Shown here: piece by piece, positions 1-64,000 of the stretch | How the letters are laid out: the number at the start of each line of letters is the position of its first letter | How positions within the stretch are numbered: position 1 is the first letter of the stretch | Source: an uncultured bacterium | Lineage (GTDB): Bacteria; Verrucomicrobiota; Verrucomicrobiia; Limisphaerales; UBA8199 | DNA length: 64,000 nucleotides | Direction: 5' to 3' | Assembly (NCBI GenBank): GCA_963713735.1 | Contig: CAVQND010000024.1 | Coordinates: forward strand, 77,556 to 141,555 | Translations under genes and position numbers: made by a program | Notes under the pieces: generated by a model | The model's database searches: none | Seen by the model: only the letters and a program-made list of their open reading frames with translations | What the model was told of the DNA's origin: nothing

Positions 1-334
1 GGAGGATCTTCACGATCCTGCTGCCGTTCGCTACAAGGTCTTTGCCGCGAGATTGGCTGAACGTGCAGGGAGCAAGGCGTCTTAGCGCCTCAGGGCGTAA
101 AGTGCCAGCCATCTGGGCACTGACTAAGTAAGAAACCGTCATTCGTTCGGTCTTTTCTCTCGACGTTTTTGCCGCAGTTCTTCAACCGCCGAGAATGGAA
201 ATGGAAGCGGACGGGGTCAGAGGAACTACTGCGCAAAGCAGCGCCATCCTGCTGAATGGCCGGTGAACATAACATCGGGTTGCTCGGTCCGGCCGGCCTA
301 TGGCCACGGCTTGAAGCTCGGCTAATGGGATCGC

Positions 335-2263
335 TTGTCAACCGCGCTGATTTCGGGTAAGGGTGAGGCGTGGCAACGGTGCGATTGGCGTGCGTCCTCC
401 TGGCGTTCTGCTGCGGGCTGGCCTCGACCAGCCTTCCGCAGAGCCTCGCTGGACCGGTTGGACTACAGAGGCCTGCTCAACCGCTGGGGCCACGTGCTGG
501 ACGGCTACGGCTACACCAGCGACCCGCTCGGCCTGCGCACCAACCTCACGCGCAACCTGGGGCTTACGACCAATTCCTTGGGCGTCGGCTATGATTCGAT
601 TGGCCAGTTGGTCTCCTGGTCGGGCAAAGAAACCGGCGGAGCGCTCCGGCAAAACGAGCAGTTTGGCTTCGGCTACGACCGGGCGCACAACCTCAACTCG
701 CGGACCAACGGGGCGCTCATCCAGACCTTCAACACGGATGTGGTGAACCAACTGACCAACATCACCCGAAGCGGCGCCTTGACGGTGAGCGGCGTCACGA
801 CCGTGCCGGCCACCAACGTCACGGTGAACGGCCTGGCGGCGCAGACCTACGGGGACTTCACTTTCGCAAGCCAGAACAACACGCTGACCAACGGGCAGAA
901 CAGCTTCACCATCGTGGCCCGGAACACCTACGGCCTGGGCACGACGAACTTCGTCAGCGTGAACCTGCCATCCAGCGTGGCCTTGCAGTATGACTTGAAC
1001 GGCAACCTGACCAACGACGGGACGCGCTCGTTTGCTTATGACGCGGAGGACCGCCTGGCGACCAACTGGGTGGCCGGGGCCTGGAAGAGCGAGTTTGTCT
1101 ATGACGGCCTGGGCCGGCGGCGAATCGAGCGGGATTATTCCTGGAACGCCGGCACATGGCAGCTCACCAACGAAACCCATTGCATCTATGACGGCTGGCT
1201 GGTCGTCCAGGAGCGGAACAGCAACAACGTCGTCCAGGTGACCTACACGCGGGGCCTGGACCTCTCGGGCACGCTCCAGTACGCGGGCGGCATCGGCGGT
1301 TTGCTGGCGCGAACGGACACGAGCGGCTCGGCCTACTACCACTCGGACGGCGCGGGAAATGTCACGGGGCTCATCGACGCCAACGAGAACATGGCGGCGC
1401 GTTATCTCTACGGCCCTTTTGGCAAACTCACCGCCCAGTGGGGACCGTTGGCCGGTGCGAATGCGATGCAGTTTTCGTCGATGCCCCGACACGCCAACTC
1501 GGGGATGAGTCTCTACGCCTTTCGAGGCTATGATCCAACGCTCCAGCGGTGGATCCAGCGCGACCCGATCGGGGAGTTGGGCGGGCTCAACCTCTACGGG
1601 TTCGTTGGGAACAACCCACTGGGCTACGTTGATCCTTTCGGGCTGGGCTGGTCCGACTACAAATCGTACAACCCGATCTCGTGGTATTGGCCGGGTTACA
1701 ACGGCCCGACCTCCTCTCCACCCCTGCCGATACCGCAACCGGGCGGGCTGACGGCGGGGTCGCTGGTTGACTGGAACCCGGACTGGCTGGGAGGGCAGCG
1801 CCCCGGCGACTTCCTGGTCAACAGCGTTCTCAGACCAGCGGCGGAGAATGCCGTGCTGACCATGTCGATGTTCCCGTTTGGCGCAGAAGAAGGAGCCTAC
1901 GCCGCGGCCGACGAGGCATTACAAGCGGCCCGTGCGGCGAGGGCCGGGACCAAGTGCTTTAAATCCTTTGACGCGTTGAAGCAGGCCTATCCGAACAGCC
2001 CAGGTCAAGTGTGGCACCACATCGTGGAACAGTCTCAGATTCCCCGTTTCGGTGCAGAGGCAATCCAGAACATCGAGAACGTTGTGGGGGTTTCGCCCGA
2101 GGTCAACCAGAGCCTCAACGCACTTTATTCTTCAATTAATCCAGAGATTACGCACTCCGTCACACAAACTGTGAGGCAGTGGCTCAGCACCCAATCCTCT
2201 GACCAGGCTAGAGCGTTTGGCTTGCAGGCTATTCAAAATGTGAAAAATGGGGTGTGGCGGTGA
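335..2263 (+). CDS. RHS/YD-repeat polymorphic toxin (copy 1) with a C-terminal WHH-type HNH-fold nuclease-like tip. An N-terminal frameshift separates the signal peptide (frame of 370..) from the body.
   Basis: YD repeats (FAYDAEDRL, FVYDGLGRR). RHS core ending YDPTLQRWIQRDPIGELGGLNLYGFVGNNPLGYVDPFGL. Tip contains WHHIVEQ. The signal peptide MATVRLACVLLAFCCGLAS is read in a different frame (ORF 370..594). An Ig-like segment precedes the repeats. Confidence 0.7.
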   Translation: MSTALISGKGEAWQRCDWRASSWRSAAGWPRPAFRRASLDRLDYRGLLNRWGHVLDGYGYTSDPLGLRTNLTRNLGLTTNSLGVGYDSIGQLVSWSGKETGGALRQNEQFGFGYDRAHNLNSRTNGALIQTFNTDVVNQLTNITRSGALTVSGVTTVPATNVTVNGLAAQTYGDFTFASQNNTLTNGQNSFTIVARNTYGLGTTNFVSVNLPSSVALQYDLNGNLTNDGTRSFAYDAEDRLATNWVAGAWKSEFVYDGLGRRRIERDYSWNAGTWQLTNETHCIYDGWLVVQERNSNNVVQVTYTRGLDLSGTLQYAGGIGGLLARTDTSGSAYYHSDGAGNVTGLIDANENMAARYLYGPFGKLTAQWGPLAGANAMQFSSMPRHANSGMSLYAFRGYDPTLQRWIQRDPIGELGGLNLYGFVGNNPLGYVDPFGLGWSDYKSYNPISWYWPGYNGPTSSPPLPIPQPGGLTAGSLVDWNPDWLGGQRPGDFLVNSVLRPAAENAVLTMSMFPFGAEEGAYAAADEALQAARAARAGTKCFKSFDALKQAYPNSPGQVWHHIVEQSQIPRFGAEAIQNIENVVGVSPEVNQSLNALYSSINPEITHSVTQTVRQWLSTQSSDQARAFGLQAIQNVKNGVWR

Positions 2264-2718
2264 TTAGGCGAAGAATTAGACTTGATGTGCTCAAGGAAAG
2301 GCCATTCGAGCTGTGGAACGCGTTTGTAGACCTTGTGGCGAAGGAGAAATACGCCGATTTGGACGAGGTGCAGCGCGTGGCCCACCTTTCTTTTTGGTAT
2401 GAGTCCGAAGTCCAAAACGGTGGCCATCTTCAGTATTTCGAGAACAGGGGAACCGCCCTGCTGGATGAGACCCTGGCGGCACTCCGTGCGCTCGGCGCGG
2501 ACTGCCAGCGTGGAGTTCTTGAGCAAGCCGGGCATTTCTTCCTTTCCGGATCCCGAGCGAGCATTGTGACGACCCAGCAGTACGTGGCGGCCGCTCTGGC
2601 TGGCGAGTTCGACGCCCTCGACTCGGCGTACAATGCCTGCGAGCCATCCATCCATTGGTTGCTGGAGCGCTATTTGAAGCGGTACAGAGAACACTTCATC
2701 GAAATTGCCGACGAGTGA
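2254..2718 (+). CDS. Cognate immunity protein, DMP19/DUF4375-like
   Basis: Overlaps the toxin stop by 10 nt, which suggests translational coupling. Motif SFWYESEVQNGGHLQYFEN resembles the DUF4375/DMP19 family, recalled from memory. Confidence 0.45.
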   Translation: MAVIRRRIRLDVLKERPFELWNAFVDLVAKEKYADLDEVQRVAHLSFWYESEVQNGGHLQYFENRGTALLDETLAALRALGADCQRGVLEQAGHFFLSGSRASIVTTQQYVAAALAGEFDALDSAYNACEPSIHWLLERYLKRYREHFIEIADE

Positions 2719-2726
2719 ATACGGAA

Positions 2727-3512
2727 ATGCAGCGGAAAATGGGGCCGCACCTCAACATTCAGCAGTTGACGCTAAAGAGAGCTTGTTTCCGGAAACGCGG
2801 GACCCGAGTGAGAGCTTCCTCCCGGAAAAAGCACAGCACGACTGCATCCGAGTTGACGAGTCAATTACAACAGCACCCGCCGTATCAGGCTCGGATGCAG
2901 CAGGCCCAGGCGAGCCGCCAGGAATCTAGTCGAAGGCACAGGGTTGCTGCTGCGCCCGTCATTAAAGACCTCGAGAGGGCGGGCTTCCCCGTAGACTCCC
3001 TGGATCAGCTTCGGCGAACTGGAAGCCCTTACGAAGCGGCGGTCCCCGTGCTACTGAAGTGGCTTCCCTTGGTCGCTGACATGGACGTCAAAGATTCTAT
3101 CGTTCGGGCGCTCTCAGTCCCGTGGGCCAGACCAACGGCGGCGCTTCCGCTCATTGCTGAGTTCCGAGATGCGTCTGGGCCGGCGTCGGGCCTCAAATGG
3201 ACAATTGGAAACGCGTTGGCGGTCGTTGCCGACGACAGCGTATTCGAGGAAATCTCGGAGATGGCGCGTGAGAAGCGGCATGGCAAGGCTCGTGAAATGT
3301 TGGCCGTGGCATTAGCGAACATGAAGGACCCACGAGCGGTAGAGCTGCTTATCGAGTTGCTGGGCGATGACGAGGTTGCTGGTCATGCCTTGATCGCGCT
3401 TGCCAAGTTGAGAGCTCGGAAAGCTCGGCGCCACGTTCAACGTCTGCTCAGCCATTCCAAAGTCTGGGTCCGTAGGGAGGCCAAAAAAACGCTGGCAAAG
3501 CTCCAGCCATGA
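2727..3512 (+). CDS. HEAT/PBS-lyase-like repeat protein. Possibly an additional immunity or orphan module.
   Basis: Repeated alpha-helical motifs (VRALSVPWARP, VWVRREAKKTLAKL). The ORF 2655.. overlaps the immunity gene, so the start was taken at the internal Met. Confidence 0.45.
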   Translation: MQRKMGPHLNIQQLTLKRACFRKRGTRVRASSRKKHSTTASELTSQLQQHPPYQARMQQAQASRQESSRRHRVAAAPVIKDLERAGFPVDSLDQLRRTGSPYEAAVPVLLKWLPLVADMDVKDSIVRALSVPWARPTAALPLIAEFRDASGPASGLKWTIGNALAVVADDSVFEEISEMAREKRHGKAREMLAVALANMKDPRAVELLIELLGDDEVAGHALIALAKLRARKARRHVQRLLSHSKVWVRREAKKTLAKLQP

Positions 3513-3661
3513 TCCGCTCTGGGGTTGGTGTTGGAGTAGGTCGGGTGGTAGGAACGCTATATTCTGTCGAAATCCCTGGCCGATTGGGACCGGCGACGTG
3601 CTTTGAAACGGAGCGTATCGCATTGCTTGTCAACCGCGCTGATTTGGGATAGGGATAGGGC

Positions 3662-5546
3662 GTGCCGATGAAGCGAATGGCGTGCCTGCTCATGGTGTTC
3701 TGCGGCTGCTTGGCCTCGGCCAGCCTGGCGCGGAGCTCGCTGGACCGGTTGGACTACACCGGCCTGCTCGACCGCTGGGGCCACGTGCTGGACGGCTACG
3801 GCTACACCGGCGACCCGCTCGGCCTGCGCACCAACCTCACGCGCAACCTGGGGCTTACGACCAATTCCTTGGGCGTCGGCTATGATTCGATTGGCCAGTT
3901 GGTCTCCTGGTCGGGCAAAGAAACCGGCGGGGCGCTCCGGCAAAACGAGCAGTTTGGCTTCGGCTACGACCGGGCGCACAACCTCAACTCGCGGACCAAC
4001 GGGGCGCTCATCCAGACCTTCAACACGGATGTGGTGAACCAACTGACCAACATCACCCGAAGCGGCGCCTTGACGGTGAGCGGCGTCACGACCGTGCCGG
4101 CCACCAACGTCACGGTGAACGGCCAGGCGGCGCAGACCTACGGGGACTTCACCTTCGCAAGCCAGAACAACACGCTGACCAACGGGCAGAACGGCTTCAC
4201 CATCGTGGCCCGGAACAGCTACGGCCTCGGCACGACGAACTTCGTCAGCGTGAACCTGCCATCCAGCGTGGCCTTGCAGTATGACTTGAACGGCAACCTG
4301 ACCAACGACGGGACGCGCTCGTTTGCTTATGACGCGGAGGACCGCCTGGTGACCAACTGGGTGGCCGGGGCCTGGAAGAGCGAGTTTGTCTATGACGGCC
4401 TGGGCCGGCGGCGAATCGAGCGGGATTATTCCTGGAACGCCGGCACATGGCAGCTCACCAACGAAACCCATTGCATCTATGACGGCTGGCTGGTCGTCCA
4501 GGAGCGGAACAGCAACAACGTCGTCCAGGTGACCTACACGCGGGGCCTGGACCTCTCGGGCACGCTCCAGGTACGCGGGCGGCATCGGCGGTTTGCTGGC
4601 GCGAACGGACACGAGCGGCTCGGCCTACTACCATTCGGACGGCGCGGGAAATGTCACGGGGCTCATCGACGCCAACGAGAACATGGCGGCGCGTTATCTC
4701 TACGGCCCCTTTGGCAAACTCACCGCCCAATGGGGACCGATGGCCGGCGCGAATGCCATGCAGTTCTCCTCGATCCCCCGCCACGCCAATTCGGGCATGA
4801 GCTTATATCTTTTCCGGGCATACGACCCAGCCTTGCAACGCTGGACTTCAAGGGACCCGATTGGCGAATGGGGCGGGATCAATCTGTACGGTTTCGTTCG
4901 TAACAACCCGCTAAGCTACGTTGATCCTTACGGACTGGACTTCTGGGATTGGTTGGACTATGTGCCAGGATTGGGTCCTTTTGCGCGACGGTGGCAGGGA
5001 AAGCAGGCGCTGCGATCCATGCTGCAGGCCCGCGGCTACGACAGCCTGCAGGAGTTTGAGTTGCAACATGGCAATGGCGCGAACGTCACCAGTGGCGACC
5101 CCGACGCAGTTGCGGCCGCGGCTGATCTGGCCAGTGGATCGACCGAGTTGTATTTGCTAGCGGCTACCAGCCGACTACCCGCTGGAGGCTGTCGAGTTCG
5201 ACCTTATGGCGGCCCCGGCGGGGGACACCATGTCCTAATGAAAAGCGCGTTTCGCGGCACTCCGGGTTATGACGTGAATGCCGCGTTGGCAATACCGAAT
5301 GAGGAATTGGCACGACTTGGTATGAGCCACTCTGTGCTCTCCGGGGCTCAGCAGATCTTGTATCGACAGTTCGAAGAGAGTGGCGCCACGTTAACCTGGG
5401 AGGCGATGCAATTGATCGAGACGGCGGCCTTGGTCAGAGGTGGCATGAATAGCGAGACCGCCGCAGCCACCGTTCGCGAGGCCATCCAAGCCTTGAGAAA
5501 CGCGGGAGTGGCGCAGCCAACAAGAATACCATGGGGAGGTGAGTGA
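3662..5546 (+). CDS. RHS/YD-repeat polymorphic toxin (copy 2) with a different C-terminal tip (GHH-type HNH-like). Frameshifted at about 4570.
   Basis: Signal peptide MKRMACLLMVFCGCLASASLA. The 5' ~1.1 kb is near-identical to copy 1. A single extra g (ccaggtacgc versus ccagtacgc) splits the ORFs 3662..4903 and 4593..5546. Core motif is RAYDPALQRWTSRDPIGEWGGINLYGFVRNNPLSYVDPYGL. Tip contains PYGGPGGGHHVLMKSAF. Confidence 0.65.
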
Positions 5547-5925
5547 TATGCCGACACCGCAGATGGAGGAATTCGCCAAAATCCTTGTCCAGAAAGTAAG
5601 AGATGCTGCAGTCCAGAGCTGCGACAGGAACCTCCGACCCGACGTGCATCACGTCATTGCTGACCGGTGGAGGGAAGCAGCGCACGGCGGCACGCCGGAA
5701 GTCTTTGCTAAAGCTCTAATACCTGATGTTGTGGATGAGACACTGTTCTACCTGCTGCAAGCGATCGATCAGGGGGTTCTGCAGTTGTCATTCACAGATC
5801 AAACCGGGCAGACTATCGACCTCAACGCGGATGGAATGGGCGAGCTATCCGGTTGGTACGCGGGTTGCGGGTGGCGGCAGATGTACGCGAAGGAGCGCTT
5901 TGCCGACAATTTCCCCGACCTGTGA
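5539..5925 (+). CDS. Putative immunity protein for RHS copy 2
   Basis: Overlaps the toxin stop by 8 nt. Small acidic protein with no recognised family. Confidence 0.4.
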   Translation: MSDMPTPQMEEFAKILVQKVRDAAVQSCDRNLRPDVHHVIADRWREAAHGGTPEVFAKALIPDVVDETLFYLLQAIDQGVLQLSFTDQTGQTIDLNADGMGELSGWYAGCGWRQMYAKERFADNFPDL

Positions 5926-6004
5926 AAAGCGCCGGCCTCAATGGATTAGCCAGAAGGGGCATTTGGCACTTTTAGTGAAGGGGTCGTGAAGGGGTTGATC
6001 CGTA

Positions 6005-6292
6005 GCGGGTTCAGAACAAAGTTTTTCCACAATTGTCCACCGACGCGGCAGGCGGAGGCTTGACATTGGCGGCTCTGGCGGACACCCTCGGGGTAGGATT
6101 GTGGCTCGAAAGCTCAGAGTTCGGTATGCTGGAGCGATCTATCACGTGATGAACCGGGGAGATCGGCGGGAGCCGATCTTTAACGATGACCGGGACCGTC
6201 TGTGCATGGGCGCGCCCACGCATGTCGCTGCTCGGCTCCTGCGCCAAAGCAAGAAGCCGGAGAACAGTGAAGAAACTTTGTTCTGACCCCGC
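6005..6292. mobile_element. REP-like inverted-repeat-flanked remnant carrying a RAYT (IS200-like Y1 transposase) N-terminal fragment
   Basis: Left arm gcgggttcagaacaaagttt (6005..6024). Right arm aaactttgttctgaccccgc (6273..6292). The arms are reverse complements apart from one inserted t. Confidence 0.45.
6101..6286 (+). pseudogene. RAYT/IS200-like transposase fragment (first ~33 aa only)
   Basis: MARKLRVRYAGAIYHVMNRGDRREPIFNDDRDR matches the conserved N-terminus of REP-associated tyrosine transposases, which begin MARPLRIEYPGAVYHVTxRGNxRxxIFxDDxDR. The rest of the ORF is unrelated. Confidence 0.5.
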
Positions 6293-6521
6293 TATGATTA
6301 TTCCCAAGAAGCCGATCCCACGCATCGCCGAAGCCAAGCCTGAAGACCAGCCGGTCCTGGGCTATCTCCTGCTCAAAGCCGCCGAGGTCGCCGGCAAACT
6401 GGGACTCGGGCGGTCGGGCTTTCGCCTGGTCTTCAACAACGGACCCGACGCCGGCGAAGCGGTGCCGCACCTCCACTGCCATATCCTGGGAGGCCGCCAG
6501 CTTGGCTGGCCGCCCGGTTGA
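6186..6521 (+). CDS. HIT-family (HinT-like) protein, N-terminally truncated. The homologous part starts at about 6290.
   Basis: C-terminal GFRLVFNNGPDAGEAVPHLHCHILGGRQL carries the histidine triad. The first ~35 aa of the ORF are Arg-rich non-HIT sequence. The canonical N-terminal nucleotide-binding region is absent. Confidence 0.5.
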   Translation: MTGTVCAWARPRMSLLGSCAKARSRRTVKKLCSDPAMIIPKKPIPRIAEAKPEDQPVLGYLLLKAAEVAGKLGLGRSGFRLVFNNGPDAGEAVPHLHCHILGGRQLGWPPG

Positions 6522-6965
6522 GCAGAGCCTGTCCGAAAAGCCCGGCGGACGGGTGACCTGGTCGCGACCTTTGTCGCAACCTTTGTCAAAGTGGTCGTGT
6601 TTCGACAAAGTTGGCGACGAAGGTTGCGACAAAGGACCAGAATCGGAGCTTTTGGGATAGGCTCTAAGCAGCGGCTGGGGGCACAGAAGGGGGCACAAGG
6701 CGCGGGCATACCGCGCACCTCAAGGGCTCCGCCAGTTCGAGGGCTGGTGGGCTATCGCGAAGCGTTTGGAGTGCGCGGAGCTTGCTCCCGCTTTTGTGCG
6801 CCCCGGCCAATTCGATAGCGCCAGCAAGCTGGACGCACTCCATACGCTTCGCGAGTCTGGGCGCCAGCAGCCGACCCAACGCGTCCAGCAGGCTGCGCCC
6901 TCTGACAAGAAAACCGGAATTAATCCTTGCGCGAGCGTTTAACAGAGCGCAACCGATGGGTTCGT

Positions 6966-8498
6966 TCATTGCGGCCGCAGGCGGAGGAGCACGACGCCGT
7001 GGCGGGGCACGGTGGTCTCAAACTGGTCCTGGCACGTATCGAGGTCTTGCTGGCGCCAGAGGTCCCGGACAATCTGCTTGCCGGTGAGGCCGAGGTCGGT
7101 CCATTTGGCGACCACGGTGGCGGGCAGGTCGGTGCGGTTGAACAGGCCGACGGCCTTGCTGCCCTCCTCGAGGTCCCTGGCCCACACTTCGCAGTGGTCC
7201 TTGATGGCCACGCGCCGGCCGGGCCTGCCCAGGGGGTCCTGGTCCACATCAATGACCTCGTCATTGTTCAGCAGATTGGAGGTGAACTCGTCCAGGCGGG
7301 TGATGTCGCCGCTGAAGATGAGGGGGGCGGCCAGCAGGCACCAAAGCGAGACGTGCGAGGTACCTGTTCGTTGGGCGTCAGTGGGGTCGGGGCCGTCCCG
7401 CCTTTCCAGTTGCTCAGGTAGCCCAGGAGCAGGTAATCCGGGTCGTTCCAGCCGCCCGGACCGCCGAAGTTGTGAAGTTGCTGGTTGGCATAGACGTCGA
7501 AGCCGTCGCGGAACAGCGCCGTGGGGATACCATCGAAGGAGCCGCCCAGGTCCCCGGCAGTGCGCCAACTGTGGCCGCCGACTTCCTTGCCCCAGGTCCA
7601 GACCTGGCCCATGCCGTATTGGCAGAGGTTGAGGACCACGTCACGCGGCTGCCGGCGCACGATATCGCCCATCAGCCGATAGGGTTTCTGCAGCTCGGGC
7701 AGGCTGTTGTCTTTGGCTTTGCCGCCGTATGAACACCAGTCGTATTTGAGGAAGTCAAATCCCCACTCGACGAACCGCTCGACATCGAGTTGTTCGTGCT
7801 CGAAGGCGCCCACGTGCCCGCCGCAGGTGAGCGGACCGGGCGAGGTGTAGATGCCGGCCTTGAGGCCCTTGGAATGGATGTAATCGGTGAGGGCCTTCAT
7901 ATCGGGAAAGCGGCGGTTGGAGTTGACTTTGCCCTGGGCATCGCGCGGTTGGCCTCCCAGGCTTGGGTCGTCCGCTCCCGGTTTCACCGCCCAGCAATCG
8001 TCAATGTTCACGTACTGGTAGCCATGATTGATCATGCCGCTGGCGACCATCGCATCAGCCGCCTCGCGCATGATCCGGTCGGTCACGCGGCTTTCCCAAA
8101 CATACCAACTGTTCCACCCCATGTGCGGCGTCAGGGCCAGCGTGTCGCCGCACACGATTTTGAACTTGCGCGACGCCGTGCCCAGGGGGTTTGCGGCGCG
8201 CAAGCCAACCGTGTACTGGCCGGGGTTGTCGAGCCGTCCGGTGATTTGGCCGTTGGTGGCGTTGACGGTCAATCCGGCGGGCAGGTCGTCGAACGCCGAA
8301 GGTCATCGGCCGCGCCCCGGTGGCCGGGATGGTGAACAGGAAGGGATGTCCCGGCCGAACGCCGAAGATGCGGGCGCCGTTGATGCGGGGCGTGGGGGGA
8401 GATTTGGGGGTCAGAATGACCGCCTCTTGGCCCGGTGCCGGGGAGACGGATGCGGCAAACGCCAGGAATGCCGCCAGGAGGAGTGTCTTTAGTTTCAT
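6966..8498 (-). CDS. Secreted GH27 alpha-galactosidase. Two frameshifts at about 8275-8300 and about 7375.
   Basis: Motifs HMGWNSW, YVNIDDCW, LKYDWC and C-terminal NDEVIDVDQDPLG. Signal peptide MKLKTLLLAAFLAFAASVSPA. The gene is split across ORFs 8055..8498, 7268..8272 and 6966..7568. Confidence 0.75.
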
Positions 8499-8860
8499 AT
8501 CGTTGGGCTAGTGACGCCTGGAGGCGTATTGTCCACGCGCCGGGAGCGAAGTCAAATAGGGAATAATCGCCGGGTCCGGTTAAAACTGTCGGTCGGCTCA
8601 CGGCGACTCTCTGCCCCGAAGGGGCTTCTGAGAATAGCCCGGCGTTTCAACGCCGGGTGAGCGAACCGAAAGAGTAGTTCCGTCCCGCAGGGACGGCTGA
8701 GAGCAAAGAGTATTCTCGGTCGTCCCTTCGGGACGAGAGTCCCTTTTCTGCCCTCCCCGGCATTCAAACGCCGGGCTATTGTCAGATGTCCCTCCGGGAC
8801 AAAACCTCCGGCACTTCCAGTGATCTCGACCTTTCTACCCGAGAGGAGTTGACCGCCGTG

Positions 8861-9628
8861 TTAATGCCAGGTTTCGGGGTGAGGCTGGTGGTCGTTATTC
8901 CAGCGCAAGCGGGGGCTAAAGGCCGCTTTCATCCAGTTGGTTTGCTTTCCGAATTCGATGTGCGCGTCGCAGAACATGACGTTGCCGCCTCTGCTATGGC
9001 GGGCAGCGATGTAATCATAGGGATCGTCGAGGGAGCCGGTAATGTCTCCGTCATTTTGCACCAGTCCGTGAGCAATCTCGGGCAAATCGCCGATGGCGAT
9101 CATATCGGCGGGCGCCAGCACGCGATTCTCGAGCAGGGGTGGATTTCCGCGGCCGCCGCTCAATCCGAGAATGGGACTTGTCGGGGTGACCTCGACGTTG
9201 TCGCGAGTGCCTAAGGCATTGTAGCCATAGCAGGGATTCCAATCCAACAGGTTGGTCCATTGGAGGACAGGCCTCCTGGCGCCACAAGTGAACAGGTCGC
9301 GATTACCCCCGGCAAACAGCAGGAGAGTGCCGTCCCAATTCGTTGAATTCTTCGCGCCCAAGGGCGTGGCGCTTCCCTGCCAGAGCGGGTATTTCTGATA
9401 TTGGACCAGGTAAAGGCTAAGTCCCACCCCGATCTGATGAAGATTGCTCTTGCAGGCGACGCACAGGGCTGCGGCCTTGGCCCGGCCGAGCACGGGCAGC
9501 AGCAGGGCCGCCAGGATTGCAATGATCGCAATAACCACCAACAGCTCGATTAAAGTGAACCCGGCGCGGTCCGACCGCCTTTGCTCACCGGTCTGGGGCA
9601 CGGGTGGAACGTGGGATGGCGAGTTCAT
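8861..9628 (-). CDS. Prepilin-type N-terminal cleavage/methylation domain protein with a DUF1559 (H-X9-DG-like) domain
   Basis: [24 protein letters not shown]-terminal [13 protein letters not shown]. Confidence 0.75.
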
Positions 9629-9685
9629 GTCTGTTGTTTTGGTCTGCGGGGATTCAGCTTACATGATCTGTCCGTTCTTGGGAAG

Positions 9686-9705
9686 TGTGCGTTTGAACGC
9701 ACACC
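9686..9705. promoter_or_regulatory. Palindrome GTGTGCGTTTGAACGCACAC (TGTGCG-N6-CGCACA), about 60 bp upstream of the prepilin-like gene
   Basis: Perfect inverted repeat. The same half-sites recur at 34196..34240. Confidence 0.3.
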
Positions 9706-9827
9706 CGACGCCAATGGTCTGCTTGGCCGGGGCGACGGGGCCGCAACCAAACACCTCCACCCTGATCTCCAAGCCACCGATTGCACAGACGGCACAGATG
9801 GGAGTTGTTCTCTACGCGAGCGGTTGC

Positions 9828-11580
9828 TCAATGCCGGGTGCTCGCGGCCGCGCTCATGGCCTCGAGCATTTCGCGCAGCGTGAGATCCATCCAACCATGG
9901 AGCTTGCCGGGACCATACACGAGCTTGCCCTCGAATGGCGGGTCGGCTCGGGAAAGGAATTCATCCAGCAAGTGAACGGCGTTATTGAGGTAGTACTGGT
10001 CTGCTTCGCCGGCCGCGATGTGGAGCTTGCCCCGCAGTTTCGGACCCAGAGTTTTCCAGTTCTGTTCGAGCACCAGGCGCAGGTCGTACTTTTTCCACTG
10101 TTGGGCGACGCCAGGCTCGATCTTGCCGGTCCGGGGTTCCCACAGCGGCGCCGGCAGACCCTCCGGGCCGCGCGGACTGAACACGGCATTCCACTCGCCC
10201 CATTGCTGGCCGGAGCGGGTAAAGCTGTTGGCGCGTCCGAGGAGATTCTCGAAGCCCACCTCGCGGCGCATGGTCAGTACCTACGTTGCCTCGCCCATCG
10301 CGCTCGCTCGGCCGCTCGTGGCCGAACCGGTCCACGTAGGCATTATCGTCCTGGTAAATATTCACCAACTGGAATGCCCGAAAATCAACCGGGTCCGGGC
10401 AGGAGGACCAGGCGCCATTGAAGAAATCCGGGTAGAAGACCTGGAGTGCCAGGCTGACCCAACCGCCCGTCGAGGAGCCGGAGAGAAAGCGCGCGCGGGG
10501 CTGGCCCACCGCCGGGAAATTCGCCTCGACGAACGGGATGAGTTCCCGGACCAGCGCGTCGCCGTAAGGGCCGTTGTTGGCCGAATTGACCTGGTAGGGG
10601 TCGCCGTAGGGACCGGCCCCATCCAGTTGGAGCAGGATGAGGGGCGGGGCGCCCTCGGCCAGCCAGGTCTTGCTGAACTCGGACCGTGGAGCCATCAATC
10701 CGTTGACGGCGGTGTAGCGCGTGTTCAAGCCGCCGATGCGCACCCAGAGCGGGTAGCGCCTCCCCTGCCCCGGCCGGTAATCGCGCGGCAGGATGATGCC
10801 GGCGCGCAGGAAGATTGGCCGGCGATGGAACTGGCTAAGCAATTCCGATTGGATTTTGACGAACTTGACCAGGCTGGTTTCGGCAGGCAACCGCTCCGCA
10901 GGGATCTGCTCTGCCAACTTGAGCGGCACTCTTGGATTACCCGCCCCCTCCACCCGGAGCCGTTGCGCTTTGCTATAGAGATTGCCGGGCGCATTCGGCG
11001 AGCGCAGGTCGGTATCGGAATCAAGCAGGGCCTGGACAAAATAATCTCCCGGCGGCAAGGCGGTCAGGTTGGTGATGGGAAAAGCGAAGGCAGACTGGTC
11101 CACCTCTACGACAGTCCCCACCGCGAATCCTGCGACATCTCGGGCCAGGATCGGGGGGCTGTCCGGGCCGGTGCGCTCGAGCGCGAACCGGGGCTCCGGG
11201 TCCCCCGCCCGGTCCAGGATAACAAACAGGCGGCCATCTCGAGGAGCGGCGGCCAGGTTGGGGGCGATGCTCACCTCGAAGCGCAGGCCCGGGGGATTGG
11301 CGGCGCCGGCGGCATGGACCGCCAGGGCGGAGAGCCAGACAGCCAAGAGGAGGGCCGGGCCGTTGACATTCCGACAGGTCGGGATTGGAGTGCGCCAGCA
11401 GAGCGAAGCGTCCCGACGAATCGGGATTTGGGCCGCCCGGCACGTCCAAGAACGCCAGACACTGCCCGAGCCAAAGCGGTGTCGCGCTCCGCTTGCCACC
11501 GCACTCCAAAGTGGCCTGCCCGAGACGGCTCGACAGACTTTGTCACTGGCCCTGAAGAGGCTGGCCGGACGGCTGTTCAT
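9828..11580 (-). CDS. Secreted alpha/beta-hydrolase, putative esterase (enterochelin-esterase/esterase-D-like). Frameshift at about 10280.
   Basis: GSSTGGWVSLAL (GxSxG motif). C-terminal KLRGKLHIAAGEADQYYLNNAVHLLDEF. Signal peptide LLLAVWLSALAVHAAGA. A possible ATG at 11580 overlaps the stop of the upstream MFS gene. Confidence 0.5.
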
Positions 11581-12869
11581 TAAGTCGCCGGCGGGGAAGG
11601 AACCTCCCCGCACAGGCCCCGGACCACCAGGACCGTGGTGGCCAGCAGGATGGCGGCGCAGGCAAGGTAAGGCAAAGCGGGGAGAAAGCTCAGCAACGGC
11701 GTGGCAAACAGCGGTCCGAGAATCCGCGCCAGGCTCCCGGCGCTCTGGGCGACCCCGATAGTGGCCCCTTGCTCGTGAGCCGGCGTGAGATTGGAGAGCA
11801 GGCCGAAGAGGGGCGGACGAGTCAGGCTGGTGCCAACGGACAACAGTGCCAACGCCGCGAGCATCGCCAGCCAGGGCAGGCCCTGGCTGTGCACCAGAAC
11901 GCCCCATGAAAGCCGCGCTGTGCCGCTGATGTAAGGCAGCCAGGCCAGGCTCACCGCCGTGAAAACCAGGCTCACCGCGATGAGCCGGGGTTCTCCGAGC
12001 ATCTTGACGAGGCGGCCGATGGCGCCGCCTTGGACGAAAGCCCCGATGAGCGCGCAATAGACGAAGAGATAGGCCACGGTGGAGGCGGAGGTCTTGTCCT
12101 GCCGGACATCCAGGTGGAAGTTATCGCTGACGAGCAACGGGAGGGTGCTCTCGAAACAACTGAAGCAGAAGGTAGCCAGGAAAAAGACGACCACCAGCAG
12201 GCCGATTCGCGGCTGGCGCAGGGTGTGAGCCCACTGGTCCAGGTGGGGCCGCTGGGTGACGTGCTCGGAAGCCGGCTTGAGGCTCTCGGTCAGGATGAAA
12301 TAGGCCAGCAGCAGATTTGCCGCGCACATTCCGGCCGCCATCCAGCCCGGCCCGGTGCTGCCGAGGTATCCGAGGCTCAGCCCGCCGATGGCAGGTCCGA
12401 AGGTGAATCCGAGCCCAAAGGCCATGCCGATGAGGCCCATTCTCCTGGACCGCTCCTCGGGCGGGGTGATGTCAGCGATGTAAGCCTGGGCGACGGTGAT
12501 GTTGCCGGCGAACAGGCCGGCGAGCATGCGCGAGAGGATCATCAGCAACAGGGCCGCCAGGGGGCGCGCCAAGGCGGCGCTCAGTGCGAAGAGCACATAG
12601 GAGGCCGCCGCCCCGCCGGTGCTCAACAGCAATATCGGGCGCCGCCCATGGCGGTCCGAGAGCCTCCCCCAGACCGGCGAGAACAGGAATTGCATTGCCG
12701 AGAAGGCGGCGACGATGGCGCCGATGACCAGGCCCTGGGCCCAAACGCCCTGGACGCATTGCGGCACCAGGTTCTTGCCATAGAGCGGCACGAACGGCAC
12801 CACGATCCCGAAACCGACCAGGTCGATGAAGACGGTCAGAAAGATCACCAGCAACGAGGGCCTTCTCAT
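11580..12869 (-). CDS. MFS transporter
   Basis: Twelve-TM pattern. The N-terminus MRRPSLLVIFLTVFIDLVGFGIVVPFVPLY is typical of the TetA-like MFS_1 family. Confidence 0.8.
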   Translation of the reverse strand: MRRPSLLVIFLTVFIDLVGFGIVVPFVPLYGKNLVPQCVQGVWAQGLVIGAIVAAFSAMQFLFSPVWGRLSDRHGRRPILLLSTGGAAASYVLFALSAALARPLAALLLMILSRMLAGLFAGNITVAQAYIADITPPEERSRRMGLIGMAFGLGFTFGPAIGGLSLGYLGSTGPGWMAAGMCAANLLLAYFILTESLKPASEHVTQRPHLDQWAHTLRQPRIGLLVVVFFLATFCFSCFESTLPLLVSDNFHLDVRQDKTSASTVAYLFVYCALIGAFVQGGAIGRLVKMLGEPRLIAVSLVFTAVSLAWLPYISGTARLSWGVLVHSQGLPWLAMLAALALLSVGTSLTRPPLFGLLSNLTPAHEQGATIGVAQSAGSLARILGPLFATPLLSFLPALPYLACAAILLATTVLVVRGLCGEVPSPPAT

Positions 12870-13276
12870 ACGCCACGCGCCCCGAGCACCCCCGCCCGGC
12901 CAACCTGCACTTCGATTGACATGGCCCGAAGTCTATTGGCCCGTTGGCCCGCGTCAAGGCGGGATGGCACGACCAGTGACAAAGTTCTCCGCAAACCATT
13001 GTGGGAGACGACGTGAGGAGTCTCTGATTGAGTTCTGGGGCTCAACGAAAGCCTGCTCCCCTCGGAGGCCATTGATCTGAGACTCCTTACGTCGTCTCCT
13101 ACGGTCAGGCAATGGGGCAGGTTTCGGCGAGTTTGTTCCTGGCTCTGGCCCGGGCCGATTTGCGGCTTTAACATTGCATCGCCGGGCCGATTAGTGCATC
13201 TTTGCCCCTGATGTCACCACGCGGGGTTTGGCCGCCCCGCGCCGGAACGTTCATAAACAACTCAGCTCAAACAACC

Positions 13277-13963
13277 ATGGCCCCGGCGAAACAAAGTCAG
13301 GCGCGGAACAGTCCAACACGGATTCTGCTGGTCGACGATCATGCCGTCGTGCGCTACGGCATTTCCCAGATCATCAACCGGGAGAAGGACCTGGTGGTGT
13401 GCGGTGAAGAAGAGGATGCGGGCAAGGCGCTGAGCGCCATCGAGCGGCTTAAGCCGGACCTTGTCATTGCCGACATTTCCCTCAAGGACAGCAGCGGATT
13501 GGAGCTGATGCGCAACATCAAGGCGCAGTTCGAGAAGCTGCCGGTGCTGGTCCTGAGCGTCCACGACGAATCGGTGTATGCCGAGGTGGCCTTTCGGGCC
13601 GGCGCCATGGGCTACCTGATGAAGGGGGACCCGCTCGAGAAAGTCGTCACGGCCATTCGCCGGGTGCTCAGCGGCAACATCTACGTGAGCGAGACCCTGG
13701 GCGCCCGGATGCTCCAACAGCGGGTTCAGGGCAAGACCGGCCTCCAGCAATCGCCCGTTGAATGTCTGAGCGACCGGGAACTCGAGGTCTTCCAGTTGCT
13801 TGGGGAATGGAAAAAGACCGGCGAGATTGCCCAGGAACTGCATCTGAGCATCAAGACCATCGAGTATTACCGCGAGCAGATTAAACGGAAGCTCGATCTC
13901 AAGAACTCAGCCGAATTGACCCAGCGCGCTACCGCCTGGGTGCGGCGTGAAAACCCCGCCTGA
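13277..13963 (+). CDS. NarL/FixJ-family response regulator (REC plus LuxR HTH)
   Basis: ILLVDDHAVVRYGI...DLVIADISLKDSSGLEL. C-terminal SDRELEVFQLLGEWKKTGEIAQELHLSIKTIEYYREQIKRKL. Confidence 0.8.
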   Translation: MAPAKQSQARNSPTRILLVDDHAVVRYGISQIINREKDLVVCGEEEDAGKALSAIERLKPDLVIADISLKDSSGLELMRNIKAQFEKLPVLVLSVHDESVYAEVAFRAGAMGYLMKGDPLEKVVTAIRRVLSGNIYVSETLGARMLQQRVQGKTGLQQSPVECLSDRELEVFQLLGEWKKTGEIAQELHLSIKTIEYYREQIKRKLDLKNSAELTQRATAWVRRENPA

Positions 13964-13976
13964 GTCGCTGAGAACT

Positions 13977-14708
13977 ATGAATATGGAGCGGAGGGAAAAG
14001 CCCATGAAAGGCTCCGCCAAGTCCGCTCCGCCAGCGGTTTCCGCCCTCGCTGCCGGAGTCAAGCGGCGCATCCGGTTGCTGGTGGTCGACGACCATCCCG
14101 TCGTCCGCAAAGGCATCAGCGCCTGTCTGGGGCGCCACTCCAATTTCGAGGTGGTTGGCGAGGCGGGCGACGGCGAGGCGGCTCTGAGCCAAGCCAGGGA
14201 GCTGGCGCCGGATATTGTGCTCATGGACCTGGACTTGCCGCAGATGGACGGCCTGGTGGTGACCGAGATCCTGCGCCGCGAGCAGCCGAGGCTCAAAGTG
14301 CTCATCCTCTCGATGCACAGCAGTTCCGAATCCGTTCTCCGTATCTTCAAGGCCGGGGCGCGCGGTTACGTGCTCAAGGGCGCTTCACCCGAGGAGTTGG
14401 TCCGGGCCGTCGAGACTGTCCAGGCGGGTGAAACCTTTTTCAGCCCTGAAGTCGCCCGCCTGGCGCTCAATCAGTTCGTGGACCGGGTTGGGGACAGAGC
14501 GGCTGACGAGCTTACCGCGCGCGAGCGCGAAGTGCTGATGCAGATCGCCGACGGGTTGAGCAACAAAGAGATTGCCAGCCGGCTCAACATGGGCGTTCGC
14601 ACCGTCGAAACCCATCGCGAGCGCCTCATGCGCAAGCTCAACATCCACAGCGTCGCCGGCCTCACCAAATACGCCATTGGCAGGGGGTGGGTTACGCTGC
14701 GGCATTAG
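13977..14708 (+). CDS. Second NarL/FixJ-family response regulator
   Basis: IRLLVVDDHPVVRKGI...DIVLMDLDLPQMDG. C-terminal LTAREREVLMQIADGLSNKEIASRLNMGVRTVETHRERLMRKL. Confidence 0.8.
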   Translation: MNMERREKPMKGSAKSAPPAVSALAAGVKRRIRLLVVDDHPVVRKGISACLGRHSNFEVVGEAGDGEAALSQARELAPDIVLMDLDLPQMDGLVVTEILRREQPRLKVLILSMHSSSESVLRIFKAGARGYVLKGASPEELVRAVETVQAGETFFSPEVARLALNQFVDRVGDRAADELTAREREVLMQIADGLSNKEIASRLNMGVRTVETHRERLMRKLNIHSVAGLTKYAIGRGWVTLRH

Positions 14709-14784
14709 AACGCCGCCAGTGGCGAAAGGGGGATCGGCCGGAAAGTATGGATTATGAATTGTGGGCGGCATTTTGGCAGCCGCT

Positions 14785-14853
14785 CCTAATCGTAATCCTA
14801 ATCCTGCTCCTCATCTCCTTCGGGCAACCGATGCGGATTGAGATTGAGATTAA
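14785..14853. repeat. Hexanucleotide tract (CTAATC then GATTGA/GATTAA units) immediately left of the IS
   Basis: ctaatcgtaatcctaatcc ... gattgagattgagattaag. Confidence 0.8.
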
Positions 14854-16145
14854 GGCGGCGTAAATAAATAAAGGTATCAACTTCTGAGAATCGTGGTATG
14901 ATAGCTGCACATGAGTGCTATTGCCGCGCTGACGCAGAAGTTCAGGGCCATTTGGCCACTCCTAAATGAGCGGACCCGGCGCCTTACCGCCGCCAATGAA
15001 GCTATGCAGATGGGTTATGGCGGTGTCTGCGTGGTTCACCGGGCTTGTGGCTTGTCCCGCAAAGCCATCCTCAAGGGTATTGGCGAAATCGAGCGGGGCG
15101 ACTCCTCGCTGGCGGAGCGCATCCGGCGCCCGGGCGCCGGACGCAAGAACCTCACGGTGTTGGATTCCGGGCTGGTGGCGGCGCTGGACGATTTGATTGA
15201 GGGCGGAACTCGCGGCGATCCGGAATCTCCCTTGCGCTGGGTCTGCAAGAGCACTCGGACCCTGGCCGAGGAGTTAAGCCAGCAAGCTCATCCGGTGAGC
15301 CACATGCGGGTGGCCCAACTGCTGCACGAGCAGGACTACAGTTTGCAGAGCAATCGGAAGCTGGAGGAAGGGGAGGACCACCCGGACCGCGACGCCCAAT
15401 TTCGGCATATCAACCGGTGCGTGAAGCGGGCCTTGGCGGCGGGGGAGCCGGTCATTTCGGTGGACACCAAGAAGAAGGAACTGGTGGGCAACTACGCCAA
15501 TAGCGGCCAACAATGGCGTGTGGCGAAACAACCGCAACGGGTCAAGGGGCACGACTTCCCGGGTCCCGAGTGCCTCGCGCCTATCCCTACGGCATCTATG
15601 ACTTGGGGCGCAACAGCGGATTCGTAAACGTGGGCACCGACCATGACACGGGGGCCTTTGCGGTGGCCTCGATTCGTGGGTGGTGGCGCTTTGAAGGGCG
15701 AAGACTTTATCCTGCGGTCCGGACGCTGTGGATCACCGCCGATGGCGGAGGCAGCAATGGGTGGCGGCTGCGACTCTGGAAACTCGAGTTGCAGGGCTTT
15801 GCCGACGAAAGTGGGCTGTGCCTTTCCATCTGCCACTTTCCGCCCGGCACCAGCAAGTGGAACAAGATCGAACACCGACTCTTTTCGTTCATTTCGTCCA
15901 ACTGGCGCGGTGAACCGTTGCGAGATTACCAGACGGTCGTGAACCTGATTGCCAGCACAACGACGGCCAAAGGATTGACGGTGACCTGCCGGCTGGATCG
16001 TCGAAAGTATCCGACGGGTAGAAAAGTCTCACGCGAGCAGATGAAGCAAGTGAACCTAAAGCCTAACAAGTTCCATGGTGAGTGGAACTATACCATCGAG
16101 CCTCACGGGTGAACCAACTTGATACCTTTATTTATTTACGCCGCC
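14854..16145 (+). mobile_element. ISAzo13-family insertion sequence with perfect 27-bp terminal inverted repeats and a flanking TAA(G)
   Basis: Left end ggcggcgtaaataaataaaggtatcaa. Right end ttgatacctttatttatttacgccgcc. Exact reverse complements. taa(g) abuts both ends. Confidence 0.85.
14911..16112 (+). CDS. ISAzo13-family DDE transposase. Frameshift at about 15540-15620.
   Basis: LSRKAILKGIGEIE, PGAGRK, DPESPLRWVCKSTRTLAEEL, HPDRDAQFRHI, ISVDTKKKELVGNY. C-terminal SICHFPPGTSKWNKIEHRLFSFIS. Confidence 0.85.
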
Positions 16146-16185
16146 TAAGATTAGGATTAGGATTAGGATTAAGATTAAGATCAGG
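16146..16185. repeat. GATTAG/GATTAA hexanucleotide tract immediately right of the IS
   Basis: taagattaggattaggattaggattaagattaagatcagg. Confidence 0.85.
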
Positions 16186-16226
16186 AGCCCGAAACCGCTA
16201 CCCAGGCAAGTGAAATGCCCCCGCCG

Positions 16227-17396
<1,170 letters not shown>

Positions 17397-17887
17397 CGGA
17401 CGCGGTCAGTTTGACCGTTTTGCCACCGATTGCCAGTCACAAGTGTCCAAACTCCGCGCGCGCTGAAGGCGCGCAGCATAGCAGCCCAGCGTAACACCCT
17501 GGGAAAGCCGGCCCCTCGCTACACTCTGGCGCCCTGAAAGGGCGAAGGTCATGGAATCTGCCCCCGCCCTTGCAGGGCGGGCTGTGCTATTGGGTGCTGG
17601 TTTCCCAGGGTGTTGCCCTGGGCTGATATGCCAGCACGCCGTTGGCGTGCAAAATGTCCACGCGTTGGCTGGTTCGACTTCGGTGCGTCCGGCCCGCACA
17701 TTTCGGCTTCCAAGCCTCCGTCCAATGTGTAATGTGAATTCGGTCTCGAAGACAGTTCTGCCTGCGAGTGTTGTCTTTGAGTTCCGGGTTCGATTTTGCG
17801 ACGCACGATTTTTGTTGCAGGATTCAGGGCGTGACAGGCGTGTTGCGGTCAACAGTCGAAATCAAACATGCCGAACACCGTCAATTT

Positions 17888-18991
17888 ATGAAAACACACT
17901 ACTGGCTTCGCCGATCCGCCGCCCTGCTTTGTCTCGCCGCCATTCTGCCATTCAACTGCGGACGGGCGGAAGACCAGCCCAAAGCCCCGGAAACCACACC
18001 GGCCGCTCAACCTGACACAAGGTTCACTGAACGACTCCGCGGTATCCTGAACCGCGCCTCTGAAACCATACCCGCTGCTCAGCCTGAGGCAAAGGGTCGC
18101 TCTGCCTCCCCTTATCAGTTGGAGATTGGGGAGGGCTTCTTCAGGCTCAACGGAATGACGCGCATGGACAACGGAAGAGCGATGGAGCCTACCTTGGCCA
18201 ACGTGGTGGACGCGTTGCGGGATCTCTGGCCCGAGGCGAACATTGCGCTGGCGCCCGAGGTGTCGAAGCTGAAAATGGCCGATCTCAAACTGCGTTCGGC
18301 TGGCGGACTGTCGGAGGCCCTTGAGGCCCTCCGCGTGGCCAGCGGTTACAGGTTCGAGTGGCGAAGGGGATTGCCAAACACCGGTGGCCCGATGATTGAC
18401 CCGGCTACCGGGCTGCCGGGGCCAGCCGTCGGAGGGGAATCCTCTCTCTACATCCTGGACCTAGGCATCGATCCGCAACGCAATCCCCTCGAACGCGCCC
18501 GGCGCATGGTGCAGGTATTCAATATGAGCGGCTACCTGGAGCATGTCCTGGCAGAGGGACAAAACCTGGCTATTAACGGGGACACCCAGAGGGCGGACGG
18601 AACTTTGGCTGCAAAGACCGCAGGGGAGGCAGTAAACGAGCTCATGAAGCGGGTCAATCGGTTCGGCAGTGCCGCCAGTGGGCCTCTTGGTGCAGAGGAG
18701 GCACAAAACTCGGTCAGGAAGCGGGTCGATCAGAACCTGGCCGAAATCGAGAAAACTGTGCTCGAGACCCTCGACAGCCTTGGGGGCGGCAATGTGTCCG
18801 ATAATGATCGGCCGCATTTCCAATTTCATCCGGGCACCGGCCTGTTAATTGTGACCGGCCCGCCGGATGCGATTGAAGTCGCGCGCAAGGTAGTGACCGC
18901 CCTGGCGGGCCAGTCGAGCGTCGGCGGGGGGTCCTTTTTGGCGCCGAGTCGGACGCGAACCAGAGGGCGGCGGCGAAGGAAGCCTATCTGA
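17888..18991 (+). CDS. Secreted protein of unknown function with a secretin-N-like C-terminal segment
   Basis: Signal peptide MKTHYWLRRSAALLCLAAILPF. C-terminal GLLIVTGPPDAIEVARKVVTAL. Confidence 0.4.
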   Translation: MKTHYWLRRSAALLCLAAILPFNCGRAEDQPKAPETTPAAQPDTRFTERLRGILNRASETIPAAQPEAKGRSASPYQLEIGEGFFRLNGMTRMDNGRAMEPTLANVVDALRDLWPEANIALAPEVSKLKMADLKLRSAGGLSEALEALRVASGYRFEWRRGLPNTGGPMIDPATGLPGPAVGGESSLYILDLGIDPQRNPLERARRMVQVFNMSGYLEHVLAEGQNLAINGDTQRADGTLAAKTAGEAVNELMKRVNRFGSAASGPLGAEEAQNSVRKRVDQNLAEIEKTVLETLDSLGGGNVSDNDRPHFQFHPGTGLLIVTGPPDAIEVARKVVTALAGQSSVGGGSFLAPSRTRTRGRRRRKPI

Positions 18992-19045
18992 GGCGGTATG
19001 GGCTGCCCCCAACGGGGGCGCCTGCTCCGCTTCCGCCGCAGCCAC

Positions 19046-19105
19046 GCAATCCGCCGCCGCGCAATCCGCCGCCGCGCAATCCGGAGCCGGGCAATCCGCC
19101 CGCCG
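19046..19105. repeat. Four tandem 15-bp repeats (gcaatccgccgccgc), encoding PRNPP in one frame
   Basis: Direct tandem copies between the secreted protein gene and the sigma factor gene. Confidence 0.8.
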
Positions 19106-19142
19106 CCCCCGCCAACCCTGCGCAGTAGCCGCGCCGATTCCG

Positions 19143-19774
19143 GTGTTCACCCCAACCGCCAACACCTTGCTTGCGCTTCAATTAACGGGAGCCGAAGCCG
19201 TGGACAAGGGTTCCAGCCAGGAAGCGTCCGGGGACATTGTCCTGATGACGCGGGGCCTGGCGGCGGGCGATGAAGGGGCGTTCCGGGAGTTCCACGCCGC
19301 TTATTTTGACCGGCTTTACCAGTTTCTGCTGGTGCTCGCGCGCGGGCAGGAGGACGAAGCGCAGGAGGCCCTGCAACAAACCTTTCTGCGCGTGCTGCGT
19401 TATGCGCGGGTCTTCGAGTCCGAGGCGGTCTTTTGGAGTTGGCTCAAGGCGCTGGCCCGCAGCGCGGCGCGCGATGCCGGCCGCAAGCAACACCGCTACT
19501 GGGTCTTGTTGCAGAAATTCGCGCTCTTCCGGCGCACTGAGATTCAAGCCCCCGAGGCCCCGGAACAGGACAGCCTGCGGGCCACGCTCGACGAGAGCCT
19601 GCAGGAACTGAGGCCACCGACCGCCGGCTCATCGAGGGCAAATACCTCGAGGGGGCCACAGTCAAGGAACTGGGCGCCCAAATGGGCTTGACCGAGAAGG
19701 CCGTGGAATCACGCCTGGTGCGCCTGCGCCAGCAATTGCGCGAACGCCTCGTGAAGGCAAAGGATGAAGTATGA
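19143..19774 (+). CDS. ECF-subfamily RNA polymerase sigma-70 factor. Frameshift at about 19610.
   Basis: Region 2: FREFHAAYFDRLYQFLLVLARGQEDEAQEALQQTFLRVLRY. Region 4 lies in the -1 frame: RRLIEGKYLEGATVKELGAQMGLTEKAVESRLVRLRQQLRERL. Confidence 0.75.
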
Positions 19775-19784
19775 AGGATGAATT

Positions 19785-20223
19785 ATGAAACGTCTCGAAC
19801 AGGATCGATTGTTGAACCAACTCCTCGCCGGAGACGAGGTCTCGGATTTTCGCCGGGCCTCGCTCGAAGCAAGGACTGGCCGTGATTCGCCGCCGCCGCC
19901 GCGCCCGGCGCGCCGGGCGCTGGTGCGTCCTGGCTTTGCTGCCGCTGGCCTTTGGAGCGGGCATTTTTTTGTCGTGGCCTTCCCGCCCGGAGGTCCGGCC
20001 AGTCTCGGTCGCGCAATCCCATGCCCCCGCGGTTTCCGGCCTGACTGCCAAAGCCGGCTCCATCGAGGTCATCGACGATGAGCAATTGCTGGCCCTTTTC
20101 TCCGGGCGCCCCCTTGCCCTGGTGGGCCAACCCGGCCATCAGCAGCTCCTCTTTCTGGACCAGCCGGCCGCCAGGCCCCAAGCCGGCCCACAGAGCCGGG
20201 AGCAGGGCCCATCGGATCGATAG
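19785..20223 (+). CDS. Putative anti-sigma factor with one TM segment. Frameshift at about 19890.
   Basis: Lies immediately downstream of the ECF sigma gene. N-terminus MKRLEQDRLLNQLLAGDEV. TM segment WCVLALLPLAFGAGIFL in the alternate ORF 19882..20223. Confidence 0.4.
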
Positions 20224-20319
20224 CCCGGGAACTGCCCAACGTGGCGCAGCCCCCGCCAAGGACCTCGACTCCGCTTCTTGAGCCACAGATTGTGCGGCGC
20301 GGGGAAGCCGCAACCAACG

Positions 20320-20418
20320 TAGCGCAGACTTCGAGTCTGCTGTATCGCGGATTTCCAATCCGCCGGCCTGCCGACTGGAAGTCGGCGATACGGCAGGTTG
20401 GAAACCTGCGCTACGATG
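20320..20418. repeat. About 100-bp nested palindrome upstream of ligA
   Basis: gtagcgcag...ctgcgctac outer arms. Inner hairpin gccgactggaagtcggc. Both strands encode the same peptide RRPADWKSAI in ORFs 20139..20438(-) and 20241..20456(+). Confidence 0.7.
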
Positions 20419-20494
20419 TCGCCATGCCGGTCAGGCAACTGCCGTTCTTAGCATGAACACGGTGTGGCTCTCGATTGCAGACTTTTTTTAGTAG

Positions 20495-24180
<3,686 letters not shown>

Positions 24181-24184
<4 letters not shown>

Positions 24185-25550
24185 GCCGGGAAAACAGGAC
24201 GATGCCCACCAGGCCGGCAGAAGCCTGACATCAGGAGGACGATTTGGCCCGAGGCCAGGCCGAGTTGGGTCCAGGTGACGCTCCGGCCGGTGCTCAGGGA
24301 ATTGACGGGAGAAAAGTCCATGGCCAAACGGATGACCTTGAGGGCAGCCCGAAAGGTCGGGATGACCACCACGTCGACCGGGGAGGAGCCTCTGGTGCCC
24401 TTTTCGGGGTTATACTCGGCGATGGTGCCTTCCTCGACGGCGCCAGCCAGGGTGCTGCTGGACAGAGTCATGACCAGCAGGCCCAGCGAGACGAAGGCGG
24501 CCACGGGGAATGAAAGCAGACTGGCCGAGGCCAGGCCCACCGCCGCCAGCAGGGCCATCCAGCACAGGATTATGCCCAGCCCCCGCGCGTAGCTGGGCCC
24601 GAAACCGCCTTCGCGGTAGAGGACCTCGACGCCGTCTTCGAGGGGGACACTCAGGGCGGTCTCGTTGGGATTGCCGAAACTGATCGTGAGCACCCCGTCC
24701 CGATCGAAGAGGTCCGGGGGAATTTGGAACTCATGGAAAGTCTCGGCGGCCATGCTCATCAAATCGCTTTGCCAGGCCGGGTTTTTGGCGGCACGCCAAC
24801 CTGAAAGACGCCACCGTAAGTGCCGCTGGCGCTTACTTCTCGGCGGCGTTGAACTTGACTCTGAGGAAAAGGGGTTGGCCGCGCAGGCGATGGCGCGCCA
24901 GGCCGAGGTTGATTCTCCAGGGGCGCGATTGGTAGCCGGGCGGGATCACCTCGTAGGCCGCCTTGACGTTTTCGCGGATTTGCCGGCGCACTTCCGCCGA
25001 GATTGGCTTTGCCGAAGTCGAGCGGATTTTTCTCGAGGCGTTCCCGGAGCACCCGATCGGTGTTGGCATCGATCTCCTTGTCGAAATTCTTTTCCCTGGC
25101 CGAGCCGCGCGCAACCAGGACTTCGTTGCGCAGGACCTGCTGCTGGTCCGGGGGCAAGCGGTGGGCGCGCCATTGCAGCAGGCCATAGACACAGCCGCCC
25201 GACAAGGCCAGGAGCACCGCATCCAGGGAGACGATGCCCAGCCATTTGCCCAACCAGATTTGCCAGCGGGCGATGGGCTTGACGGCCAGCATCTGGACCT
25301 GGCATTCCTCGATGTCGCGGGCCAGCGTCCCGCAGGCCAGCCAGAGCGTCGAGAGCCCCAGCAATGCCGTGATCGCCGTCAGCGTGTAGGTCAGCAGAAT
25401 CTGGGTGAAGCCCCGCGCCGTCCCGTCGTCCTTGATCAACAACGGCAATCCGACCACCGAGATGAGCAACAACGCGGAAACGACCAGAAAGAGGCGGAAG
25501 CGAAAGGCGGCTTTCCAGGTCAACCAGGCGATGGCATAGAGGCGTTGCAT
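24181..25550 (-). CDS. ABC-2-type transporter permease. At least two frameshifts.
   Basis: N-terminal TM helices (LFLVVSALLLISVVGLPLL). C-terminal membrane part lies in ORF 24181..24762. Sits directly downstream of the ABC ATPase gene. Confidence 0.45.
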
Positions 25551-25579
25551 CAGGGGGGAAAAGGGATGAATTATGAATT

Positions 25580-26869
25580 ATGAATTATGAGCTTGCAGGC
25601 GGGAGCAGTTCATTTTGCAGTTCGACCCGGGTTTTTGCCCAACAGCGACGCCAGCTTTTCGTTGGCTTGTTCGAGGCCGGCCTCCTTGGAGGGCGCGGGC
25701 GGCGGGGCGGGCGCGGCCGGAGCCGGGGCCTTGGCCAGGGAATCGAGTTTCTCCTGGTCCACTGCCGGGGCCGGGGCGGGCGCCGGGGCGGGCGCCTCGG
25801 CGCGCAGGGGCCAACGTGAACCGCTCGAGCAACTTGTCGGCTGCGGGCTGGCCTTCGGCCTCTCCGCGCAGGTAGGCGGCCACTCGGGCGCCGGCCAGCA
25901 CGCCGGAGGTCTGGGCGGCGGCCTGCTGGGCATTCTTGACTACCTCGAGGAAATAGTTTTCGAGGTTTTGCGTGGGGGTATCGATCCGGACCCTGTCCTC
26001 GGCGACGTCCTTGCGGATGAGGCTGAGCACGCGCTCGATGGTTTCCCGCGGCAGCGCGGGCGCAGTGATGCGGATGGAATCGGGTTTGGCCAGCAACTCC
26101 CGCAAAGCGCCCATGGCCTGGACTCTGCCCGCCGTAATAAATCACCACCCGATCGCAGACATCCTCGACATCCGCCAGCAAATGGCTGCTGAGAATGACG
26201 GTCTTGCCGCGCCCGGCCAAGGCCCGGATGAGGTCCTTGACCTCGCGGCAACCGATGGGGTCCAGGCCCGGAGGTGGGCTCGTCGAGGATGACCAGGTCG
26301 GGGTCGTTGATGAGCGCCTGGGCCAGGCCGATGCGGCGCTGCATGCCCTTGGAGAACTCGCCGACCGCCCGGCGTTGGACCTGCCTGAGGCCGACCATCT
26401 CGAGCAATTGCTCGGAGCGGTCGGCCCGCTTGTCCTTGGGCAACTCGAAGAGGTTGCCGAAAAAGTTGAGCGTTTCGCGCGAGTCCAGGTAGCGATAGAG
26501 ATAGGATTCCTCGGGCAAATAGCCGATGCGCGCCTTGGTGGGCACGTGCTGGGGCGAATGACCAAAGACCCGGATGTGGCCTCGCGTGGGATGGAGCAGG
26601 CCCAGAATCAGTTTGACCGTCGTGGACTTGCCGGAGCCGTTTGGCCCGAGCAGGCCGAAGACCTCGCCTCGCCGCACCTCGAAATCCACGCGATCCACTG
26701 CCAGCGCCTTGGGCCGGCCCCAAAAATCCTTGAAGACCTTGGTCAGGCCGCTGACCGAAACGACCACCTCCTCCGAGTGCGGAGTGCCGAGCGCGGAGTG
26801 CGGAGAGGAGAAACCCTCCGAGTTCGAAGTCAGGGGTGCGGCGTGTGGAGCGGAAAGATCAGCGGGCAT
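25580..26869 (-). CDS. ABC transporter ATP-binding protein with a Pro/Ala-rich C-terminal extension. Frameshifted.
   Basis: Walker A GPNGSGKST. Signature FSKGMQRRIGLAQAL. Walker B LVILDEPTSG. The C-terminus APAPAPAPAVDQEKLDSLAKAPAPAAPAPPPAP lies in another frame. Confidence 0.75.
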
Positions 26870-26880
26870 AGTCAGTCATA

Positions 26881-26929
26881 CTATCTTAATCTTAATCTTA
26901 ATCTTAATCCTAATCTTAACCTTAATTCC
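26881..26929. repeat. CTTAAT/CCTAAT hexanucleotide tract between the ABC ATPase and P-type ATPase genes
   Basis: ctatcttaatcttaatcttaatcttaatcctaatcttaaccttaattcc. Confidence 0.9.
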
Positions 26930-26932
26930 AGC

Positions 26933-28954
26933 TCAGGCCCCTCTGACGGCCAACTCCGGCTGCGGGGCCGGCGGGGCGGGCCGGCTCGGTTCGGCGGGGG
27001 CGGCGGGCGCAGGCTGGTAATGCTCGAGTTCCTCGCCCTTGCGGACCAGGCGGGCGCTGTTGAACACCACGATGAGGGAGCCGCCGGTGTGCATGGCGGC
27101 GGCCACGATGGGCGGGACCTGGCCCAGGGCGGCCAGGGTCATGCCGCCGATAATAAAGGCGACGCCGAAGAGAAAGTTCTGGTTGATGACCAGGCGGGTG
27201 CTGCGGGAGAGTTTGACCAGGAAGGGGAGCCGGCGCAGGTCGTTGTTCATGAGGGCGATAGTGGCGCTGTGAATGGCCACCTCGCTGCCGGCGGCGCCCA
27301 TGGCGATGCCGATGTCACCCGCCGCCAGGGCGGGGGCATCATTGACGCCGTCGCCGACGACGGCCACCTGGAAGCCTTTGGCCTTGATGGACCGCACGAA
27401 CTCGACCTTGTTTTGCGGCAGGCACTCGCCTTTGACTTCCTCGCACCCGATTTCCTGGGCCACGCGCAGGGCCACCGGCTGGCGGTCGCCGGAGACCATC
27501 GCCACGCGGCGGACGCCGCTCCTTTTCAATTCCGCCAGCGATTCGCGGGCCTCGGCGCGGGTTTGGTCCTGCAAGCCGATCCAGCCGACGCACCGGCGGT
27601 CCAGGGCCACAAAGATGAGGCTCCATCCCTCGGTCTCGTTGAGGTCCACCGATTTCATGAAGTCTTCGCTAACCTGGTTGTCACGCAGCCATTGGGCGCG
27701 TCCGACCAGGACGGTGGAGCCGTTGACCTTGGCCTTGATGCCGCGCCCGGCGGCCTCGGAGAAATCCTTGGGGTCGTCCAGGGGCACTCCGGCCTCGGCG
27801 GCGAGTTGGGCGAGGGCCTTGGCGGTGGGGTGGTTGCTGTATTTCTCGGCTGAGGCGGCCAGGCGGAGCAGCTCGGCGGGCTTGGTCTGGCCCAGAGGGG
27901 CGAGCCGGCTCACGGCCAGTTCTCCGGTGGTCAGGGTGCCGGTCTTGTCAAAAACGAAGGCGTTGATCTTGGCGGCCGACTCGATGTCGGCGACGTTCTT
28001 GATGAGGATGCCCAGGCGGGCGGCGGCGGACAGTGCGGCGACCATGGCGGTGGGGGTGGCCAGGATGAAGGCGCAGGGGCAACTGAAGATGATGACGGAG
28101 ATGACGTTGTTGAGGTTCCGGGTGAAGGCCCAGACCAGCGCCGCAATCACCAGGACCAGCGGCGTATAGAAGCCCATGTACTGATCCACGATCTTCATCA
28201 TCGGCAGCCGCGTCTTTTCGGCGGCCAGGATCAATTCGCGGACGCGCCCCAGGGTCGTGTCGGTGCCGGCGCGCGTGACTTTGATCTCGAGCACCCCGGT
28301 GAGGTTCTGCGTCCCGGCGAAGACCTCGTCCCCCGGTTTCTTGTCGGCCGGCAGCGATTCGCCCGTAATCGTCGCCTGGTTGAAAGAGCCTTGGCCGGCC
28401 AGGATGACACCGTCGGCGGCGACATTGTCTCCGGGCCGCACGCGGATGACATCGCCGATGGCCAGGTCCTGGGCCGCCACCTCTTCCTCGCCCGTCTTGG
28501 TGATGCGGCGGGCTTTGGTGGGAGTCAGGCGAATAAGGGATTCAATCGAGGCGCGGGCCCCTTCGGCCGTGCGGGTCTCGATGATTTCACCCATGAGCAT
28601 GAAGAAGGCCACCACCCCGGCGGTCTTGTAATCGGCCGAGGCAAAGGCGGCCAGGACGGCGATGGCGACCAGTTCGTTGATGCTCAGCACGCCGCGGTAG
28701 ATGTCCTTAACGGCGGTCCAGACGATTGGGTAGCCAAGCATGATGGCGCCCAGAAAGGCGCTGACGCTGGCCACGGTCTGGCCCTTGTCAAAGGCCCAAT
28801 CCACGATGAACGCGTTCAGGACACAAACGACCCCAACCAGGGTCTGCCACAGGCGGACGGCGGCGTGGTCGTGGTCGTGATCGGGGCCGCACGACGGACA
28901 CGAGCCGTTGTGCTCGTCCTCGTGCCGGCGGCTCAGGAGAGAGGTGACTTGCAT
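26933..28954 (-). CDS. P1B-type heavy-metal-translocating ATPase. Likely substrate Zn2+/Cd2+/Pb2+.
   Basis: SCPCAFILATP (CPC motif), DKTGTLT, GDGVNDAPALA. His-rich N-terminus HEDEHNGSCPSCGPDHDHDH. Confidence 0.85.
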   Translation of the reverse strand: MQVTSLLSRRHEDEHNGSCPSCGPDHDHDHAAVRLWQTLVGVVCVLNAFIVDWAFDKGQTVASVSAFLGAIMLGYPIVWTAVKDIYRGVLSINELVAIAVLAAFASADYKTAGVVAFFMLMGEIIETRTAEGARASIESLIRLTPTKARRITKTGEEEVAAQDLAIGDVIRVRPGDNVAADGVILAGQGSFNQATITGESLPADKKPGDEVFAGTQNLTGVLEIKVTRAGTDTTLGRVRELILAAEKTRLPMMKIVDQYMGFYTPLVLVIAALVWAFTRNLNNVISVIIFSCPCAFILATPTAMVAALSAAARLGILIKNVADIESAAKINAFVFDKTGTLTTGELAVSRLAPLGQTKPAELLRLAASAEKYSNHPTAKALAQLAAEAGVPLDDPKDFSEAAGRGIKAKVNGSTVLVGRAQWLRDNQVSEDFMKSVDLNETEGWSLIFVALDRRCVGWIGLQDQTRAEARESLAELKRSGVRRVAMVSGDRQPVALRVAQEIGCEEVKGECLPQNKVEFVRSIKAKGFQVAVVGDGVNDAPALAAGDIGIAMGAAGSEVAIHSATIALMNNDLRRLPFLVKLSRSTRLVINQNFLFGVAFIIGGMTLAALGQVPPIVAAAMHTGGSLIVVFNSARLVRKGEELEHYQPAPAAPAEPSRPAPPAPQPELAVRGA

Positions 28955-28955
28955 G

Positions 28956-30056
28956 TTAAAAAAGGTACTTCATCGGCTTTCTTCCGTGGCCGCCTTTGCG
29001 GGCGGACGATTGAGCAGGAGCCGCAGTTCCTGGGGCGTTTCGGGCAGGAAGATTTTGTCCTGGACGTTGGTCATGACGCGCGCCCAGGGTTGCGGCCAGG
29101 CGCTGCTGCGCAAAGAGGCTGGGGTTCTCGCTGTACTTGGGCAGCAGGTCTTGGAATTGCTTGGCGCGGCTCGAAATGTCATCGACAAACCGGGCGCGCT
29201 CCGACTCGGCGAGCTTGATGCGGGTGGAAGCCTCGGCGCCCGCCCGGTTGGTGGTTTGAATCTCATAGCCCCGCGCCTCGGCAATGACTTTGCTGCGGCG
29301 CAGTTCGGCATCGATGACGCTTTGGAAGGCATCCTGCAATTGGCGGGGCGCCTTGCTGCGCACGTCGCAGGCCTCGACTGTCACCCCGAACTGGCGCTCT
29401 TGGACCAACTCGGTGGCGCGCCTCAGGACGGCGTCTCTGAAGCCCAGGACGTCGCGCACCAGAAGGTCATCGATCTTGTAACGGGAGGCGGCATAGAGGA
29501 GGGAATTATCCAGGGCGTTCCGGACCGCGTTCGAGGCATTGGCGAAATCGAAGATGTATTTCACGGGGTCGCTGATGTGGTAGGTCAACGTGGCCCGGAC
29601 ATGGACGATATTGGTGTCGGCGGAGATGGCGTAGCTGTCCACAACCGGGTCCATCGGCATGCCGAACGGGACCCTGGGTTCGGTGCCGGCCAGTTCCTGC
29701 TCTCGCGTGGTGGCGTACCAGCCGACGGACGATTCGACCTGCTGGAGGCCCGAGATCGAGACGATGACAGGCTCATCGATGGGGTACGGGAACGACCAAT
29801 GCAGCCCCGGCCCCAGCAGGGCCTGCTGGCCTTGGGCCACGGGCCGGCCAAAGCGCAGGATAATCGCCTGCTGCTGCGGCCCGACGGTGAAAAACCCCGA
29901 GGCCAGGAAAACGGCGACCAGGATGAGCATGACCAACTTGATGATGACGAAACTGCTGCGCAGGGCCTCGGCCAGGGCTTGGGAGCCGGCATCCACCGGC
30001 GTCTCCGGCGGCGGGGGGCCGGGCGGCGGCTTGGGGGTAAGGGGCAGGTCGTCCAT
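28956..30056 (-). CDS. SPFH/band-7 protein, HflK-like. Possible C-terminal frameshift.
   Basis: TM anchor then FTVGPQQQAIILRFGRPV...HWSFPYPIDEPVIV and a coiled-coil tail. Confidence 0.7.
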   Translation of the reverse strand: MDDLPLTPKPPPGPPPPETPVDAGSQALAEALRSSFVIIKLVMLILVAVFLASGFFTVGPQQQAIILRFGRPVAQGQQALLGPGLHWSFPYPIDEPVIVSISGLQQVESSVGWYATTREQELAGTEPRVPFGMPMDPVVDSYAISADTNIVHVRATLTYHISDPVKYIFDFANASNAVRNALDNSLLYAASRYKIDDLLVRDVLGFRDAVLRRATELVQERQFGVTVEACDVRSKAPRQLQDAFQSVIDAELRRSKVIAEARGYEIQTTNRAGAEASTRIKLAESERARFVDDISSRAKQFQDLLPKYSENPSLFAQQRLAATLGARHDQRPGQNLPARNAPGTAAPAQSSARKGGHGRKPMKYLF

Positions 30057-30106
30057 AACTATTGCGCGAACTCCGGCGGTGAGGGGTGATGCATGGCGCG
30101 ACCGGG

Positions 30107-31043
30107 CTATTGCTTCACGCGGTTGGTGGACACGCCGTTCAGGAGATTGCTCGACACGCCGTGCAGGAGGCCAAAGGGGGGCGTGTTTGCGTCGAAGATC
30201 AGCGTCGAGTGGTCCTTGAGCGATTCTTTGAGGGCGTCCAGTTGGATGATGAATTTGGCCAACTCCGGGTCCTGTTTGAAGACGGCCAACGACTCGGCCG
30301 CCTGGGCTTCGCCCAAGGCGCGGATTTGTGTGGCCTTGCTATCGGCGTCGGAGAGCATCACGGCGGCCTTGCTGTCGGCTTGCGAGCGGATCTTGGTGGC
30401 TTCGGATTCCCCTTCGGATTGGGAGGTATCGGACAGGACCTTGCGCTCGGCCTGCATCCGGTCGAACACCGTCTTGCTGACGTTCTCGGGCAGTTGCAGC
30501 CTCTTGATGCCCAGGAACCTGATATCCAGGCCCCAACTGTTGGTCGAGATCTGCGCTTGGATGGTCTTGCGCATTTCATCTTCGATGGCCAGCAGGCCGG
30601 CCCCGTTCTCGCTCGTGGAGACGAAATCGGACAGGGCATGTTTGCCGACAATGGCTTTTTCGACATTGCCGACCCGCTCCTCGAGTTTGCGCTCGGCCTC
30701 GGCAATGGCATTGAGACTGCCGGCAAACTTCGGGAAGAAAGCGGCGGGGTCGGTAATCTGCCATCCCACATAGACCGAGGTGAGCAGGTTGAAGCTGTCC
30801 TTGGTCAGGCCCTCGGTAAGCCGATCCTCGAAATTCTGGATGCGTTGGTCGAACTTATACACCTTCTGGATGGGCCAGGGCCACTTATAGTGGCGGCCGG
30901 GCTCGGTGATGGGCCGGGTCGGTTTGCCGAACGTCGTGACCATGGCCGACCTCCGATTGGCGGACCTGAAACACAAAGAGCAGCAGGCCGAAGATCAACA
31001 GCAGCAGCAAGCCGATCGACAGGGTGAAGAGGTTGCGTTTCAT
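30107..31043 (-). CDS. SPFH/band-7 protein, HflC-like. N-terminal frameshift at about 30945.
   Basis: VVTTFGKPTRPITEPGRHYKWPWPIQKVYKFDQRIQ. An N-terminal TM helix is encoded upstream in another frame. Confidence 0.7.
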
Positions 31044-31049
31044 GGAAGA

Positions 31050-32957
31050 TTACTTGTTCGGTTTGTTCGTCGAGACGTTCAGGTTTTCCAGGAGTTCGGG
31101 CCGAATACGGTCCTGGAGGTCGAAGATGAGGACGTTATGGGTATTGGTGGTGAGCATAATGTACTTGCGCGCGTTGGCGGTGGCGCGGGTGAAAGTCCGC
31201 AGATAGGCCCGCTCCGCATAAACCGAGGGGGCCGCCTGGAAAGCAGGGATCTGGTTGGTGAACAGGGCCGCGTCGGCCAGGGCCCGCGCTTGGTTGGCTT
31301 CACGCTCCGCGCCGGCCTTGTTGAGAATCGTGGCGACCTGGGCGCCCGCCAGGTTGTTGGTCCGAATCTCGTCGGCCCGGGCCTCCAGAATCTTCGCCAG
31401 CTTGGTTTGGGTGGCGGCGACGACCCCCTCATAATCCTTGGCCACTTTGACCGGAGGATGCAGATCCTGCAAGGCGACGGCCAGGATGCGGACGCCCAGT
31501 TGGCGCTCATCGGCGGCAGCCTGGATGCGGTTGGCCAGCGTTTCCGAGGCCTCGAGCCGCCCGCTGGACATCAGTTCGTTCATGTCGGCGCTGGCAAAAT
31601 AGCGGACAACCTCTCGAGTCGCCACGTCATGCAGCAGGGAGGGGGCATCTTCGTTGGTGTACGACCAGACCATCAGGTTGGTGATCTGGTACTCCACCGG
31701 GATGCTACCGGTGATGAAGCTCACCGGGGGCGTCCGTTTGCCGGCAGGTTCGTTGGTGGCCCCGAGCATGCCCCCATCCCGGTTGGCCACCAGGAAGTCC
31801 TCTTCCTTGGCGCCGGGGCGCGTGTGGGCCTTGGTCCAGAGCACGACCGGCTCGTTTTCCTTCGAGGAATCCCCCGTTACTCCGACTTCAAGGGTCTGGA
31901 TCTGCTCGGTGCGCGAGCGATAGACCCGGTCGATGGGCCAGGGCAATTTCAAATGAGCCCCCGCCTTGAGCACGGTGCGGCCCTCGACGGGCCTGCCGAA
32001 GCGCTCCAGCAGGCCCTCCTCGCCGGCGTCGATGAACACCAGGCACGTCGAGAGCAACAACACGCTCCCTTGGAGCAGCAGCAGCCACTTGAGCGCCCGC
32101 TCGAAAAACAGCCGATAAAACCAGGTTTCGGAAACCTTGAAGCCGAATTGGTAATCCACCGCCTGGGCGGCTGTGGTGACCAGGCCCTCCGGCTGGGCCA
32201 GCAGGCCCACGAGCCGGCTCTCATACAAAGGCCGCTCGACCTTGCCCTTGACCCGGGGCCGATAGATCTCGAGCACCAGCGCGATGAGGGTTTCGACCGC
32301 CACCAGCCCCAGCAGGACGCACAGCGCGTGCGCCAGCACGAAGTCCGCCTTGGGGAATTGCCATCTCGCGGCGATGATGCCGGCCGCCACCAGCCCGCAG
32401 ATGAAGGCGTTGAGCAGGACATAACTGGCGCTGGGCCGGAGCAGGCGGTTGTTCTCCAGCCGCGCGTAGGTGGCCGAAAACCGGCCCAGCAGGAAGAGCA
32501 CCAGCGCGAACACGCCGAAGAGCCCCAGGGCGATTGTCGGTTCCTTCAAGTCGCCGACCGTCGTGGGTTTGCCCAGCCAGCGCCAGAAGAAATAAGCCCC
32601 TCCGCCTTGCAGCAGGCACAACAGGACGGTGAATGCCGGGACAAAGACCCGCTCGAACTGCTCGCGCGAACGCTGCGCCGGAAAGACCTCGGCGTCCTTG
32701 GCCTCGAACAGAGCCGAGCCGGCGTGCGTTCTGGCCAGATCCTCCAATTCCAGCTTCTCCAGCCGCTCGTTCTCCTCCAGGCGCATCTGAAACCAGCTTA
32801 CGGCCGCCACCAGCAGGCCCATGCCCAGGAACAGCGTGCCGACCTGGCCGGCCAGCGAATTGCTGTTCCGGGCCACGGCGAAGCCCGCAACCCCAACCAC
32901 CAGCAGTGCCAGCAGATTGATCAGACCGATTTTCTGTGTGCTTCGTTCCATAGTCAA
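31050..32957 (-). CDS. Polytopic membrane protein fused to a C-terminal SPFH domain
   Basis: About 8 predicted TM helices in the first ~300 aa. Then LKLPWPIDRVYRSRTEQIQTLEV and an HflK-like C-terminal region. Confidence 0.6.
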   Translation of the reverse strand: MTMERSTQKIGLINLLALLVVGVAGFAVARNSNSLAGQVGTLFLGMGLLVAAVSWFQMRLEENERLEKLELEDLARTHAGSALFEAKDAEVFPAQRSREQFERVFVPAFTVLLCLLQGGGAYFFWRWLGKPTTVGDLKEPTIALGLFGVFALVLFLLGRFSATYARLENNRLLRPSASYVLLNAFICGLVAAGIIAARWQFPKADFVLAHALCVLLGLVAVETLIALVLEIYRPRVKGKVERPLYESRLVGLLAQPEGLVTTAAQAVDYQFGFKVSETWFYRLFFERALKWLLLLQGSVLLLSTCLVFIDAGEEGLLERFGRPVEGRTVLKAGAHLKLPWPIDRVYRSRTEQIQTLEVGVTGDSSKENEPVVLWTKAHTRPGAKEEDFLVANRDGGMLGATNEPAGKRTPPVSFITGSIPVEYQITNLMVWSYTNEDAPSLLHDVATREVVRYFASADMNELMSSGRLEASETLANRIQAAADERQLGVRILAVALQDLHPPVKVAKDYEGVVAATQTKLAKILEARADEIRTNNLAGAQVATILNKAGAEREANQARALADAALFTNQIPAFQAAPSVYAERAYLRTFTRATANARKYIMLTTNTHNVLIFDLQDRIRPELLENLNVSTNKPNK

Positions 32958-34096
32958 CTCAGCTCCCGCTCTTCAAATAACATGACCGCCAGCGCCAGGG
33001 CCGCCCCCACATACGCCACGGCATAAGCAAAGGCCTTGCCCACATAGCCCCAGTGGTACGTGCTCTTGCCGCTGTCCAGGGCGTCGGCCAGCCAGAAAAG
33101 CTGCCAATTCGGCGTGAGGGTGTAAAGCACGGCGGCCCACCGCAACCCGCCCATTCCAGCCTGCGCCAGGCGTGCCCGGTCCTCGGCGCTCAAGCTGGGC
33201 TGCGCCCCGGCCTCCGGCTTGCCCTCGGGGGCCTTGGCATATTTCCGGATCAGCCCTTGGAGCAGCGCCTTTTGGCTGTCCGACCACCGGGAACTGGTCA
33301 CTTCCTCCTTGAGGTCATAACGCCAGACCGGGTCGGCTCGCCGGCCGAACAGGTAATCGGACATGATGCCCAGCAGAAACAACGCCGAGCAAACCGCCAG
33401 CGTGGGGATCATATCCAGCCGAGTCGAGCAGGCCAGGGCCAGCCCCGCCAGAATCCAGACCGCGAACAGGATGAGGATCGCCGCCGGGACCAGTTGCCAA
33501 TCCACCCCGGTGCCAAAGGCCTGGGGCTTGCCCTCTTTGGTGTAGTAGCTGATCACCACAAAAGCCACGCTCACCATCGCCACCAGGCAGAAGGCAGCGT
33601 CTGAAACAAACGGGCGGCGCAGGAAAAAATTGCTGAATCCTCCCATCAGATAGGCCACCACCAGGGCAAGGGCAAAAATGCCCAGGGCAAACAGATCCGT
33701 CGAGCCGTAGGCGTCGAAAGCCATGCGGCTGGCCAGCAGCGCCGCCACCAGGTTGACGTAGGTCAGCAGCGCCAGCGCGACGACCAGCCCGGCGTACTTG
33801 GCCAGCAGAAACTGAGAGCGGCCGACCGGTTTGGAGAGCACCGCCAGGGCCGTGCCGGCCCGAATTTCACGCGCCAGCGAGGCCGAAGCGCTCAGGACCG
33901 CCCCCAGCAACCCCGCCAGCAGCATGACTGCCAGCGTGCTGTTCTTGACCAGCTTGGGCTCGTCCCCAGACGCAAAGTAATACGGCGTCGCCAGAAAGAT
34001 CTCGAATGCGGCGGAACTGGTCATCAGCAGCAGGAATACCGGCTGCCTCACCAGCTCCATAAACGCATTGGTCGCGATGGTGATGAACTGTCTCAT
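32954..34096 (-). CDS. ABC-2-type permease-like polytopic membrane protein. First gene of the operon.
   Basis: Hydrophobic profile with at least 6 TM segments. Overlaps the next gene by 4 nt. Confidence 0.45.
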   Translation of the reverse strand: MRQFITIATNAFMELVRQPVFLLLMTSSAAFEIFLATPYYFASGDEPKLVKNSTLAVMLLAGLLGAVLSASASLAREIRAGTALAVLSKPVGRSQFLLAKYAGLVVALALLTYVNLVAALLASRMAFDAYGSTDLFALGIFALALVVAYLMGGFSNFFLRRPFVSDAAFCLVAMVSVAFVVISYYTKEGKPQAFGTGVDWQLVPAAILILFAVWILAGLALACSTRLDMIPTLAVCSALFLLGIMSDYLFGRRADPVWRYDLKEEVTSSRWSDSQKALLQGLIRKYAKAPEGKPEAGAQPSLSAEDRARLAQAGMGGLRWAAVLYTLTPNWQLFWLADALDSGKSTYHWGYVGKAFAYAVAYVGAALALAVMLFEERELS

Positions 34097-34195
34097 CGTC
34101 TAGTCCGTCAAGCCTGACAGGATACGGATTGCCGAAGTAAATGCAATCCGATAATTAATCTAGCGCATTATGCCCAACCCCGCCCGGGCCGGAAC

Positions 34196-34240
34196 TGTGC
34201 GTTTGACCGCACACGCCTGTGCGTTTCACCGCACAGGGGG
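34196..34240. promoter_or_regulatory. Two tandem 18-bp palindromes TGTGCGTTTSACCGCACA, about 100 bp upstream of the operon start. Candidate Crp/Fnr-like operator.
   Basis: ctgtgcgtttgaccgcacacgcctgtgcgtttcaccgcacagg. The half-sites TGTGCG/CGCACA also occur at 9686..9705. Confidence 0.35.
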
Positions 34241-34482
34241 GCGCTTGTGCTAACGCGAATACTTGGCAGCCCGCCGTAGCGTGAGCGGCTTGTTGAGGAT
34301 TGGCTGGGTGAGGCCGAACGCTTTGAAATTGCCGAGACGCGACTGTGCGAGCATACCCCGCCGGCCAAATCCTGCAGTACCGATTTCGAAGGGTTCGTAC
34401 CGCAGGCGCTGTCGATTGGCCGGGTCGAAGTCACTGCGGATCTCGTCAGCATCCTTGCGGCTCAGCCGAGTCCAGGTGGTCT

Positions 34483-35304
34483 TCAGGGATACTTCGCAGG
34501 ATCTGTGCAGATGTCGAATCCGTGTGGAATGCTCAGCCCAATCAGGTTAGAAATGAAGTAGCGGTCGTGAAAATCCTCCCAGATAAAGACTCTGGCGCCC
34601 AGGTTATTTGCGCGCAGCAGTCCGCCGAGGCCGGCAAAACGGTCAATCCAGTCGTTGCGGGTTGGGTACTGCTCCTGGGTGGTCTGGCCCGCCGAGTCCT
34701 TGCAGGAGCGGTGTATCTCGATGAGGTCGGGTTTACCCTCGGTATGAAGGGAGGCTGTGAGAATCTGATGGAAATCTGCGTAGCTCGGTTTTTGTGGATC
34801 GATATTCGGGTCAATAAGCATTACGCTGTTTGAATGCCGCAGCACGGGTCTCAAGTGGAGAACGTAGTCGTTTATCTGCCGGTCGAGTCGGAGGGAGCAA
34901 CTCCGGGACTTCCACCAAGGGGCAGCATGAAGCCGACTGATGGAGACGACGAAGGCGTCTGCCTCCTGCTCTGCCAGGTCCGGCATGGCCAGGGCGGCTT
35001 GGAGCCTGCGGTCATGGAGTCCCAGTTCCTCCGACCTCCTGGCTTCCCAAAGCCACTCGTCGGGGGTGGAGGGCTGGCCCAGCGGGGTCGGGGCGATCTC
35101 TCGGAGGCGGGCTGCATTTACAAGGGCTTCAAACAACTGCCGCCCTGCAGGCGTGCAGCGTGCAATGTTGCTGAGTACCTGACTGCCGCCACCCACCTCG
35201 CCGCAGGTCGCGCACCACCCCATCGTTGAGCAGGAGATCGGCCAACTGTGCCATGCAGGCATCGTGTGCATCGCCCGTGCAACCGTTCGCGGGTTCGAAT
35301 ACAT
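34483..35304 (-). CDS. Uncharacterised partner protein of the ABC-type ATPase. Candidate effector of a two-gene defence module.
   Basis: Starts 25 bp downstream of the ATPase stop on the same strand. Local GC is lower. No recognised motifs. Confidence 0.35.
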   Translation of the reverse strand: MYSNPRTVARAMHTMPAWHSWPISCSTMGWCATCGEVGGGSQVLSNIARCTPAGRQLFEALVNAARLREIAPTPLGQPSTPDEWLWEARRSEELGLHDRRLQAALAMPDLAEQEADAFVVSISRLHAAPWWKSRSCSLRLDRQINDYVLHLRPVLRHSNSVMLIDPNIDPQKPSYADFHQILTASLHTEGKPDLIEIHRSCKDSAGQTTQEQYPTRNDWIDRFAGLGGLLRANNLGARVFIWEDFHDRYFISNLIGLSIPHGFDICTDPAKYP

Positions 35305-35328
35305 CGGGCATTAATGCAAATTCGGAGA

Positions 35329-37126
35329 TCACGAAATGTATTCCCGCAACCCTTCCTCAAAGAACCCGCCCGGCCAGGCCTTCACCAACTCGCCGCGCTG
35401 GTTCACGGGCATTTCGCGCACGAGGCTCCCATGGCCTGTGGGCTCGACATACAGCACGGCCACATCTTCCGGGTGAACCTGCGGCAGGCCCTTGGGGAGC
35501 CGACCGTTCTGGGTTTCCCGTACGCGGCGCATAAGCCTGAGAATCAAGTGCTCGCTGTGCGTCTCAAGCAGGAACGTGTTTTTTCTCTCGCCAAGGGCGG
35601 ACTCGATGAAAACGTCTCCCAGTTCGGCCTGAAGCGACGGATGAAGATGGAGTTCGGGCTGCTCGACAGCAATCAACCTTTCGCGGGAGGCCAGGGCTGT
35701 GACCAGGACAGGCAAAACTTGGCTGAGACCGAAGCCAATGTCCCTATGGCTGACAACGGTCCCGGACCTCGCCTCCTGAAATAAGAGCCTCTGTCAGCGT
35801 GGCTAACTCCGGGTGGTTCCGCAATGCCTCTTCTGCTGCTTGGTGCAGCGGACCGCCGTACGCGCCAGGCTGCTCTTTCAGAGCCTCGAGCCATTTCTCG
35901 GCCTCTACCATCTGCTTGGCAATGATTCGGTAATTCGTCCCCAGCCGTGCCGGCCCCAGCCATTCATTGAGAACCTCGACGACCGCCGGATCCTGCCGGG
36001 CCAGCTCCCAGGCGGCGCCGCCGCTCGCCAGCCAGTTGGGATCCTGATCCCGAACCCGAGGTGACATGGCGAGACGGAACGCAACGCAAGGGACCGAGGT
36101 AGGAGAGCTGTCGCAAAGCGGCCAGAATCTGCCTGACGCGGCCCGACAGGAGGCGGTTCAGGTCATACCGAATGGCTTGCGCCTCATCCCACCAGTCGGT
36201 ATCTTCCCGACATTCCTCACGTAGGAATCTGACCGGGTCAGACTCCATCTCGTCCTCCCATGCAGTCCAATCAGACCACGGATTCGCTGCGGTGTCTTCC
36301 AGCACAAGCCCATCAAGGCGGTATGCCCCCTCCTTCAGGACCGTGTCAAACCGTTGCCTCAAACGCGATAGTTCGCTTCTTGCCGACTCTGGATCGGACC
36401 TCGCCAGCGCCAGGCGGGATAGGAACGGATCGGCCTCGATCTTTTCTTGATGCCTGCGCTCCACCGATAGCTTCTGTTCGGCCGAGAGCTCACCGTCATT
36501 GTAAAGGGTTTCCTTAATGAAATTCGGTTGCAGCATGTCCTGCATCGAGTGGGCCATGACGTCACGGGTGATGACCTCGAGAAAGGGATGATCGAGATCC
36601 ACGGTTCTCACCTGAAAGACGCCGGCTTCCTTGCGCTCCAAGTCCAGAAGCCTGCGGCCGTTGACCAGCACTTCCAGGTGCAGGGCGCTGGCCCTCCCAC
36701 TCCGCCCGCCCCGCCCGGGCTGGCGGGCAGCCCTATCTGAAAGATCACACCAACGCGCTTTGCCGCTCGAAACGCCGCGCGCCAGGGGGCACTGTCGTTT
36801 GGTCTGTCCCATAACGTTCGTTCCGGGGCAGGCCTCTCGATGTATAAGGACACTCTGCGGTTGACTTCATGCCGGTGGACGTACTGCCGGAACCCCCCGA
36901 GATCAACGCACTCGCCGCCAAGGGCGGTCTGGTGCGCATCCAGCCTGCCGCTCTCGAGGCCGTGGTGAGCAAGCAACAGTGCGTGAATGATGCTCGATTT
37001 CCCTGAACTATTCGCGCCGAAGATCAGCGTAAGCGGCTTGATTGGCACCCGCTGTGTTTCACCGAACGCCTTGAAGTTGCCAATGCCCAATTCCGTAATC
37101 ACGCTGGCAGTATTGCTCGACCTCAT
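35329..37126 (-). CDS. ABC-type AAA ATPase (AAA_15/AAA_21, DUF3696-like), as found in PARIS/Septu/Gabija-type antiphage modules. Three frameshifts.
   Basis: Walker A LTLIFGANSSGKSSIIHALL. YLGPLRCVPSRH. C-terminal LIAVEQPELHLHPSLQAELGDVF...LLETHSEHLILRL. Split over ORFs 36608..37159, 35964..36812, 35744..36067 and 35329..35715. Confidence 0.6.
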
Positions 37127-37171
37127 TTTTTCTTCTAGCCTAAACTTCATAAACCCCATAACTCTTTAGTC

Positions 37172-38080
37172 ATGTTTGTGGAATTGCTCAGCCAGGGCGG
37201 CCTCTCTCTCGACCGCCTGCAGAGCTTTTGCCTCGTCGCCCAGGCCGGCGGAGTCACCAAGGCCGCTAAGGGCGACCCCGCCCGGCAAAGCCTCTTTAGC
37301 CGGCAGATCAAAGAGCTGGAAGGGTTCTTCGGGACCGAACTCATCCGGCGCAAGGGACGCGGCATCGTCCTCACCGATGCAGGTTCGCGCCTGAACGTCA
37401 TCGCCCGCGAGTGCTTTGCCTCATTCCTGGATTTCAAAAGCCAGTGCGAAAACCAGCCCGTGGAAGTGGTCATTGGCGCCGGGGAGAGCGTCATCCAGTG
37501 GCTCCTGTTGCCGCGCCTGGACCAAATCCGCGAACGCATGCCAAACGTCCGGCTCAAATTCCTGAACTTGCCCACCGGGGAAGCAGTGAAGCGCCTCACC
37601 GATGGCTTGATCGATTTCGCCCTGGTCCGCAAAGACGCGGTCACCCGCCCACTTCAGGCGAAAGCCCTTGGCGTGATGGGCTATTCCCTGTTCCTCCCGG
37701 CGCGTCTCCGCGCCGCCCACGGTCAAAAGGAAGGACTGAAGCTCCTCGCCGGCCTGCCACTGGCTACGCTCGAAGGGGAGGGCAGTTTCCGCAGTGTGCT
37801 CTCCGCCGTCGCCAGGAAGCAACGCGTGCAGGTGAACATCCAGGTTGAGTGCTCCTCCTTCCCCCTTGCAGCCCGCGCCGTGGCCGGAGGGAAGGTCGCA
37901 GCCATCCTTCCGAGCATCGCCGCCGCCGACCTGGAGGCCGCAGGGGTCGAGCAAGTTGCCGTCCCGTCTCTGAGGGCCTTCGACCGCGAAATGTCCCTCG
38001 CCACCAGCCCCCGCCTAATTCGTATCCGCCCGGTCCTCGAGAAAGTCGGCGCGGTGCTGCATCAGGTTTGCACCTTTTAG
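37172..38080 (+). CDS. LysR-family transcriptional regulator
   Basis: N-terminal HTH LSLDRLQSFCLVAQAGGVTKAA. LysR substrate-binding fold, about 300 aa. Confidence 0.8.
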   Translation: MFVELLSQGGLSLDRLQSFCLVAQAGGVTKAAKGDPARQSLFSRQIKELEGFFGTELIRRKGRGIVLTDAGSRLNVIARECFASFLDFKSQCENQPVEVVIGAGESVIQWLLLPRLDQIRERMPNVRLKFLNLPTGEAVKRLTDGLIDFALVRKDAVTRPLQAKALGVMGYSLFLPARLRAAHGQKEGLKLLAGLPLATLEGEGSFRSVLSAVARKQRVQVNIQVECSSFPLAARAVAGGKVAAILPSIAAADLEAAGVEQVAVPSLRAFDREMSLATSPRLIRIRPVLEKVGAVLHQVCTF

Positions 38081-39602
38081 ACCAACTCCAACTGGCGGTT
38101 GCGTTCGGGTTCGGGCTTTGCGAACTTCAGGAACCTTTTGATGCGGCCCGGTTGCGCCCAGTTGCATGTGCCTTCGACATTGAGTGATTTAAGGTACCGC
38201 TCAATGTGCGAAGAGCATAGTTGTTTGAGAAGGGACTCGGCTTCCTGGGCCGTAGAGCATGGGATGAACGAGTGCATCGCTTGATTCGGCTGCCAGGGTT
38301 TGCCTTCGACTGCCGAGAAAACCTGCGGAGCGAAGGTGTGCTTGCCGTAGGCTTCCCATACGACTTTATGCGGCGCGAAACTGTATCTGCCCACACCTAA
38401 GCACGCCCACCAGATGCCTCGCTTTATCCATGCGCCGAGCAGGCTGCCTTTCCGATTCTCCAGTGCCTGCCTGTGCAGATGAAGGTAAGAGCGCAAGGTG
38501 GGGTGCTGGTTCAGTTCTGCTTCGGTGAGGGGATTCCCTGTTTCGGGTGTTGTAGGGAAGCAGAATAAACCGCTGGGGCTTGGAAGCAGCGTTTCGGAAG
38601 CATTCCTTTGTCAGAAGCGGGAAGACAAACTGCCTTGGCAGGTGGTCCGGGTATTGGTCGAAAATAAAGGCATGGTTCGCCCCGCATGTGTTGACGCCCT
38701 GCCTGGGCTTCTGGTCGGCCCTGACGGTAATCGGAGCCGCTGCTCTAATATCGTCGAGATCGGCACGTTCGCCGGAGACTGACAGTGGAGCAGTGGCTTC
38801 GCCAATTGGGGCGGCGTACTGGCTTGCCCAGGATTCCCCTGTGAGGCTTTTGTATGGTATGGGGAATGCGTTCTGTTTGTCCCGATGGAATAAGGCGGCC
38901 CCAATCTCGAGTGAGGATGTCCGGAAAGATTTTCTGTAGGCGGAAATCCCAGATTTGACAGACCCGAAACTCGGAATTGCGGAGCCGGTATTTGCGGAAG
39001 CCGGCGTGCGCCCCGTCGTTGAAAAATAGAGAAAGCGGCAGGAAGAAGGCCGCCTCACTATTCCGCTCCAGGTTTTCGTTGAGGACCACGGCAATCACGA
39101 GCGCCGCCAGGTCAACTCTGGAACTGCCCAGAAGCACGGCCTGCATGTCCGCGACCAAACCGTAGTCCAAAAAGTGTGGCTTGGTTGCCTCCTTGTAGCC
39201 GGGTGGAAGATCGTTGAAGTTAACCCATGGCGGGTTCCCTATCAGAAAGTCGAATCTGCGCTTGGGGTTCGACAGTATTATATCGGCATGGATTAGGTTG
39301 CGTTTTGGGAAGTCCCTCCGGTACTTCAGGCGGAAACCAGCCTCGAACTCCCGGAGGAACTTTGGTTGCTGCTCCATTAAGTGTAGCCGAGACAGCATCT
39401 CGTCATCAACTTCAATGCCAATGGTCATGGCGGTGTCAACCAAGGCGTAGGCAAATGCTCCATTGCCGGCAGTGGGGTCGCATACCGTCGCGCCCTCAGC
39501 CCACCGGCGAACGACGTTGGCTTCGCCGACCAGCCATTTCGCCCAGCGGAGCGGCGTAAAAACGGCCCCGATTGGTTTAGCCGCCAAAGGTGAATCTTGC
39601 AT
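38077..39602 (-). CDS. N6-adenine DNA methyltransferase (gamma-class, TaqI-like) of a type II R-M system. Frameshifted.
   Basis: Motif I VCDPTAGNGAF precedes motif IV DFLIGNPPWV. The C-terminal target-recognition part lies in other frames (ORFs 38366..39094 and 38077..38496). Confidence 0.7.
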
Positions 39603-40245
39603 AGCCGCCGCGCTTAAAATTCTCGATTGCTTGAAGTCGCTTCTGCGCGTCTCTGCCGACCCGTTGGTAGTGTTTTATGGCGAGGTCGGTGAAGATGTCG
39701 TAAAAGGTCTTGATGCCACGATCCCACTCAATCTCGTCCCATACCTGGTTGATAGTATAGTTCAGGCGGACCTGGCCGGTGCCGAGATTCTCGATGCGAT
39801 AACTGTTCTCCGGAAGGAGGATGAACGGAGCAACACGGATGTACTCCAGGTCTCTTGCGTCCGTCTTTGTTGACGACTGGTTGTGACCGAACTCTGCGAT
39901 GATGAACTGCCCTTTGTCGTTCGCCAAAAACTTGAGCAGGTTGCCAACTGCGCAGATTCCGCCGTCAGAATACTTTGTCGTGTCGAGATCTTTCGTTTTG
40001 ACATCGATTCCAACGATGCGGTTCTCAATCGTAAAGCCGAAGTCGAAAATAGTGCGGCGACCGGGGAGGTTGACGGGCGCGAACCCGCAACGTTCACAGA
40101 TGGCGTGCCAGTTGTCCAATATTCTGCGCTCGATCATGGCTCCGAACGCACGGGAGTCTTCCCTGGCCGCCATCCCGGAGCGCAGCTCTTCAAAGAGGCT
40201 GACAAGTTCCTTCTCGATGGCTCCTGATATTTCTCGCAAATTCAT
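39577..40245 (-). CDS. Putative type II restriction endonuclease (PD-(D/E)xK-like), overlapping the methyltransferase start
   Basis: Position immediately upstream of and overlapping the MTase gene. FDFGFTIENRIVGIDVKTK is a plausible D...E.K core. Lower GC. Confidence 0.45.
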   Translation of the reverse strand: MNLREISGAIEKELVSLFEELRSGMAAREDSRAFGAMIERRILDNWHAICERCGFAPVNLPGRRTIFDFGFTIENRIVGIDVKTKDLDTTKYSDGGICAVGNLLKFLANDKGQFIIAEFGHNQSSTKTDARDLEYIRVAPFILLPENSYRIENLGTGQVRLNYTINQVWDEIEWDRGIKTFYDIFTDLAIKHYQRVGRDAQKRLQAIENFKRGGYARFTFGG

Positions 40246-40392
40246 TAATCGTCTCTTTTCGCATTTTATTCCTCCCCGGCAAGAAGGCGAGAAGGAAATT
40301 TGCTGGGCTGTTTTCGACGGAAGAGGCCTCAGCGGATTTTTCCAAAAAAGAGTGCGGACGAGTGCAGCGGGAGGGTGTTCATGTTGGGTTCC

Positions 40393-40873
40393 TTACCCAA
40401 GGCGGCGCCGTGCTTGCCCTGGATTATTTGGGTTCCAAGGCGCGATAATGGACGGGGCCGGGCTATCGCCCAATTCGGCGAAGAGAGCTTCGACGATGAG
40501 CGGTGGAGCGAAGACTTGCTCGAAGGCGTTTTTCAGGGTGCTGCTCAGGGAGAAGCTGATGAGGCGGTCTTCGGGTGGCGCAGCTCGGTAATTTTCCCGG
40601 CCTGATTGTGGCGCACCTCCCAGACCGGGGCCGGCGGGCCATGTCACCCGCCGCCCCCCTCTTGAGTCCGGCGTCGTTCAAGCGCTGCTCCCCGCCTTGC
40701 CACGCTCGCCACCAGGAGCGGAACCCGCCGCCGGTTTGGCCCAGCGGAAAGTAGGCGTTAAGGGTCAGGCGGTCCACGCAGTCATAGCTGGCTTCAATCA
40801 AGGACCCGTAATAGCCACCGAACTCATCCTGCGGTTTCATCTCCCACGCTAAACCCAAAAACCAACGACACAA
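40393..40873 (-). pseudogene. Frameshifted ORF pair of unknown function. Possibly a gene or transposase remnant.
   Basis: ORFs 40463..40873 and 40393..40647 are contiguous in different frames. No recognisable family. Surrounded by an AT-richer non-coding stretch. Confidence 0.2.
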
Positions 40874-41017
40874 ACCAGGACTTTAGTCCCAATGCCCAAT
40901 CGCTGTTGACAGCAGCGCCATCCACCAGGACAGTAGTGCCGGCCAGTGAAACAGAAGCAGGCTCTGCTGAAGAGCAACCCGCCGAGGGATAACTGGACGA
41001 GGGCGACGAAATAACGT

Positions 41018-41050
41018 CTCCCGTTTTGGGGAGGCCCAAAACCTCCCCAA
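41018..41050. terminator. Perfect 13-bp-stem hairpin (cgttttggggagg / cctccccaaaacg)
   Basis: Exact inverted repeat with a 7-nt loop in an intergenic AT-richer region. Confidence 0.35.
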
Positions 41051-41198
41051 AACGCAAATGGTGGACGCTTATTTCAGAGCCCTCTTATGCCTCAAAAACT
41101 TATCGGCCGAAGACCGGCGTCTCCGAGCCGTCTGTAACGTAATCGTGAGCTGGAAAAGCCCATTCCGCGATGAACCAAGACACTCCCAACCGACGTCC

Positions 41199-41220
41199 AG
41201 GATTAGGATTACGATTAGGA
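41199..41220. repeat. GATTAG hexanucleotide tract
   Basis: aggattaggattacgattagga. Confidence 0.8.
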
Positions 41221-41224
41221 GCGA

Positions 41225-42202
41225 CTACCCAAATCCCAAAAACAGCCCGGGGCCCCTTACGCCTTGGGCGCATCGAAGACGTTCCGAGAGTTCCTGGGGC
41301 GCAGCGAGTTCCGCTTTCCTGGGATTGAGGAGCTGGCGGAGATAGTTCAGGGCGTCGGGAATCGTCTTGACGGAACGGGGCAGGGTGGCGGCGCTGGCAT
41401 TGGCATGACCGCCGCCCTGGAGCGTCTCGGCCACCTTGAGCGCCTCGCCGCCGCGGCTGCGCAGGCTGGCGATAATAGCGCCGTTGGCGCGGCGGAAAAG
41501 CGTCAGGAGCACCGGGTAGGTCGAGGCCCGCTGCTCGAGCAATTGATGAACGATCAGATTGTTGTTGCCAATGACCGTATTGACAAAGCCCACGGCCGGA
41601 CTGAGGGGAACAATATTCTCCCTGCTCCAGGCCAGGCCAATGGGGTCCTCGATGCGGCGCTTGACCGCCATGACCTCGAGCAGCGGGTGATCGAGCAAGC
41701 TCTCGAGGCGGCCCTGGATCAAGGCGTGCAAATTCCAGAACTGGTAAATCTTGACCAGGTTGGCGTAGTCGCCGGCCAGCATAAAATCCGGGTCGTCCTC
41801 GAGAAACAGGTCGGCCACGTTGCTGAGGTGGACGAGGCGATCCAGGGCCGGGGAACCAAGGCCCTGTTGCTGGCACAGCTCATAGCAGAGCAGCCCCGCC
41901 GACTTGCCGATATCGTGGATGAGGAGGGCGTTGCGGGCTGGGAGTTCGGTGGCGTGATGGTCAATGATGGCCCAGTTGGGCTTGTCCAGCCGCGGTTCAA
42001 ACGTCAAATCGGTCACCCAGGCGGAGTGCTCGCGCAACTCGCGCTGCCGCCACGTGTGATAGTGGCAGGCCTCGAGGCGCACCTCGGCATTGAAGAGCTT
42101 CTGCGCCAGCCGGCGCAGCAGGACCCCGGCCACCAAGCCATCGAGATCGCTCTCATGGGTAATGATGACCTCGGGTCTGGGCAAACAAGTTGTCATTTGC
42201 AC
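41225..42202 (-). CDS. DHH/DHHA1 phosphoesterase (NrnA-like oligoribonuclease/pAp phosphatase)
   Basis: ITHESDLDGLVAGVLL, IIDHHATE (DHH motif), GGGHANASAA (DHHA1 GGGH motif). Confidence 0.75.
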   Translation of the reverse strand: MQMTTCLPRPEVIITHESDLDGLVAGVLLRRLAQKLFNAEVRLEACHYHTWRQRELREHSAWVTDLTFEPRLDKPNWAIIDHHATELPARNALLIHDIGKSAGLLCYELCQQQGLGSPALDRLVHLSNVADLFLEDDPDFMLAGDYANLVKIYQFWNLHALIQGRLESLLDHPLLEVMAVKRRIEDPIGLAWSRENIVPLSPAVGFVNTVIGNNNLIVHQLLEQRASTYPVLLTLFRRANGAIIASLRSRGGEALKVAETLQGGGHANASAATLPRSVKTIPDALNYLRQLLNPRKAELAAPQELSERLRCAQGVRGPGLFLGFG

Positions 42203-42354
42203 GACAATAATGGAATCTAACCCGACTGGCCAGAACCGAAACGAGGAAAGTGGCAGGGCCGCCCTAAACCTGCACGAAGCAGTTTAACCACAGAGAACGC
42301 AAAGATCGCAGAGAAACGATGGGGTCATGACTTGCCCGCCCACAAGATCGGGGC

Positions 42355-42425
42355 CTTTCCGGACCTCGGATTTCGGATTTCTTTTCGGACTTCGGACCTC
42401 GAACTTCGGATTTCGGGGCTCCGGG
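42355..42425. repeat. Degenerate tandem 9-mers TTCGGAyyy upstream of the dehydrogenase gene
   Basis: ttccggacctcggatttcggatttcttttcggacttcggacctcgaacttcggatttcgg. Confidence 0.6.
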
Positions 42426-42478
42426 GGTTGCCCTTTGAGGACATTGCCTGAAGGCGGTTTCTCTCGTAATAATGAAGG

Positions 42479-43848
42479 ATGAGAATGAAAGACGGCCTGA
42501 AATGCCATGTTGAGCGCGCCCTGGAGGCGACGGGGGAAACCCGTTGCCTGGAACTGGGTTGCGGCGTGCTGGCGAAGACGCCGGAGGTTTTCACCGGCCA
42601 GTTCGGTGATAAACCGCCGCTGGTCGTCGCGGACGAAACGACCTTCGCGGTCGCAGGGCGGGCGGTCCTGGAGGCCTTTCGCCAGGCCAGGCGCGCCGTG
42701 GAAGAACCCTACATATACAGGGATCCGCAACTTTATGCCGAGAACCGGTTCGTGGCGGCCCTCGAGGAGGTCTTGCGCGCGCGGCCCGAGGCCATTCCCG
42801 TGGCAGTCGGGTCGGGGACAATCAACGATTTGACGAAGCTGGCGGCCCATCGCGCGGGCCGCCGCTACATCGCCGTGGGGACGGCGGCCTCGATGGACGG
42901 CTACACCGCCTACGGGGCCTCGATCACTTACAACGGCTCGAAACAGACCTTCCCCTGCCCTGCCCCAATCGCGGTGGTGGCCGACCTGGAGGTCATCAGG
43001 GCGGCCCCGGCCGAGCTGAACGCGGCCGGCTATGCCGACCTGATGGCCAAGACCGTGGCAGGGGCCGACTGGCTGCTGGCCGATGCGGTGGGAACCGACC
43101 CCATCAACGCGGGAGCCTGGGACATCATCCAGGGCCGCTTGCGCGAGGTGCTGGCAAATCCGGCCGGGGTGCGCGCGGGCGACCTCGACACCCTCGAGCG
43201 GGTTGGCGCAGGGGTTGATGCTGGGCGGCTTTGCCATGGTCTGGGCCAGATCCAGCCGTGTCGCTTCCGGCGCCGAACACCTCTTCAGCCATATCTGGGA
43301 CATGGAGCACCACACGCACAACGGCAAAATTCCGTGGCACGGCTTTAAGGTGGGCATCGGCACGCTGGCCGTCACCGCGCTCTATGAGTGCCTGCTGTCC
43401 TTGCCGCTGGCCGAACTGGACCTGGACCAATGCTGCGCCCAGTGGCCCGACCAGGCCGCCCGCGAAAAGCAGATCCTCGAACTGTTCGCCGGAAGATGAT
43501 GCCCGGAACGTTGCCCTTGTCGAAAGCGGGGCCAAGGCCGTGGACCGGGCTGAACTGCGCCAGCAACTGGAGAAGTTGCGGAGGGCCTGGCCGCGCTTGA
43601 GCCAACGGCTGCGCGAGCAGTTGATTCCCTTCGACGAGCTGAAAGCAATGCTCCAGGCCGCCGGCGCGCCCGTCGAACCCGAAGACATCGGCATCTCGCG
43701 CCAACGCCTGCGACGCACGTATTGGCAGGCCCTCTTCCTGCGCCGCCGGTTCACGGCCTTGGACCTGGCCGCGCGCACCGGCACCCTCGACACCGCCCTG
43801 GATAAGCTCTTTGCGCCGGGAGGACGATGGGCAGCAGGCAAAGGATGA
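42479..43848 (+). CDS. Glycerol-1-phosphate dehydrogenase-like (AraM/EgsA) protein of the iron-ADH/DHQS superfamily. Two frameshifts.
   Basis: VGSGTINDLTK, AASMDGYTA, HLFSHIWDMEHHTHNGKIPWHGFKVGIG. Pieces lie in ORFs 42479..43348, 43083..43499 and 43231..43848. Confidence 0.6.
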
Positions 43849-43890
43849 AGGCATGAAGGATGACCCCTTCCACTTTTCATACTTCATACT

Positions 43891-45175
43891 TCATACTTCA
43901 TTCCCGCGGCTCTCACGCAGGGCCTTGAAGAGGGCCTCGAGGTTTTCCACGGGCGTGTTGCCCTGGAGGTTGTGCACCGAGTTGAAGACGAAGCCGCCCC
44001 CGGCATTGAAAAGCGAAATCCGCTCCCGCACTTCGCGATAGACCTGGTCGGGCGTGCCGAAGGCCATCGTTTTCTGCGTGTCCACGCCGCCGCCCCAGAA
44101 GACGAGGTCTTTGCCGAATTGACGTTTGAGGCCGGCGGCCTCCATCTGGGCGGCGGAGCATTGGACAGGATTGAGGATGTCGAAGCCGGCGTCGATGAAG
44201 TCGGGGATGAGCTGGTAAACCGAGCCGCAGGAATGAATGAAGGTCTTCCATCGGGAGCGGCGATGGATGAGGTCGGTGACCTGCTTGTGAAAGGGCTTGA
44301 ACAGGTCGCGATAGGCCTGCGCGGAGATAAACGGTCCGCGTTGCGTGCCGAAATCAGTGCCGGTAATCCAGGCCGCCTGGACGAGGTCCCCGAAAGAGGT
44401 CGATGAGCGTCTGGATATTCTGCAGGGCCAGGGCGCATTGGCGCTCGAATATGGAATAGACGTAATCCCGGCGGGTCTTGGTGGAAATGTACCACTCGGT
44501 GATGTCGCGGATGCCCTTGGGGTGCTTGAGCCATGGGGCGGGCACCTGGGCGATGTCGCCGAAGCCCGCGCCGGGGATGGTCAGGATGCAGCCGCAATGA
44601 GCGCGCTCCTGCACCCATTGCTTCTTCTCGCGGTAATAGGCCAGGTCGGCTTCGCCCAGCAAGCCAAATTCCTCGGTGTTGTCCTCGGGATTCAACCTGG
44701 CCTCATCAATGGGGTCCTGCTCGACAATGGTATCACAGAAATAGCCGCCCGCGGGCATGTGGCCCCTGGGGGGCGCGCTGGTGTCCCCTTCGGGGTAAAT
44801 GAACCAGCCGCCGTCCGGGGCGCGGGTGACATTGAAATTGCCCGGCACCAGGCAGCGGGTGCCGTCAAAGAGCGTAAAGGGCTTCCAGTCCTTGGATTCG
44901 GTGCCGAACATCGACCTTCGCGGCGCCACTCCGAGGACGTCGAGGCCCAAGGCTTCGCGGAGGGCGTCATCAATCTCGCCCAGCATCTGGTAAGGCTCGA
45001 TGACCCGCACCAGGCAGTCCGGTTGGCCCAGCACCAGGCGGCGCAGGCGCGTGACGGCTGAAACATGAATGCCGGTCACGGCCGTGCCGCCGAAGTCGGC
45101 CGCGACGCAGTCCGGTTGCTGGTGGTCGAGGGCGGCCTGCACTCGTTTGCGGGGGGTCCAATGTGAGGTGCTCAT
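43891..45175 (-). CDS. Uroporphyrinogen-decarboxylase (URO-D)-family protein. Frameshifted.
   Basis: URO-D/MtaA-like N-terminal region in ORF 44354..45175. C-terminal FGKDLVFWGGGVDTQ...GGGFVFNSVHN lies in ORF 43891..44145. Confidence 0.6.
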
Positions 45176-45261
45176 GGTTGCCTGTGTTACAGCCTGCGCC
45201 CAATTCAGTCAATTCAGGAATCGGCTTGTTGGGTGGGTGAAAGGAGGATAAGCTTTCAACG

Positions 45262-45477
45262 ATGAAGAACGAATTCACCGCCGAAATTCACCGCGAGGGC
45301 AAGTGGTTCGTGGCGTTCTGTCCGGAGGTGCCCGAGGCCAACGGCCAGGGGCGGACCAAGGAGGAATGTCTGCGGAGCTTGGCCGCCGCCATCGAGTTGG
45401 TCTTTGAAGAGCGGCGTGCGGCCTTCCGGCAACAGCGCCACGCGCAGGCCGAGGAAGCCATCGTCTCCATCGGATGA
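45262..45477 (+). CDS. hicB: HicB-family antitoxin
   Basis: MKNEFTAEIHREGKWFVAFCPEVPEANGQGRTKEECLRSLAAAIELVFEE. UPF0150 signature. Confidence 0.8.
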   Translation: MKNEFTAEIHREGKWFVAFCPEVPEANGQGRTKEECLRSLAAAIELVFEERRAAFRQQRHAQAEEAIVSIG

Positions 45478-45662
45478 AGCGGCGCGAACTGCTTCGGCAT
45501 CTCGAGGCGCACGGGTGCAGATTGAGGCGTGAAGGCGCCGGACACTCGCTCTACCACAATCCGGCCACGCACCAAATGCAGGCCGTTCCGCGCCACAACG
45601 AAGTGCCCGACATACTCGCCCGGAGAATCTGCCGCTGCCTTTCCATTCCCGACCCGAAGTGA
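45474..45662 (+). CDS. hicA: HicA mRNA-interferase toxin
   Basis: MKRRELLRHLEAHGCRLRREGAGHSLYHNPATHQMQAVPRHNEVPDILARRICRCL. 4-nt overlap with hicB. Confidence 0.8.
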   Translation: MKRRELLRHLEAHGCRLRREGAGHSLYHNPATHQMQAVPRHNEVPDILARRICRCLSIPDPK

Positions 45663-45699
45663 GCGGCTCCGGCACTGGTCCATCCAGGCTGGCACCTTG

Positions 45700-45942
45700 A
45701 CAAGCGCTGTCAATGTCGGGGAGTATGGGCGGCGATGCAAGCGCCGCCGGACAGCAAAGCAGAGGAATCGCCCCACGCTCATGTCTGGCCTGCGCCGGAG
45801 GCTGGAGACCGCATAACGACTTACCATTGGCGGTGGTTATCCTGGCAACTTGCGGTTGGTTTTTCGACTGCATGGGACAGCGGATTTTCGTGATTTCCCG
45901 CGAACCTGCGCTCAGGGAACTGCTCGGCGCGACCACTACCAA
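45700..45942 (+). repeat. Diverged (~90%) second copy of the promoter-proximal region and first ~45 codons of the MFS gene at 50164. Left boundary of the accessory island.
   Basis: Alignable base-for-base with 50124..50362 (ccttgacaa...gggagtatgggcggcgatgcaagcgccgccggacagcaaag...cagggaactgctcggcgcgac). Encodes AVVILATCGWFFDCMGQRIFVISREPALRELLGAT. Confidence 0.7.
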
Positions 45943-46632
45943 CGGCGCGGAGAGGGGGTGCTTCAGGGCTATCGCAACGGCTACGAGGACAAAGAGGTCC
46001 AGACCGCCGAAGGCCCGCTGCATCTGAAAATGCCGCAAGTGCGCGACACGATTGAAGCCTTTGAGAGCGTGTGGCTCCGAGCGCTGGTTCGGCGAAGTGA
46101 TAAGCTGGCGGCCCTGATCCCGCAGCTCTACGTCAAGGGACTGTCAACGCGGGACATCGAGGCCGCCCTCACCGACACGCTGGAGGTGGAGGGGGTAAGC
46201 AAGAGCACGGTCAGCACGTTGTGCGGGCAATTAAAGAAGGACTTCGAGCAGTGGCAGAACCGGGATCTGACCGAACACAAGATTCTGTATCTGTTTTGCG
46301 ATGGTATTTACACGCGGCTGCGTCCGGAGGATGAGCGGGCTGCGGCGGTGCTGTGTGCCTACCGGATCCAGGAGGACGGCAGGAAAGTGCTCCTGCATCT
46401 GGCGGTGGGCGACAAGGAGAGCACGGTCTGCTGGAAGAGCTTCTTCCAGGACATGAAACAACGGGGACTGGCCAAACCGCTCCTGGCCATCATCGACGGG
46501 AACAGCGGGCTGCGCAGAGCAGTCAGGGAGTGCTTTCCTGGCTCGCGGGTCCAGCGGTGTCAGGTGCATCGGATGCGCAACATCCCATGCGAGCTGGCGT
46601 GGCGTCAGGGTGACTCCGTCGGCGAACGGTGA
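45943..46632 (+). pseudogene. IS256-family (mutator-type) transposase fragment, truncated at both ends
   Basis: YRNGYEDKEV, YVKGLSTRDIEAAL, LFCDGIYTRLR, CWKSFFQDMKQRGL, LAIIDGNSGLRRAVRECFPGSRVQRCQVHRMRNI. Only about 230 of roughly 400 aa are present. Confidence 0.8.
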
Positions 46633-46893
46633 ACTGGAGGTTCTCCGCACGAACGCGAAGACCCGACAAGTTCTCCGGCTGGCGGCGCAGGGGCCAGCGG
46701 TAGCTGTCGCCGGTGAAATCCCACCGTTCGCTTTAAAAACCGGCTGTCATTTTTCCTTGAAATCTCGGCCCATCAGAGTAAAAACGTACCATCTGCCACC
46801 ACGAGCCGCTGACTCGCTTGGGTTCAGCCAACGACCCGCGTGCGGAAGACCGGTTGGGACTGACCCGACCGGCAACAACTAAACCTTGGCCAT

Positions 46894-47933
46894 ATGAAGA
46901 CGCGATCCTTAAAACTCGTTCGATTCCTTTCCCCGCTGTGCCTGGCCGTTTGGGCGGCAGCGCCACAGGCCGGTGCCCAGACACCGGCGCAACTCGCCAT
47001 TCAGACGTATGCGGGGCTGACCATCACGGGTGCGGTCGGGACGGTTTACGAAATTCAATGCGTCACGGACCTCGGCCAGACGAACGACGCGAGCGCCTGG
47101 CGTTGCCTGGAGTTTCTGCAACCGCCTGCCAGTCCCTATCTGTGGGCCGACAAGTCCGCTCCGGCCACGGGGCGGCGGTTTTACCGGGCGGTGCAGACTG
47201 GAGGGCCGACGAACATGGTCTTCATTCCGCCGGGGACGTTTCGGATGGGCAGCCCGACGAACGAGGTGGACCGGTATGGCGATGAGGGACCGCAGACGGC
47301 GGTGACGATCAGCCGGGGTTTTTGGATGGGCAAGTATTTGGTGACCCAAGGGGACTACCTGGCGTTGATGGGCAGCAATCCGAGCTATTTCAACACAAAC
47401 AACGGGTACAGCTTGGACTTGACTCGTCCGGTGGAGAGTGTGAGTTGGTTTGATGCCTCGAATTACTGTGCGGCCCTCACGGGGCAGGAACGGGCGGCGG
47501 GGCGGATAGCGGCCAACAGCGTGTATCGGCTGCCGACGGAGGCGGAATGGGAGTATGCATGCCGGGCGTGGACTTCGACGCGGTTCAGCTATGGGGATGA
47601 CCCCGGCTACACCAACTTGACGCAGACTACGCGTGGTACTCTGACAACAGCGGTGGAACGACGCATCCGGTGGGGCAGAAGTTGCCCAACCCGTGGGGCT
47701 TGTATGACATGCACGGGAATGTGTTGGAGTGGTGCCAGGACTGGTATGACGTTTATGCTGGCGGGATTGCCCTTGACCCCCAGGGGCCTGCCACGGGCTC
47801 GCGCCGCGTGATTCGCAGCGGCTTCTGGGGCCGCATCGCCGGGTGCTGCCGGTCTGCGGACCGCGACAACGACTACCCGGACGGCAGGCTCTTCAGCATC
47901 GGTTTCCGGGTTGTCCTGGCCCCAGGTCAGTGA
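46894..47933 (+). CDS. DGR target protein. Secreted FGE-sulfatase/C-type-lectin-fold protein with a C-terminal variable region. One frameshift at about 47620.
   Basis: Signal peptide MKTRSLKLVRFLSPLCLAVWAAAPQAGA. YAWYSDNSGGTTHPVGQKLPNPWGLYDMHGNVLEWC. C-terminus [41 protein letters not shown]. Confidence 0.8.
47804..47925 (+). repeat. DGR variable region (VR) at the 3' end of the target gene
   Basis: 122 bp colinear with 49028..49149. About 25 of 28 mismatches sit at template adenines. Confidence 0.8.
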
Positions 47934-48092
47934 GCTCAAGAGCCAGCGCGGAGCAGTCGAGGCGGAGCGAGGGACGAGCGAAGCCTGACTGCGGAGCGGG
48001 TGTGAGGATGTCAAGCGGGTAGGAATAAGAAAAGAAAAGCCCCGCGCAGCGGTCGCCAAATTTTTCGAGAACCGACGCCCCTGGCAATCTGA

Positions 48093-49020
48093 ATGCAACT
48101 GAAGGTCTTTGTTCTGCCGATTAAGAATCTCGGGGCTGCGGAGGCCGAGATGAATGGGTTCTTGCGTGGGCACCGGGTGCTGGCGGTGAAGAAGGAATTT
48201 GTGCCGGATGGGGAAAACTCCTTCTGGAGCTTTTGCGTGGAGTACCTGGATGGCGGCGGAGGGGGCGGACTGGTGCCGGGCGGCAAGCTGCCCAAGGTGG
48301 ACTACAAAGAGGTGCTCAAGCCGGAGGAGTTCGAGGTGTTCAGCCGGTTGCGCGACTGGCGCAAGGCCGTGGCGGAGAAGGAAGGGGTCCCGGTCTATGC
48401 TTCACCATCCACGATCCCAAGGAGCGAGTGATCTGCGCCGCCCACTTCCGGGAGCGGGTGATGCATCACGCGCTGATGAACCTCTGCGAGCCGGTGCTGG
48501 CCTTGTTTGAGCAGGTCTTGGCCAGCTACCAGACCGCGCCCGGGCGCGGCTTACCCATCGGCAATCTTACTTCCCAGCATTTTGCCAATTTCTACCTGGC
48601 CCCACTGGACCGGTTCATCAAGGAGCACCTGCGCCGCTGGGCCTGCGTGCGCTACATGGATGACTTCGTGGTGTGGGGTGAGAGCGGCGCCGACCTGCGC
48701 GGCGTGTGGCGGGAGGTGGAGGCCTTCCTCGCGGCGAAGTTGCGTCTGGTCCTGAAGCCAAACGTCGCCCTGAACCGGACGGCCTTCGGAATGGATTTTC
48801 TCGGGTATCGCGTCTTTCCGCAGGAGCTGCGGCTGGCCCGGCGGAGCAAGCTGCGCTTTGCCCGCAAGTTCCGCCGGTATGAATGCGAGTGGGTGGCGGG
48901 GCGGTGGACGGAGCTGCGCTTGCAGCAGCGGATGCAGGCGCTGGTGGCGTTCACCTTGCCCGCTCGCAGCCGACCCTGGCGGCGGCACGTGCTCCATCAA
49001 TTTGGGGTGGTGGCCAACGG
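48093..49020 (+). CDS. DGR reverse transcriptase. Frameshift at about 48420. The 3' end runs into the template repeat.
   Basis: [30 protein letters not shown] (motifs 1/2). [17 protein letters not shown] (the DGR-diagnostic IGxxxSQ). [10 protein letters not shown] (YMDD). MDFLGYRVF. No maturase or endonuclease domains. About 310 aa. Confidence 0.85.
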
Positions 49021-49027
49021 GCTCGAA

Positions 49028-49149
49028 CCGCGTGATTCGCGGCGGCAACTGGAACAACAACGCCAGGAACTGCCGGTCAGCGAACCGCAACAACAACAAC
49101 CCGGACAACAGGAACAACAACATCGGTTTCCGGGTTGTCCTCGCCCCAG
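49028..49149 (+). repeat. DGR template repeat (TR), AAC-rich
   Basis: cgcgtgattcgcggcggcaactggaacaacaacgccaggaactgccggtcagcgaaccgcaacaacaacaacccggacaacaggaacaacaacatcggtttccgggttgtcct. Encodes [39 protein letters not shown] in the VR frame. Confidence 0.8.
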
Positions 49150-49398
49150 CTCATCCGGAGCGTTGGATGACGGCCCGGCTGACCCGGCCCCCATCCTGTC
49201 CCCCGAATACGGTGTTCCGGGGCAAACCACGGTGGAACGAGGCCCGGTGTAAGTAGCGAAGCGGAGTCTCCGCGAAAGCTCCGCGCCTTTGCTGGCCCAA
49301 GGCGGGTAGACGCATCAACCATCACCTGCCTCCCCAGGACCTTTTTACAGGAACGGTTGGACTTGACGGATGCGCCCCTCTGGAACCATAACGGCAGC

Positions 49399-49806
49399 TC
49401 AGGCAGTGATGGCTTTTAACAATTGCGCGGGTGTAATGACGCCTGCGCCAAAGGGTTTCTGAAGGACCAACAGATCTTTGTCAAAGGTGACGAGAAAGCG
49501 AGCCTTGGCGGCCAGCGCGGCCGAAAGATAGGGGTCGTCCGCCGCATCCCGGCAGCGCTGTTTCCCCAACGGCATCGGCTCCACCAGGGTCACCCGCTCC
49601 AAATACCACGTCAGCCGCGCCGTGGCATTGTGCCTCGGCTGCTTTTGGCGAATCAACTCGGCGGCAACCTCCCTGGTCTCCTCCAATGTTTCGGTCAACC
49701 CGAAGGCGAAGAGCTGCCGCCTCGCGATCTTGACCAGGCACAGGTACGCCTCGCCGTTCCAGCAAGCGCCAGACGCCACCACGTTGGCATCAAGCACCAC
49801 GCGCAT
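49399..49806 (-). CDS. PIN-domain toxin (VapC-like, PIN_3 family)
   Basis: MRVVLDANVVASG, DDPYLSAALAAKARFLVTFDKDL. Confidence 0.8.
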   Translation of the reverse strand: MRVVLDANVVASGACWNGEAYLCLVKIARRQLFAFGLTETLEETREVAAELIRQKQPRHNATARLTWYLERVTLVEPMPLGKQRCRDAADDPYLSAALAAKARFLVTFDKDLLVLQKPFGAGVITPAQLLKAITA

Positions 49807-50053
49807 GTCTGGACTTTCTCACCCGCCGTTGAATCGTCAGAACCTCCTTAATCTCCACTCCCGTGGGTCCGGGTTCAGCCCCTGCGCCGGCGGACTCCAG
49901 GAGGGCCAGGTCGGCTTCGATCTCCCGCCGAATCTCCTCCCGTACCAACTGACGGAAAAACTCACTCACGTTGCCGTACTGTTGCTCGACCCGTTGCCTC
50001 ACAAACTCCGCCATGGTCGAGGGGAGAGAGATATTCATCAACTCCATCTTCAT
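49790..50053 (-). CDS. Ribbon-helix-helix antitoxin (ParD/CopG-like) paired with the PIN toxin
   Basis: MNISLPSTMAEFVRQRVEQQYGNVSEFFRQLVREE. 17-nt overlap with the PIN gene. Confidence 0.65.
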   Translation of the reverse strand: MKMELMNISLPSTMAEFVRQRVEQQYGNVSEFFRQLVREEIRREIEADLALLESAGAGAEPGPTGVEIKEVLTIQRRVRKSRHARGA

Positions 50054-50163
50054 CGGGCCGAGCTTACATCCAATGGCATCAAATGTAAAGCCAGGAAACT
50101 GTCAACTGGACAGCCGGCTGGCTCCTTGACAACGGGTGGGGATGTTGGGGAGTATGGGCGGCG

Positions 50164-51873
50164 ATGCAAGCGCCGCCGGACAGCAAAGGATCGGAATGGC
50201 CCCACGCTCAGGTTTCGCCTGCGGCAGGCGTTGGAAACAGCATCACAACTTACCATTGGCTGGTGGTTATCCTGGCAACGTGCGGTTGGCTCTTCGACTG
50301 CATGGGACAACGGATTTTCGTGATCTCCCGCGAACCGGCGCTCAGGGAACTGCTCGGCGCGACGGTGTCGGATGACACGGTCCGGGGCTGGGGCGGCCTG
50401 GCGACTTCGATGATGATGGTCGGCTGGGCGACCGGAGGCATCCTTTTTGGGCTGATGAGCGATCGCTGGGGACGGGTCAAGGCGATGGTCAGCACGCTGC
50501 TGGCCTACACCCTGTGCTCGGGGCTGGCGGGTTTCGCCCGCAACGGGACGGAGTTCCTGGTTTATCGCTTTTTGTTTGGCCTGGGCGTGGGCGGGATGTT
50601 CGGCTCGGCGACGACACTGGTGGCGGAGAGCGTGCCCCAGCGGGCCCGCACGCTGGCGCTGGGGCTGATGCAATCCCTTTCGGCAGGCGGGACCATGCTC
50701 GGCTCGGCCTTGAGCCTGAAGATCACGCCCGGACAGGAGAATTTCTGGGGCCATTTCAGCGGGTGGCAGGTCTTATGTTTTGCGGGGGTATGCCCGGCCA
50801 TCCTGGCGGCGCCGATGGGCCTGCTCCTCAAGGAACCTGATGCCTGGAACAAGGCCAAGGCCCTGGCCGCCATCCAAGGCCGGAGCAAAGCGGTCGGGTC
50901 AATGGCAGACCTGTTCACACACCCGCGCTGGCGCAGGGGCATGCTGGTCGGCGTTTGCCTGGGCGTGGCCGGCATGGTCGGCTTGTGGGGCATCGCGTTT
51001 TTCTCGCCGGAGCTGATCACGACCGCCTTGAAAAATCGCCCGTTGCAGACCGCAGACATCGTAAGGCCGGCCGAGGTTTGCGCCGCTCTGACCGCGCCCG
51101 CCAACCCTGCCCTGGCGCGCCTCAAGGCAAGACTGTCCCCGGAGGCAATCGGCCAATTCGCGGCCCTCCCGGGCGCGGGGGAGATTCCGGTCGGCACGGT
51201 CGAGGTCTTGCGGCAGGAGTTGAATCGAGCCATCCAGGGCGGCCAACTTTACGATGCCGAGGCCTTCAAGTCGCTCGCCCTCAGGAAGGCGACCCGGAAC
51301 CTGGTCAAGCTGGCCGAGAAGACCCATGCGCGAGAGGACCGGATATTCCTGAATCGGCAATTAGTGGAACAGCTCTTTCCCAGCGCCATTCTCGAGCTGC
51401 AAAAGACCATTGACGGGATGCGGAGCGGAGGCACGATGTTGCAGGACTTTGGGGCCGTGCTGGGGATGCTCACCTTCACGTTTGCAGCGTCCTATTTCAA
51501 CCGGCGCGCAGCCTTTCTGGGGGCTTTTCTGCTCTGCCTGGGGGCGGTGGCCTTCGTCTTTTATTCGCTCAAGTCGGCCACCGATATCTACTGGATGCTG
51601 CCGCTGATGGGCTTTGGCACCCTCTCGGTCTTCGCCGGCTACTCGATCTACTTCCCGGAACTGTTTCCGACCCGGCTGCGGGGGACGGGTGTCGGCTTGT
51701 GTTACAACACGGTACGCTACCTGACCGCGCCCTTTCCGTTCCTGCTGGGCTGGCTGAGCACCTTGATGCCCTTCCGCACGGTCGCCGTGATGATGTGCTC
51801 GATTTACCTCCTGGGCATCGTCGCCCTGTATTGGGCCCCCGAGACCAAAGGACAACCGCTGCCGGAGGACTGA
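50164..51873 (+). CDS. MFS transporter (about 14 TM segments with a central hydrophilic insert)
   Basis: HWLVVILATCGWLFDCMGQRIFVISREPALRELLGAT (TM1). GLMSDRWGRVKAM MFS motif. The true start may be a non-ATG codon downstream of 50164. Confidence 0.8.
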   Translation: MQAPPDSKGSEWPHAQVSPAAGVGNSITTYHWLVVILATCGWLFDCMGQRIFVISREPALRELLGATVSDDTVRGWGGLATSMMMVGWATGGILFGLMSDRWGRVKAMVSTLLAYTLCSGLAGFARNGTEFLVYRFLFGLGVGGMFGSATTLVAESVPQRARTLALGLMQSLSAGGTMLGSALSLKITPGQENFWGHFSGWQVLCFAGVCPAILAAPMGLLLKEPDAWNKAKALAAIQGRSKAVGSMADLFTHPRWRRGMLVGVCLGVAGMVGLWGIAFFSPELITTALKNRPLQTADIVRPAEVCAALTAPANPALARLKARLSPEAIGQFAALPGAGEIPVGTVEVLRQELNRAIQGGQLYDAEAFKSLALRKATRNLVKLAEKTHAREDRIFLNRQLVEQLFPSAILELQKTIDGMRSGGTMLQDFGAVLGMLTFTFAASYFNRRAAFLGAFLLCLGAVAFVFYSLKSATDIYWMLPLMGFGTLSVFAGYSIYFPELFPTRLRGTGVGLCYNTVRYLTAPFPFLLGWLSTLMPFRTVAVMMCSIYLLGIVALYWAPETKGQPLPED

Positions 51874-51950
51874 GGTCGTCGCAGCCTTCGTCGCAGCCTT
51901 TGTCGAAAACCGCAACCGAAGGAAAACCGTCGCCGGAGGACCGACGCCCC

Positions 51951-52026
51951 AATCCTAATCCTAATCCTAATCCTAATCCTAATCCTAATCCTAATCCTAA
52001 TCCTAATCCTAATCCTAATCCTAATC
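51951..52026. repeat. (AATCCT/CCTAAT) x about 12.7 perfect hexanucleotide microsatellite
   Basis: aatcctaatcctaatcct... 76 bp without interruption. Lies between convergent genes. Confidence 0.9.
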
Positions 52027-52139
52027 GGGGCCGCCCGTGACCAAAGGACAACCGCCCCCGCAGGATTGACGGGCGCGTATCCGCCTTTGGGAACCGCTTA
52101 TGTCGGACAGCTTGAGCCTGGCTGATGCCCGCCCGCGCC

Positions 52140-53927
52140 TCACGGCCAGCGCAGGCGATAGAACCGGGTCTGATAATTCGTCCACCAGGGATCGCTGAAG
52201 TAGGACGAGCCGCTGCTGAGGGTGTTCGTGGCCAGTGGAGACCAAGTGGGATTGGCCAGATTAGTCGTGGCCTCGACCACGACGACAATACTAGGTGTGC
52301 CGGTGATGTTGAAGCCAAACCGGTTCGCCCGGACACCGAAGCTGGCATCCCTGGTCTGCACCTGGGGGGTCCACAGCACGGTCGGGCGACCGCCAAACGT
52401 CGGGCCCCAGCCCGTGGTCCCAGGCAAGTAATAGATGGTCGCATTGTTGTCGCCTGAGAACACAGAGTTGCCATTGAGACTGGGGGCGTTACCCTTGAAA
52501 TAGGCCCCTGTCAGGTTGGGGCAGAGCCAGAACGCCTGGTCGAAGATGTTGGTGACGCTGTTGGGGATCGTTACCGTGATCAGGTGTTCGTCGCCTGCGA
52601 ACGCATCGTCCCCGATGTTGCTGACGCTATTAGGGATGCTGTAGGAGCTTCCGGCTTCGCCTCCTGGGTATTGAATGAGCAAGGTCCGGTTCTTGTCGAA
52701 CAACGCCCCATCCACACTGCTATAGACGGAATTGAGTGCATCCACCGTGATCGCTGTCAGGCTGTGGCAGCGACAGAACGCCATGTCCCCGATGCTGGTA
52801 ACATTGCTGGGGATCGTGACGCTGGCCAGGCCGCAGCCATAGAACGCAAAGTCCCCAATGCTGGTGACGTTGTTGGGGATCGTGACGCTGGTCAGGCTGC
52901 TGAGGTAGAACGCATGGTCGAAGATGTTGGTGACGCTGCTGGGGATCGTGTAACCTCCAACTTTACCTGGCGGGTATTGAATGAGCGCGGTCTGGCTCTT
53001 GTCGAACAAGACCCCATCCAGACTGCTATAGATGGGATTGAGGGCATCCACCGTGATGGCCGTCACGCTCCTGCAGCCACAGAACGCATCGTTCCCGATG
53101 CCAGTGACACTTTTGGGGATTGTGATTTGGGTCAGGCTGGTGCAGCCATAGAACGCCCATTCCCCGATGCTGGTGACGCTGTTGGGGATCGTGACGCTGG
53201 TTAGGCCGGTGCAAAACGAGAACGCATCGTTCCCGATGCTGGTGACGCTGCTGGGTATCGTGATGCTGGTCAGGCCGGTGCAGTCATAGAACGCCTCCGT
53301 CCCGATGTTGGTGACGCTGTTGGGGATCGCGTAGGAGGTTCCGGCTTTGCGTTGCGGGTATCGGATGAGGCTGGTCTGGCTTTCATTGAACAAAACCCCA
53401 TTCACACTGGCATAAGTGGAATTGAGGGGATCCACTGTAATGGCTGTCAGGCTCGTGCAGCCGGAGAACGCCTCGTTCCCGATCCTGGTGACACTTTTGG
53501 GTATCGTGATTTTGGTCAGGCTGGCGCAGTCATAGAATGCCCCTTCCCCGATGCTGGTGACGCTGCTGGGGATCGTGACGCTGGTTAGGCTGGTGCAGTA
53601 ATAAAACGCCCAGTCCCCCATGCTGGTGACGCTTTTGGGGATCGTCACGCTGGTCAGGCTGGTGCAGCTTGAGAACGCGTACTGTCCGATGCTGGTGACC
53701 GGCAGGCCATTGACGGCGCTCGGAATGGTCAGCGCGCCGCCAGGACCAGTGTATCCCGTGATGGTGATCGCGCCGTTATTGGTCGTGCAACTGAATTGGG
53801 CTTGCACGACGCCAGTCGGCGCCAACAGCAAGAGCACCGGCAGCAGCCTCGTGGCGCAGGCAGTTGTTAAGCGCCCGGCCATCGTCTTCGGGCAAGTCGT
53901 TCTCTCACTGAGGGTTTGGGTTTTCAT
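52140..53927 (-). CDS. Secreted BspA-type leucine-rich-repeat (LRR_5) protein
   Basis: Signal peptide LLPVLLLLAPTGVVQA. At least 15 repeats of about 23 aa (IPSSVTSIGxxAFxxCTSLTSVTIP). Confidence 0.75.
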   Translation of the reverse strand: MKTQTLSERTTCPKTMAGRLTTACATRLLPVLLLLAPTGVVQAQFSCTTNNGAITITGYTGPGGALTIPSAVNGLPVTSIGQYAFSSCTSLTSVTIPKSVTSMGDWAFYYCTSLTSVTIPSSVTSIGEGAFYDCASLTKITIPKSVTRIGNEAFSGCTSLTAITVDPLNSTYASVNGVLFNESQTSLIRYPQRKAGTSYAIPNSVTNIGTEAFYDCTGLTSITIPSSVTSIGNDAFSFCTGLTSVTIPNSVTSIGEWAFYGCTSLTQITIPKSVTGIGNDAFCGCRSVTAITVDALNPIYSSLDGVLFDKSQTALIQYPPGKVGGYTIPSSVTNIFDHAFYLSSLTSVTIPNNVTSIGDFAFYGCGLASVTIPSNVTSIGDMAFCRCHSLTAITVDALNSVYSSVDGALFDKNRTLLIQYPGGEAGSSYSIPNSVSNIGDDAFAGDEHLITVTIPNSVTNIFDQAFWLCPNLTGAYFKGNAPSLNGNSVFSGDNNATIYYLPGTTGWGPTFGGRPTVLWTPQVQTRDASFGVRANRFGFNITGTPSIVVVVEATTNLANPTWSPLATNTLSSGSSYFSDPWWTNYQTRFYRLRWP

Positions 53928-54827
53928 GGTTTTCGACCTAGCGGAGTTGATAGCTGATGGGAGCTGCTCTTTGACGCGCCGCATCATTGCGGCTGCGCGG
54001 GTGAAAGAGAATTGGTTCCTGGTCGCGCTCATGTTGAAAGACGCTCCTGGCCGAGGAGCGCACCCATTTGGCCGAACGCTTGAGCAGTCGCCACATGCCC
54101 GCCCAAAACCGATCTTGTCGTCGCCACTGCCAATTCATCAGCAACTGGCTCCCCACCAGACCGTCGTCATTATTGAACGGTTTGTCAGCATTCCTGATGC
54201 CGGAGTTCAAAGGTTAGAGAAAGTTGTTGGGGGATAACGGATTAGCGAAACTCTCCTCCGGTGGAAACCCATCATGCTGTGCCAGAATGGCAGCCTCAGT
54301 GCCACTGTGGCATACGTGCCTCAGCGCGTCAGATCGTCGCCCAGTTAATCAGATTGTATTATTTTATTGACGGCGGCGGTTGTTGGGGGAGCGATGGAGT
54401 CGCGGCTGCGAGACAGCGGGGCCGCTGAGTTCATCAAGGCGGTGGAGCATGGCTGGTGCCTCTCCCCGAGGGAGAGGGGCGCTGCCAGGGCCGTCCCTCA
54501 ATCTGGATTCCGCTGAAAAACCCCCTGTTTTTGAAGATGAGCAAAGATGCATGAAAAGTGTCGGGAATTCTTACGCGCTAATTTGGTCTGTACGCGATTT
54601 GAATGATCAAGGGATACATCGGAGATGGTCTTTTTCACTGTCTCTTTTTGATCAGAGGGGTTTTTCAGCAGAATCAATCTGATTAACTGACCCCTGCTAT
54701 GGGGTGGACTGGCAAGGCTGCCGCCGCATCAGGCCCCAGCCGTGCCAATCGCCTTTCCATCATCGGTCTTAAACTCGCGAATAATTTTTGCTTGATTTTT
54801 AGGACTGCTTGGGCTGCACTCCAGCCC

Positions 54828-55286
54828 ATGCAACTCAAAGTGGCACTCTCGCTGGCCCTGCTGGCGATTTCAGCCTTGGCTGCGGAGTCCTCAACTTATG
54901 GGCAGCGGATTGTGGCGGCGGTCCTGATGGGGGAAGCCTGGGGCGACGGCGAGATCGGCATGACCGCGGTGGCCGAAGTCATTCACAACCGGGCAGAAAA
55001 GACCGCCAAGACACCGTTGGCGGTCGTGCTCAAGAAGGGCGAGTTCTCATCGCTGAGGCGCGCGACGCCGGAGGCGCTTTACCAGAAGTTCTGCCGAAAG
55101 AGGGATTTCCAGACGGCCCTTCGCATCGCCAAGACCTGCTACAACACACCGGAGAAGCTGCCCAACATCACCAGGGGCGCGATTTACTATGACCATAGGA
55201 GGAACCGTCCGCCCTGGCTCGGTGAAGTGCGGCTTGTGGCCTGCGTGGGCAACCAGAATTTTTACGTTCCGAAAGATGCGCATTAA
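54828..55286 (+). CDS. SleB/CwlJ-like cell-wall hydrolase domain protein, secreted
   Basis: Signal peptide MQLKVALSLALLAISALAA. AAVLMGEAWGDGEIGMTAVAEVIHNR resembles the Hydrolase_2 family. Confidence 0.55.
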   Translation: MQLKVALSLALLAISALAAESSTYGQRIVAAVLMGEAWGDGEIGMTAVAEVIHNRAEKTAKTPLAVVLKKGEFSSLRRATPEALYQKFCRKRDFQTALRIAKTCYNTPEKLPNITRGAIYYDHRRNRPPWLGEVRLVACVGNQNFYVPKDAH

Positions 55287-56027
55287 CGATTGACTCGGCA
55301 GGCGGCGGCGCGCCGAAAGCAGTTTCCTGCCAGAGTTTTTCGTTGATGATGAGACTCGACTCCGCCTTCCCCGACACCGGCCCGGTGGAGTATCTGACCG
55401 GCTTGCGCTTCATTGACGACCTCGTCGTCGGCGGCTGGCATCTGGACGCCGAAGGGATGCTGCCCAGTTCCGGACCGGCCGGGCTTGGGGGTGTCACTGA
55501 ACCCGGAGGCGCCGGCGAAATACACGCGCGGTGAGAAGCTGCTGGAGTAGTTCACAGCCGATGTCCCTTGAGCCGCTTCCTCCAATGCGCCATCGAGACG
55601 CCCCGCTCCCGGCAACTCATCTCCGGTGGCGCCACCAACCACAGCCGGGTGACGGTGGAGTTCAAGAAAGGTGAACTCGCATTCAAGACGAAGGCGGCAA
55701 AGAACTCCAGGCCCGCGCGTGCCACTCTGCGCCCTTTGCCGTCTGCAAGCAAAGACTCGACATCTCCCAGTTCAGGAGCGACATTCCGTGCGATGCGATG
55801 CGGTTTCCAAACAGTGATTTGGGGGCGCCAGATTGACGATCTCGATCTGGTCCTCGATCAGATCGTGGCCTGCGGCTACGAAGGCGTCGAAATAGCGCAG
55901 AGTCCTCGAGACATTCTCGTGTCCGGTAAGCTCGTGAACAGGGGTGACCCGACCAAGTTCACGATCGTCTTGCCGGAATCCCTGCAACATGTCCCACCAG
56001 CACGGCTCTTGGCTGCCAGATAGGATC

Positions 56028-56465
56028 ATGAAGAGATTGCTATTCATTGACGACGAAAGGCTGCCCATGGAGTCTTACGAGAAGGTTCTCAAGCGGAAGG
56101 GCTACGAGGTCGTGAGGTGCTACACGGTTGACGAAGCTATCGCGTTTGCGCGCTCCAATCCCCCGTCTGTTGACGCGATCATCCTTGACCTTATGATGCC
56201 TGCGGGTGAAGCGTTTAGGAACGAGGATACGGAAGGTGGACTCAAGACGGGCGTGCTGCTTTACCGCGAACTCCGCAAGGACCTGCCGAATGCGCCCGTG
56301 CTTGTGCTCACGAACTATCCGCAACCGGAGATTCTGAGTGCTCTTCCCAGTGGTGATAAGAGGGTATCGGTGAAGACCAAGTATTCGTGCCCCCCCTTGG
56401 AACTGCCAGAGGTGCTGGAAGCTCTTTGGAGCAACGTCGCGAAAGAGATGGAGAATCCTGAATGA
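56028..56465 (+). CDS. Stand-alone receiver (REC, CheY-like) domain protein
   Basis: MKRLLFIDDE. Acceptor D in AIILDLMMPAGE. Conserved T in LVLTNY. Lower local GC. Confidence 0.7.
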   Translation: MKRLLFIDDERLPMESYEKVLKRKGYEVVRCYTVDEAIAFARSNPPSVDAIILDLMMPAGEAFRNEDTEGGLKTGVLLYRELRKDLPNAPVLVLTNYPQPEILSALPSGDKRVSVKTKYSCPPLELPEVLEALWSNVAKEMENPE

Positions 56466-57151
56466 ATGTCACACGGAATTTCGCAGAAATCACGAATCGA
56501 ACGCTCGCGGAGTGCGAAGCCGAGGTCCGGCGCCTCAGCGAGATCCTCCTGTCTCCGCACACAGCACCTCCGGGCAGCCCTGAAGCTCGAGAAAAGACCG
56601 CCGCCATGTTCGAAGAGTGGGCCCTGACTGTCCTCGTCAGGGTGTTCGGAGGCGACTGCGTGCCAGCCCAGAAGCCCTACCTCATCGAAAAGGCTGCAAC
56701 GTATGCTTCTGACAGGCTCATTCCGGCCTTCTGGCGCCTTCTCGATCCGAGGTATCCCAAGGAGATCAGGAGCGCGGCGCGCAGGGGAATGCTCGTGATC
56801 CTGCGGAGGAGCCTTTCCGGTGACTTGCAGGAGGGCGAGCTTTCCGAAGGAACAGGAAGGGCGAAGGACGATTCATTTCTGCCCGAGGCAGTGGCTGCGG
56901 GATGGGAGGAGCCTTCGGAGCGCCGGTTCCGCGATTTGGTGCGACTGGAAGCGAGGGGCACAATTTCTCTTGCGGAACAGGAGGAACTCGAAAGGTTGGC
57001 CGGACTTCGACGGAAGGCCGTGTCGCCGATGCCAGCCGATGAAGCCGTCCTGGAAGAGCAGCGGCTCACCGCGCTGAGGAAAGTCTTAGGCGCGTTGGAA
57101 GACTATGCCCGGAGTTTTGACACCACGGATTCGTCGCGGCCCAGCGCCTGA
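56462..57151 (+). CDS. Hypothetical protein (229 aa), translationally coupled between the REC and HNH genes
   Basis: 4-nt overlap with the REC gene. Overlaps the HNH gene. Helical and charged. No recognised motifs. Confidence 0.4.
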   Translation: MNVTRNFAEITNRTLAECEAEVRRLSEILLSPHTAPPGSPEAREKTAAMFEEWALTVLVRVFGGDCVPAQKPYLIEKAATYASDRLIPAFWRLLDPRYPKEIRSAARRGMLVILRRSLSGDLQEGELSEGTGRAKDDSFLPEAVAAGWEEPSERRFRDLVRLEARGTISLAEQEELERLAGLRRKAVSPMPADEAVLEEQRLTALRKVLGALEDYARSFDTTDSSRPSA

Positions 57152-57704
57152 CTGCGTCTTGACGCCTCGGAACTGCAGGGATGCCCTGCCCGAGCTGCGA
57201 CGCGATTTTCAGGACCGCTGTGCTTACTCGATGCAGCACTTGCGGTACGCGGGCGGCCTTACATGCATGGAGGTGGATCACTTCGATCCAGGCAAGAGGG
57301 ACGATCCCGTCCAGGACTACGACAACCTCTTTCTGGCCTCTCGCCACTGCAACAGGGCCAAGGGGACCTTCTGGCCGACCGACGAGGAGGCAGCCCAAGC
57401 CATACGCTTGCTCAACCCCTGCAAAGAGACGGATTACGGCGAGCACATTTTTGAAGACTCTGTGACGAGCAAACTGGTGGGAGCAACACCCCCTGGCCGC
57501 ACCCAAATTCGAGTCTGCGACCTGAACGCGCCGCACCTCGTGGAGGAGCGAAAGCTCAGGGCTGACATTCTGGCGATGTTGGCCAAGCTGACCAGCAAGG
57601 CGAGGTCCAAAAACGTCGGCCTACCCTCCGAACTCTTGGCAAAGGTGGCCGAGGCCACGGACTTCATGATTCCGCCAATTCCTCCCCCGCCTTCTTCTTC
57701 CTGA
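57105..57704 (+). CDS. HNH endonuclease-domain protein
   Basis: CAYSMQHL...CMEVDHFDPGKRDDPVQDYDNLFLASRHCNRAKG (C..C / H-N..N / C..C pattern). Confidence 0.6.
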   Translation: MPGVLTPRIRRGPAPDCVLTPRNCRDALPELRRDFQDRCAYSMQHLRYAGGLTCMEVDHFDPGKRDDPVQDYDNLFLASRHCNRAKGTFWPTDEEAAQAIRLLNPCKETDYGEHIFEDSVTSKLVGATPPGRTQIRVCDLNAPHLVEERKLRADILAMLAKLTSKARSKNVGLPSELLAKVAEATDFMIPPIPPPPSSS

Positions 57705-57888
57705 GCCGTGCGGATGGGGGCTCGGCGTCTTTGAATCAGCGGCGCAGCCATGGCGTTGGCCACCAGTTGCTCAGCGTAACGGTGGTTCTATGCATTGCCG
57801 GTCTGGCGCTTGACTTGCAGGCACATGTGCTTCGTCAAGAATCGACTTTCGCTGCATTCGCTCGCGGAAGAAGTCACCCGCAACTGCG

Positions 57889-59385
57889 CTACGACTTCCT
57901 CAGCGGCGGTCCGGGCGCAAGAAATGGACGGCTTGCATCCACACGCAGCCAGGCCAGCGCGCCGAGAAAGTAGGAGGCGGCAAACACCACGAACACCGCC
58001 TTCCAATTCCAAAGGATAGCGACCTTGGCGGCGACCAGCGGGCTGAGCATGGCGCCGATGGCGCCCGCCGAATTCATACAGCCGCTCACCGTCCCGGCGC
58101 AACGTCCGCCAATGTCCACCGAGGCGGACCACATAGCCGGCAGGGCCAGGTCCTGAAAAGCCGAGGCGATGCAAATGATGAGGATGACCGGCCAAGGAGA
58201 ATTGGTGCGCGAGACCGCCAGTGCGCAAGCGGCGGCTACGCCCAAGCCAATAGCCCCCTGCAGGCTGCGCCCCCAGCGCTGGCTCCCCGTGGAGCCGATC
58301 AACACGTCGGACAGCCGCCCCCCCGCCAGGCAGGCCAGGCCACCGACCAACAACGGCAACCCGGTCATGATTTCCGAATGGGAATAATCCACCTGGAATT
58401 GGTCCTTCAAGTATTTGGGCAGAAAGGTGACGTAGAAGAACCAACTGAAGCTGGCGGTGAACGAAGCCACATACAGCCAGAGCAGGTTCGGCGAGAAAAA
58501 CAGCCGCCCCCACGGAACCTGGGCCGGAGCCTCGTCCTGGTAAATGGACTCCTGCCCGGCGGCTCCGGCGCGGATGAGCGCGCACTCGGCCTGGTTGGCC
58601 GAGGCCTGATCCTCAGGCCGATCCCGGAACCAAACAAAGAAGAGCAGCGCCCACAACATGCCCGCTGCGCCCAGAATCCAGAACGCGCGCTGCCAGCCTC
58701 CCGCCACCACCACGAGGCTGCCGATGATGGTTGGCGCAATGGCTCCGCCGAACCTGCTGGAGAGCCAAATTGCGCCCTGCGCCGCCCCACGCTCGCGGAA
58801 GGGGAACCAGCGGCCCAGCGCCCGCGCGATGTTCGGATACGCCCCCGCCTCGCCCAGGCCAAAAAGAAAGCGGACCAGCACCATCGCGCCAACAAATATC
58901 CAAGGTTCGGGGCGGGGAAAAAACCAGCCCGCCAGGGCCCTCACCCCGCCCGTCAGCGCCGTGAACAAAGACCACCAAAGCACAATCAGCAGGATAATGG
59001 CGCGCGGGCGGAACCGGTCTGCCAGCCAGCCCCCGGGCAAACCGAACAAAACGTACCCGAGCACAAAAGCTGAGAATACCCAGCTCATTCGTTCGGTCGC
59101 GCCGTCCTGGGCCAGTTTGGCCCGGGCCTCACTGTCGTTGGCCAGACCCTTTGCCGCCAGCGTCCGCTCGTCGCGAGCCGAGAGCCGATCGAAATTGAGG
59201 TCACGCTCGATCTCGCCCTGCACGCGCATGATGCAGATGCGGTCGAGGTAGGTCAAGCAGGCCAGCGAACAAAGCAGGACCAGCACCAGGTAGCGCACGC
59301 GGGTCGGCCGGACGCCGGTGAGACCGGCAGGCGCGTTTTCGGTATTCGACTGGTGCTGAATAGTCAGATCGATTTTTGCCCCCAT
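57889..59385 (-). CDS. MFS transporter
   Basis: Twelve-TM profile. GLPGGWLADRFRPRA MFS motif. Confidence 0.8.
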   Translation of the reverse strand: MGAKIDLTIQHQSNTENAPAGLTGVRPTRVRYLVLVLLCSLACLTYLDRICIMRVQGEIERDLNFDRLSARDERTLAAKGLANDSEARAKLAQDGATERMSWVFSAFVLGYVLFGLPGGWLADRFRPRAIILLIVLWWSLFTALTGGVRALAGWFFPRPEPWIFVGAMVLVRFLFGLGEAGAYPNIARALGRWFPFRERGAAQGAIWLSSRFGGAIAPTIIGSLVVVAGGWQRAFWILGAAGMLWALLFFVWFRDRPEDQASANQAECALIRAGAAGQESIYQDEAPAQVPWGRLFFSPNLLWLYVASFTASFSWFFYVTFLPKYLKDQFQVDYSHSEIMTGLPLLVGGLACLAGGRLSDVLIGSTGSQRWGRSLQGAIGLGVAAACALAVSRTNSPWPVILIICIASAFQDLALPAMWSASVDIGGRCAGTVSGCMNSAGAIGAMLSPLVAAKVAILWNWKAVFVVFAASYFLGALAWLRVDASRPFLAPGPPLRKS

Positions 59386-60236
59386 GGCATGGGCATCGTT
59401 GGCGGCTGGCGATGGTGGTCGCGGCGGACGTCCCTCGGGCGGTTCTTGAAATAATGGATGAAGCGCACGAGCTGCTTGACCGCTTCTTCATAGGCCTGCT
59501 GGCCCTTGGCGGCGGAACCCAGTTCGGCTGCACCGAGGGTCCCGGTCGTTGAATAGCTGCTGGTCCAGGAAACCAAAGTCGCAGGTCCTGCCGCAAACAG
59601 GTCCATCCAATTGAAGGGACTGCCTTCGTCGTTGAGGCTGATCGTCCCGTTGCGGATCTGATCTTTGCGCACATTGTCCCCATCCAGGTGGAGGTAGAGC
59701 GATGTTTCCAACTCGCAGGCGTGCGAGCAGCCGCCGGGGAATTTGCTCTGACGCCAGCGCGGCAAGAAGGTCGGGTCCACCGTCAGAAAGCTCCACCAGC
59801 CAGCGGCGATGCACTCGGCGTCGGTTTCGAGGTTCGTGCGGCGGGCGACCAGGTCGAGATTGGGCATATTGGAGCCGTGGCCGTTGAGCAGCAGGATTTT
59901 CTTGAAGCCGTGGTAAGCGAGGGACTTGGTGATGTCCAGCACGTGTTGGATGAAATGCTCGAAATCGCTGTTGATGGTGCCCGGAAAATCCAGCACGTGC
60001 CCGGTGTAGCCGTAGCAGACCGGCGGCAGGACCAGCAGTGACTCGGGCGCTTGCAGCCCGGCGCCGCGGGCGACTCCCACCGGACAGACCACATCAACGT
60101 TTAACGGCAAATGCGGTCCGTGTTGTTCGATGGCCCCGCAGGGCACGATGCACACCTTCTTCAACTCAATGGCGTCGTTGATCTCAGGCCAGGTCAGTTT
60201 CTCGTAACGATATTCGCTCGCGGCGCGTGTGCTCAT
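59364..60236 (-). CDS. Creatininase-family amidohydrolase
   Basis: CIVPCGAIEQHGPHLPLNVD, LLLNGHGSN, ACELETS. Confidence 0.8.
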   Translation of the reverse strand: MSTRAASEYRYEKLTWPEINDAIELKKVCIVPCGAIEQHGPHLPLNVDVVCPVGVARGAGLQAPESLLVLPPVCYGYTGHVLDFPGTINSDFEHFIQHVLDITKSLAYHGFKKILLLNGHGSNMPNLDLVARRTNLETDAECIAAGWWSFLTVDPTFLPRWRQSKFPGGCSHACELETSLYLHLDGDNVRKDQIRNGTISLNDEGSPFNWMDLFAAGPATLVSWTSSYSTTGTLGAAELGSAAKGQQAYEEAVKQLVRFIHYFKNRPRDVRRDHHRQPPTMPMPWGQKSI

Positions 60237-60299
60237 CGGATGAGGTTACGCAGAAGAGCAAATTGGCGCAAAAAGAATTCGCTTGAGTAACCAGGCGGC

Positions 60300-61296
60300 A
60301 TGAGGCAGTTTTTTCCCGCTTCCGGCTCGAACAGCCTTTTAGCGCACATGCGATTGCTCAGAGTCATAATGGTGTGGGTCCTTTTGGCCGGCGCGCCGGC
60401 ATTCGGCAGCGGAGTTGAATCATCTGCGGCCTCGCCCGAGGCCGCGCCGGCACGAGCCGCCACGGCCGAGCGGGCGGAGCCGCGCCTGCCGGAGCAGGCG
60501 GTCGAAATCAGGCGCCTCCACACGCCTTGGGGCCCTTTTCCCATCACGAACTCAATGGTGGTGACGTGGATCGTCGCGGCGGGCCTGATCCTCTTTGCCC
60601 AGGCCGCCACTCGGAAGATGAAGGAAGTGCCCGACGGGGCGCAGAACTTCTGGGAATGGATGGTCGAGAACCTCTACGGTTTTATCGAGGGGATCATCGG
60701 AGCACACCTGGTGAAGCGGACGTTCTGGTTTTTCGCCACGATCTTCATTTTCATCCTGTTCGCCAACTGGATGGGCCTGATTCCCGGCGTGGGGACCATC
60801 GGCTGGGGCCATCAGACGCCACAGGGGTTTGTGGTCGATAAGCCCTGGTTCCGGGGCGCCAATGCGGACTTGAACATGACGCTGGCGATGGCCCTGGTTT
60901 TCTTCGCCTGCTGGATCTACTGGGCGCTGCGGGAGATCGGCCCGATAGGCTTCCTGATGCATCTGTTTGCGCCCAAAGGGCGAAACCAGCGGCCTGCTCA
61001 AGCTGCTGATGGTCATCGTCTTCTTCGCCGTCGGGTGCCTCGAGGTCTTTTCAATCCTTTTCCGCCCCGTATCCCTGAGCTTCCGTCTCTACGGCAACAT
61101 TTTCGCAGGCGAGAACATGCTTGAGGCCATGTCCAACCTGGTGCCGGGCCTGGGCTGGCTGCTGCCCATCCCCTTCTATTTCATGGAATTGCTCGTCGGG
61201 TTCGTGCAGGCCCTGGTGTTCATGCTCCTGACGGCCGTCTTCACTATGCTCATTTGCGCGCACGAAGAAGGGCACGAGGCGGCGGTGCAACACTGA
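60300..61296 (+). CDS. atpB: F0F1 ATP synthase subunit a. Frameshift at about 60970.
   Basis: FANWMGLIPG. Arg-containing helix VSLSFRLYGNIFAGE in ORF 60967..61296. Confidence 0.8.
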
Positions 61297-61370
61297 AAGA
61301 GACTTTCGACGGTTTGACCGTGTTCAATCGCGGGAGCCGCCGAGCAACAGAACAGAAAGGAAAAACATAT

Positions 61371-61595
61371 ATGTCGTTAATGCCAATGTTGGCGGAAGGA
61401 CTGACCGGCAATCTCCACGTCGGCCTGGCGGCGCTGGGCGCGGCCCTGGGCGTGGGCTTCATCGGCATGAAGGCCTCCGAAGCGGTCGGACGCAATCCCG
61501 GTGCGGCCACGAAGATTCTGGTCCAGTCAATCCTGGCCATTGCCTTCGCCGAGGCCATCGTGTTCTACGCGTTGTTCCTTGTGCCCAAGCAGTGA
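61371..61595 (+). CDS. atpE: F0F1 ATP synthase subunit c
   Basis: MSLMPMLAEGLTGNLHVGLAALGAALGVGFIGMKASEAVGRNPGAATKILVQSILAIAFAEAIVFYALF. Confidence 0.85.
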   Translation: MSLMPMLAEGLTGNLHVGLAALGAALGVGFIGMKASEAVGRNPGAATKILVQSILAIAFAEAIVFYALFLVPKQ

Positions 61596-61663
61596 CCAGA
61601 GGCCATCGCTTGGGCGCAGGGCCGATTGAACTTTGCGCCTGAGTCCGACCCATTCGCGGCGTT

Positions 61664-62209
61664 ATGAATCAGTTCATGGTATTGGCCCAAGGGGGCGGGG
61701 CGGGGCCCGTCGAGCAGATTGCCCGCACCTTCGGGGTGGACACGGCCCATCTGATCGCCCAGATCATCAGCTTCGTCATCGTCTGCATCTTCCTCTACTT
61801 CCTGGCTTACAAACGCGTGCTGGCCATGCTCGAGGAGCGCCGGCAGCGCATCGCCGAGGGCCTGGCCAACGCCGAGAAGATCAAGGCCGAACTGGCGCGG
61901 GCGGAGGCCCAGCGGCTGGAGATTATCTCCCAGGCCAACGCCCAGGCGGCGCGCCTGATCGAGGAGGCGCGCCAGGCCGCTGCGCGCGTCCAGGAGCAGG
62001 AGACCCAAAAGGCCATCGCCGCAGCCGAGCAGATCATTGCCAAGGCCCGCGAGGCCGCCGCCCAGGACCACGCCCGGATGCTGGCCGAGCTCAAACGGGA
62101 AGTTGGCCGGCTGGTGGTTCAGACTACCGCCACGGTCACCGGCAAGGTTCTCACCGCCGAGGACCAGCGCCGCCTGGCGGAAGAGACGGCCAGGCAAGTG
62201 GCGCTCTGA
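61664..62209 (+). CDS. atpF: F0F1 ATP synthase subunit b
   Basis: N-terminal TM helix, then a long charged coiled coil. Position in the operon. Confidence 0.8.
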   Translation: MNQFMVLAQGGGAGPVEQIARTFGVDTAHLIAQIISFVIVCIFLYFLAYKRVLAMLEERRQRIAEGLANAEKIKAELARAEAQRLEIISQANAQAARLIEEARQAAARVQEQETQKAIAAAEQIIAKAREAAAQDHARMLAELKREVGRLVVQTTATVTGKVLTAEDQRRLAEETARQVAL

Positions 62210-62218
62210 CCTTTCTAT

Positions 62219-62627
62219 GACCGTTTCCAAACAAGCCAAACGCGAGGCCAAGGAACTGTTCCGCTGCTTGCCAGGTCAACGGGCTTATGGACGAAGGCCG
62301 CGCCCGGACCGCAGTGCGGCGGGTGCTCGAGACCCGGCCGCGCGGCTATCTGGCTATCCTGACCCATTTTCAGCGGCTCGTGAAGCTCGAGCTGCAGCGG
62401 CGGACCGCCCGAATCGAGAGCCCCATCGCCCCTGCCCCCCGAGCTGCAAGCGGCCATCCAGGCAGGGCTGGCGCGCGTTTACGGACCGGGCTTGTACCTC
62501 TCGGTTGCGCAAAACCCGGCCCTCATCGGCGGGCTGCGCATCAAGGTGGGGAGCGATGTTTATGACGGCAGCATCAAAGCCCGGTTGGCCGCCCTGGAAG
62601 AAAGCTTCGAGCGGAATGCCGGTTGAA
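62219..62627 (+). CDS. atpH: F0F1 ATP synthase subunit delta. Frameshifted.
   Basis: C-terminal [37 protein letters not shown] in a different frame from the N-terminal part. Operon position. Confidence 0.55.
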
Positions 62628-64000
62628 TTTTATGAGCAACTTATTACAGGAAATTGAAGCCCAAATCGCCGGCGTCAAGACCGCCACCGCCCGCCAGAAT
62701 GTCGGCGTCGTCCGCGAGATCGGCGACGGCGTCGCGCGGATTGAAGGTCTGACCGATGCGATGCTGAACGAGATGCTCGATTTCGGCAAAGGCGTCGTTG
62801 GGCTGGCGTTGAATCTCGAGGAAACCGACGTAGGCGCCATCATCCTGGGCGACTATACGCAGATCGAGGAAGGCGACGAGGTTCGGACGACGGGCAAGCT
62901 CTTGCAGGTGCCGGTGGGCAAGGGCCTGCTGGGCCGCGTAGTCAATGCCTTGGGCTGGCCCCTGGACGGCAAAGGACCGGTTCAGAGCGACACGGCCTAC
63001 CCGGTGGAGAAAATCGCCCCGGGCATCATCAAGCGCCAGCCCGTGAGCCAGCCGGTCCAAACGGGCATTATGGCGGTGGACGCCATGATTCCCATCGGGC
63101 GCGGGCAGCGGGAACTCATCATCGGCGATCGGTCCACGGGCAAGACGACGCTGGGCATCGATACGATCATCAGCCAGGCCCGCCTGAATCGCGCCGCCGA
63201 GGAGGCCGGCGACAAGAACTACCGCCCGCTCTACTGCATCTACGTGGCCATCGGGCAGAAGCAGTCCAATATTGCGCGGATCATCGCCGTGCTCGAGCAA
63301 GCCAATGCCATGCCCTACACGATCATCATGGCGGCCTCGGCCTCCGATTCCGCCACCAATCAGTACCTCGCCCCATTCGCCGGCGCCGCGATGGGTGAAT
63401 GGTTCATGGACAACGGCATGGACGCGCTGATCATTTACGACGACCTCTCCAAGCACGCCGTCGCCTATCGCCAGGTCTCGCTGGTCCTCAAACGTCCTTC
63501 AGGCCGCGAGGCCTACCCGGGCGATGTCTTTTACCTCCACAGCCGCCTCCTGGAGCGGGCCGCCCGCCTCAGCGAGAAATACGGCAACGGCTCGCTAACG
63601 GCCCTGCCGATTATCGAAACCCAGGCCGGAGACGTTTCCGCCTATATCCCCACCAACGTCATCTCCGATCACCGACGGCCAGATCTTCCTGGAGACCGAC
63701 CTTTTCTACCAGGGCATCCGCCCGGCCATCTCGGTGGGCATTTCAGTTTCCAGGGTCGGGTCGGCGGCCCAGGTCAAGGGGATGAAGCAGGTCGCCGGGC
63801 GCATCAAACTCGAGTTGGCCCAGTTCCGGGAACTGGCCGCTTTCGCCCAGTTCGGCTCGGACCTGGACGCCAAGACCCAGGGGCAAATCGAGCGCGGCAA
63901 GCGCATCGTCGAGGTCTTCAAGCAACCCCAATACAATCCCATCCTCGTCGAGGTCCAGATCGCCGTCCTCTGGACCGTCCAAAACGGCTTCATGGATGAC
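62623..64000 (+). CDS. atpA: F0F1 ATP synthase subunit alpha. Partial, runs off the window. Frameshift at about 63665.
   Basis: Walker [47 protein letters not shown]. Continues in ORF 63399../63706.. frames with [19 protein letters not shown]. Confidence 0.9.

Follow-up and report, generated by a model that had tools for sequence, protein, structure and literature searches.

Two minus-strand genes at the locus

Our analysis covered a stretch of 64,000 nucleotides, referred to here as the window. Within it, we focused on two genes encoded by the minus strand. The preliminary description placed these at positions 34483-37126; their true extent is approximately 34376-37159. The lower GC content previously ascribed to this segment was confirmed, although the difference is modest (0.57-0.63 for the module versus 0.63-0.66 for its flanks). 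Similarly, GC3 is 0.70-0.73 within the module and 0.82-0.87 outside. The locus is a frameshifted, or mis-assembled, copy of a widespread two-gene module. A Menshen-type (NsnB-like) ABC ATPase is encoded first, followed by a partner predicted to be a PIN-like/phospholipase D (PLD)-like nuclease. As assembled, the window copy can produce neither full-length protein.

An NsnB-type ATPase

After correction of three single-base indels, the ATPase gene (35329..37159, minus strand) encodes a protein of approximately 608 amino acids with a DUF3696 tail. An ATG at 37126 could serve as the start codon instead. The best PADLOC profile matches are to NsnB (1e-43), PDC-M55A (5e-42), and the HEC-03 ATPase (5.5e-35). 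The preliminary description had suggested a DUF3696-like/AAA_15 protein and the profile searches agree. Pfam families AAA_15 (1.9e-17) and AAA_21 (9.3e-14) are matched, while DUF3696 aligns to residues 546-586 with a score slightly under the 22-bit cut-off (21.2 bits, 3.5e-4). The protein is 80% identical to the intact P0032, and the intact orthologue at related locus L009 is 80% identical to it. An AF2 model of P0032 (pLDDT 87.6) has an ABC fold that matches SMC and Rad50 heads, the retron Eco8 OLD protein, GajA, PtuA, and AriA. Sequence searches of the PDB, with the ATPase and partner as queries, identified no solved relative of either.

Motifs were compared in an alignment of 55 sequences, comprising the window copy and 54 partner-linked ATPases, throughout which Walker A is conserved. 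The Walker A and H-loop motifs noted previously were both borne out, as GANSSGKS (36995..37018) and LETHSEH (35548..35568) on the minus strand. Between them, in YLGPLR (36084..36101), arginine replaces the Q-loop glutamine, which is an NsnB hallmark. In DIGFGLSQ (35719..35742), the ABC signature SGG is replaced by GxG, another NsnB feature. Both variants have been described for NsnB (PMC12065111). The Walker B region, IAVEQPELHLHP (35638..35673), has an E-Q dyad rather than D-E, and the segment VEQPE is conserved across the alignment, as are YLGPLR and DIGFGLSQ. Overall, the catalytic core and the C-terminal DUF3696 tail of the protein are conserved, and its insert region is hypervariable. All motifs are intact in the window copy.

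The partner combines PIN-like and PLD-like domains

The partner gene (34376..35332, minus strand) starts with a GTG codon at 35332. Its reading frame overlaps that of the ATPase by four bases (GTGA), such that the start overlaps the ATPase stop. Corrected, the product is approximately 312 amino acids long, as are its homologues. The 273-amino acid open reading frame, reported initially to begin 25 bp downstream of the ATPase gene, is a frameshift artefact. That the partner is nevertheless coding and conserved, a check proposed alongside the initial report, was evident from approximately 1,900 matching cluster representatives (938 at E<=1e-10), a dN/dS of 0.20, and an AF2 model with pLDDT 92.8.

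Residues ~1-135 are PIN-like. Within this N-domain, the only invariant residues are W41, R68, and W86, with E89 nearly so. However, the homologue alignment contains no conserved tetrad equivalent to the D-E-D-D acidic active site of PIN proteins, and several homologues have N in place of D35. Judged from these sequences, the domain appears to be catalytically inactive. Residues ~136-312 form a PLD/HKD-like domain with a PLD fold and a single HKD-like motif; the closest fold to the partner is MIT_C. This region includes FHDRYFISNLIG (34537..34572), an HKD-like motif of the form HxR-x4-N that contains the predicted catalytic histidine. Residues H248, D249, and R250 are invariant, and position +7 is either N or D among homologues, giving an HxR-x4-N/D variant of HxK(x)4D. 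Note that PB-PLD1 also carries an HDR motif. Similar K-to-R variants have been described for BrxL (PMC12839542), and in the literature the activity of such a variant is only hypothesised. We assume that the HxR variant found here would support nuclease activity. Other invariant residues are E198, H200, and R201, in IEIHRS (34705..34722), and D167, in LIDPNIDP (34795..34818), which is an acidic residue after a beta strand in the model. All 15 invariant partner residues are intact in the window copy.

By sequence, the partner shows weak links to PADLOC NsnC, within the C-terminal half of that model (best match 2e-5; 4 of 28 members), and to the C-terminus of BrxL, where partner residues ~151-269 align to profile positions 549-662. 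Neither the window partner nor 28 homologues gave PADLOC matches to the HEC-03 PIN partner model, or to PDC-M55 component models including PDC-M55B. As the preliminary description stated, HNH and Toprim domains are absent; Pfam, PADLOC, and fold comparison also found no DUF4435 or helicase domain. Conversely, the proposal that the partner is a new effector type was not upheld. The protein instead has a PIN-like plus PLD-like architecture of a known kind, that of NsnC. Assignment to DUF6098 was considered and rejected, the match being below cut-off (E 0.036). Beyond the lost partner stop codon, the read-through (34250..34375, minus strand) includes a relic of about 30 amino acids, MLAQSRLGNFKAFGLTQPILNKPLTL, similar to the N-terminal end of a different ABC ATPase. 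The same relic is present at related locus L001.

The module resides in defence islands without detectable NsnA

A LysR-family regulator, with Pfam matches to HTH_1 and LysR_substrate, is encoded divergently at 37172..38080 (plus strand) and abuts the ATPase start. Orthologues, with identities from 90% down to 37%, occur upstream of the pair in L009-L011, L083, L007, L049, L042, and L066. The gene is directly upstream of the ATPase in L009-L011, and separated from it by another gene and about 2 kb in L042. The flank opposite LysR is not conserved among these relatives. The LysR-carrying relatives suggest a Verrucomicrobiota-like origin for the window. The LysR protein may, with some uncertainty, be a linked regulator of the pair. 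An adjacent LysR gene and restriction-modification (R-M) system had both been noted previously. The former stands, as does part of the latter, in that an Eco57I-type methyltransferase fragment occupies 38748-39602. However, the 222-amino acid candidate restriction enzyme has no Pfam match.

The defence-island context proposed for the locus is well illustrated by its relatives. Genes encoding type I R-M, TIR and pAgo, GmrSD-like, SIR2, and HEPN proteins are found near the pair, and loci L002 and L005 are both defence islands. Furthermore, HsdS or HsdM is the upstream neighbour at 23 of 62 loci.

Menshen systems also encode NsnA, for which we searched in three ways. Pfam GmrSD_N was not among the families listed for 62 upstream and 62 downstream neighbours. 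In 77 loci and the window, phmmer with two DUF262 proteins returned no match. In the loci, scanning for the DGxQR motif gave one isolated match, in L035, that is probably due to chance; with the window included, such scanning gave only isolated matches, likewise judged to be chance. A DUF262 gene downstream of the pair in L002 and L003 was considered as a displaced NsnA and rejected, since it matches the GmrSD-like HEC-06, Orf5, and SspE models. Among the 25 PADLOC families listed for the DUF262 proteins beside L002, no NsnA model appears.

The ATPase tail and partner are exchanged together

Conservation of the gene pair across genomes had been suggested as a check, and was found: the ATPase adjoins the partner at 67 of 69 full-length genome loci. 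We conclude that the two genes form a conserved module, share an orientation, and are coupled in translation. At the same site, alleles differ among syntenic relatives, and a change of partner comes with a change of DUF3696 tail. Segments of the ATPase body in the window copy share 78-92% identity with L009, and this homology stops at 35513. The remainder, corresponding to the DUF3696 tail (35329..35513, minus strand), is only 47% identical to the L009 and L010 tails, compared with 67-76% for L001 and L002. The latter two loci carry the same partner type as the window; both tail and partner match theirs. For other Menshen systems, an interface between DUF3696 and the inactive PIN domain (inPIN) has been predicted (PMC12065111). 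By the same token, the tail here is predicted to be the docking site for the partner N-domain. The natural mosaics, with the same ATPase body but co-swapped tail and effector, provide independent comparative support for such docking.

The pair is probably an NsnA-less relative of Menshen

Adjacency of the ATPase and partner at 67 of 69 loci, and failure to detect NsnA at any locus tested, point to an NsnA-less two-gene relative of Menshen, comparable to the validated HEC-03 system. We consider it probable that the locus is such a system, with an NsnB-type ATPase and a translationally coupled NsnC-type effector. The basis for this is homology, folds, gene coupling, NsnA absence, defence-island context, and co-swapping of tails and effectors. 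Loss of NsnA from a canonical three-gene Menshen system, in this genome only, would also fit with NsnB being the best match of the ATPase and with the NsnC architecture of the partner. Yet this is very unlikely, since the 62 upstream and 62 downstream neighbours, and the 77 loci, similarly yielded no NsnA or DUF262 sensor beside the partner family. Moreover, LysR is likewise directly upstream of the ATPase in syntenic loci L009-L011, and the DUF262 proteins beside L002 fit other models. The preliminary description had instead looked to PARIS, Septu, Gabija, and OLD-like systems. Its placement of the ATPase in a defence class was supported by PADLOC, but, among named relatives, Menshen NsnB, HEC-03, and PDC-M55 are closest. 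Generic AAA_15 and AAA_21 matches, and hits to AriA (1.9e-19) and GajA (about 1e-10), could be taken to favour one of the former systems; the resemblance to SMC and Rad50 heads could similarly indicate a housekeeping RecF/SbcC/SMC-type protein. We regard all such assignments as highly improbable. NsnB, PDC-M55A, and HEC-03 score far better than AriA and GajA, the GajA and PtuA matches are weak and partial, and the partner lacks Toprim, DUF4435, HNH, and helicase domains. As for a housekeeping role, a coiled-coil insert is absent, NCBIfam scores are far below cut-offs (20 bits versus 172 for RecF, 25 versus 729 for SMC, with Rad50 also far below), and the variable, island-like neighbourhoods have no conserved housekeeping synteny.

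Frameshifts in the window copy

The window copy contains five frameshifts and has lost the partner stop codon at ~34376. Compared with the intact L009 orthologue, the ATPase reading is split over three frames by a -1 indel at 36685, an additional G at 36057 (GGG rather than GG; the same site is apparent in comparison with L010), and an additional G at 35789. In the partner, alignment to L001 places an extra G at 35178, within the N-domain, and a -1 indel at 34487, in the C-terminal region, creates a false stop at 34483. Hence, the ATPase is frameshifted, as first described, but such lesions are not confined to it, and extend to the partner and to other genes including ligA. We surveyed frameshifts across the window by identifying overlapping coding-like open frames, with Pfam searches of selected pairs. 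GC3 frame plots were too noisy for counting frameshifts, in part owing to the weak GC3 bias of the module. To look for a separately assembled copy of the same strain, metagenome contigs were searched for the exact sequence pattern at the junction of the two genes, and no match was found. Both genes have a dN/dS of 0.20, equal to that of intact neighbours and indicative of purifying selection.

The window copy therefore reads as disrupted, through either recent inactivation or assembly error. We give an even chance to the module being intact in the organism, with the five frameshifts and lost stop being indels of an error-prone assembly, such as an under-polished long-read MAG. The normally essential ligA gene is split within its adenylation domain, near ~21315, and two conserved Band_7 genes have +1 indels, at 30948 and 29080, compared with L009. 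About a dozen further same-strand, overlapping, coding-like frames are scattered across the window. Within the module, dN/dS does not differ from that of intact neighbours, all invariant partner residues and ATPase motifs survive, and nonsense mutations and large deletions are absent. Even so, indels are denser here than in the syntenic flank (5 frameshifts in 2.8 kb versus 2 in 7.2 kb; binomial p about 0.02). Furthermore, the LysR gene, a 380-amino acid gene, and a 635-amino acid gene are clean, while the adjoining methyltransferase is split too, in a pattern that resembles selective decay of defence genes. It is thus quite possible, if short of an even chance, that the module is a genuine and recently inactivated pseudogene pair, in which case a defence system that was costly or autotoxic would have been lost from a variable hotspot. 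Consistent with this, frameshift density is about six-fold above that of the syntenic flanks, the L009 partner also looks frameshifted, relics of older modules lie on the locus flanks, and pseudogenisation of Menshen components has been noted (PMC12065111). Damage to ligA, the unrelaxed selection, and the absence of stop codons, deletions, or missense changes at invariant sites all argue against such decay. Given that indels occur even in ligA, 'pseudogene' calls in this window need read-level support.

A model for two-gene defence

We infer complex formation, a trigger, a substrate, and defence by the pair from parallels with Septu, PARIS, Gabija, and the model for Menshen. The effector would be held by an ATPase dimer or tetramer, with the DUF3696 tails gripping the PIN-like domain. 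Since there is no ParB-DUF262 sensor, detection of a phage cue would fall to the variable insert region of the ATPase. On binding or hydrolysing ATP, the ATPase would free or switch on the PLD-like nuclease, and infection would be stopped as the nuclease cuts nucleic acid. Extending this to the family, of roughly 1,000-2,000 clusters, is more tentative, with a chance that we place just below even. Here, the modules would be autonomous defences lacking the ParB-DUF262 sensor, with the hypervariable ATPase insert as phage sensor. The DUF3696 tail and effector would form one recombination cassette at fixed chromosomal hotspots, and a dedicated divergent LysR might control expression in a Verrucomicrobiota-like clade. 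If the two-gene form is autonomous, then sensing and response by the Menshen NsnB-NsnC core do not require NsnA, the component whose role in that system is understood least. For annotation, Menshen detection rules that demand NsnA overlook a sizeable family.

Comparison with known systems

Menshen comprises NsnA, NsnB, and NsnC (Millman et al. 2022; analysed in Li et al. 2025, PMC12065111) and defends against T4. Among Menshen systems, only the three-gene ones of S. silvestris and E. coli have demonstrated anti-phage activity. The module described here shares the NsnB-type ATPase, with its DUF3696 tail, R for Q and GxG substitutions, and altered Walker B. It also shares the NsnC two-domain plan, with a predicted inactive PIN-like N-domain and a variable effector C-domain, encoded immediately downstream. 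The effector belongs to a PB-PLD1/MIT_C-like class with an HDR motif, and effector polymorphism and shuffling at the locus are further likenesses. Unlike Menshen, the pair family has no NsnA (ParB-DUF262 plus ParBDB) sensor gene, and the pair stands alone or after type I R-M genes. In sequence, the partner resembles the PADLOC NsnC model only marginally.

HEC-03 consists of an ABC ATPase and a PIN protein, both required for defence (Payne et al. 2024 preprint, 10.1101/2024.01.29.577857). Like our module, it has two genes, a PIN-fold partner, and a location embedded in modification-based defence loci, although its ATPase profile matches the window protein less well than do NsnB and PDC-M55A. 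In HEC-03, a VapC-like PIN protein is the partner and is regarded as the effector, whereas the PIN-like domain here lacks catalytic acids and is fused to a PLD/HKD-like domain. PDC-M55 is a multi-gene PADLOC candidate, from a set found embedded in BREX, DISARM, or type I R-M loci. Its PDC-M55A component resembles the ATPase, but no PDC-M55 component model matches the partner.

PARIS, Septu, and Gabija follow the same general logic, in which a nuclease, bound or fused, is under the control of an ABC ATPase oligomer of the OLD/SMC class. Their effectors differ, being Toprim/DUF4435, HNH, or fused Toprim and helicase, and their ATPases have no DUF3696 tail and much weaker profile scores here. Finally, BrxL variants that end in an HKD-like domain, and the MIT_C domain of MITD1, belong to the same PLD-fold subfamily and have the K-to-R HKD variant. 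In BrxL, the domain is carried by an MCM-like AAA+ helicase of BREX and, in MITD1, by a eukaryotic ESCRT-III-binding protein; here, it is joined to a PIN-like domain and paired with an NsnB-type ATPase.

An NsnB-like ATPase gene in four pieces

On the minus strand, three-frame translation recovered a single ATPase reading frame in four pieces, running from an ATG at 37159 (or 37126) to a stop at 35329-35331. The translation contains, all on this strand, Walker A (GANSSGKS, 36995-37018), YLGPLR (36084-36101), DIGFGLSQ (35719-35742), Walker B (IAVEQPELHLHP, 35638-35673) and LETHSEH (35548-35568). The tail carries WPGGFFEE. Alignment to P0032, the intact, 80% identical orthologue from locus L009, traces each break to a single-base indel, at ~36685 (-1), 36057 (+1) and 35789 (+1). 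Once corrected, the protein is ~608 aa long and collinear with P0032. Hence, a preliminary description of the locus was right to call a frameshifted ABC-type ATPase. Pfam AAA_15 and AAA_21 matched, and DUF3696 fell marginally below its cut-off.

The best PADLOC matches of the repaired ATPase were NsnB, from the anti-phage system Menshen (1e-43), PDC-M55A (5e-42) and the HEC-03 ATPase (5.5e-35). Scores for AriA (1.9e-19), GajA and Old were far lower. A housekeeping identity of the RecF/SbcC type was rejected; RecF, SMC and Rad50 models scored far under their cut-offs. Note that NsnB has an arginine for the Q-loop glutamine, GxG for the signature SGG, and a Walker B without the D-E dyad (PMC12065111). 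The window ATPase shows all three peculiarities, and they are conserved across a 55-sequence alignment (the window copy and 54 partner-linked ATPases). In the same alignment, residues ~100-340 are almost unconserved, and the insert region is hypervariable. The AF2 model of P0032 (pLDDT 87.6) matches the folds of SMC and Rad50 heads, retron Eco8 OLD, GajA, PtuA and AriA.

The partner is a longer gene with NsnC homology

The 273-aa ORF first described (34483-35304) covers only the middle of the gene, whose homologues are ~312 aa long. Nor does the partner begin 25 bp downstream of the ATPase. Its true start is a GTG at 35332, overlapping the ATPase stop as GTGA, and the two genes are translationally coupled. 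Relative to an 89% identical orthologue at locus L001, the gene has indels at ~35178 (+1) and ~34487 (-1), and its stop at ~34376 is lost. Pfam, NCBIfam and direct PADLOC searches with the partner gave no match. The AF2 model of an orthologue, P0001, is confident (pLDDT 92.8), with a PIN-like N-domain and a PLD/HKD-like C-domain. In the homologue alignment, no acidic tetrad is conserved in the N-domain. Invariant C-domain residues are D167, E198-x-H200-R201 and H248-D249-R250, followed by N or D at +7. Judged by residue pattern, the motif is a putative HxR-x4-N/D variant of HKD. Consistent with this reading, some family members weakly match the C-terminal half of the PADLOC NsnC model (best 2e-5, profile ~121-231 of 242), and others the BrxL C-terminus (positions 549-662 of 698). 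In a 2026 BREX survey, the domain in BrxL is interpreted as an HKD endoDNase in which R has replaced K (PMC12839542).

The pair is widespread and lacks NsnA

A partner profile, searched against 1.84 billion cluster representatives, retrieved 1,941 at E<=1e-3, or 938 at the stricter E<=1e-10; almost all are ~310 aa long. Across 77 genome loci from many phyla (including Acidobacteriota, Planctomycetota, Verrucomicrobiota, Binatia, Latescibacterota, Cyanobacteria, Myxococcota and Proteobacteria), an NsnB-like ATPase ends at the partner start codon for 67 of 69 full-length partner genes. The remaining two, without an adjacent ATPase, are both at contig edges. All metagenomic contexts inspected agree. 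Hence, the proposed gene pair is conserved.

A third gene upstream of NsnB, NsnA (ParB-DUF262 and ParBDB), is the defining feature of Menshen. In its place, directly upstream of the window ATPase, is an opposite-strand LysR gene. DUF262/GmrSD_N was not among the families listed for 62 upstream or 62 downstream neighbours, and two DUF262 proteins used as phmmer queries had no match in either the window or the 77 loci. Scanning for the motif DGxQR gave isolated matches only, judged to be chance. We conclude that NsnA is absent from this module family.

The LysR-family regulator (37172-38080, plus strand) is divergent from the pair. LysR genes, from 90% down to 37% identical, are also upstream in L083, L007, L049, L042 and L066, while the opposite flank changes; in L042, a further gene and ~2 kb separate LysR from the ATPase. 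In a Verrucomicrobiota-like clade, the module may have LysR as its linked regulator. Beyond it, on the minus strand, is an Eco57I-type N6-adenine methyltransferase block (38077-40245), apparently split over at least three frames (38745-39602, 38366-39094 and 38077-38496), with a 222-aa ORF without Pfam match upstream. Since the block is missing from syntenic L009 and L010, it is a strain-specific insertion. GC3 is 0.70-0.73 in the module (34300-37160) versus 0.82-0.87 in the flank (27000-34100), a much weaker bias that is consistent with horizontal origin.

Upstream neighbours (n=62) include HsdS (15), HsdM (8) and sigma-54 activators (12), plus others. The activators have Sigma54_activat and HTH_8 domains, some being RtcR-like. 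Likely carriers, in Vicinamibacterales MAGs, are L015 (3639-5162), L024 (3603-5126), L028 (3708-5231), L058 (3654-5177) and L061 (3560-5083), where the ORF is tightly coupled, on the same strand and upstream of the pair. A second DUF3696 ATPase is directly downstream in nine loci. Such tandem modules occur in L015 (7940-10420), L016, L024, L028, L037, L051 (7985-10968, followed by a distant partner-like gene), L053 and L069. At loci L002 and L005, the pair lies within dense defence islands that include type I R-M, TIR plus short pAgo, GmrSD-like, SIR2 and HEPN genes, and a further PDC-M55A-like module. The island that surrounds the closest partner clade, in L002 (1-16966), comprises type I R-M, TIR_2 with short pAgo (pAgo_I, 3e-166), the ATPase-partner pair, two GmrSD-like proteins (HEC-06/Orf5 type), a 306-aa gene, a PDC-M55A-like ATPase (1e-48) and a 332-aa gene.

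Allelic mosaics at one chromosomal site

The window is syntenic with L009, L010/L011 and L001, in the order LysR, ATPase, partner, 380-aa membrane protein and three Band_7 genes. The partner allele of L009 and L010 differs, being only ~23% identical, with HPRF for HDRY. At the DNA level, homology of the window to L009 ends at 35513, ~60 codons short of the ATPase stop, and restarts at 34240. Against L009, segments of the ATPase body are 78-92% identical but the DUF3696 tail only 47%. Against L001 and L002, which have the window's partner type, the body is 18-43% identical (N-terminal and insert regions) and the tail 67-76%. These segment identities confirm the mosaic. Hence, the DUF3696 tail travels with the effector and the two are co-inherited, as expected if, as predicted, DUF3696 tails clamp the NsnC inPIN domain (PMC12065111).

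Fragments of other alleles flank these genes. An ABC ATPase N-terminus relic (RLGNFKAFG..KPLTL) is right behind the window partner (34250-34375, minus strand) and the L001 partner (~2790-2870), which hints at an earlier tandem module or at a scar left by recombination. The 302-aa HPRF partners of L010 (9911-10819) and L009 (9818-10750, also seemingly frameshifted) are trailed by a type-1 partner C-terminus (10979-11155 and 10983-11162, respectively), 40% identical to P0001 residues 250-312. Such relics appear to mark earlier exchanges.

Decay or assembly error

Against intact relatives, the 2.8 kb of the module show a lost stop and five indels that break the frame. The syntenic flank has two indels in 7.2 kb, a density difference with p about 0.02 by our own binomial estimate from the counts. 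Both are +1 insertions relative to L009 in minus-strand Band_7 (HflK/C-like) genes, at 30948 and 29080; the former cuts the TM-anchored N-terminus (MKRNLF...QVRQSEV) off the remaining protein (AMVTTFGKP...). This excess, and the seemingly split methyltransferase alongside, would fit recent decay of the module. However, ligA (20495-22637, plus strand), encoding the normally essential NAD-dependent DNA ligase, is frameshifted near ~21315, within the adenylation domain. Profile positions 2-188 are in one frame, and 185-253 with the OB, Zn, HhH and BRCT domains in another, which points to indel errors in assembly.

About a dozen further overlapping coding-like frames across the window also argue against decay. 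Same-strand examples, overlapping by 100-400 nt, are at 3659-5546, 22634-25577, 42476-43499, 43891-45208, 46864-47933, 57889-60245, 60291-61296 and 62566-64000. These are candidate further frameshifts, domain continuity having been examined only for ligA. Furthermore, dN/dS is 0.20 in each module gene, no different from intact neighbours (0.10-0.20), and every invariant residue and motif is kept. Metagenome contigs, searched for the exact ATPase/partner-junction pattern, yielded no independent assembly of the same strain. We conclude that indel errors are present in the assembly. The module's own excess may reflect either recent decay or, at a hotspot that varies between strains, a consensus of poor local quality.

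Proposed mechanism and relation to known systems

The Menshen model and the solved Septu, PARIS and Gabija complexes suggest, by analogy, that an ATPase oligomer would hold the effector via its DUF3696 tails. The variable insert region might sense a phage cue and so change the ATP state; the putative PLD-like nuclease would then be released or activated.

Overall, the preliminary description is partly confirmed. Its defence interpretation is supported by the NsnB and HEC-03 matches and by defence-island context. Conversely, the suggestion that the partner is a new effector type is not supported. The locus is an NsnA-less two-gene relative of Menshen, HEC-03 and PDC-M55, in a copy that is disrupted or mis-assembled. 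What makes it useful is how large the NsnA-less family is, together with the natural swaps of tail plus effector. The ATPase is of the NsnB type as in Menshen but, unlike Menshen, the module has no NsnA. PDC-M55, of the same style as HEC-03, is known as a candidate only. Precedent for the two-gene form is HEC-03, an ABC ATPase with a PIN protein, which protects E. coli and needs both genes (10.1101/2024.01.29.577857).

Follow-up and report, generated by a model that had tools for sequence, protein, structure and literature searches.

Diversity-generating retroelements (DGRs) of the HRDC type, with FGE-sulfatase/C-type-lectin-fold targets as in the Treponema denticola type, have been described as 'Architecture C' (Wu et al. 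2018, PMC5758913). The DGR in the 64,000-nucleotide stretch of DNA analysed here (the window) has the same order of target gene with variable repeat (VR), HRDC gene and reverse transcriptase (RT) gene with the template repeat (TR) at its 3′ end, the same adenine-specific differences between TR and VR, and a target of the FGE-sulfatase fold with a C-terminal VR. In contrast to the described elements, its RT and HRDC genes are truncated and its target gene is frameshifted. The element around it resembles IS256-family insertion sequences and the 'transporter IS', which hold passenger genes inside their inverted repeats: shared features are a Mutator/IS256-type DDE transposase, imperfect inverted repeats of about 27 nt, an 8-bp target duplication, insertion at several unrelated sites, and transposase-less derivatives that keep the ends. 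Here, however, an entire DGR cassette of about 2.9 kb (target, HRDC, RT and TR) travels as passenger, and no paper linking a DGR with an IS256-type transposon was found in the literature searched.

Two further comparisons concern the locus as a whole (Table 1). Like the variable toxin-antitoxin and defence cassette hotspots between core genes, the slot varies among close relatives, from empty to occupied by Uma2, hicBA or PIN-RHH plus Uma2, but no recombinase and no conserved cassette boundary signal were found in it. Homology-facilitated illegitimate recombination, in which one homologous anchor is combined with a microhomology join, is described for naturally transformable bacteria. The window is similar in that a homologous allele is collinear with it on one side, a 6-nt GC-rich microhomology forms the join on the other, and foreign DNA of a related genome seems to have taken the place of resident DNA; it differs in that the process and the roles of donor and recipient are read from the sequence. 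We propose that the window probably carries two alleles of the slot joined head to tail, through homology on one side and the microhomology CGCGAC on the other.

Table 1. Features of the URO-D/MFS slot in the window
Feature	Coordinates	Strand	Remarks
URO-D-like gene, 5′ part	44354..45175	-	conserved left flank of the variable slot
hicB-like antitoxin gene	45262..45477	+	weak UPF0150 match (E=0.01); named homologues
hicA toxin gene	45474..45662	+	PF07927 HicA_toxin, 8.7e-8, above gathering score
Upstream MFS 5′ relic	45687..45942	+	leader of ~48 nt, CTTGACA motif, ATG at 45735, codons 1 to ~67
Putative illegitimate MFS/IS256 junction	45937..45942		MFS codon ~67 joined to IS256 nucleotide ~230 at CGCGAC
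Decayed IS256-family transposon with DGR	45938..49367	+	block-wise homology to L021 6529-10877
IS256-family transposase remnant	45938..46690	+	codons ~50-273, ~330-nt deletion, last ~34 codons
DGR target gene	46894..47933	+	signal peptide, small N-terminal domain, FGE-sulfatase/C-type-lectin fold
Variable repeat (VR)	47793..47929	+	3′ end of target gene
HRDC accessory gene remnant	48093..48398	+	residues 1-102 of 151
Reverse transcriptase remnant	48400..49252	+	residues 65-113 and 161-401 of P0001
Template repeat (TR)	49017..49153	+	inside 3′ end of RT reading frame
Right terminal inverted repeat	49340..49367	+	pairs with left repeat in L021
PIN-domain toxin gene	49399..49806	-	PF13470 PIN_3, 8.7e-13; TIGR00305
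RHH/ParD-like antitoxin gene	49790..50053	-	DUF6290 1.6e-3 and TIGR02606 ParD 1e-6, both below cut-offs
Downstream repeat copy	50116..50371	+	leader and first ~69 codons of intact MFS gene
Intact MFS transporter gene, 569 aa	50164..51873	+	MFS_1 5e-26, Sugar_tr 1.6e-21; right flank of slot

Comparison with related contigs (L numbers) suggests that the interval between the URO-D-like and MFS genes is a hypervariable cassette slot in this Verrucomicrobiota group. The URO-D-like flank is syntenic at 84-91% nucleotide identity with L001, L037, L038, L048 and L095 up to window position 45182 (the L095 counterpart is PF01208 URO-D), and full-length orthologues of the MFS gene with 81-91% identity were identified in L001-L003, L033-L039, L048 and L095. 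An empty site, which the initial annotation had recommended looking for, was found in these Verrucomicrobiota: the distance from the URO-D-like gene to a single intact MFS gene is 119 nt in L038 and 76 nt in L037, and a Uma2 gene alone occupies the interval in L001, L035 and L048. Both parental-type alleles are present in relatives as well. The L095 slot, which reads URO-D, hicB(A) and intact MFS, aligns collinearly first with window 45214-45955 and next with 50116-51875, and the L094 slot reads URO-D, PIN-RHH and Uma2 on a contig that ends before any MFS gene. PIN-RHH directly beside MFS was seen in the window only. Moreover, the spacer motif TGCGCCCC, which adjoins PIN in L094, recurs in the window immediately after the right repeat of the transposon. 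The MFS 5′ regions of L037 (empty) and L095 (hicBA) are 96% identical.

The slot in the window contains the MFS 5′ end twice. Pairwise alignment of 45687-45933 with 50116-50363 gave 87.5% identity over 248 aligned nt (E=1.5e-87), with 30 mismatches and one 1-nt gap, which confirms the pairing proposed earlier at about 90%. The repeat includes a 42-nt exact core occurring twice in the window against zero expected occurrences, and no third copy of the repeat was found in the window. It takes in a leader of about 48 nt before the MFS start and the first 66-69 codons, rather than the 45 or so first counted. In the upstream copy the CTTGACA motif of the leader is conserved, while a 1-nt deletion near 45831 breaks the frame after codon 32; the MFS frame does not run straight into the transposase, as had been thought, and it is a different frame that is fused to it. 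To the left of this relic the synteny with L001 continues, and in L095 hicBA and the MFS 5′ end form a stretch collinear with it. The upstream copy is 83.6% identical to that of L095 and so not especially near it; L095 would therefore be an example of the allele type and not the donor.

The two copies look like alleles or xenologues rather than the paralogues assumed in the initial annotation. They are 87.2% identical to each other, and each matches the single orthologue of L033 at 88-90% and that of L038 at 86-88%; they are not sister sequences, because their mutual identity is no higher than their identity to either orthologue. In a tree of the MFS 5′ copies bootstrap support was low, the 250-nt repeat being too short to resolve them. 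An old MFS duplication in the window lineage, with the transposon and toxin-antitoxin cassettes accumulating between true paralogues and a later deletion from codon 67 to IS256 trimming the upstream copy, would lead one to expect the strong divergence (12.5%) and is compatible with a microhomology deletion at the junction, and a second MFS 5′ fragment does exist in L003. We nevertheless consider it unlikely. A single MFS gene stands at the locus in all ten close relatives examined, several of them with clean empty sites; since neither copy is the closest relative of the other, the duplication would have to be older than several lineage splits and to have been lost repeatedly; and L095 has a complete single-copy allele collinear with hicBA plus the upstream fragment. 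The L003 duplication appears to be independent, as its copies are 92% alike and only about 70-75% identical to those of the window. That the repeats are diverged, mark an old recombination and are no fresh target-site duplication, as stated initially, is supported.

We found that the IS256 fragment and the DGR form one unit, in which the DGR is a passenger placed after the transposase stop and ahead of the right repeat. The full element in related contigs measures 4.6 kb, is bounded by terminal inverted repeats of 27 nt and is flanked by an 8-bp target duplication. It is present in L021-L024, from four independent samples, with inverted repeats at 6300-6326 and 10852-10878 and the target duplication tcccagcg/ttccagcg, and its in-silico excision restores a host reading frame of 402 aa (AAA_14/DUF4143). 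L025 carries a transposase-less derivative which keeps the tip of the left repeat. Homology among the window, L021 and L025 ends at the identical nucleotide (49367), and the three genomic contexts are unrelated to one another. By comparison, the intact phage-borne DGR of L026 lacks the right inverted repeat and shares only window 47000-49288 with it; the flanking parts therefore derive from the insertion sequence. The nearest intact relatives of the DGR are phage-borne beside a terminase (L026) or in other mobile contexts (L029), not in a transposon. What is modestly new at this locus is the IS256 transposon with its DGR; the island as such is an ordinary relic.

The window copy of this transposon has decayed. 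Its left inverted repeat and first ~230 nt are gone, and compared with L021 it has internal deletions of about 330, 343 and about 190 nt. The transposase remnant matches PF00872 Transposase_mut (3.7e-51, profile positions 51-266 of 379) and is 94% identical in nucleotides to L021 6529-7200; the L021 transposase gene reaches 326 bits with the NCBIfam IS256 model. It had been described as truncated at both ends; the 5′ loss holds, and the supposed 3′ loss is an internal deletion, with the microhomology TGC(A/G)AGCTG at its junction. With the left end lost, the copy is predicted to be unable to move.

Similarly, the DGR first reported as complete turned out to be partial. Alignment with the intact RTs P0001, P0002, P0004 and P0019, together with tblastn, showed that residues 1-64 and 114-160 of the 90%-identical P0001 (401 aa) have no counterpart, so that the N-terminus and the LKMDVRKYFDS motif region, which holds the first catalytic aspartate, are missing. 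The match to RVT_1 covers only positions 110-184 of 205 and falls short of the gathering score, and the RT deletion junction carries the microhomology GGTGCTCG. The HRDC remnant, affected by the 343-nt deletion relative to L021 and L026, matches only profile positions 2-24 of 68, and its end was mapped by tblastn with the intact L026 protein. In the target gene a +2 frameshift near 47620 (two extra nucleotides compared with L026) places FGE-sulfatase profile positions 3-142 in one open reading frame and 169-254 in another, with the switch at residue 245/246 by tblastn. Because of the three deletions and the frameshift, the DGR is most probably an inactive fossil. The VR/TR pair itself is real: the two repeats differ at 27 of 137 nt, with 24 of the 27 mismatches at TR adenines, and the TR is nearly identical across the window, L021, L025 and L026.

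The MFS/IS256 junction was mapped by comparing three sequences, the two MFS 5′ copies and the IS256 of L021. Under the preferred reading of two joined slot alleles, allele 1 would have consisted of spacer, hicBA and the MFS leader with its 5′ end, and allele 2 of spacer, PIN/RHH and MFS, having earlier received the IS256-family transposon with its DGR passenger. An illegitimate crossover at CGCGAC between the MFS gene of allele 1 and the transposase region of allele 2 would have cost the transposon its left inverted repeat and stranded the MFS 5′ fragment as an orphan. The most economical pathway would be homology-facilitated illegitimate recombination, in which incoming DNA from a related strain (the hicBA allele) was anchored by homology in or to the left of the URO-D gene and its other end was joined inside the resident transposon. 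Three microhomology-mediated deletions and a frameshift may then have followed in the immobilised transposon. We infer the order of events, the resident allele and the recombination pathway, and any direction of transfer would be read from one genome; the related genomes did not yield the very precursor that this model predicts (URO-D, full transposon, PIN-RHH, MFS).

A chimera of the assembly, merging two coexisting strains with different slot alleles into a tandem arrangement absent from any cell, seems very improbable. The source is apparently a metagenome-assembled genome, its habitat harbours many related strains, and at least one 1-nt indel in the window is suspicious. However, the 6 nt shared where MFS meets the transposase interior are much shorter than any k-mer or overlap used in assembly, and a misjoin induced by the 250-nt repeat would switch inside it, not at its end into unrelated DNA. 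The single-base frameshifts (-1 in the upstream MFS copy, perhaps +2 in the target) could be assembly errors, since the URO-D-like flank also shows a 1-nt indel (+1 nt near 44395 relative to relatives); the deletions of 190-343 nt cannot be.

The content of the slot has at least three separate origins, rather than belonging to one 4.4-kb island: the DGR transposon with its sharp end at 49367, the PIN/RHH cassette resident in the same slot in L094, and hicBA with the MFS 5′ end, collinear with the L095 allele. The proposed test of composition does not set it apart, as the island matches its flanks and the genome in GC (0.621 versus 0.620 in the flanks) and tetranucleotides (median distance). 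The initial observation was confirmed in part, and its interpretation is partly supported. Site-specific insertion of a single integrative island into the MFS 5′ end, bringing its own replacement 5′ end in the manner of many integrase-driven islands and prophages, is very unlikely: diverged gene-end direct repeats around cargo are its classic signature and a 42-nt identical core lies within the repeat, but that core is the ribosome-binding and start region, equally conserved in island-free orthologues, no integrase or recombinase gene was found between the repeats, and the cargo is composite, with the left junction in the transposase gene at a 6-nt microhomology.

The hicBA and PIN/RHH genes are two unrelated toxin-antitoxin pairs. 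HicA was confirmed by its profile match, and the assignment of HicB depends on the weak UPF0150 match and on homologues (66-96% identity) that bear the name HicB family antitoxin; the hicB-like gene overlaps the hicA start with its 3′ end. The PIN/RHH pair was correctly recognised. The pair lies outside the transposon; the PIN gene has an 84%-identical homologue in the L094 slot, and the RHH gene overlaps the PIN start and is kept together with PIN in L094. The suggestion that these addiction modules stabilise the DGR is not supported, as the DGR has decayed despite the flanking pairs, and the pairs are gained and lost independently among relatives.

The IS256 fragment and the DGR lying between the two MFS 5′-end copies had been listed as separate components in the initial annotation. 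Both are real, and we identified that they jointly constitute one transposon. The window transposase gene is truncated and non-functional, and its remaining fragment matched PF00872 (3.7e-51). By way of the truncated RT homologue P0003 we reached contigs from four independent samples (L021-L024), which carry a 413-aa IS256-family transposase, the FGE target, HRDC and RT genes in this order. The full-length transposase of L021, 94% identical to that of the window at the nucleotide level, scored 326 bits against NF033543 IS256 (cut-off 150). The L021 unit is 4,579 bp long and is bounded by 27-nt imperfect inverted repeats (78% complementary), the two transposon ends being GGTGATGTCCCAAGCTTCCTGTAAAAA and CCTTTTTACAGGRACNNTTGGACTTGAC. 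It is flanked by an 8-bp target duplication (tcccagcg/ttccagcg, 7 of 8 positions matching), and in silico removal of the unit with one duplicate restored a continuous 402-aa AAA_14/DUF4143 frame. The L021 copy is full-length, but its HRDC and RT genes each contain a frameshift, and the two lesions are the same in the four samples.

Coordinates of the features in the window and in related contigs, and content of the interval (slot) between the URO-D-like gene and the MFS gene
Feature	Window	Related contig	Identity or content
MFS 5′ end, upstream copy	45687-45933		
MFS 5′ end, downstream copy	50116-50363		
MFS gene, intact	50164-51873		569 aa
Junction MFS fragment/transposase interior	45937-45942		CGCGAC
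Transposon segment	45928-46599	L021 6529-7200	94%
Transposon segment	46588-48397	L021 7521-9372	76%
Transposon segment	48400-48498	L021 9716-9814	90%
Transposon segment	48493-49367	L021 10003-10877	89%
Left inverted repeat		L021 6300-6326	
Right inverted repeat	49340-49367	L021 10852-10878	
DGR target gene	46894-47933		
VR	47793-47929		
HRDC remnant	48093-48398		
RT remnant	48400-49252		
TR	49017-49153		
TR/VR comparison, regions used		L021 8766-8925, 10515-10674	
TR/VR comparison, regions used		L025 9691-9860, 10461-10620	
Slot		L038	119-nt spacer
Slot		L037	76-nt spacer
Slot		L001, L035, L048	Uma2 gene
Slot		L033/L034, L002/L047, L003	unrelated DNA
Slot	45214-45955, then 50116-51875 (collinear)	L095	URO-D, hicB(A), intact MFS
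Slot		L094	URO-D, PIN-RHH, Uma2; PIN 84% identical to window's
MFS 5′-end duplication in L003		L003 1963-2127, 9946-10110	92%
Y1/RayT-like gene 5′ end, second copy (161 nt)		L003 9221-9380	98.8%
Second hicBA-like pair		L095 14282-14697	
BspA-like leucine-rich-repeat protein gene	52140-54032, minus strand		

Compared with L021, the window copy keeps only the right one of the two repeats; the left repeat is gone, as are the first ~230 nt, and there are three internal deletions of about 330, 343 and 190 nt. Two internal transposon deletions carry microhomologies of 8-10 nt. In three unrelated genomic contexts, the homology to L021 and to L025, a derivative without transposase, breaks off at a single shared position, window 49367. 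The element thus occupies three sites: the URO-D/PIN spacer of the window, an ATPase gene in L021-L024, and the interval between Laminin_G_3 and esterase genes in L025. The left repeat survives in L025 as its tip (GGCGATGTCC), and the RT deletion of L025 is its own, differing from that of the window. The closest intact DGR, on contig L026, adjoins a phage terminase gene; its homology to the window is limited to 47000-49288, so the outer parts of the window element derive from the IS. Neither an IS256 gene nor the right inverted repeat was found in the distant RT relatives L029, L090 and L091, and the transposon-DGR association is confined to one sublineage. The chances seem to us evenly balanced that an IS256-family transposon took up a complete HRDC-type DGR between its transposase gene and right inverted repeat, and carried it to three or more chromosomal positions in Verrucomicrobiota of peat soil. 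None of the transposon-borne copies examined was fully intact. One copy is full-length with two frameshifts, one lacks the transposase and one is truncated, a natural decay series that shows the way in which such cassettes disappear.

The window DGR, described as complete in the initial annotation, is a fossil whose parts are now broken. The RT reading frame matched RVT_1 at positions 110-184 of 205 only, under the gathering score. Alignment to the intact, 90%-identical RT P0001 (401 aa) shows that residues 1-64 and 114-160 are gone, and with them the LKMDVRKYFDS motif region. The HRDC accessory gene ends at residue 102 of 151, with profile positions 2-24 of 68 matched. The target gene, which has an FGE-sulfatase fold, contains two extra nucleotides near 47620; the resulting +2 frameshift divides it into two frames and parts the signal peptide and N-terminal region from the VR-bearing region. 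An assembly error is a residual possibility for this +2 frameshift. Single-base frameshifts may also be assembly errors, since an A-run in the window URO-D-like gene (near 44395) is one A longer than in L037, L038 and L048. That gene is split into two ORFs, being either a pseudogene or affected by an assembly indel. The deletions of 190-343 nt cannot be assembly errors.

Comparison of VR with TR showed 27 differences over 137 positions, and 24 of these fall on TR adenines. The DGR did act at this locus. Two of the three non-adenine mismatches fall near the repeat 3′ end. Across the window, L021, L025 and L026 the TR hardly varies and the VRs differ at TR-adenine positions, which indicates diversification in each lineage. 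We also observed that a 9-nt unit, CTGGAACAA, is present in the phage-borne L026 TR and absent from the TRs of all three transposon copies; it is likewise absent from the VRs of the window and L021, and is kept in the L025 VR. Retrohoming may thus have gone on in two lineages after the 9-nt TR deletion. The near-identical TRs, the adenine-position VR differences and the mirroring of the TR deletion in two of three VRs suggest that the DGR was still diversifying its target while carried by the transposon. Throughout the RT family (P0001-P0019), the TR is located within the 3′ end of the RT reading frame (window 49017-49252), so that the RT C-terminus, which does not vary between homologues, corresponds to the TR translated in a different frame.

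The MFS 5′-end repeat proved real on pairwise alignment: the alignment of the two copies spans 248 nt and is 87.5% identical, the differences being 30 mismatches and one 1-nt gap (E=1.5e-87). Their 42-nt exact core occurs twice in the window and was not found in 100 shuffles, and there is no third repeat copy within the window. The downstream copy comprises the leader and the first 66-69 codons of the MFS gene (MFS_1, 5e-26), more than the ~45 codons first estimated. The upstream copy has its ATG at 45735, as in the downstream copy, and MFS homology up to ~45942. Its frame had been thought to run straight into the transposase; it is already broken after 32 codons because of a 1-nt deletion near 45831. 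A sigma-70 promoter scan gave no match in either copy, so a CTTGACA motif conserved in all MFS orthologues is the sole basis for the earlier 'promoter-proximal' label. An Rfam scan of 44.5-52.5 kb also gave no match. Pairwise identity was 87.2% between the two window copies, 88-90% between each of them and the single L033 orthologue, and 86-88% between each and L038. We relied on these identities only, because a neighbour-joining tree of the 250-nt repeat, in which the window copies do not group together, had support too low to place them. Judged by these values, the window copies appear to behave as two alleles whose lineages are as far apart as distinct relatives at the species level, unlike a recent internal duplication.

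Orthologous loci were gathered by MFS protein scans of Verrucomicrobiota genomes and peat metagenomes. The left flank (41.2-45.18 kb, up to the start of the URO-D-like gene) is conserved, as is the MFS gene, both at 84-91% nucleotide identity; the slot between them is variable. The proposed search for empty sites returned two, L037 and L038, with a spacer only. The spacer motif next to PIN in L094 (TGCGCCCC...) stands directly after the transposon right repeat in the window, and a second, diverged copy lies in the window URO-D/hicB spacer. Apart from this URO-D-proximal motif, comparison of the slot alleles revealed neither a conserved repeat at the cassette boundaries nor a recombination signal. 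The MFS 5′ regions of L037 (empty) and L095 (hicBA) are 96% identical and yet the two differ in hicBA, so cassette turnover is fast; the difference reflects a very recent gain or loss of hicBA. L095 also has a second hicBA-like pair ~4 kb downstream of its MFS gene.

The MFS fragment and the transposase interior have six nucleotides as their sole shared sequence at the junction, to the left of which the window is collinear with L095 and L001. Such a microhomology join with collinear sequence on its other side is what a product of homology-facilitated illegitimate recombination shows. As the most economical history we infer four steps, both in their order and in their pathway. First, a genome with URO-D, PIN-RHH and MFS would have gained the transposon in its URO-D/PIN spacer. 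DNA from a relative with URO-D, hicBA and MFS would then have recombined in, with a homology anchor on the URO-D side and an illegitimate join of incoming MFS codon ~67 to nucleotide ~230 of the resident element. The spacer, left repeat and transposase gene start would have been replaced in a third step, leaving an orphan MFS 5′ fragment, and the immobilised element would finally have decayed. Swapping donor and recipient gives the same product and was ranked lower, because the join would then be needed inside the homologous anchor. The predicted precursor allele (URO-D, full transposon, PIN-RHH, MFS) was not found among the relatives examined.

Other origins were weighed against this history. 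Tandem MFS paralogy later trimmed by deletion, in line with the 'paralogous' 5′ ends of the initial annotation, is improbable: MFS is single-copy at the locus in all relatives examined, and the window copies are not sisters, being no closer to each other than to the L033 orthologue. An assembly chimera is unlikely because the junction has a mere 6 nt in common. An integrase-type island bringing a replacement 5′ end fails, because no integrase or recombinase ORF or Pfam match lies in 45.7-50.1 kb, the cargo is composite, and the 42-nt core is the conserved MFS start region, likewise kept in island-free orthologues. A tandem-duplication model, which predicts two cargo copies, initially identical repeats and RHH/PIN rather than hicBA upstream of the first copy, was rejected, as was IS-mediated adjacent deletion, because the junction lies ~230 nt within the element and not at its end. 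The suggested composition check gave no foreign signature: the island has a GC content of 0.621 (whole window, 0.620) and its tetranucleotide distance is the median one for windows of equal size, which fits exchange between close relatives.

Both toxin-antitoxin pairs are independent residents of the slot. The PIN/RHH pair was confirmed with Pfam and NCBIfam (PIN_3 PF13470 above cut-off; RHH/ParD weakly, 1e-6). For the HicB/HicA pair, HicA stands by PF07927 above cut-off, and the HicB call rests on a weak UPF0150 match (E=0.01) and named homologues. The genes overlap by 4 nt and 17 nt within the pairs. These modules had been thought to stabilise the DGR; its decay by three deletions and the presence of the cassettes without a DGR in L094 and L095 argue, indirectly, against this. 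The apparently neat island, a working DGR guarded by addiction modules, is thus corrected to an ordinary decayed mosaic relic in a recombination hotspot, with a dead DGR. The locus is a clear instance of alleles stacked in a cassette slot through illegitimate recombination, and both parental allele types are still found in the same habitat.

IS elements with passenger genes are known. A literature search for a DGR within an IS256-type or other transposon found nothing relevant, and we rate a DGR as an IS256-family passenger as a combination of known kinds without a match in the literature searched. The window DGR belongs to the HRDC-containing class with FGE/C-type-lectin targets (Architecture C, PMC5758913); that survey treats DGR horizontal transfer by plasmids and phages and does not mention transposons. 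If true, a DGR riding in a simple DDE transposon would be an undescribed vehicle for DGR spread beside phages, plasmids and integrative conjugative elements (ICEs), and a targeted-hypermutation cassette with its own secreted lectin-fold target gene could hop within and between genomes without phage or plasmid.

In window 51833-52069, the last 41 nt of the MFS gene, encoding APETKGQPLPED and the stop, recur downstream at 51904-51944 (71%) and 52029-52069 (83%), on either side of a hexamer array, (CCTAAT)n, at 51948-52032. The two recurrences have the appearance of 3′-end relics mirroring the 5′ relic, which suggests that the MFS gene anchors recombination at either side. The stretch 51874-60325, which contains a BspA-like gene and has the most deviant tetranucleotide use of the whole window, is without a counterpart in L002/L047; there, the homologue of window 60326-63999 comes almost immediately after the MFS gene. 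Contig L003 carries an independent MFS 5′-end duplication of its own, within 1963-2291 and 9221-10110. At 2131 its upstream copy joins a Y1/RayT-like transposase gene, the 5′ end of which is present a second time, and the cargo in between is a set of unrelated membrane proteins.

Follow-up and report, generated by a model that had tools for sequence, protein, structure and literature searches.

The prototype diversity-generating retroelement (DGR) is that of Bordetella phage BPP-1, which is arranged as mtd-avd-TR-brt. DGRs with an HRDC-type rather than an Avd accessory gene were catalogued by Wu et al. 2018, whose set comprised only 14 elements in 11 different layouts (PMC5758913), and the survey of RNAs flanking the template repeat (TR) in the bRT-Avd structure paper covered Avd-type elements only (bioRxiv 10.1101/2023.10.23.563531). 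Here, we analyzed a locus in a 64,000-nt stretch of DNA (hereafter the window) for which a sequence-only reading had proposed a DGR. We conclude that it is very probably a chromosomal HRDC-type DGR of a Verrucomicrobiota-like bacterium, once working and recently inactivated by three independent lesions, which are known from a single assembly.

The repeat pair and its cassette

The genes and repeats of the cassette and its upstream neighbor are as follows:

45928..46632, + strand: remnant of an IS256/Mutator-family transposase, directly upstream of the DGR (Pfam Transposase_mut, positions 51-266 of 379)
46894..47933, + strand: target gene, now a pseudogene, with a signal peptide, an N-terminal domain, an FGE-sulfatase (C-type-lectin-fold) domain and a C-terminal variable repeat
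47793..47929, + strand: variable repeat (VR), 137 nt at the 3' end of the target coding sequence, with 27 mismatches to the TR
47901..47929, + strand: IMH-like, GC-rich 3' end of the VR, GGTTTCCGGGTTGTCCTGGCCCCAGGTCA (comparison of TR/VR pairs of the family)
48093..48400, + strand: remnant of an HRDC-type accessory gene, residues 1-104 of about 150 (tblastn)
48401..49030, + strand: remnant of the reverse transcriptase (RT) gene, with motif 4, motif 5 and the thumb kept (alignment to 8 full-length relatives; split alignment to bRT)
49017..49153, + strand: TR, with 39 adenines and, in the target frame, 15 AAC codons

The 3' end of the target gene recurs at the 3' end of the RT gene, as had been proposed, in a repeat that proved 15 nt longer than first described (137 versus 122 nt). 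An independent repeat-finder run (pair D2) aligned VR 47793-47929 with TR 49017-49153 without gaps, at 80% identity and an offset of 1224. When the mismatches of this ungapped alignment were tabulated by TR base, the suspected bias towards TR adenines was upheld, with 24 of 27 at A, two at C and one at G (39 A in 137 nt; Fisher exact p = 1.3e-13, odds ratio 51); the earlier count of about 25 in 28 differences was not reproduced, as the 122-nt span gives 22 of 24. The TR is indeed rich in AAC codons, of which 14 of 15 are altered in the VR, and in an alignment of homologous target proteins the hypervariable positions coincide exactly with these codons. Across related loci the TR is near-identical (97% to L005, 96% to L021), and no second VR for it was found in the window on either strand. 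A plain duplication or gene conversion of the C-terminus of the FGE domain, followed by ordinary divergence, might explain why the TR, when read in the target frame, still matches the final part of the Pfam FGE-sulfatase domain with 30.1 bits, but such divergence would not concentrate 24 of the 27 differences at the 39 adenines that a single copy contains (p = 1e-13). We rejected ordinary duplication on this ground, and the same TR/VR relation with the same A-bias recurs in 15 related loci, always beside a DGR-clade RT, leaving this explanation with a negligible probability.

The 3' ends of VR and TR had been described as one base apart, which is confirmed for the 25-mers 47901-47925 and 49125-49149: they differ only at 47918 (G) and 49142 (C), a difference specific to the TR of the window. 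In every family member, the VR ends in ...CCCCAGGTCA and the TR in ...CCCCAGCTCA; a G/C difference at 47926/49150 is family-wide, being kept in about 15 TR/VR pairs, and the GC-rich ends are otherwise identical.

The RT motifs noticed earlier, PIGNLTSQ and YMDD, were located at 48554-48577 and 48653-48664. Among solved proteins, the best match of the RT is the BPP-1 bRT, to which the remnant aligns in two pieces (bRT residues 66-116 and 174-284) with 86.9 bits, compared to 36.8 bits for a group II maturase. The search yielded 6502 RT homologues, and the closest of them, the full-length P0001 (93% identical), scores 158 and 63 bits, respectively. When the RT was run against profile models, which had been suggested as a check, the group II, retron and Drt models stayed far under their cut-offs; NCBIfam holds no DGR-specific RT model and was used only to exclude these families. 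A group II intron RT was rejected at 104 bits against a cut-off of 300 (TIGR04416, full-length relative), and a retron or Drt RT at 47.7 against 235 (NF038233) and at no more than 46.6 against cut-offs of at least 200 (Drt models). RVT_1 is the only Pfam domain found in the RT, and no Rfam match to a group II intron RNA or a retron RNA was obtained in the window.

The best solved relative of the target is the Treponema DGR variable protein TvpA (2y3c, E = 5e-36). Because this sequence match is joined by the FGE Pfam domain, the fold class of the target is settled, in line with the proposed FGE/C-type-lectin type, and the FGE-sulfatase domain ends in the VR. The A-specific TR/VR differences, the DGR-clade RT, the FGE target and the matching GC-rich 3' ends together bear out the identification of the locus as a DGR. 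The absence of an Avd-like ORF between target and RT, which the sequence-only reading called unusual, has a different meaning: a truncated HRDC-type accessory ORF is present there, as in the known Architecture C. The C-terminus of the accessory protein matches the RecQ HRDC domain, and its N-terminal ~80 residues gave no Pfam match.

Lesions in the target, accessory and RT genes

A working cassette, as implied by the sequence-only reading, was not borne out, since residues 1-64 and 96-160 are missing from the RT, the accessory gene has been cut short and the target is frameshifted. We mapped these lesions at nucleotide level against at least five intact loci:

47620..47627, + strand: frameshift site in the target gene, ACG CA GAC, with 2 extra nt at 47623-47624; homologues read ...GYTNLT-DYAWY...
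48400..48401, + strand: junction of deletion 1, about 338-341 nt missing, joined out of frame (blastn against L001, L003, L005, L021 and L023; multiple alignment; junction sequences)
48494..48500, + strand: junction of deletion 2, an in-frame loss of 195 nt (65 codons) at the 7-nt microhomology GTGCTGG (alignments to relatives)

The frameshift was mapped by three-frame translation, alignment with 7 full-length homologues and a tblastn frame switch at 47619/47622; the L005 target is too divergent at this site, and closer protein homologues were used instead. Frame 1 of the target is broken upstream of the VR and reaches a stop at 47809-47811, within the VR, and the FGE-sulfatase Pfam match is split over two frames (profile positions 3-142 in 46894-47811 and 159-254 in 47628-47933). 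Once repaired, the target comprises 345 aa and aligns end to end with homologues of 340-376 aa at 74-83% identity. Deletion 1 took RT residues 1-64, residues ~105-154 of the accessory protein and the stretch in which the two genes overlap. Very little of the HRDC domain proper is left (Pfam HRDC, profile positions 2-24 of 68, 21.7 bits, under the 23.8 cut-off; positions 2-68 and 73.4 bits in the intact relative in L005), and the accessory ORF continues out of frame into RT sequence up to a stop at 48431. Deletion 2 took RT residues 96-160, including FLKMDVRKYFDS (motif A, with a catalytic Asp). What is left of the RT has no N-terminal extension, no motif 1, no motif A block and no in-frame start; it is incomplete and, with motif A gone, not expected to be catalytically competent. 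The open frame of the remnant extends across the TR and ends with a stop at 49250-49252. Its RVT_1 match covers profile positions 110-184 of 205 with 27.2 bits, under the 29.6 cut-off, compared to positions 8-185 and 58.5 bits in P0001; both remnants thus stay under Pfam gathering scores that intact relatives pass.

Might the cassette be intact in the organism, with the deletions and the frameshift being artefacts of assembly or sequencing? The relatives compared all come from metagenome-assembled genomes, the 305-aa truncated target ORF of the window (P0206) is recorded on a single NCBI/ENA contig, and no independent assembly of the strain was found, but three separate lesions lie within 1 kb and the neighboring transposase is truncated too. 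Although the frameshift amounts to just 2 nt, the insertion lies outside any homopolymer, and the microhomology at the deletion joins (1 nt at deletion 1, 7 nt at deletion 2) is what real deletions typically show and would be much too short to misdirect an assembler. Moreover, other family members carry different deletions and frameshifts, with independently truncated relatives present in public data (P0039, P0011, L021, L023 and L047). We therefore consider an artefact very improbable and genuine inactivation the preferred reading. The deletion-1 junction had no match in JGI metagenomes when searched as an exact 22-mer, protein searches gave no match above 93% identity from this source, and the collections searched yielded no near-identical strain.

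The RT remnant has a dN/dS ratio of 0.14, and the HRDC remnant one of about 0.1. These low values and the presence of only three non-A mismatches between TR and VR suggest that the decay of the cassette is recent. Intact relatives show 1-3 non-A mismatches per TR/VR pair, and frameshifted relatives 11-12 plus gaps.

Elements downstream of the VR and the TR

Two conserved elements follow the repeats:

47949..47999, + strand: conserved element that follows the VR at a distance of 20 nt, found 3' of 17 of the 17 VRs examined
49146..49299, + strand: conserved structured RNA whose 5' part overlaps the final 8 nt of the TR (RNAalifold, covariance model)

The first helix of the post-TR RNA joins the TR 3' end (49146-49153) to 49180-49187, with CCAGCTCA pairing to CUGACCCGG. 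The remaining structure consists of two hairpins (49155-49164 with 49169-49178; 49198-49207 with 49215-49223) and a long-range helix (49239-49247 with 49281-49289) around a small hairpin (49256-49273). RNAalifold over 23 loci yielded 39 pairs, 25 of them with compensatory changes; 92% of cells are paired, a share that falls to 31-52% once the partners are slid, with covariation scores of 0.48 and at most 0.16, respectively. A covariance model (R1) detects the RNA downstream of the RT in another 38 loci, which belong to other phyla, and double changes occur at 38 of the 39 pairs in this set, whose alignment had been fitted to the model. No Rfam match was obtained at the DGR, its post-TR RNA included, either at the gathering cut-off or at E <= 1, and a promoter and terminator scan of 46600-49500 stayed at chance level. 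The RNA of the window has 5 broken pairs, compared to 1-6 in relatives, which gives no clear signal of decay. The near-pristine TR, this RNA and the identity of VR and TR outside adenines would also fit continued use by an RT acting in trans.

By likeness to BPP-1, the post-TR RNA is a candidate equivalent of the Spacer, a priming, protein-binding RNA. A broader proposal, to which we give slightly less than an even chance, is that it represents an undescribed, phylum-spanning cis element of HRDC-type DGRs, a Spacer counterpart adapted to HRDC instead of Avd. If this is true, the RNA would be expected to bring the TR 3' end into place for self-primed cDNA synthesis; a weaker corollary is that the intact TR-RNA of the window could still serve a paralogous RT in trans. 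Because the earlier survey of TR-flanking RNAs was limited to Avd-type elements (bioRxiv 10.1101/2023.10.23.563531), this RNA, absent from Rfam, offers a concrete handle on how Avd-independent DGRs prime reverse transcription.

The post-VR element has a stem formed by GCAGTC-AGGC (47953-47963) and GCCTGACTGC (47983-47992), which encloses the conserved GGAGCGAGGGACGAGCGAA; GGAGCGAGGGACGAGCG lies within this stem. RNAalifold predicts 9 pairs, 7 with some compensatory change, and the conservation is mostly at sequence level. We regard the element as a candidate target-recognition hairpin or cruciform by its likeness to BPP-1 (PMC3240598).

Following the Bordetella phage paradigm, the TR-containing RNA of the intact DGR would fold with its downstream element, and the RT and the accessory protein would make cDNA primed from this RNA, with misincorporation opposite template adenines. 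The cDNA would then replace the VR, with the GC-rich IMH and the conserved downstream element defining the target. We infer that the locus was active in this manner in the past and, because the three lesions disabled the DGR, that its VR is a frozen record of the last homing events.

Alternatively, the TR-RNA and the VR may still be in use, if an intact paralogous DGR elsewhere in the genome provides the RT and the HRDC protein in trans. This is compatible with a TR 96-97% identical to the TRs of relatives, a largely intact post-TR RNA and, as in intact loci, only 3 non-A mismatches between VR and TR, and genomes with several copies of HRDC-type DGRs are known (one Planctomycetia MAG has at least five). 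However, no second RT, HRDC gene or FGE target lies within the 64-kb window, and with the target frameshifted ahead of the VR, diversification would proceed without a protein product. Changes specific to the window at TR 49142, VR 47817 and the RNA pair 49244/49284 further suggest drift. We consider supply in trans improbable and favor a recently inactivated DGR.

Family layout and comparison with known systems

The TR does lie downstream of, and overlaps, the RT ORF, as the sequence-only reading stated, but this is the rule among relatives rather than unusual: the order FGE target, HRDC gene, RT and TR overlapping the RT 3' end was found in more than 80 loci from at least six phyla (Verrucomicrobiota, Planctomycetota, Bacteroidota, Acidobacteriota and others). 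Of 62 distant loci, 58 have a full-length HRDC-type accessory gene, as do nearly all of the close ones. Judging from these relatives, the intact form would carry, on one strand, a secreted FGE/C-type-lectin-fold target with a C-terminal VR, an accessory protein of ~150 aa ending in HRDC, a DGR-clade RT of ~340-370 aa, the TR overlapping the RT 3' end and the ~150-nt structured RNA. The surroundings, described earlier as an island rich in mobile elements, are only modestly so: apart from one IS256 remnant, two toxin-antitoxin pairs and a methylase fragment, the genes are ordinary chromosomal ones. The IS256 remnant shares 94% identity with L021 3005-3676, the gene there being longer, and its linkage to the DGR is also seen in the closest relative.

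Taken alone, the locus matters little, being one more DGR of a catalogued architecture that is non-functional and should not be counted as active hypervariation. Scans that accept an A-biased TR/VR pair and RT motifs call dead cassettes active, and gene integrity needs to be checked against full-length relatives.

With the BPP-1 DGR, the locus shares A-specific TR-to-VR differences, a C-type-lectin-fold protein whose C-terminus holds the VR, a same-clade RT in which IGxxxSQ and YMDD motifs occur, and a GC-rich, IMH-like VR end. In addition, a ~150-nt RNA lies directly 3' of the TR and takes the TR 3' end into its first helix, comparable to the 140-nt Spacer and the TR:Sp duplex (bioRxiv 10.1101/2023.10.23.563531); a priming role of the RNA is putative. 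Unlike BPP-1, the locus has an HRDC-type accessory gene instead of Avd, the order target-HRDC-RT-TR instead of target-avd-TR-RT, an FGE-type target instead of Mtd and a chromosomal instead of a phage location, and the copy studied here is inactivated. A TR downstream of the RT is shared with Architecture B2 (avd-RT-TR; PMC5758913), in which, by contrast, the accessory is Avd; the TR of our locus also differs in overlapping the RT ORF. The arrangement is that of the HRDC-containing Architecture C DGRs of Wu et al. 2018, represented by that of Treponema denticola with TvpA, which likewise have an HRDC gene in the cassette (PMC5758913). The T. denticola DGR is also a bacterial chromosomal element, and its TvpA is the nearest solved relative of the target. 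In contrast to the varied layouts of the Wu et al. set, the clade described here has one uniform layout in more than 80 loci: compared to the 14 examples with scattered layouts in PMC5758913, HRDC-type DGRs appear here as a large, uniform clade that extends over Verrucomicrobiota, Planctomycetota, Bacteroidota and other phyla.

Repeat pair, gene order and family of the cassette

The 3′ end of the FGE-type target gene (variable repeat, VR) and the 3′ end of the reverse transcriptase (RT) gene (template repeat, TR) form a direct repeat of 137 nt (47793-47929 and 49017-49153; 80% identity, offset 1224), which a repeat finder recovered independently. In the ungapped alignment, 24 of 27 mismatches fall at adenines of the TR, which holds 39 adenines in 137 nt (Fisher exact p = 1.3e-13), and 14 of the 15 AAC codons that the TR presents in the target frame are altered in the VR. 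The adenine-biased repeat pair proposed in the sequence-only reading is thus borne out in substance; its figures are corrected here, the repeat being 15 nt longer and the count within the span then considered being 22 of 24. A scan of both strands of the 64-kb window, ignoring A positions, found no further copy.

The three remaining mismatches lie at VR 47817, TR 49142 and 47926 G / 49150 C. We compared them with the TR/VR pairs of 15 relatives having both repeats in the fetched DNA: the changes at VR 47817 and TR 49142 are unique to the window, and the G/C difference is family-wide, sits at the very end of the repeat (VR ...CCCCAGGTCA vs TR ...CCCCAGCTCA) and makes a good candidate for what separates IMH from IMH*. 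These relatives show 16-36 mismatches each, with 1-3 at non-adenine positions in gene-intact loci (exception: L012 with 8). Two loci with RT frameshifts, L023 and the closest syntenic relative L021 (also frameshifted in its HRDC gene), display 11-12 non-adenine mismatches as well as gaps; L047 likewise has its RT split over two frames, with only 2 such mismatches.

A conserved element follows every VR examined at a distance of 10-45 nt (window 47949-47999), with a stem GCAGTC-AGGC / GCCTGACTGC around a conserved GGAGCGAGGGACGAGCG. Seven of its nine pairs show some compensatory change, which is modest, and sequence conservation dominates. By analogy with the target-site hairpin of Bordetella phage BPP-1 (PMC3240598), this element may mark the target.

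To place the cassette, one genome per species was scanned with the closest full-length RT relative (P0001), yielding 80 loci, with Verrucomicrobiota at 62-86% identity to P0001 and Planctomycetota, Bacteroidota, Acidobacteriota, Desulfobacterota, Lentisphaerota and others at 37-58%. The 24 closest loci share the order FGE-type target, HRDC gene of ~150 aa and RT wherever the contig is long enough. A full-length HRDC gene lies directly upstream of the RT in 58 of the 62 more distant loci, most of which also have an FGE gene nearby, and the TR overlaps the 3′ end of the RT ORF in all close loci. Two features previously called unusual, a TR downstream of and overlapping the RT and the lack of an Avd-like ORF between target and RT, are therefore clade traits; the HRDC-type accessory gene in that position had been overlooked.

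P0001 matches PDB 8ub7, whose sequence is 100% identical to BPP-1 brt, with 158 bits (best group II intron RT: 63 bits); the RT remnant of the window reaches 86.9 and 36.8 bits, respectively, in an alignment to 8ub7 that leaves out the segment corresponding to deletion 2. Group II, retron and Drt RT identities were rejected, the NCBIfam models for these three kinds all scoring far below their cut-offs. The best solved relative of the repaired target is TvpA, a DGR variable protein of Treponema denticola (2y3c, E = 5e-36), and the C-terminus of the accessory protein matches the RecQ HRDC domain. Its first ~80 residues (ending ...FCVEYLDG; window 48093-48330, 4540-4780 in the intact relative L005, with an equivalent in all loci) are conserved across phyla and matched no Pfam family. 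HRDC-containing DGRs were described as Architecture C (14 of 372 elements, represented by the Treponema element) by Wu et al. 2018 (PMC5758913), who also catalogued avd-RT-TR orders. We conclude that the locus is a true DGR belonging to the known HRDC class, probably caught shortly after inactivation.

Lesions and their timing

The cassette had been read as working, and Pfam searches and alignments to intact relatives show that target, accessory gene and RT are all damaged. The FGE-sulfatase domain of the target is spread over two frames (profile positions 3-142 at 46894-47811 and 159-254 at 47628-47933). Close target homologues (74-83% identity, 340-376 aa) place the frameshift at two extra nucleotides, 47623-47624 (ACG CA GAC vs the homologues' ...GYTNLT-DYAWY...), with a consequent stop at 47809-47811 within the VR. 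The 112-aa accessory ORF (48093-48431) covers only HRDC profile positions 2-24 of 68, below threshold, and the RT frame only RVT_1 positions 110-184 of 205 (27.2 bits, cut-off 29.6); intact relatives pass across the whole domains (HRDC 2-68, 73.4 bits; RVT_1 8-185, 58.5 bits).

The RT remnant had 6502 homologues in a protein search, the top ones being full-length (340-371 aa) and metagenomic, with P0001 93% identical. Compared with eight full-length homologues, the remnant lacks ~63 residues at its N-terminus and a further 65 in one internal block; this block includes RT motif A, FLKMDVRKYFDS, which bears a catalytic aspartate of RTs. Blastn and multiple alignment against fetched DNA of the intact relatives L001, L004 and L005 mapped two deletions:

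Between 48400 and 48401: deletion 1, 338-341 nt
48494-48500: deletion 2, 195 nt, in frame, at the 7-nt microhomology GTGCTGG

Deletion 1 takes out accessory residues ~105-154, RT residues 1-64 and the short overlap of the two genes, so that the RT is no longer in frame with the ORF upstream of it; deletion 2 removes RT residues 96-160. All three lesions are read from one assembly, and the junction of deletion 1 was absent from one other collection searched. An artefact is nevertheless unlikely, because the lesions are three separate ones, the deletions join at just 1- and 7-nt microhomology, and comparable decay occurs in relatives. We also regard it as unlikely that a paralogue elsewhere in the genome complements this DGR in trans.

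L021, from a Verrucomicrobiota MAG, has lesions other than those of the window, namely frameshifts in its RT and HRDC genes; both sites fall within segments deleted in the window, so the two may share a first lesion. Separate deletions affect P0039, which joins accessory residues 1-38 to RT ...DDFVVW, and, independently, P0011 (internal to the RT). It seems that either decay is common in HRDC-type DGRs or their MAG assemblies are error-prone (P0039, P0011, L021, L023, L047).

The dN/dS ratio is 0.14 for the RT remnant vs the intact L004 and 0.08-0.12 for the HRDC remnant vs three relatives; selection was therefore purifying while most of the divergence built up. In combination with a VR/TR pair that is almost clean, these ratios suggest that the lesions arose recently compared with the synonymous divergence of ~0.28.

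Genomic surroundings

The 5′ end of an MFS transporter gene occurs twice, as a remnant (45675-45933) and as the start of an intact gene (50105-50363), ~88% identical. The duplicated segment comprises the upstream region and ~57 codons; its left copy is frameshifted and its right copy opens the intact 569-aa gene. Between the two copies lie an IS256 remnant (45928-46632), the DGR and, on the minus strand, a PIN/RHH-like pair (49399-50053).

Features around the cassette
38745-39602, minus strand: Eco57I-like methylase fragment, an ORF with a weak match to a restriction-modification methylase domain
45474-45662, plus strand: HicA toxin, with a probable HicB upstream (pair 45262-45662, just upstream of the bracketed block)
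45928-46632, plus strand: remnant of an IS256/Mutator-family transposase (positions 51-266 of the 379 in the Pfam profile), immediately upstream of the DGR
49399-49806, minus strand: PIN_3 toxin, with an overlapping 87-aa ORF weakly matching DUF6290 (pair to 50053)
52140-54032, minus strand: BspA-type leucine-rich-repeat protein, 630 aa (LRR_5, E = 6e-96)

A longer IS256-family gene, 94% identical, occupies the same position in L021 (2333-4096), and the association of IS and DGR therefore predates the divergence of the two lineages. The earlier description as a mobile-element-rich island fits the IS256 remnant, the methylase fragment and the two toxin-antitoxin-like pairs flanking the cassette (HicA/probable HicB and PIN_3/87-aa ORF), but is overstated, as the other neighbours are ordinary (LysR regulator, MFS transporters, creatininase, DHH-family protein, BspA-type LRR protein). 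A hexanucleotide repeat at ~51900-52020, just past the MFS gene and within a long ORF of the minus strand, translates to (PN)n in one direction and (GL)n in the opposite one. The sole Rfam match in the window is an Acido-Lenti-1 RNA (RF01687) at 8612-8657, minus strand (39.9 bits, gathering score 37).

A structured RNA downstream of the template repeat

The 150 nt 3′ of the TR are conserved among the loci. For 23 loci, RNAalifold predicted 39 pairs, 25 of them with compensatory double changes; 92% of cells are paired vs 31-52% after sliding the partners in this structure by 1-3 columns, the covariation score is 0.48 vs at most 0.16 for slid partners, and none of 500 shuffles reached the observed values. 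With these 23 sequences as input, a covariance model finds the RNA directly after the RT in 38 more loci, none used in building and low-GC Bacteroidota included, with double changes at 38 of the 39 pairs in an alignment fitted to the model. In the first helix, the final 8 nt of the TR (CCAGCTCA) pair with CUGACCCGG, which is invariant; compensatory changes in this helix appear in the wider set. Rfam yielded no match to this RNA, even at E <= 1.

The copy in the window has 5 unpaired positions (relatives: 1-6), including a C-C at 49244/49284 that occurs in no other locus; 22 of 23 loci retain C-G there. One Planctomycetia MAG (CAVRDP01...) carries at least 5 copies of an HRDC-type DGR (L034, L036, L039, L084) with identical RNA scores of 41.8 bits; in L039, two copies are convergent on one contig (RNA at 7128-7280, plus strand, and 8737-8889, minus strand).

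The locus itself is ordinary, and the clade-wide RNA is the only part of it that may be new. BPP-1 has a 140-nt Spacer that directly follows the TR, pairs in a duplex with the 3′ end of the TR and gives the priming adenosine; the accompanying conservation survey of Spacer-like elements covered Avd-type DGRs only (bioRxiv 10.1101/2023.10.23.563531). The RNA described here resembles the Bordetella Spacer in its length of ~150 nt, its start right at the TR and the inclusion of the TR 3′ end in its first helix. From this likeness we infer that it would play the same role for HRDC-type DGRs.

Follow-up and report, generated by a model that had tools for sequence, protein, structure and literature searches.

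A receiver, an adaptor and a PtuB-like nuclease in Verrucomicrobiota point to a possible nuclease switch run by two-component signalling

A compact locus in an uncultured member of the Verrucomicrobiota encodes a stand-alone receiver (REC), a middle protein that we read as a two-part adaptor, and an HNH nuclease. Compared at the level of sequence, the locus and its relatives point to a putative, undescribed nuclease switch run by two-component signalling. We consider it about evenly balanced that the locus is what remains, without its kinase, of a four-gene module in which a two-component system was coupled to a nuclease. The window is the whole stretch of DNA that was analysed (64 kb), and related loci are given by their L numbers. 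The elements of the locus are:

55793..56023, + strand: kinase scar, a 76-codon ORF recognised by tblastn and BLASTP against the kinases of relatives
56028..56465, + strand: REC, the stand-alone receiver, 145 aa from its ATG, recognised by Pfam Response_reg
56462..57151, + strand: middle protein, read as a two-part adaptor, 229 aa, with homology for its C-domain only
57105..57704, + strand: PtuB-like HNH nuclease, 199 aa, recognised by PADLOC, Pfam and AlphaFold/Foldseek
56462..56465, + strand: REC stop and middle-gene start overlapping in ATGA, exactly 4 nt
57105..57151, + strand: dual-frame coding stretch where the tail of the middle gene also encodes the conserved N-terminus of the HNH protein, exactly 47 nt

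An earlier note on this DNA, made from the sequence alone, had proposed three co-oriented genes with overlaps of 4 and about 47 nt, and the trio indeed consists of three intact ORFs, all on the + strand, at 56028-57704, with overlaps of exactly those lengths. The same note had named a CheY-like receiver, a 229-aa protein without recognisable domain and an HNH endonuclease with CAYSM and EVDHFDP motifs. These assignments hold: the first protein passes the curated cutoff of Pfam Response_reg (1.5e-9), the second has no match in Pfam, PADLOC or NCBIfam, and the third carries the motifs and matches Pfam HNH at 1e-4 (22.7 bits, with a cutoff of 21.4). The 4-nt overlap between REC and the middle gene is also found in L001 and L006, and the 47-nt overlap between the middle and HNH genes has an identical length in L001, L005 and L006. 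Across ~60 loci, the HNH gene and its upstream partner gene overlap by 4-80 nt.

By homology, the HNH protein is a full-length PtuB-like, defence-type nuclease. PADLOC places the protein with PtuB (2.2e-14), its catalytic and structural residues are intact (C39, H45, D58-H59, N74, C82-N83, K86), and the catalytic residues are conserved among the 189 homologues found. A PDB sequence search with the HNH profile returned only weak matches to Cas9 HNH domains and no PtuB; the relationship to PtuB needed a structure model. The AlphaFold model (pLDDT 96.4) has as its top Foldseek matches in the PDB the PtuB chains of the retron Ec78, Eco7 and Ec83 complexes (9nnb_J, 9vh1_F, 9u9y_H; TM 0.57-0.63, E 9e-5), at a sequence identity of just 16-22%. 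The homologues align from residue 1 and share a conserved N-terminus, PRIxRGPxP, which supports the long start of the gene and thus the 47-nt overlap; the public annotation (P0003, 145 aa) is too short, and a length of 199 aa is supported. Compared with L005, the dN/dS of the nuclease is 0.15.

Homing endonucleases and restriction enzymes commonly have HNH domains, and the Pfam HNH match is weak and generic, as it might be if a nuclease of that type lay by chance beside unrelated genes. Membership of such a family, which the earlier note had set as a test of its own reading, is hardly credible given that the full-length fold resembles PtuB rather than homing enzymes, that an overlapping upstream partner is conserved in ~60 loci, and that the locus shows no intron or intein, no phage context and no cognate methyltransferase. 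The HNH family also has no match among 50,697 phage records, so no phage link is seen, and its six plasmid matches are weak (~29% identity) and cyanobacterial or Bacteroidota; an origin of the nuclease from phages or plasmids was rejected on these searches.

The receiver retains the acidic pocket and phospho-acceptor of a two-component receiver domain. Its acidic pair D8/D9, its phospho-acceptor D54 and the conserved Thr of LVLTN are all intact, and are kept in 6 of the 6 RECs aligned. The canonical Lys is displaced relative to K109 of CheY, with an invariant K five residues before the conserved Pro and no K-P pair, and a 13-residue insertion follows the DLMMP motif. In relatives, this REC subfamily follows a TIM-barrel/GAF kinase. 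The window REC also resembles the first ~100 positions of the PADLOC SduA model PDLC00405 (E 1.5e-9), a likeness shared with Shedu variants that have an N-terminal receiver, and coupling of a receiver to a defence nuclease therefore has a precedent. In contrast to Shedu, Pfam finds no DUF4263/SduA domain in the locus, the receiver forms a protein of its own, and HNH takes the place of a PD-(D/E)xK nuclease.

Directly upstream of REC lies a fourth element that the earlier note overlooked, the remnant of a histidine kinase at 55793-56023. Residues 1-43 of this scar are the kinase N-terminus, the start of a xylose-isomerase-like TIM barrel, and residues 46-69 are the last ~25 residues of the HATPase_c end; an in-frame internal deletion removed ~790 codons and left 76, with the stop 4 nt before the REC start codon. 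With tblastn, residues 2-44 of the L004 kinase match window positions 55793-55921 (67% identity, E 5e-14). With BLASTP, scar residues 1-43 match residues 1-43 of the L091 kinase (60%, E 1e-18) and residues 46-69 match its residues 832-855 (E 2e-4), and residues 46-68 match residues 384-406 of the L081 kinase (52%, E 2e-6). The tblastn search with the L004 kinase found no intact TIM-barrel/GAF kinase in the 64-kb window, and since the kinase is deleted, no phosphorelay is encoded locally.

In relatives, the kinase is a cytoplasmic protein of ~860-910 aa with a xylose-isomerase-like TIM barrel, GAF, HisKA and HATPase_c. The full gene lies directly upstream of REC in four of them (L005, L006, L091, L093), each with the cognate HisKA/HATPase_c kinase that the window lacks, and partial kinases precede REC in L081, L087, L088 and L089. 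In L095, a kinase homologue is found ~600 nt upstream, and its alignment to full kinases ends before the HATPase region; in the L001 lineage the kinase is absent. The suggestion in the earlier note of a phosphorelay-gated nuclease thus stands in part: it gains from the kinase upstream in relatives and from a fusion of REC with the partner domain in L081, and loses from the deletion in the window and from the middle protein being neither a histidine phosphotransfer protein (Hpt) nor a kinase.

The middle protein is built of a helical, lineage-specific N-terminal part (residues ~1-120), a linker predicted to be disordered (~120-149) and a conserved C-terminal domain with a predicted three-helix fold (~145-229), which always accompanies this HNH family. 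This C-domain is homologous to the upstream partner gene of the HNH gene in ~60 loci, and a profile search with the shared C-terminal part puts the partner family at 649 cluster representatives. A search with the full-length protein gave only 1-2 full-length relatives, because that search depends on shared 5-residue words. Its AlphaFold model is all-helical, with a pLDDT of 54.5 overall and ~80-86 for residues 150-190. When this low-confidence model was compared with the PDB by Foldseek, generic helical bundles were the only matches and none reached E <= 0.001; PDB profile searches with the C-domain gave chance-level matches only. The Hpt or kinase-like fold that had been suggested as a check was accordingly not found in the model. 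An Hpt is a four-helix bundle with a conserved His on a helix, and this identity was rejected for the middle protein, which has no Pfam Hpt match, no HxxKG-type histidine, and as its only N-terminal His H33, in a predicted Pro-rich loop. A kinase-like identity was rejected as well, there being no domain match and no fold match.

Among the middle proteins of the window, L005 and L006, no two have related N-terminal parts. Those of L006 and L093 are 54% identical (E 5e-34), and those of L005 and L089 match at E 5e-13; from these comparisons, adaptor N-domains appear to shuffle independently of the C-domain and the effector. REC identity does not track N-domain type, so that contact between REC and adaptor lacks support from co-variation. 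Functional coupling of the two is argued for by L081, in which a single 231-aa protein combines a REC that is 49% identical to that of the window (E 7e-40) with the partner C-domain (profile E 3e-22); an overlapping HNH gene follows.

The earlier note had looked to conservation of the three genes as a unit in other genomes. The trio does recur in the L001-3 lineage, L005 and L006, and more distantly in L091 and L093, but the core conserved in ~60 Verrucomicrobiota loci is a pair and not the REC trio. This pair consists of a ~150-aa partner, whose C-terminal ~80 aa are similar to the window middle protein, and the HNH gene that it overlaps. In 48 of 68 loci the pair is preceded by another gene, gene A, which has no match in Pfam, PADLOC or the PDB, and in L082 and L084 the pair stands alone without a third gene. 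A small clade, to which the window belongs, has REC in place of gene A. Homology between the two was ruled out (hhalign probability 0.2%), and REC has therefore replaced gene A non-homologously.

The depth of the pair raises the possibility of a plain toxin-antitoxin (TA)-like cassette, in which the HNH protein is the toxin, the middle protein the antitoxin and REC a leftover without signalling role, and which is kept by addiction or selfishness and not as regulated defence. The pair-only loci, the scattered, non-syntenic genomic contexts, and the loss of the kinase from both the window and the L001 lineage fit such a cassette. So does a distant branch in Poribacteria and Armatimonadetes, where 5 of 5 partners have a Phd/YefM-like N-terminal segment (E 1e-5 to 5e-4); these matches are all sub-threshold, with 20-25 bits against a Pfam curated cutoff of 29.8, and a PDB profile search reached the antitoxin VapB46 at only E 0.8. 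This branch shows modest homology to the Verrucomicrobial C-domain (hhalign probability 42%, E 2.6e-4). A leftover REC is harder to reconcile with its dN/dS of 0.21 between two kinase-less lineages (the window and L001), with the retention of all phospho-acceptor residues and of the overlap between the REC stop and the middle-gene start, and with the L081 fusion. Moreover, gene A is present in 48/68 loci, and the system is therefore usually more than a two-gene TA pair. Overall, we judge the TA-like explanation unlikely, although it deserves serious weight.

Set beside type II TA systems, the locus is alike in having a small partner followed by a toxin-like enzyme with overlapping frames (by 47 nt in the window), and alike in the Phd/YefM-like partner N-terminus of the distant branch. 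The window partner has no Phd/YefM domain or other recognisable DNA-binding domain. In classic antitoxins the C-terminus is usually the variable part, whereas here it is the conserved one, and the system has a third component (REC or gene A) and a fourth (the kinase).

A different concern is that loss of the kinase disabled the system, and that the three genes are decaying into pseudogenes. The in-frame loss of ~790 kinase codons would agree with this, as would the GC3 of the module genes (0.67-0.73, with 0.78-0.79 in neighbours), which is what a poorly adapted acquired segment might show, and the duplication and transposase damage around the L005 copy. We find this improbable: none of the three ORFs is broken, the catalytic and phospho-acceptor residues have been kept, and the 47-nt overlap still codes in both frames. 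REC and the middle gene each have a dN/dS of 0.21 in comparison with the second kinase-less lineage, L001, and both would appear to be under purifying selection; a value of ~0.2 also averages over the period when the kinase was still there, and a recent loss of the kinase is therefore compatible with it.

The module in the window has genes for a cell-wall hydrolase and an MFS transporter as its neighbours. Housekeeping Pfam families prevail in the 112 flanking genes nearest to the loci, with no defence-island enrichment, and the few that match PADLOC models match mostly generic AAA, helicase or methyltransferase models. No conserved ATPase neighbour was found in the 68 loci. Because the flanking genes show no enrichment, context neither supports nor refutes a role in defence. 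It would suit a housekeeping output, in which the TIM-barrel/GAF kinase senses a metabolite and the nuclease serves DNA repair, recombination or nucleic-acid turnover. TIM barrels of the sugar-isomerase/AP-endonuclease type and GAF domains are typical small-molecule or metabolic sensor folds, and the lack of matches to the HNH family in the phage collection could be read in the same direction. Against this, the effector is PtuB-like, adaptor N-domains are hypervariable, the distribution is patchy with transposases near the L005 locus, and the effectors seem to be swappable. In L091 and L093 the same kinase-REC pair stands ahead of a second PtuB-like HNH family, and in L089 ahead of a putative hydrolase that has an HxHxDH motif and weakly matches an LmuA model; in L005, a GajB-like UvrD helicase follows a kinase-REC pair that belongs to this family but is more distant (REC 27-33% identical). 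Effector swapping is typical of conflict systems, and we give a housekeeping role only a slender chance.

As the earlier note had held, no named system has this composition: PADLOC gives only PtuB-type matches for the HNH protein and nothing for the middle protein, and a literature search of incomplete coverage returned no description of a kinase-REC-adaptor-HNH system. The closest known effector is that of Septu and of the retron Ec78/Eco7 systems, where PtuAB is a toxic effector whose activity is held in check until infection (PMC12819146). The window nuclease is PtuB-like over its whole length, and its gene immediately follows, and is coupled to, a partner gene. Unlike in Septu, there is no adjacent PtuA-type ABC/SMC ATPase, the partner being a 229-aa protein with an all-helical model and no ATPase motifs, and a receiver/kinase pair would exert control in place of ATP or retron msDNA. 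Known PtuAB systems depend on their partner ATPase for activity, and the partner here could therefore be an activator rather than an inhibitor. The PtuAB effectors described so far act on tRNA-Tyr.

For the signalling part, the closest comparison is Detocs, which consists of the histidine kinase DtcA, the stand-alone receiver DtcB and the receiver-effector DtcC, with swappable effectors (bioRxiv 10.1101/2023.01.24.525353). The operon of the relatives is alike in having a histidine kinase, a stand-alone receiver and swappable, putatively cell-targeting effectors. The kinase sensor is a TPR in Detocs and a TIM barrel with GAF in the relatives, and while the Detocs effector, in most cases a PNP ATP nucleosidase, carries a receiver domain of its own, here there is only one receiver and a separate HNH effector linked through a separate adaptor. 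In the window, the receiver with its intact acceptor Asp is present, the kinase is a scar, no DtcC-type fusion of REC and effector occurs, and no Detocs-named model is among the PADLOC matches; the sole fusion seen, that in L081, joins REC to the adaptor domain and not to an effector.

Returning to the four-gene module, a mechanism can be proposed. The effector, by homology a PtuB-like HNH nuclease, appears always to be co-translated with a helical partner whose conserved C-domain co-occurs with it across loci; this C-domain would bind the nuclease and hold it inactive, antitoxin-style. In this clade the partner carries a variable N-domain and is preceded by the stand-alone receiver, which the kinase found upstream in relatives would phosphorylate. 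Phosphorylation at D54 may then change how the receiver engages the adaptor, so that the HNH protein is released or its activity permitted, and the freed nuclease would cut nucleic acid, leading to growth arrest or to defence against an invader. In this genome, an in-frame deletion has removed the kinase and spared REC, adaptor and HNH nuclease, and the trio probably still works, with a receiver that may be fed by another kinase or by acetyl phosphate, or that may act unphosphorylated.

On a broader reading, which we offer tentatively and with clearly less than even confidence, Verrucomicrobiota and relatives may have a so far undescribed family of modular two-component systems for immunity or conflict. 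In this family, a cytoplasmic TIM-barrel/GAF kinase and a dedicated stand-alone receiver may control interchangeable effectors (two PtuB-like HNH families, the putative hydrolase with HxHxDH, perhaps a UvrD-type helicase). Control may pass through a two-domain adaptor with an effector-specific C-domain and a hypervariable N-domain, and the whole may be built on the older, widespread cassette of gene A, partner and HNH. The window may then illustrate that the receiver-adaptor-nuclease part can be maintained after kinase loss.

If true, Detocs would be joined by a second architecture in which two-component phosphotransfer triggers an effector directly and not via transcription. This second one would differ in placing the receiver behind a separate adaptor, in using a PtuB-type nuclease without its usual ATPase, and in sensing through an enzyme-like TIM barrel. 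The analysis also brings out two uncharacterised protein families, the HNH partner (with its 649 cluster representatives) and gene A, which together form a common cassette in a phylum with a poorly known defence repertoire. Nature supplies two variants, the trio without a kinase and the fusion of REC with the adaptor, through which the wiring can be tested directly.

As regards signs of a mobile element, the window has no tRNA genes, and the region 55200-58000 has no terminator-like sites and a single promoter-like site, inside REC. The three genes had been described in the earlier note as less GC-rich than their flanks, which is true of REC (0.548, the 3rd percentile of equal-sized windows) and not of the middle gene (0.614) or the HNH gene (0.605), both ordinary in a window with a GC of 0.62; the module as a whole, at 0.594, lies at the 15th percentile, and the kinase scar has a GC of 0.571.

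The module under study comprises three co-oriented, overlapping genes and a short open reading frame just upstream of them:

55793-56023, + strand: 76-codon open reading frame directly 5' of the receiver gene, the kinase scar
56028-56465, + strand: receiver (REC) protein, 145 aa from ATG; Pfam Response_reg 1.5e-9
56462-57151, + strand: middle protein, 229 aa
57105-57704, + strand: HNH protein, 199 aa; weak Pfam HNH match (1e-4), PADLOC PtuB up to 2.2e-14

The three reading frames and both overlaps reported in the earlier note are present as described, with REC and the middle gene sharing 4 nt (ATGA) and the middle and HNH genes 47 nt. For the HNH gene the long start is the correct one: homologues (120 listed of 189) are mostly ~195-205 aa, and their alignments begin at residue 1 and take in a conserved N-terminal stretch. 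A public annotation (P0003) of 145 aa starts at MEVDHFDP, and is missing 54 conserved N-terminal residues, including the invariant C39 and H45. The lower GC content ascribed to all three genes holds for REC (0.548, 3rd percentile in the window, mean 0.62) and the stretch just upstream, and does not extend to the middle gene (0.614) or the HNH gene (0.605), which lie near the mean; the module as a whole is at the 15th percentile.

Many PADLOC PtuB models match the HNH protein, and its AlphaFold model (78 homologues, pLDDT 96.4) has as its best PDB matches full-length PtuB chains from the PtuA-PtuB complexes of retrons Ec78, Eco7, and Ec83 (E 9e-5 to 1e-3, TM 0.5-0.63). Cas9 HNH domains rank next, matched over the catalytic core alone. 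Across the family, residues C39, H45, D58-H59, N74, C82-N83, and K86 vary little or not at all; the window protein keeps every one of them and is predicted to have a PtuB-like fold with intact catalytic residues. No PtuA-type ATPase was found beside the HNH gene at any locus examined. The family has no match among 50,697 phage records and weak matches only in plasmids, so a homing-endonuclease identity, which the earlier note had named as grounds for refutation and which the fold does not match either, is ruled out.

A profile scan for the HNH protein, with one genome per species, returned 76 loci, nearly all in Verrucomicrobiota, with a few in Lentisphaerae, Kiritimatiellae, Poribacteria, Armatimonadetes, and Abditibacteria. 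At ~60 of these, a same-strand gene of ~145-175 aa (the partner) lies directly 5' of HNH, its stop overlapping the HNH start by 4-80 nt. Among 1.84 billion cluster representatives, a profile search recovered 649 members of the partner family, mostly 140-165 aa, and the window's middle protein is homologous to this family in the C-terminal ~80 residues only (the C-domain). A third conserved gene of ~165 aa, gene A, lies directly upstream of the partner at 48 of 68 loci by HMM (within L007-L072; for example L011 6098-6577), and carries the motifs FFNRF, HFGL, AEI.L..FS, and LLRC...LQ..L...LY. Gene A has no match in Pfam, PADLOC, or the PDB, and as a candidate REC homologue it was rejected as unrelated (hhalign probability 0.2%). 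Since the partner-HNH overlap and gene A recur so widely, the widespread cassette is gene A-partner-HNH, and the window belongs to a small clade with a receiver protein in the gene A position and a longer partner. The trio suggested earlier does recur as a unit within that clade, while the broadly conserved cassette is a different one. A variant order is seen in L085 (33-5336) and L086: a PIN-domain gene, a 205-aa protein (weakly HetE-N in a precomputed table, not reproduced in a fresh scan), an 83-aa short partner, and HNH, with a convergent 967-aa SMC_N/AAA_21 ATPase downstream that is PtuA-like in domain type.

The closest relatives on long contigs, L005 (a 5.8-Mb Verrucomicrobiae chromosome) and L006, have HNH proteins 79% and 71% identical to that of the window. 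Directly 5' of REC they encode a protein of 880 aa in L005 and ~880-910 aa in L006 (68% identity over 878 residues), which in L005 combines a xylose-isomerase-like TIM barrel (AP_endonuc_2), GAF, HisKA, and HATPase_c domains. Searching metagenomes for the REC subfamily brought in two further, divergent loci of four genes, L091 and L093, which have the same kinase architecture, REC, a 243-271-aa middle protein, and an HNH protein of a second PtuB-like family that is more distant. In another locus, L081, a single 231-aa protein is encoded between the kinase and HNH genes: residues 1-130 are REC (49% identical to the window REC, E 7e-40), the partner C-domain occupies residues 157-229 (profile E 3e-22), and the HNH gene overlaps the fusion gene by 23 nt. 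No other observation argues as strongly that receiver and HNH-partner domain act jointly.

Kinase-REC pairs were also observed with other neighbors. In L089 (2-4569), where the kinase is 74% identical to that of L005, the same pair is followed by a 311-aa protein and then by one of 394 aa that has an HxHxDH motif and weakly matches a Lamassu LmuA model (E 5e-7), apparently another type of effector carried on a shared chassis. In L087 (963-2403), a kinase-REC pair precedes two short proteins of 152 and 164 aa, both strongly hydrophobic; they have no match in Pfam or PADLOC and may be a membrane effector variant.

The middle protein has no match in Pfam, PADLOC, or NCBIfam. Its AlphaFold model is all-helical and of low confidence (pLDDT 54.5), with four helices in the N-terminal part, disorder at ~119-149, and three helices towards the C-terminus; of these last three, the first two (~150-190) reach pLDDT ~80-86. 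A fold search with this model gave no significant match, and the histidine-phosphotransfer or kinase-like fold proposed earlier is unsupported: there is no Hpt signature, the sole N-terminal His sits in a Pro-rich loop, and the N-terminal part is unconserved. Over the N-terminal ~145 residues, the middle proteins of the window, L005, and L006 show no mutual similarity, while L005 and L006 share 60-74% identity in the kinase, REC, C-domain, and HNH. The L006-type N-domain recurs in L093 (54% identity, E 5e-34) beside a different C-domain and HNH family, and the L005-type N-domain recurs in the 311-aa protein of L089 (E 5e-13), before the HxHxDH protein. These N-domains are genuine domains that undergo shuffling; REC identity does not track N-domain type, and the L081 fusion lacks the N-domain, its REC being joined directly to the C-domain. 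Given this shuffling, and the conservation of the C-domain with HNH, we read the middle protein as a putative two-domain adaptor with an effector-specific C-domain and a variable N-domain.

In the window itself the kinase has evidently been lost. Residues 1-43 of the 76-codon open reading frame correspond to kinase residues 1-43 (60-67% identity; E 1e-18 against L091, 5e-14 against L004), and residues 46-69 match the last ~25 kinase residues (E 2e-6, L081; 2e-4, L091). Both matches are collinear and in the same frame, and the reading frame is the scar left where ~790 kinase codons were deleted in frame; the 64-kb window contains no further member of the family of this kinase. The window's nearest relative, the P0002/L001 lineage (DNA 82% identical), is also kinase-less but in a different way: homology to the window sets in precisely with the start codon of REC, and the gene upstream is an M23 peptidase. 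The deletion would fit a decaying remnant, which we consider improbable given signs of purifying selection: dN/dS is 0.21 for both REC and the middle gene against P0002/L001, and 0.15 for HNH against L005. The trio thus looks maintained on these ratios, which also span the time before the kinase loss, so the loss may be recent. The window REC retains D8/D9 as its acidic pair, D54 as the acceptor, the conserved Thr, and an invariant Lys, slightly shifted in position relative to CheY, and has a 13-residue insertion after DLMMP. The phosphorelay-gated nuclease suggested earlier is favored by kinase-REC adjacency in relatives and by the L081 fusion, and is weakened by the deletion in the window.

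The most distant branch of HNH loci (L065-L070) is without gene A, and the N-terminal segment of its partners matches Pfam PhdYeFM_antitox in five of five (E 1e-5 to 5e-4, all below the curated cutoff). A PDB profile search returned antitoxin VapB46 at E 0.8 only, and the C-terminal part resembles the Verrucomicrobial C-domain modestly (hhalign probability 42%, E 2.6e-4). These results hint, without proving it, at a partner that inhibits HNH in the manner of an antitoxin. A simple toxin-antitoxin cassette in which the receiver is vestigial would fit these matches and the kinase loss; set beside the REC-partner fusion and the retained D54, we regard it as rather unlikely. In L065, a free-standing xylose-isomerase-like TIM-barrel gene (5376-6284; AP_endonuc_2, 1.5e-29), the same domain as the kinase sensor in the REC clade, lies directly 5' of the Phd-like partner gene; this adjacency may be coincidence, the domain occurring in 3 of 112 flanking genes.

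Our overall reading, to which we give roughly even odds, is a two-component-controlled nuclease module that is kinase-less in the window. The partner C-domain would bind HNH and restrain the nuclease, the kinase would phosphorylate REC at D54, and the phosphorylation state would act through the adaptor on nuclease release or activity, leading to growth arrest or defence. The orphan REC of the window might be fed by another phosphodonor, or be active unphosphorylated. As the earlier note had held, no named system has exactly the trio's composition. The module shares a PtuB-type effector with Septu but is without PtuA; it shares the logic of kinase, stand-alone receiver, and effector with Detocs (bioRxiv 10.1101/2023.01.24.525353), but has a different sensor and no receiver-effector fusion. 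It resembles a cross of the two and is a member of neither. The N-terminus of one PADLOC Shedu model matches the window REC, a precedent for receiver-nuclease coupling. We found no description of a kinase-REC-adaptor-HNH architecture in the searchable literature, whose coverage is incomplete; what is new would lie in the partner family, in gene A, and in the logic of the adaptor.

The window flanks are housekeeping (cell-wall hydrolase, MFS transporter, creatininase, ATP synthase), the window has no tRNA genes, and no defence-island signal was seen among the 112 nearest neighbors of the module in other genomes. This setting would suit a housekeeping signaling output, which, next to the PtuB-like fold of the effector, we think very unlikely. 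L005 is the exception in context: its module copy is flanked by transposases, with a partial duplicate, and adjoins a second same-family kinase-REC pair with a GajB-like UvrD helicase. The duplicate (L005 8270-8810, equal to L004 7141-7681) covers the partner C-domain and the first ~78 HNH codons and ends beside a DDE_3 transposase gene; on its upstream side the module has a DDE_5 transposase. The second module (L005 10083-13201, - strand) consists of a kinase (32% identical to the first over a 245-aa C-terminal region), a REC of the same subfamily, and the UvrD-type helicase, which matches Gabija GajB models (E 8e-51). Elsewhere in the window, a 630-aa BspA-type leucine-rich-repeat protein (52140-54032, - strand; Pfam LRR_5, 5.7e-96) is encoded by internally repetitive DNA (52666-53699; 69/138/306/384-bp periods, ~80% identity). 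Just 3' of this gene, at 51951-52026, lies a perfect intergenic hexanucleotide tandem repeat, (AATCCT) x 12.7, which yields long shadow open reading frames with GL and PN dipeptide runs.
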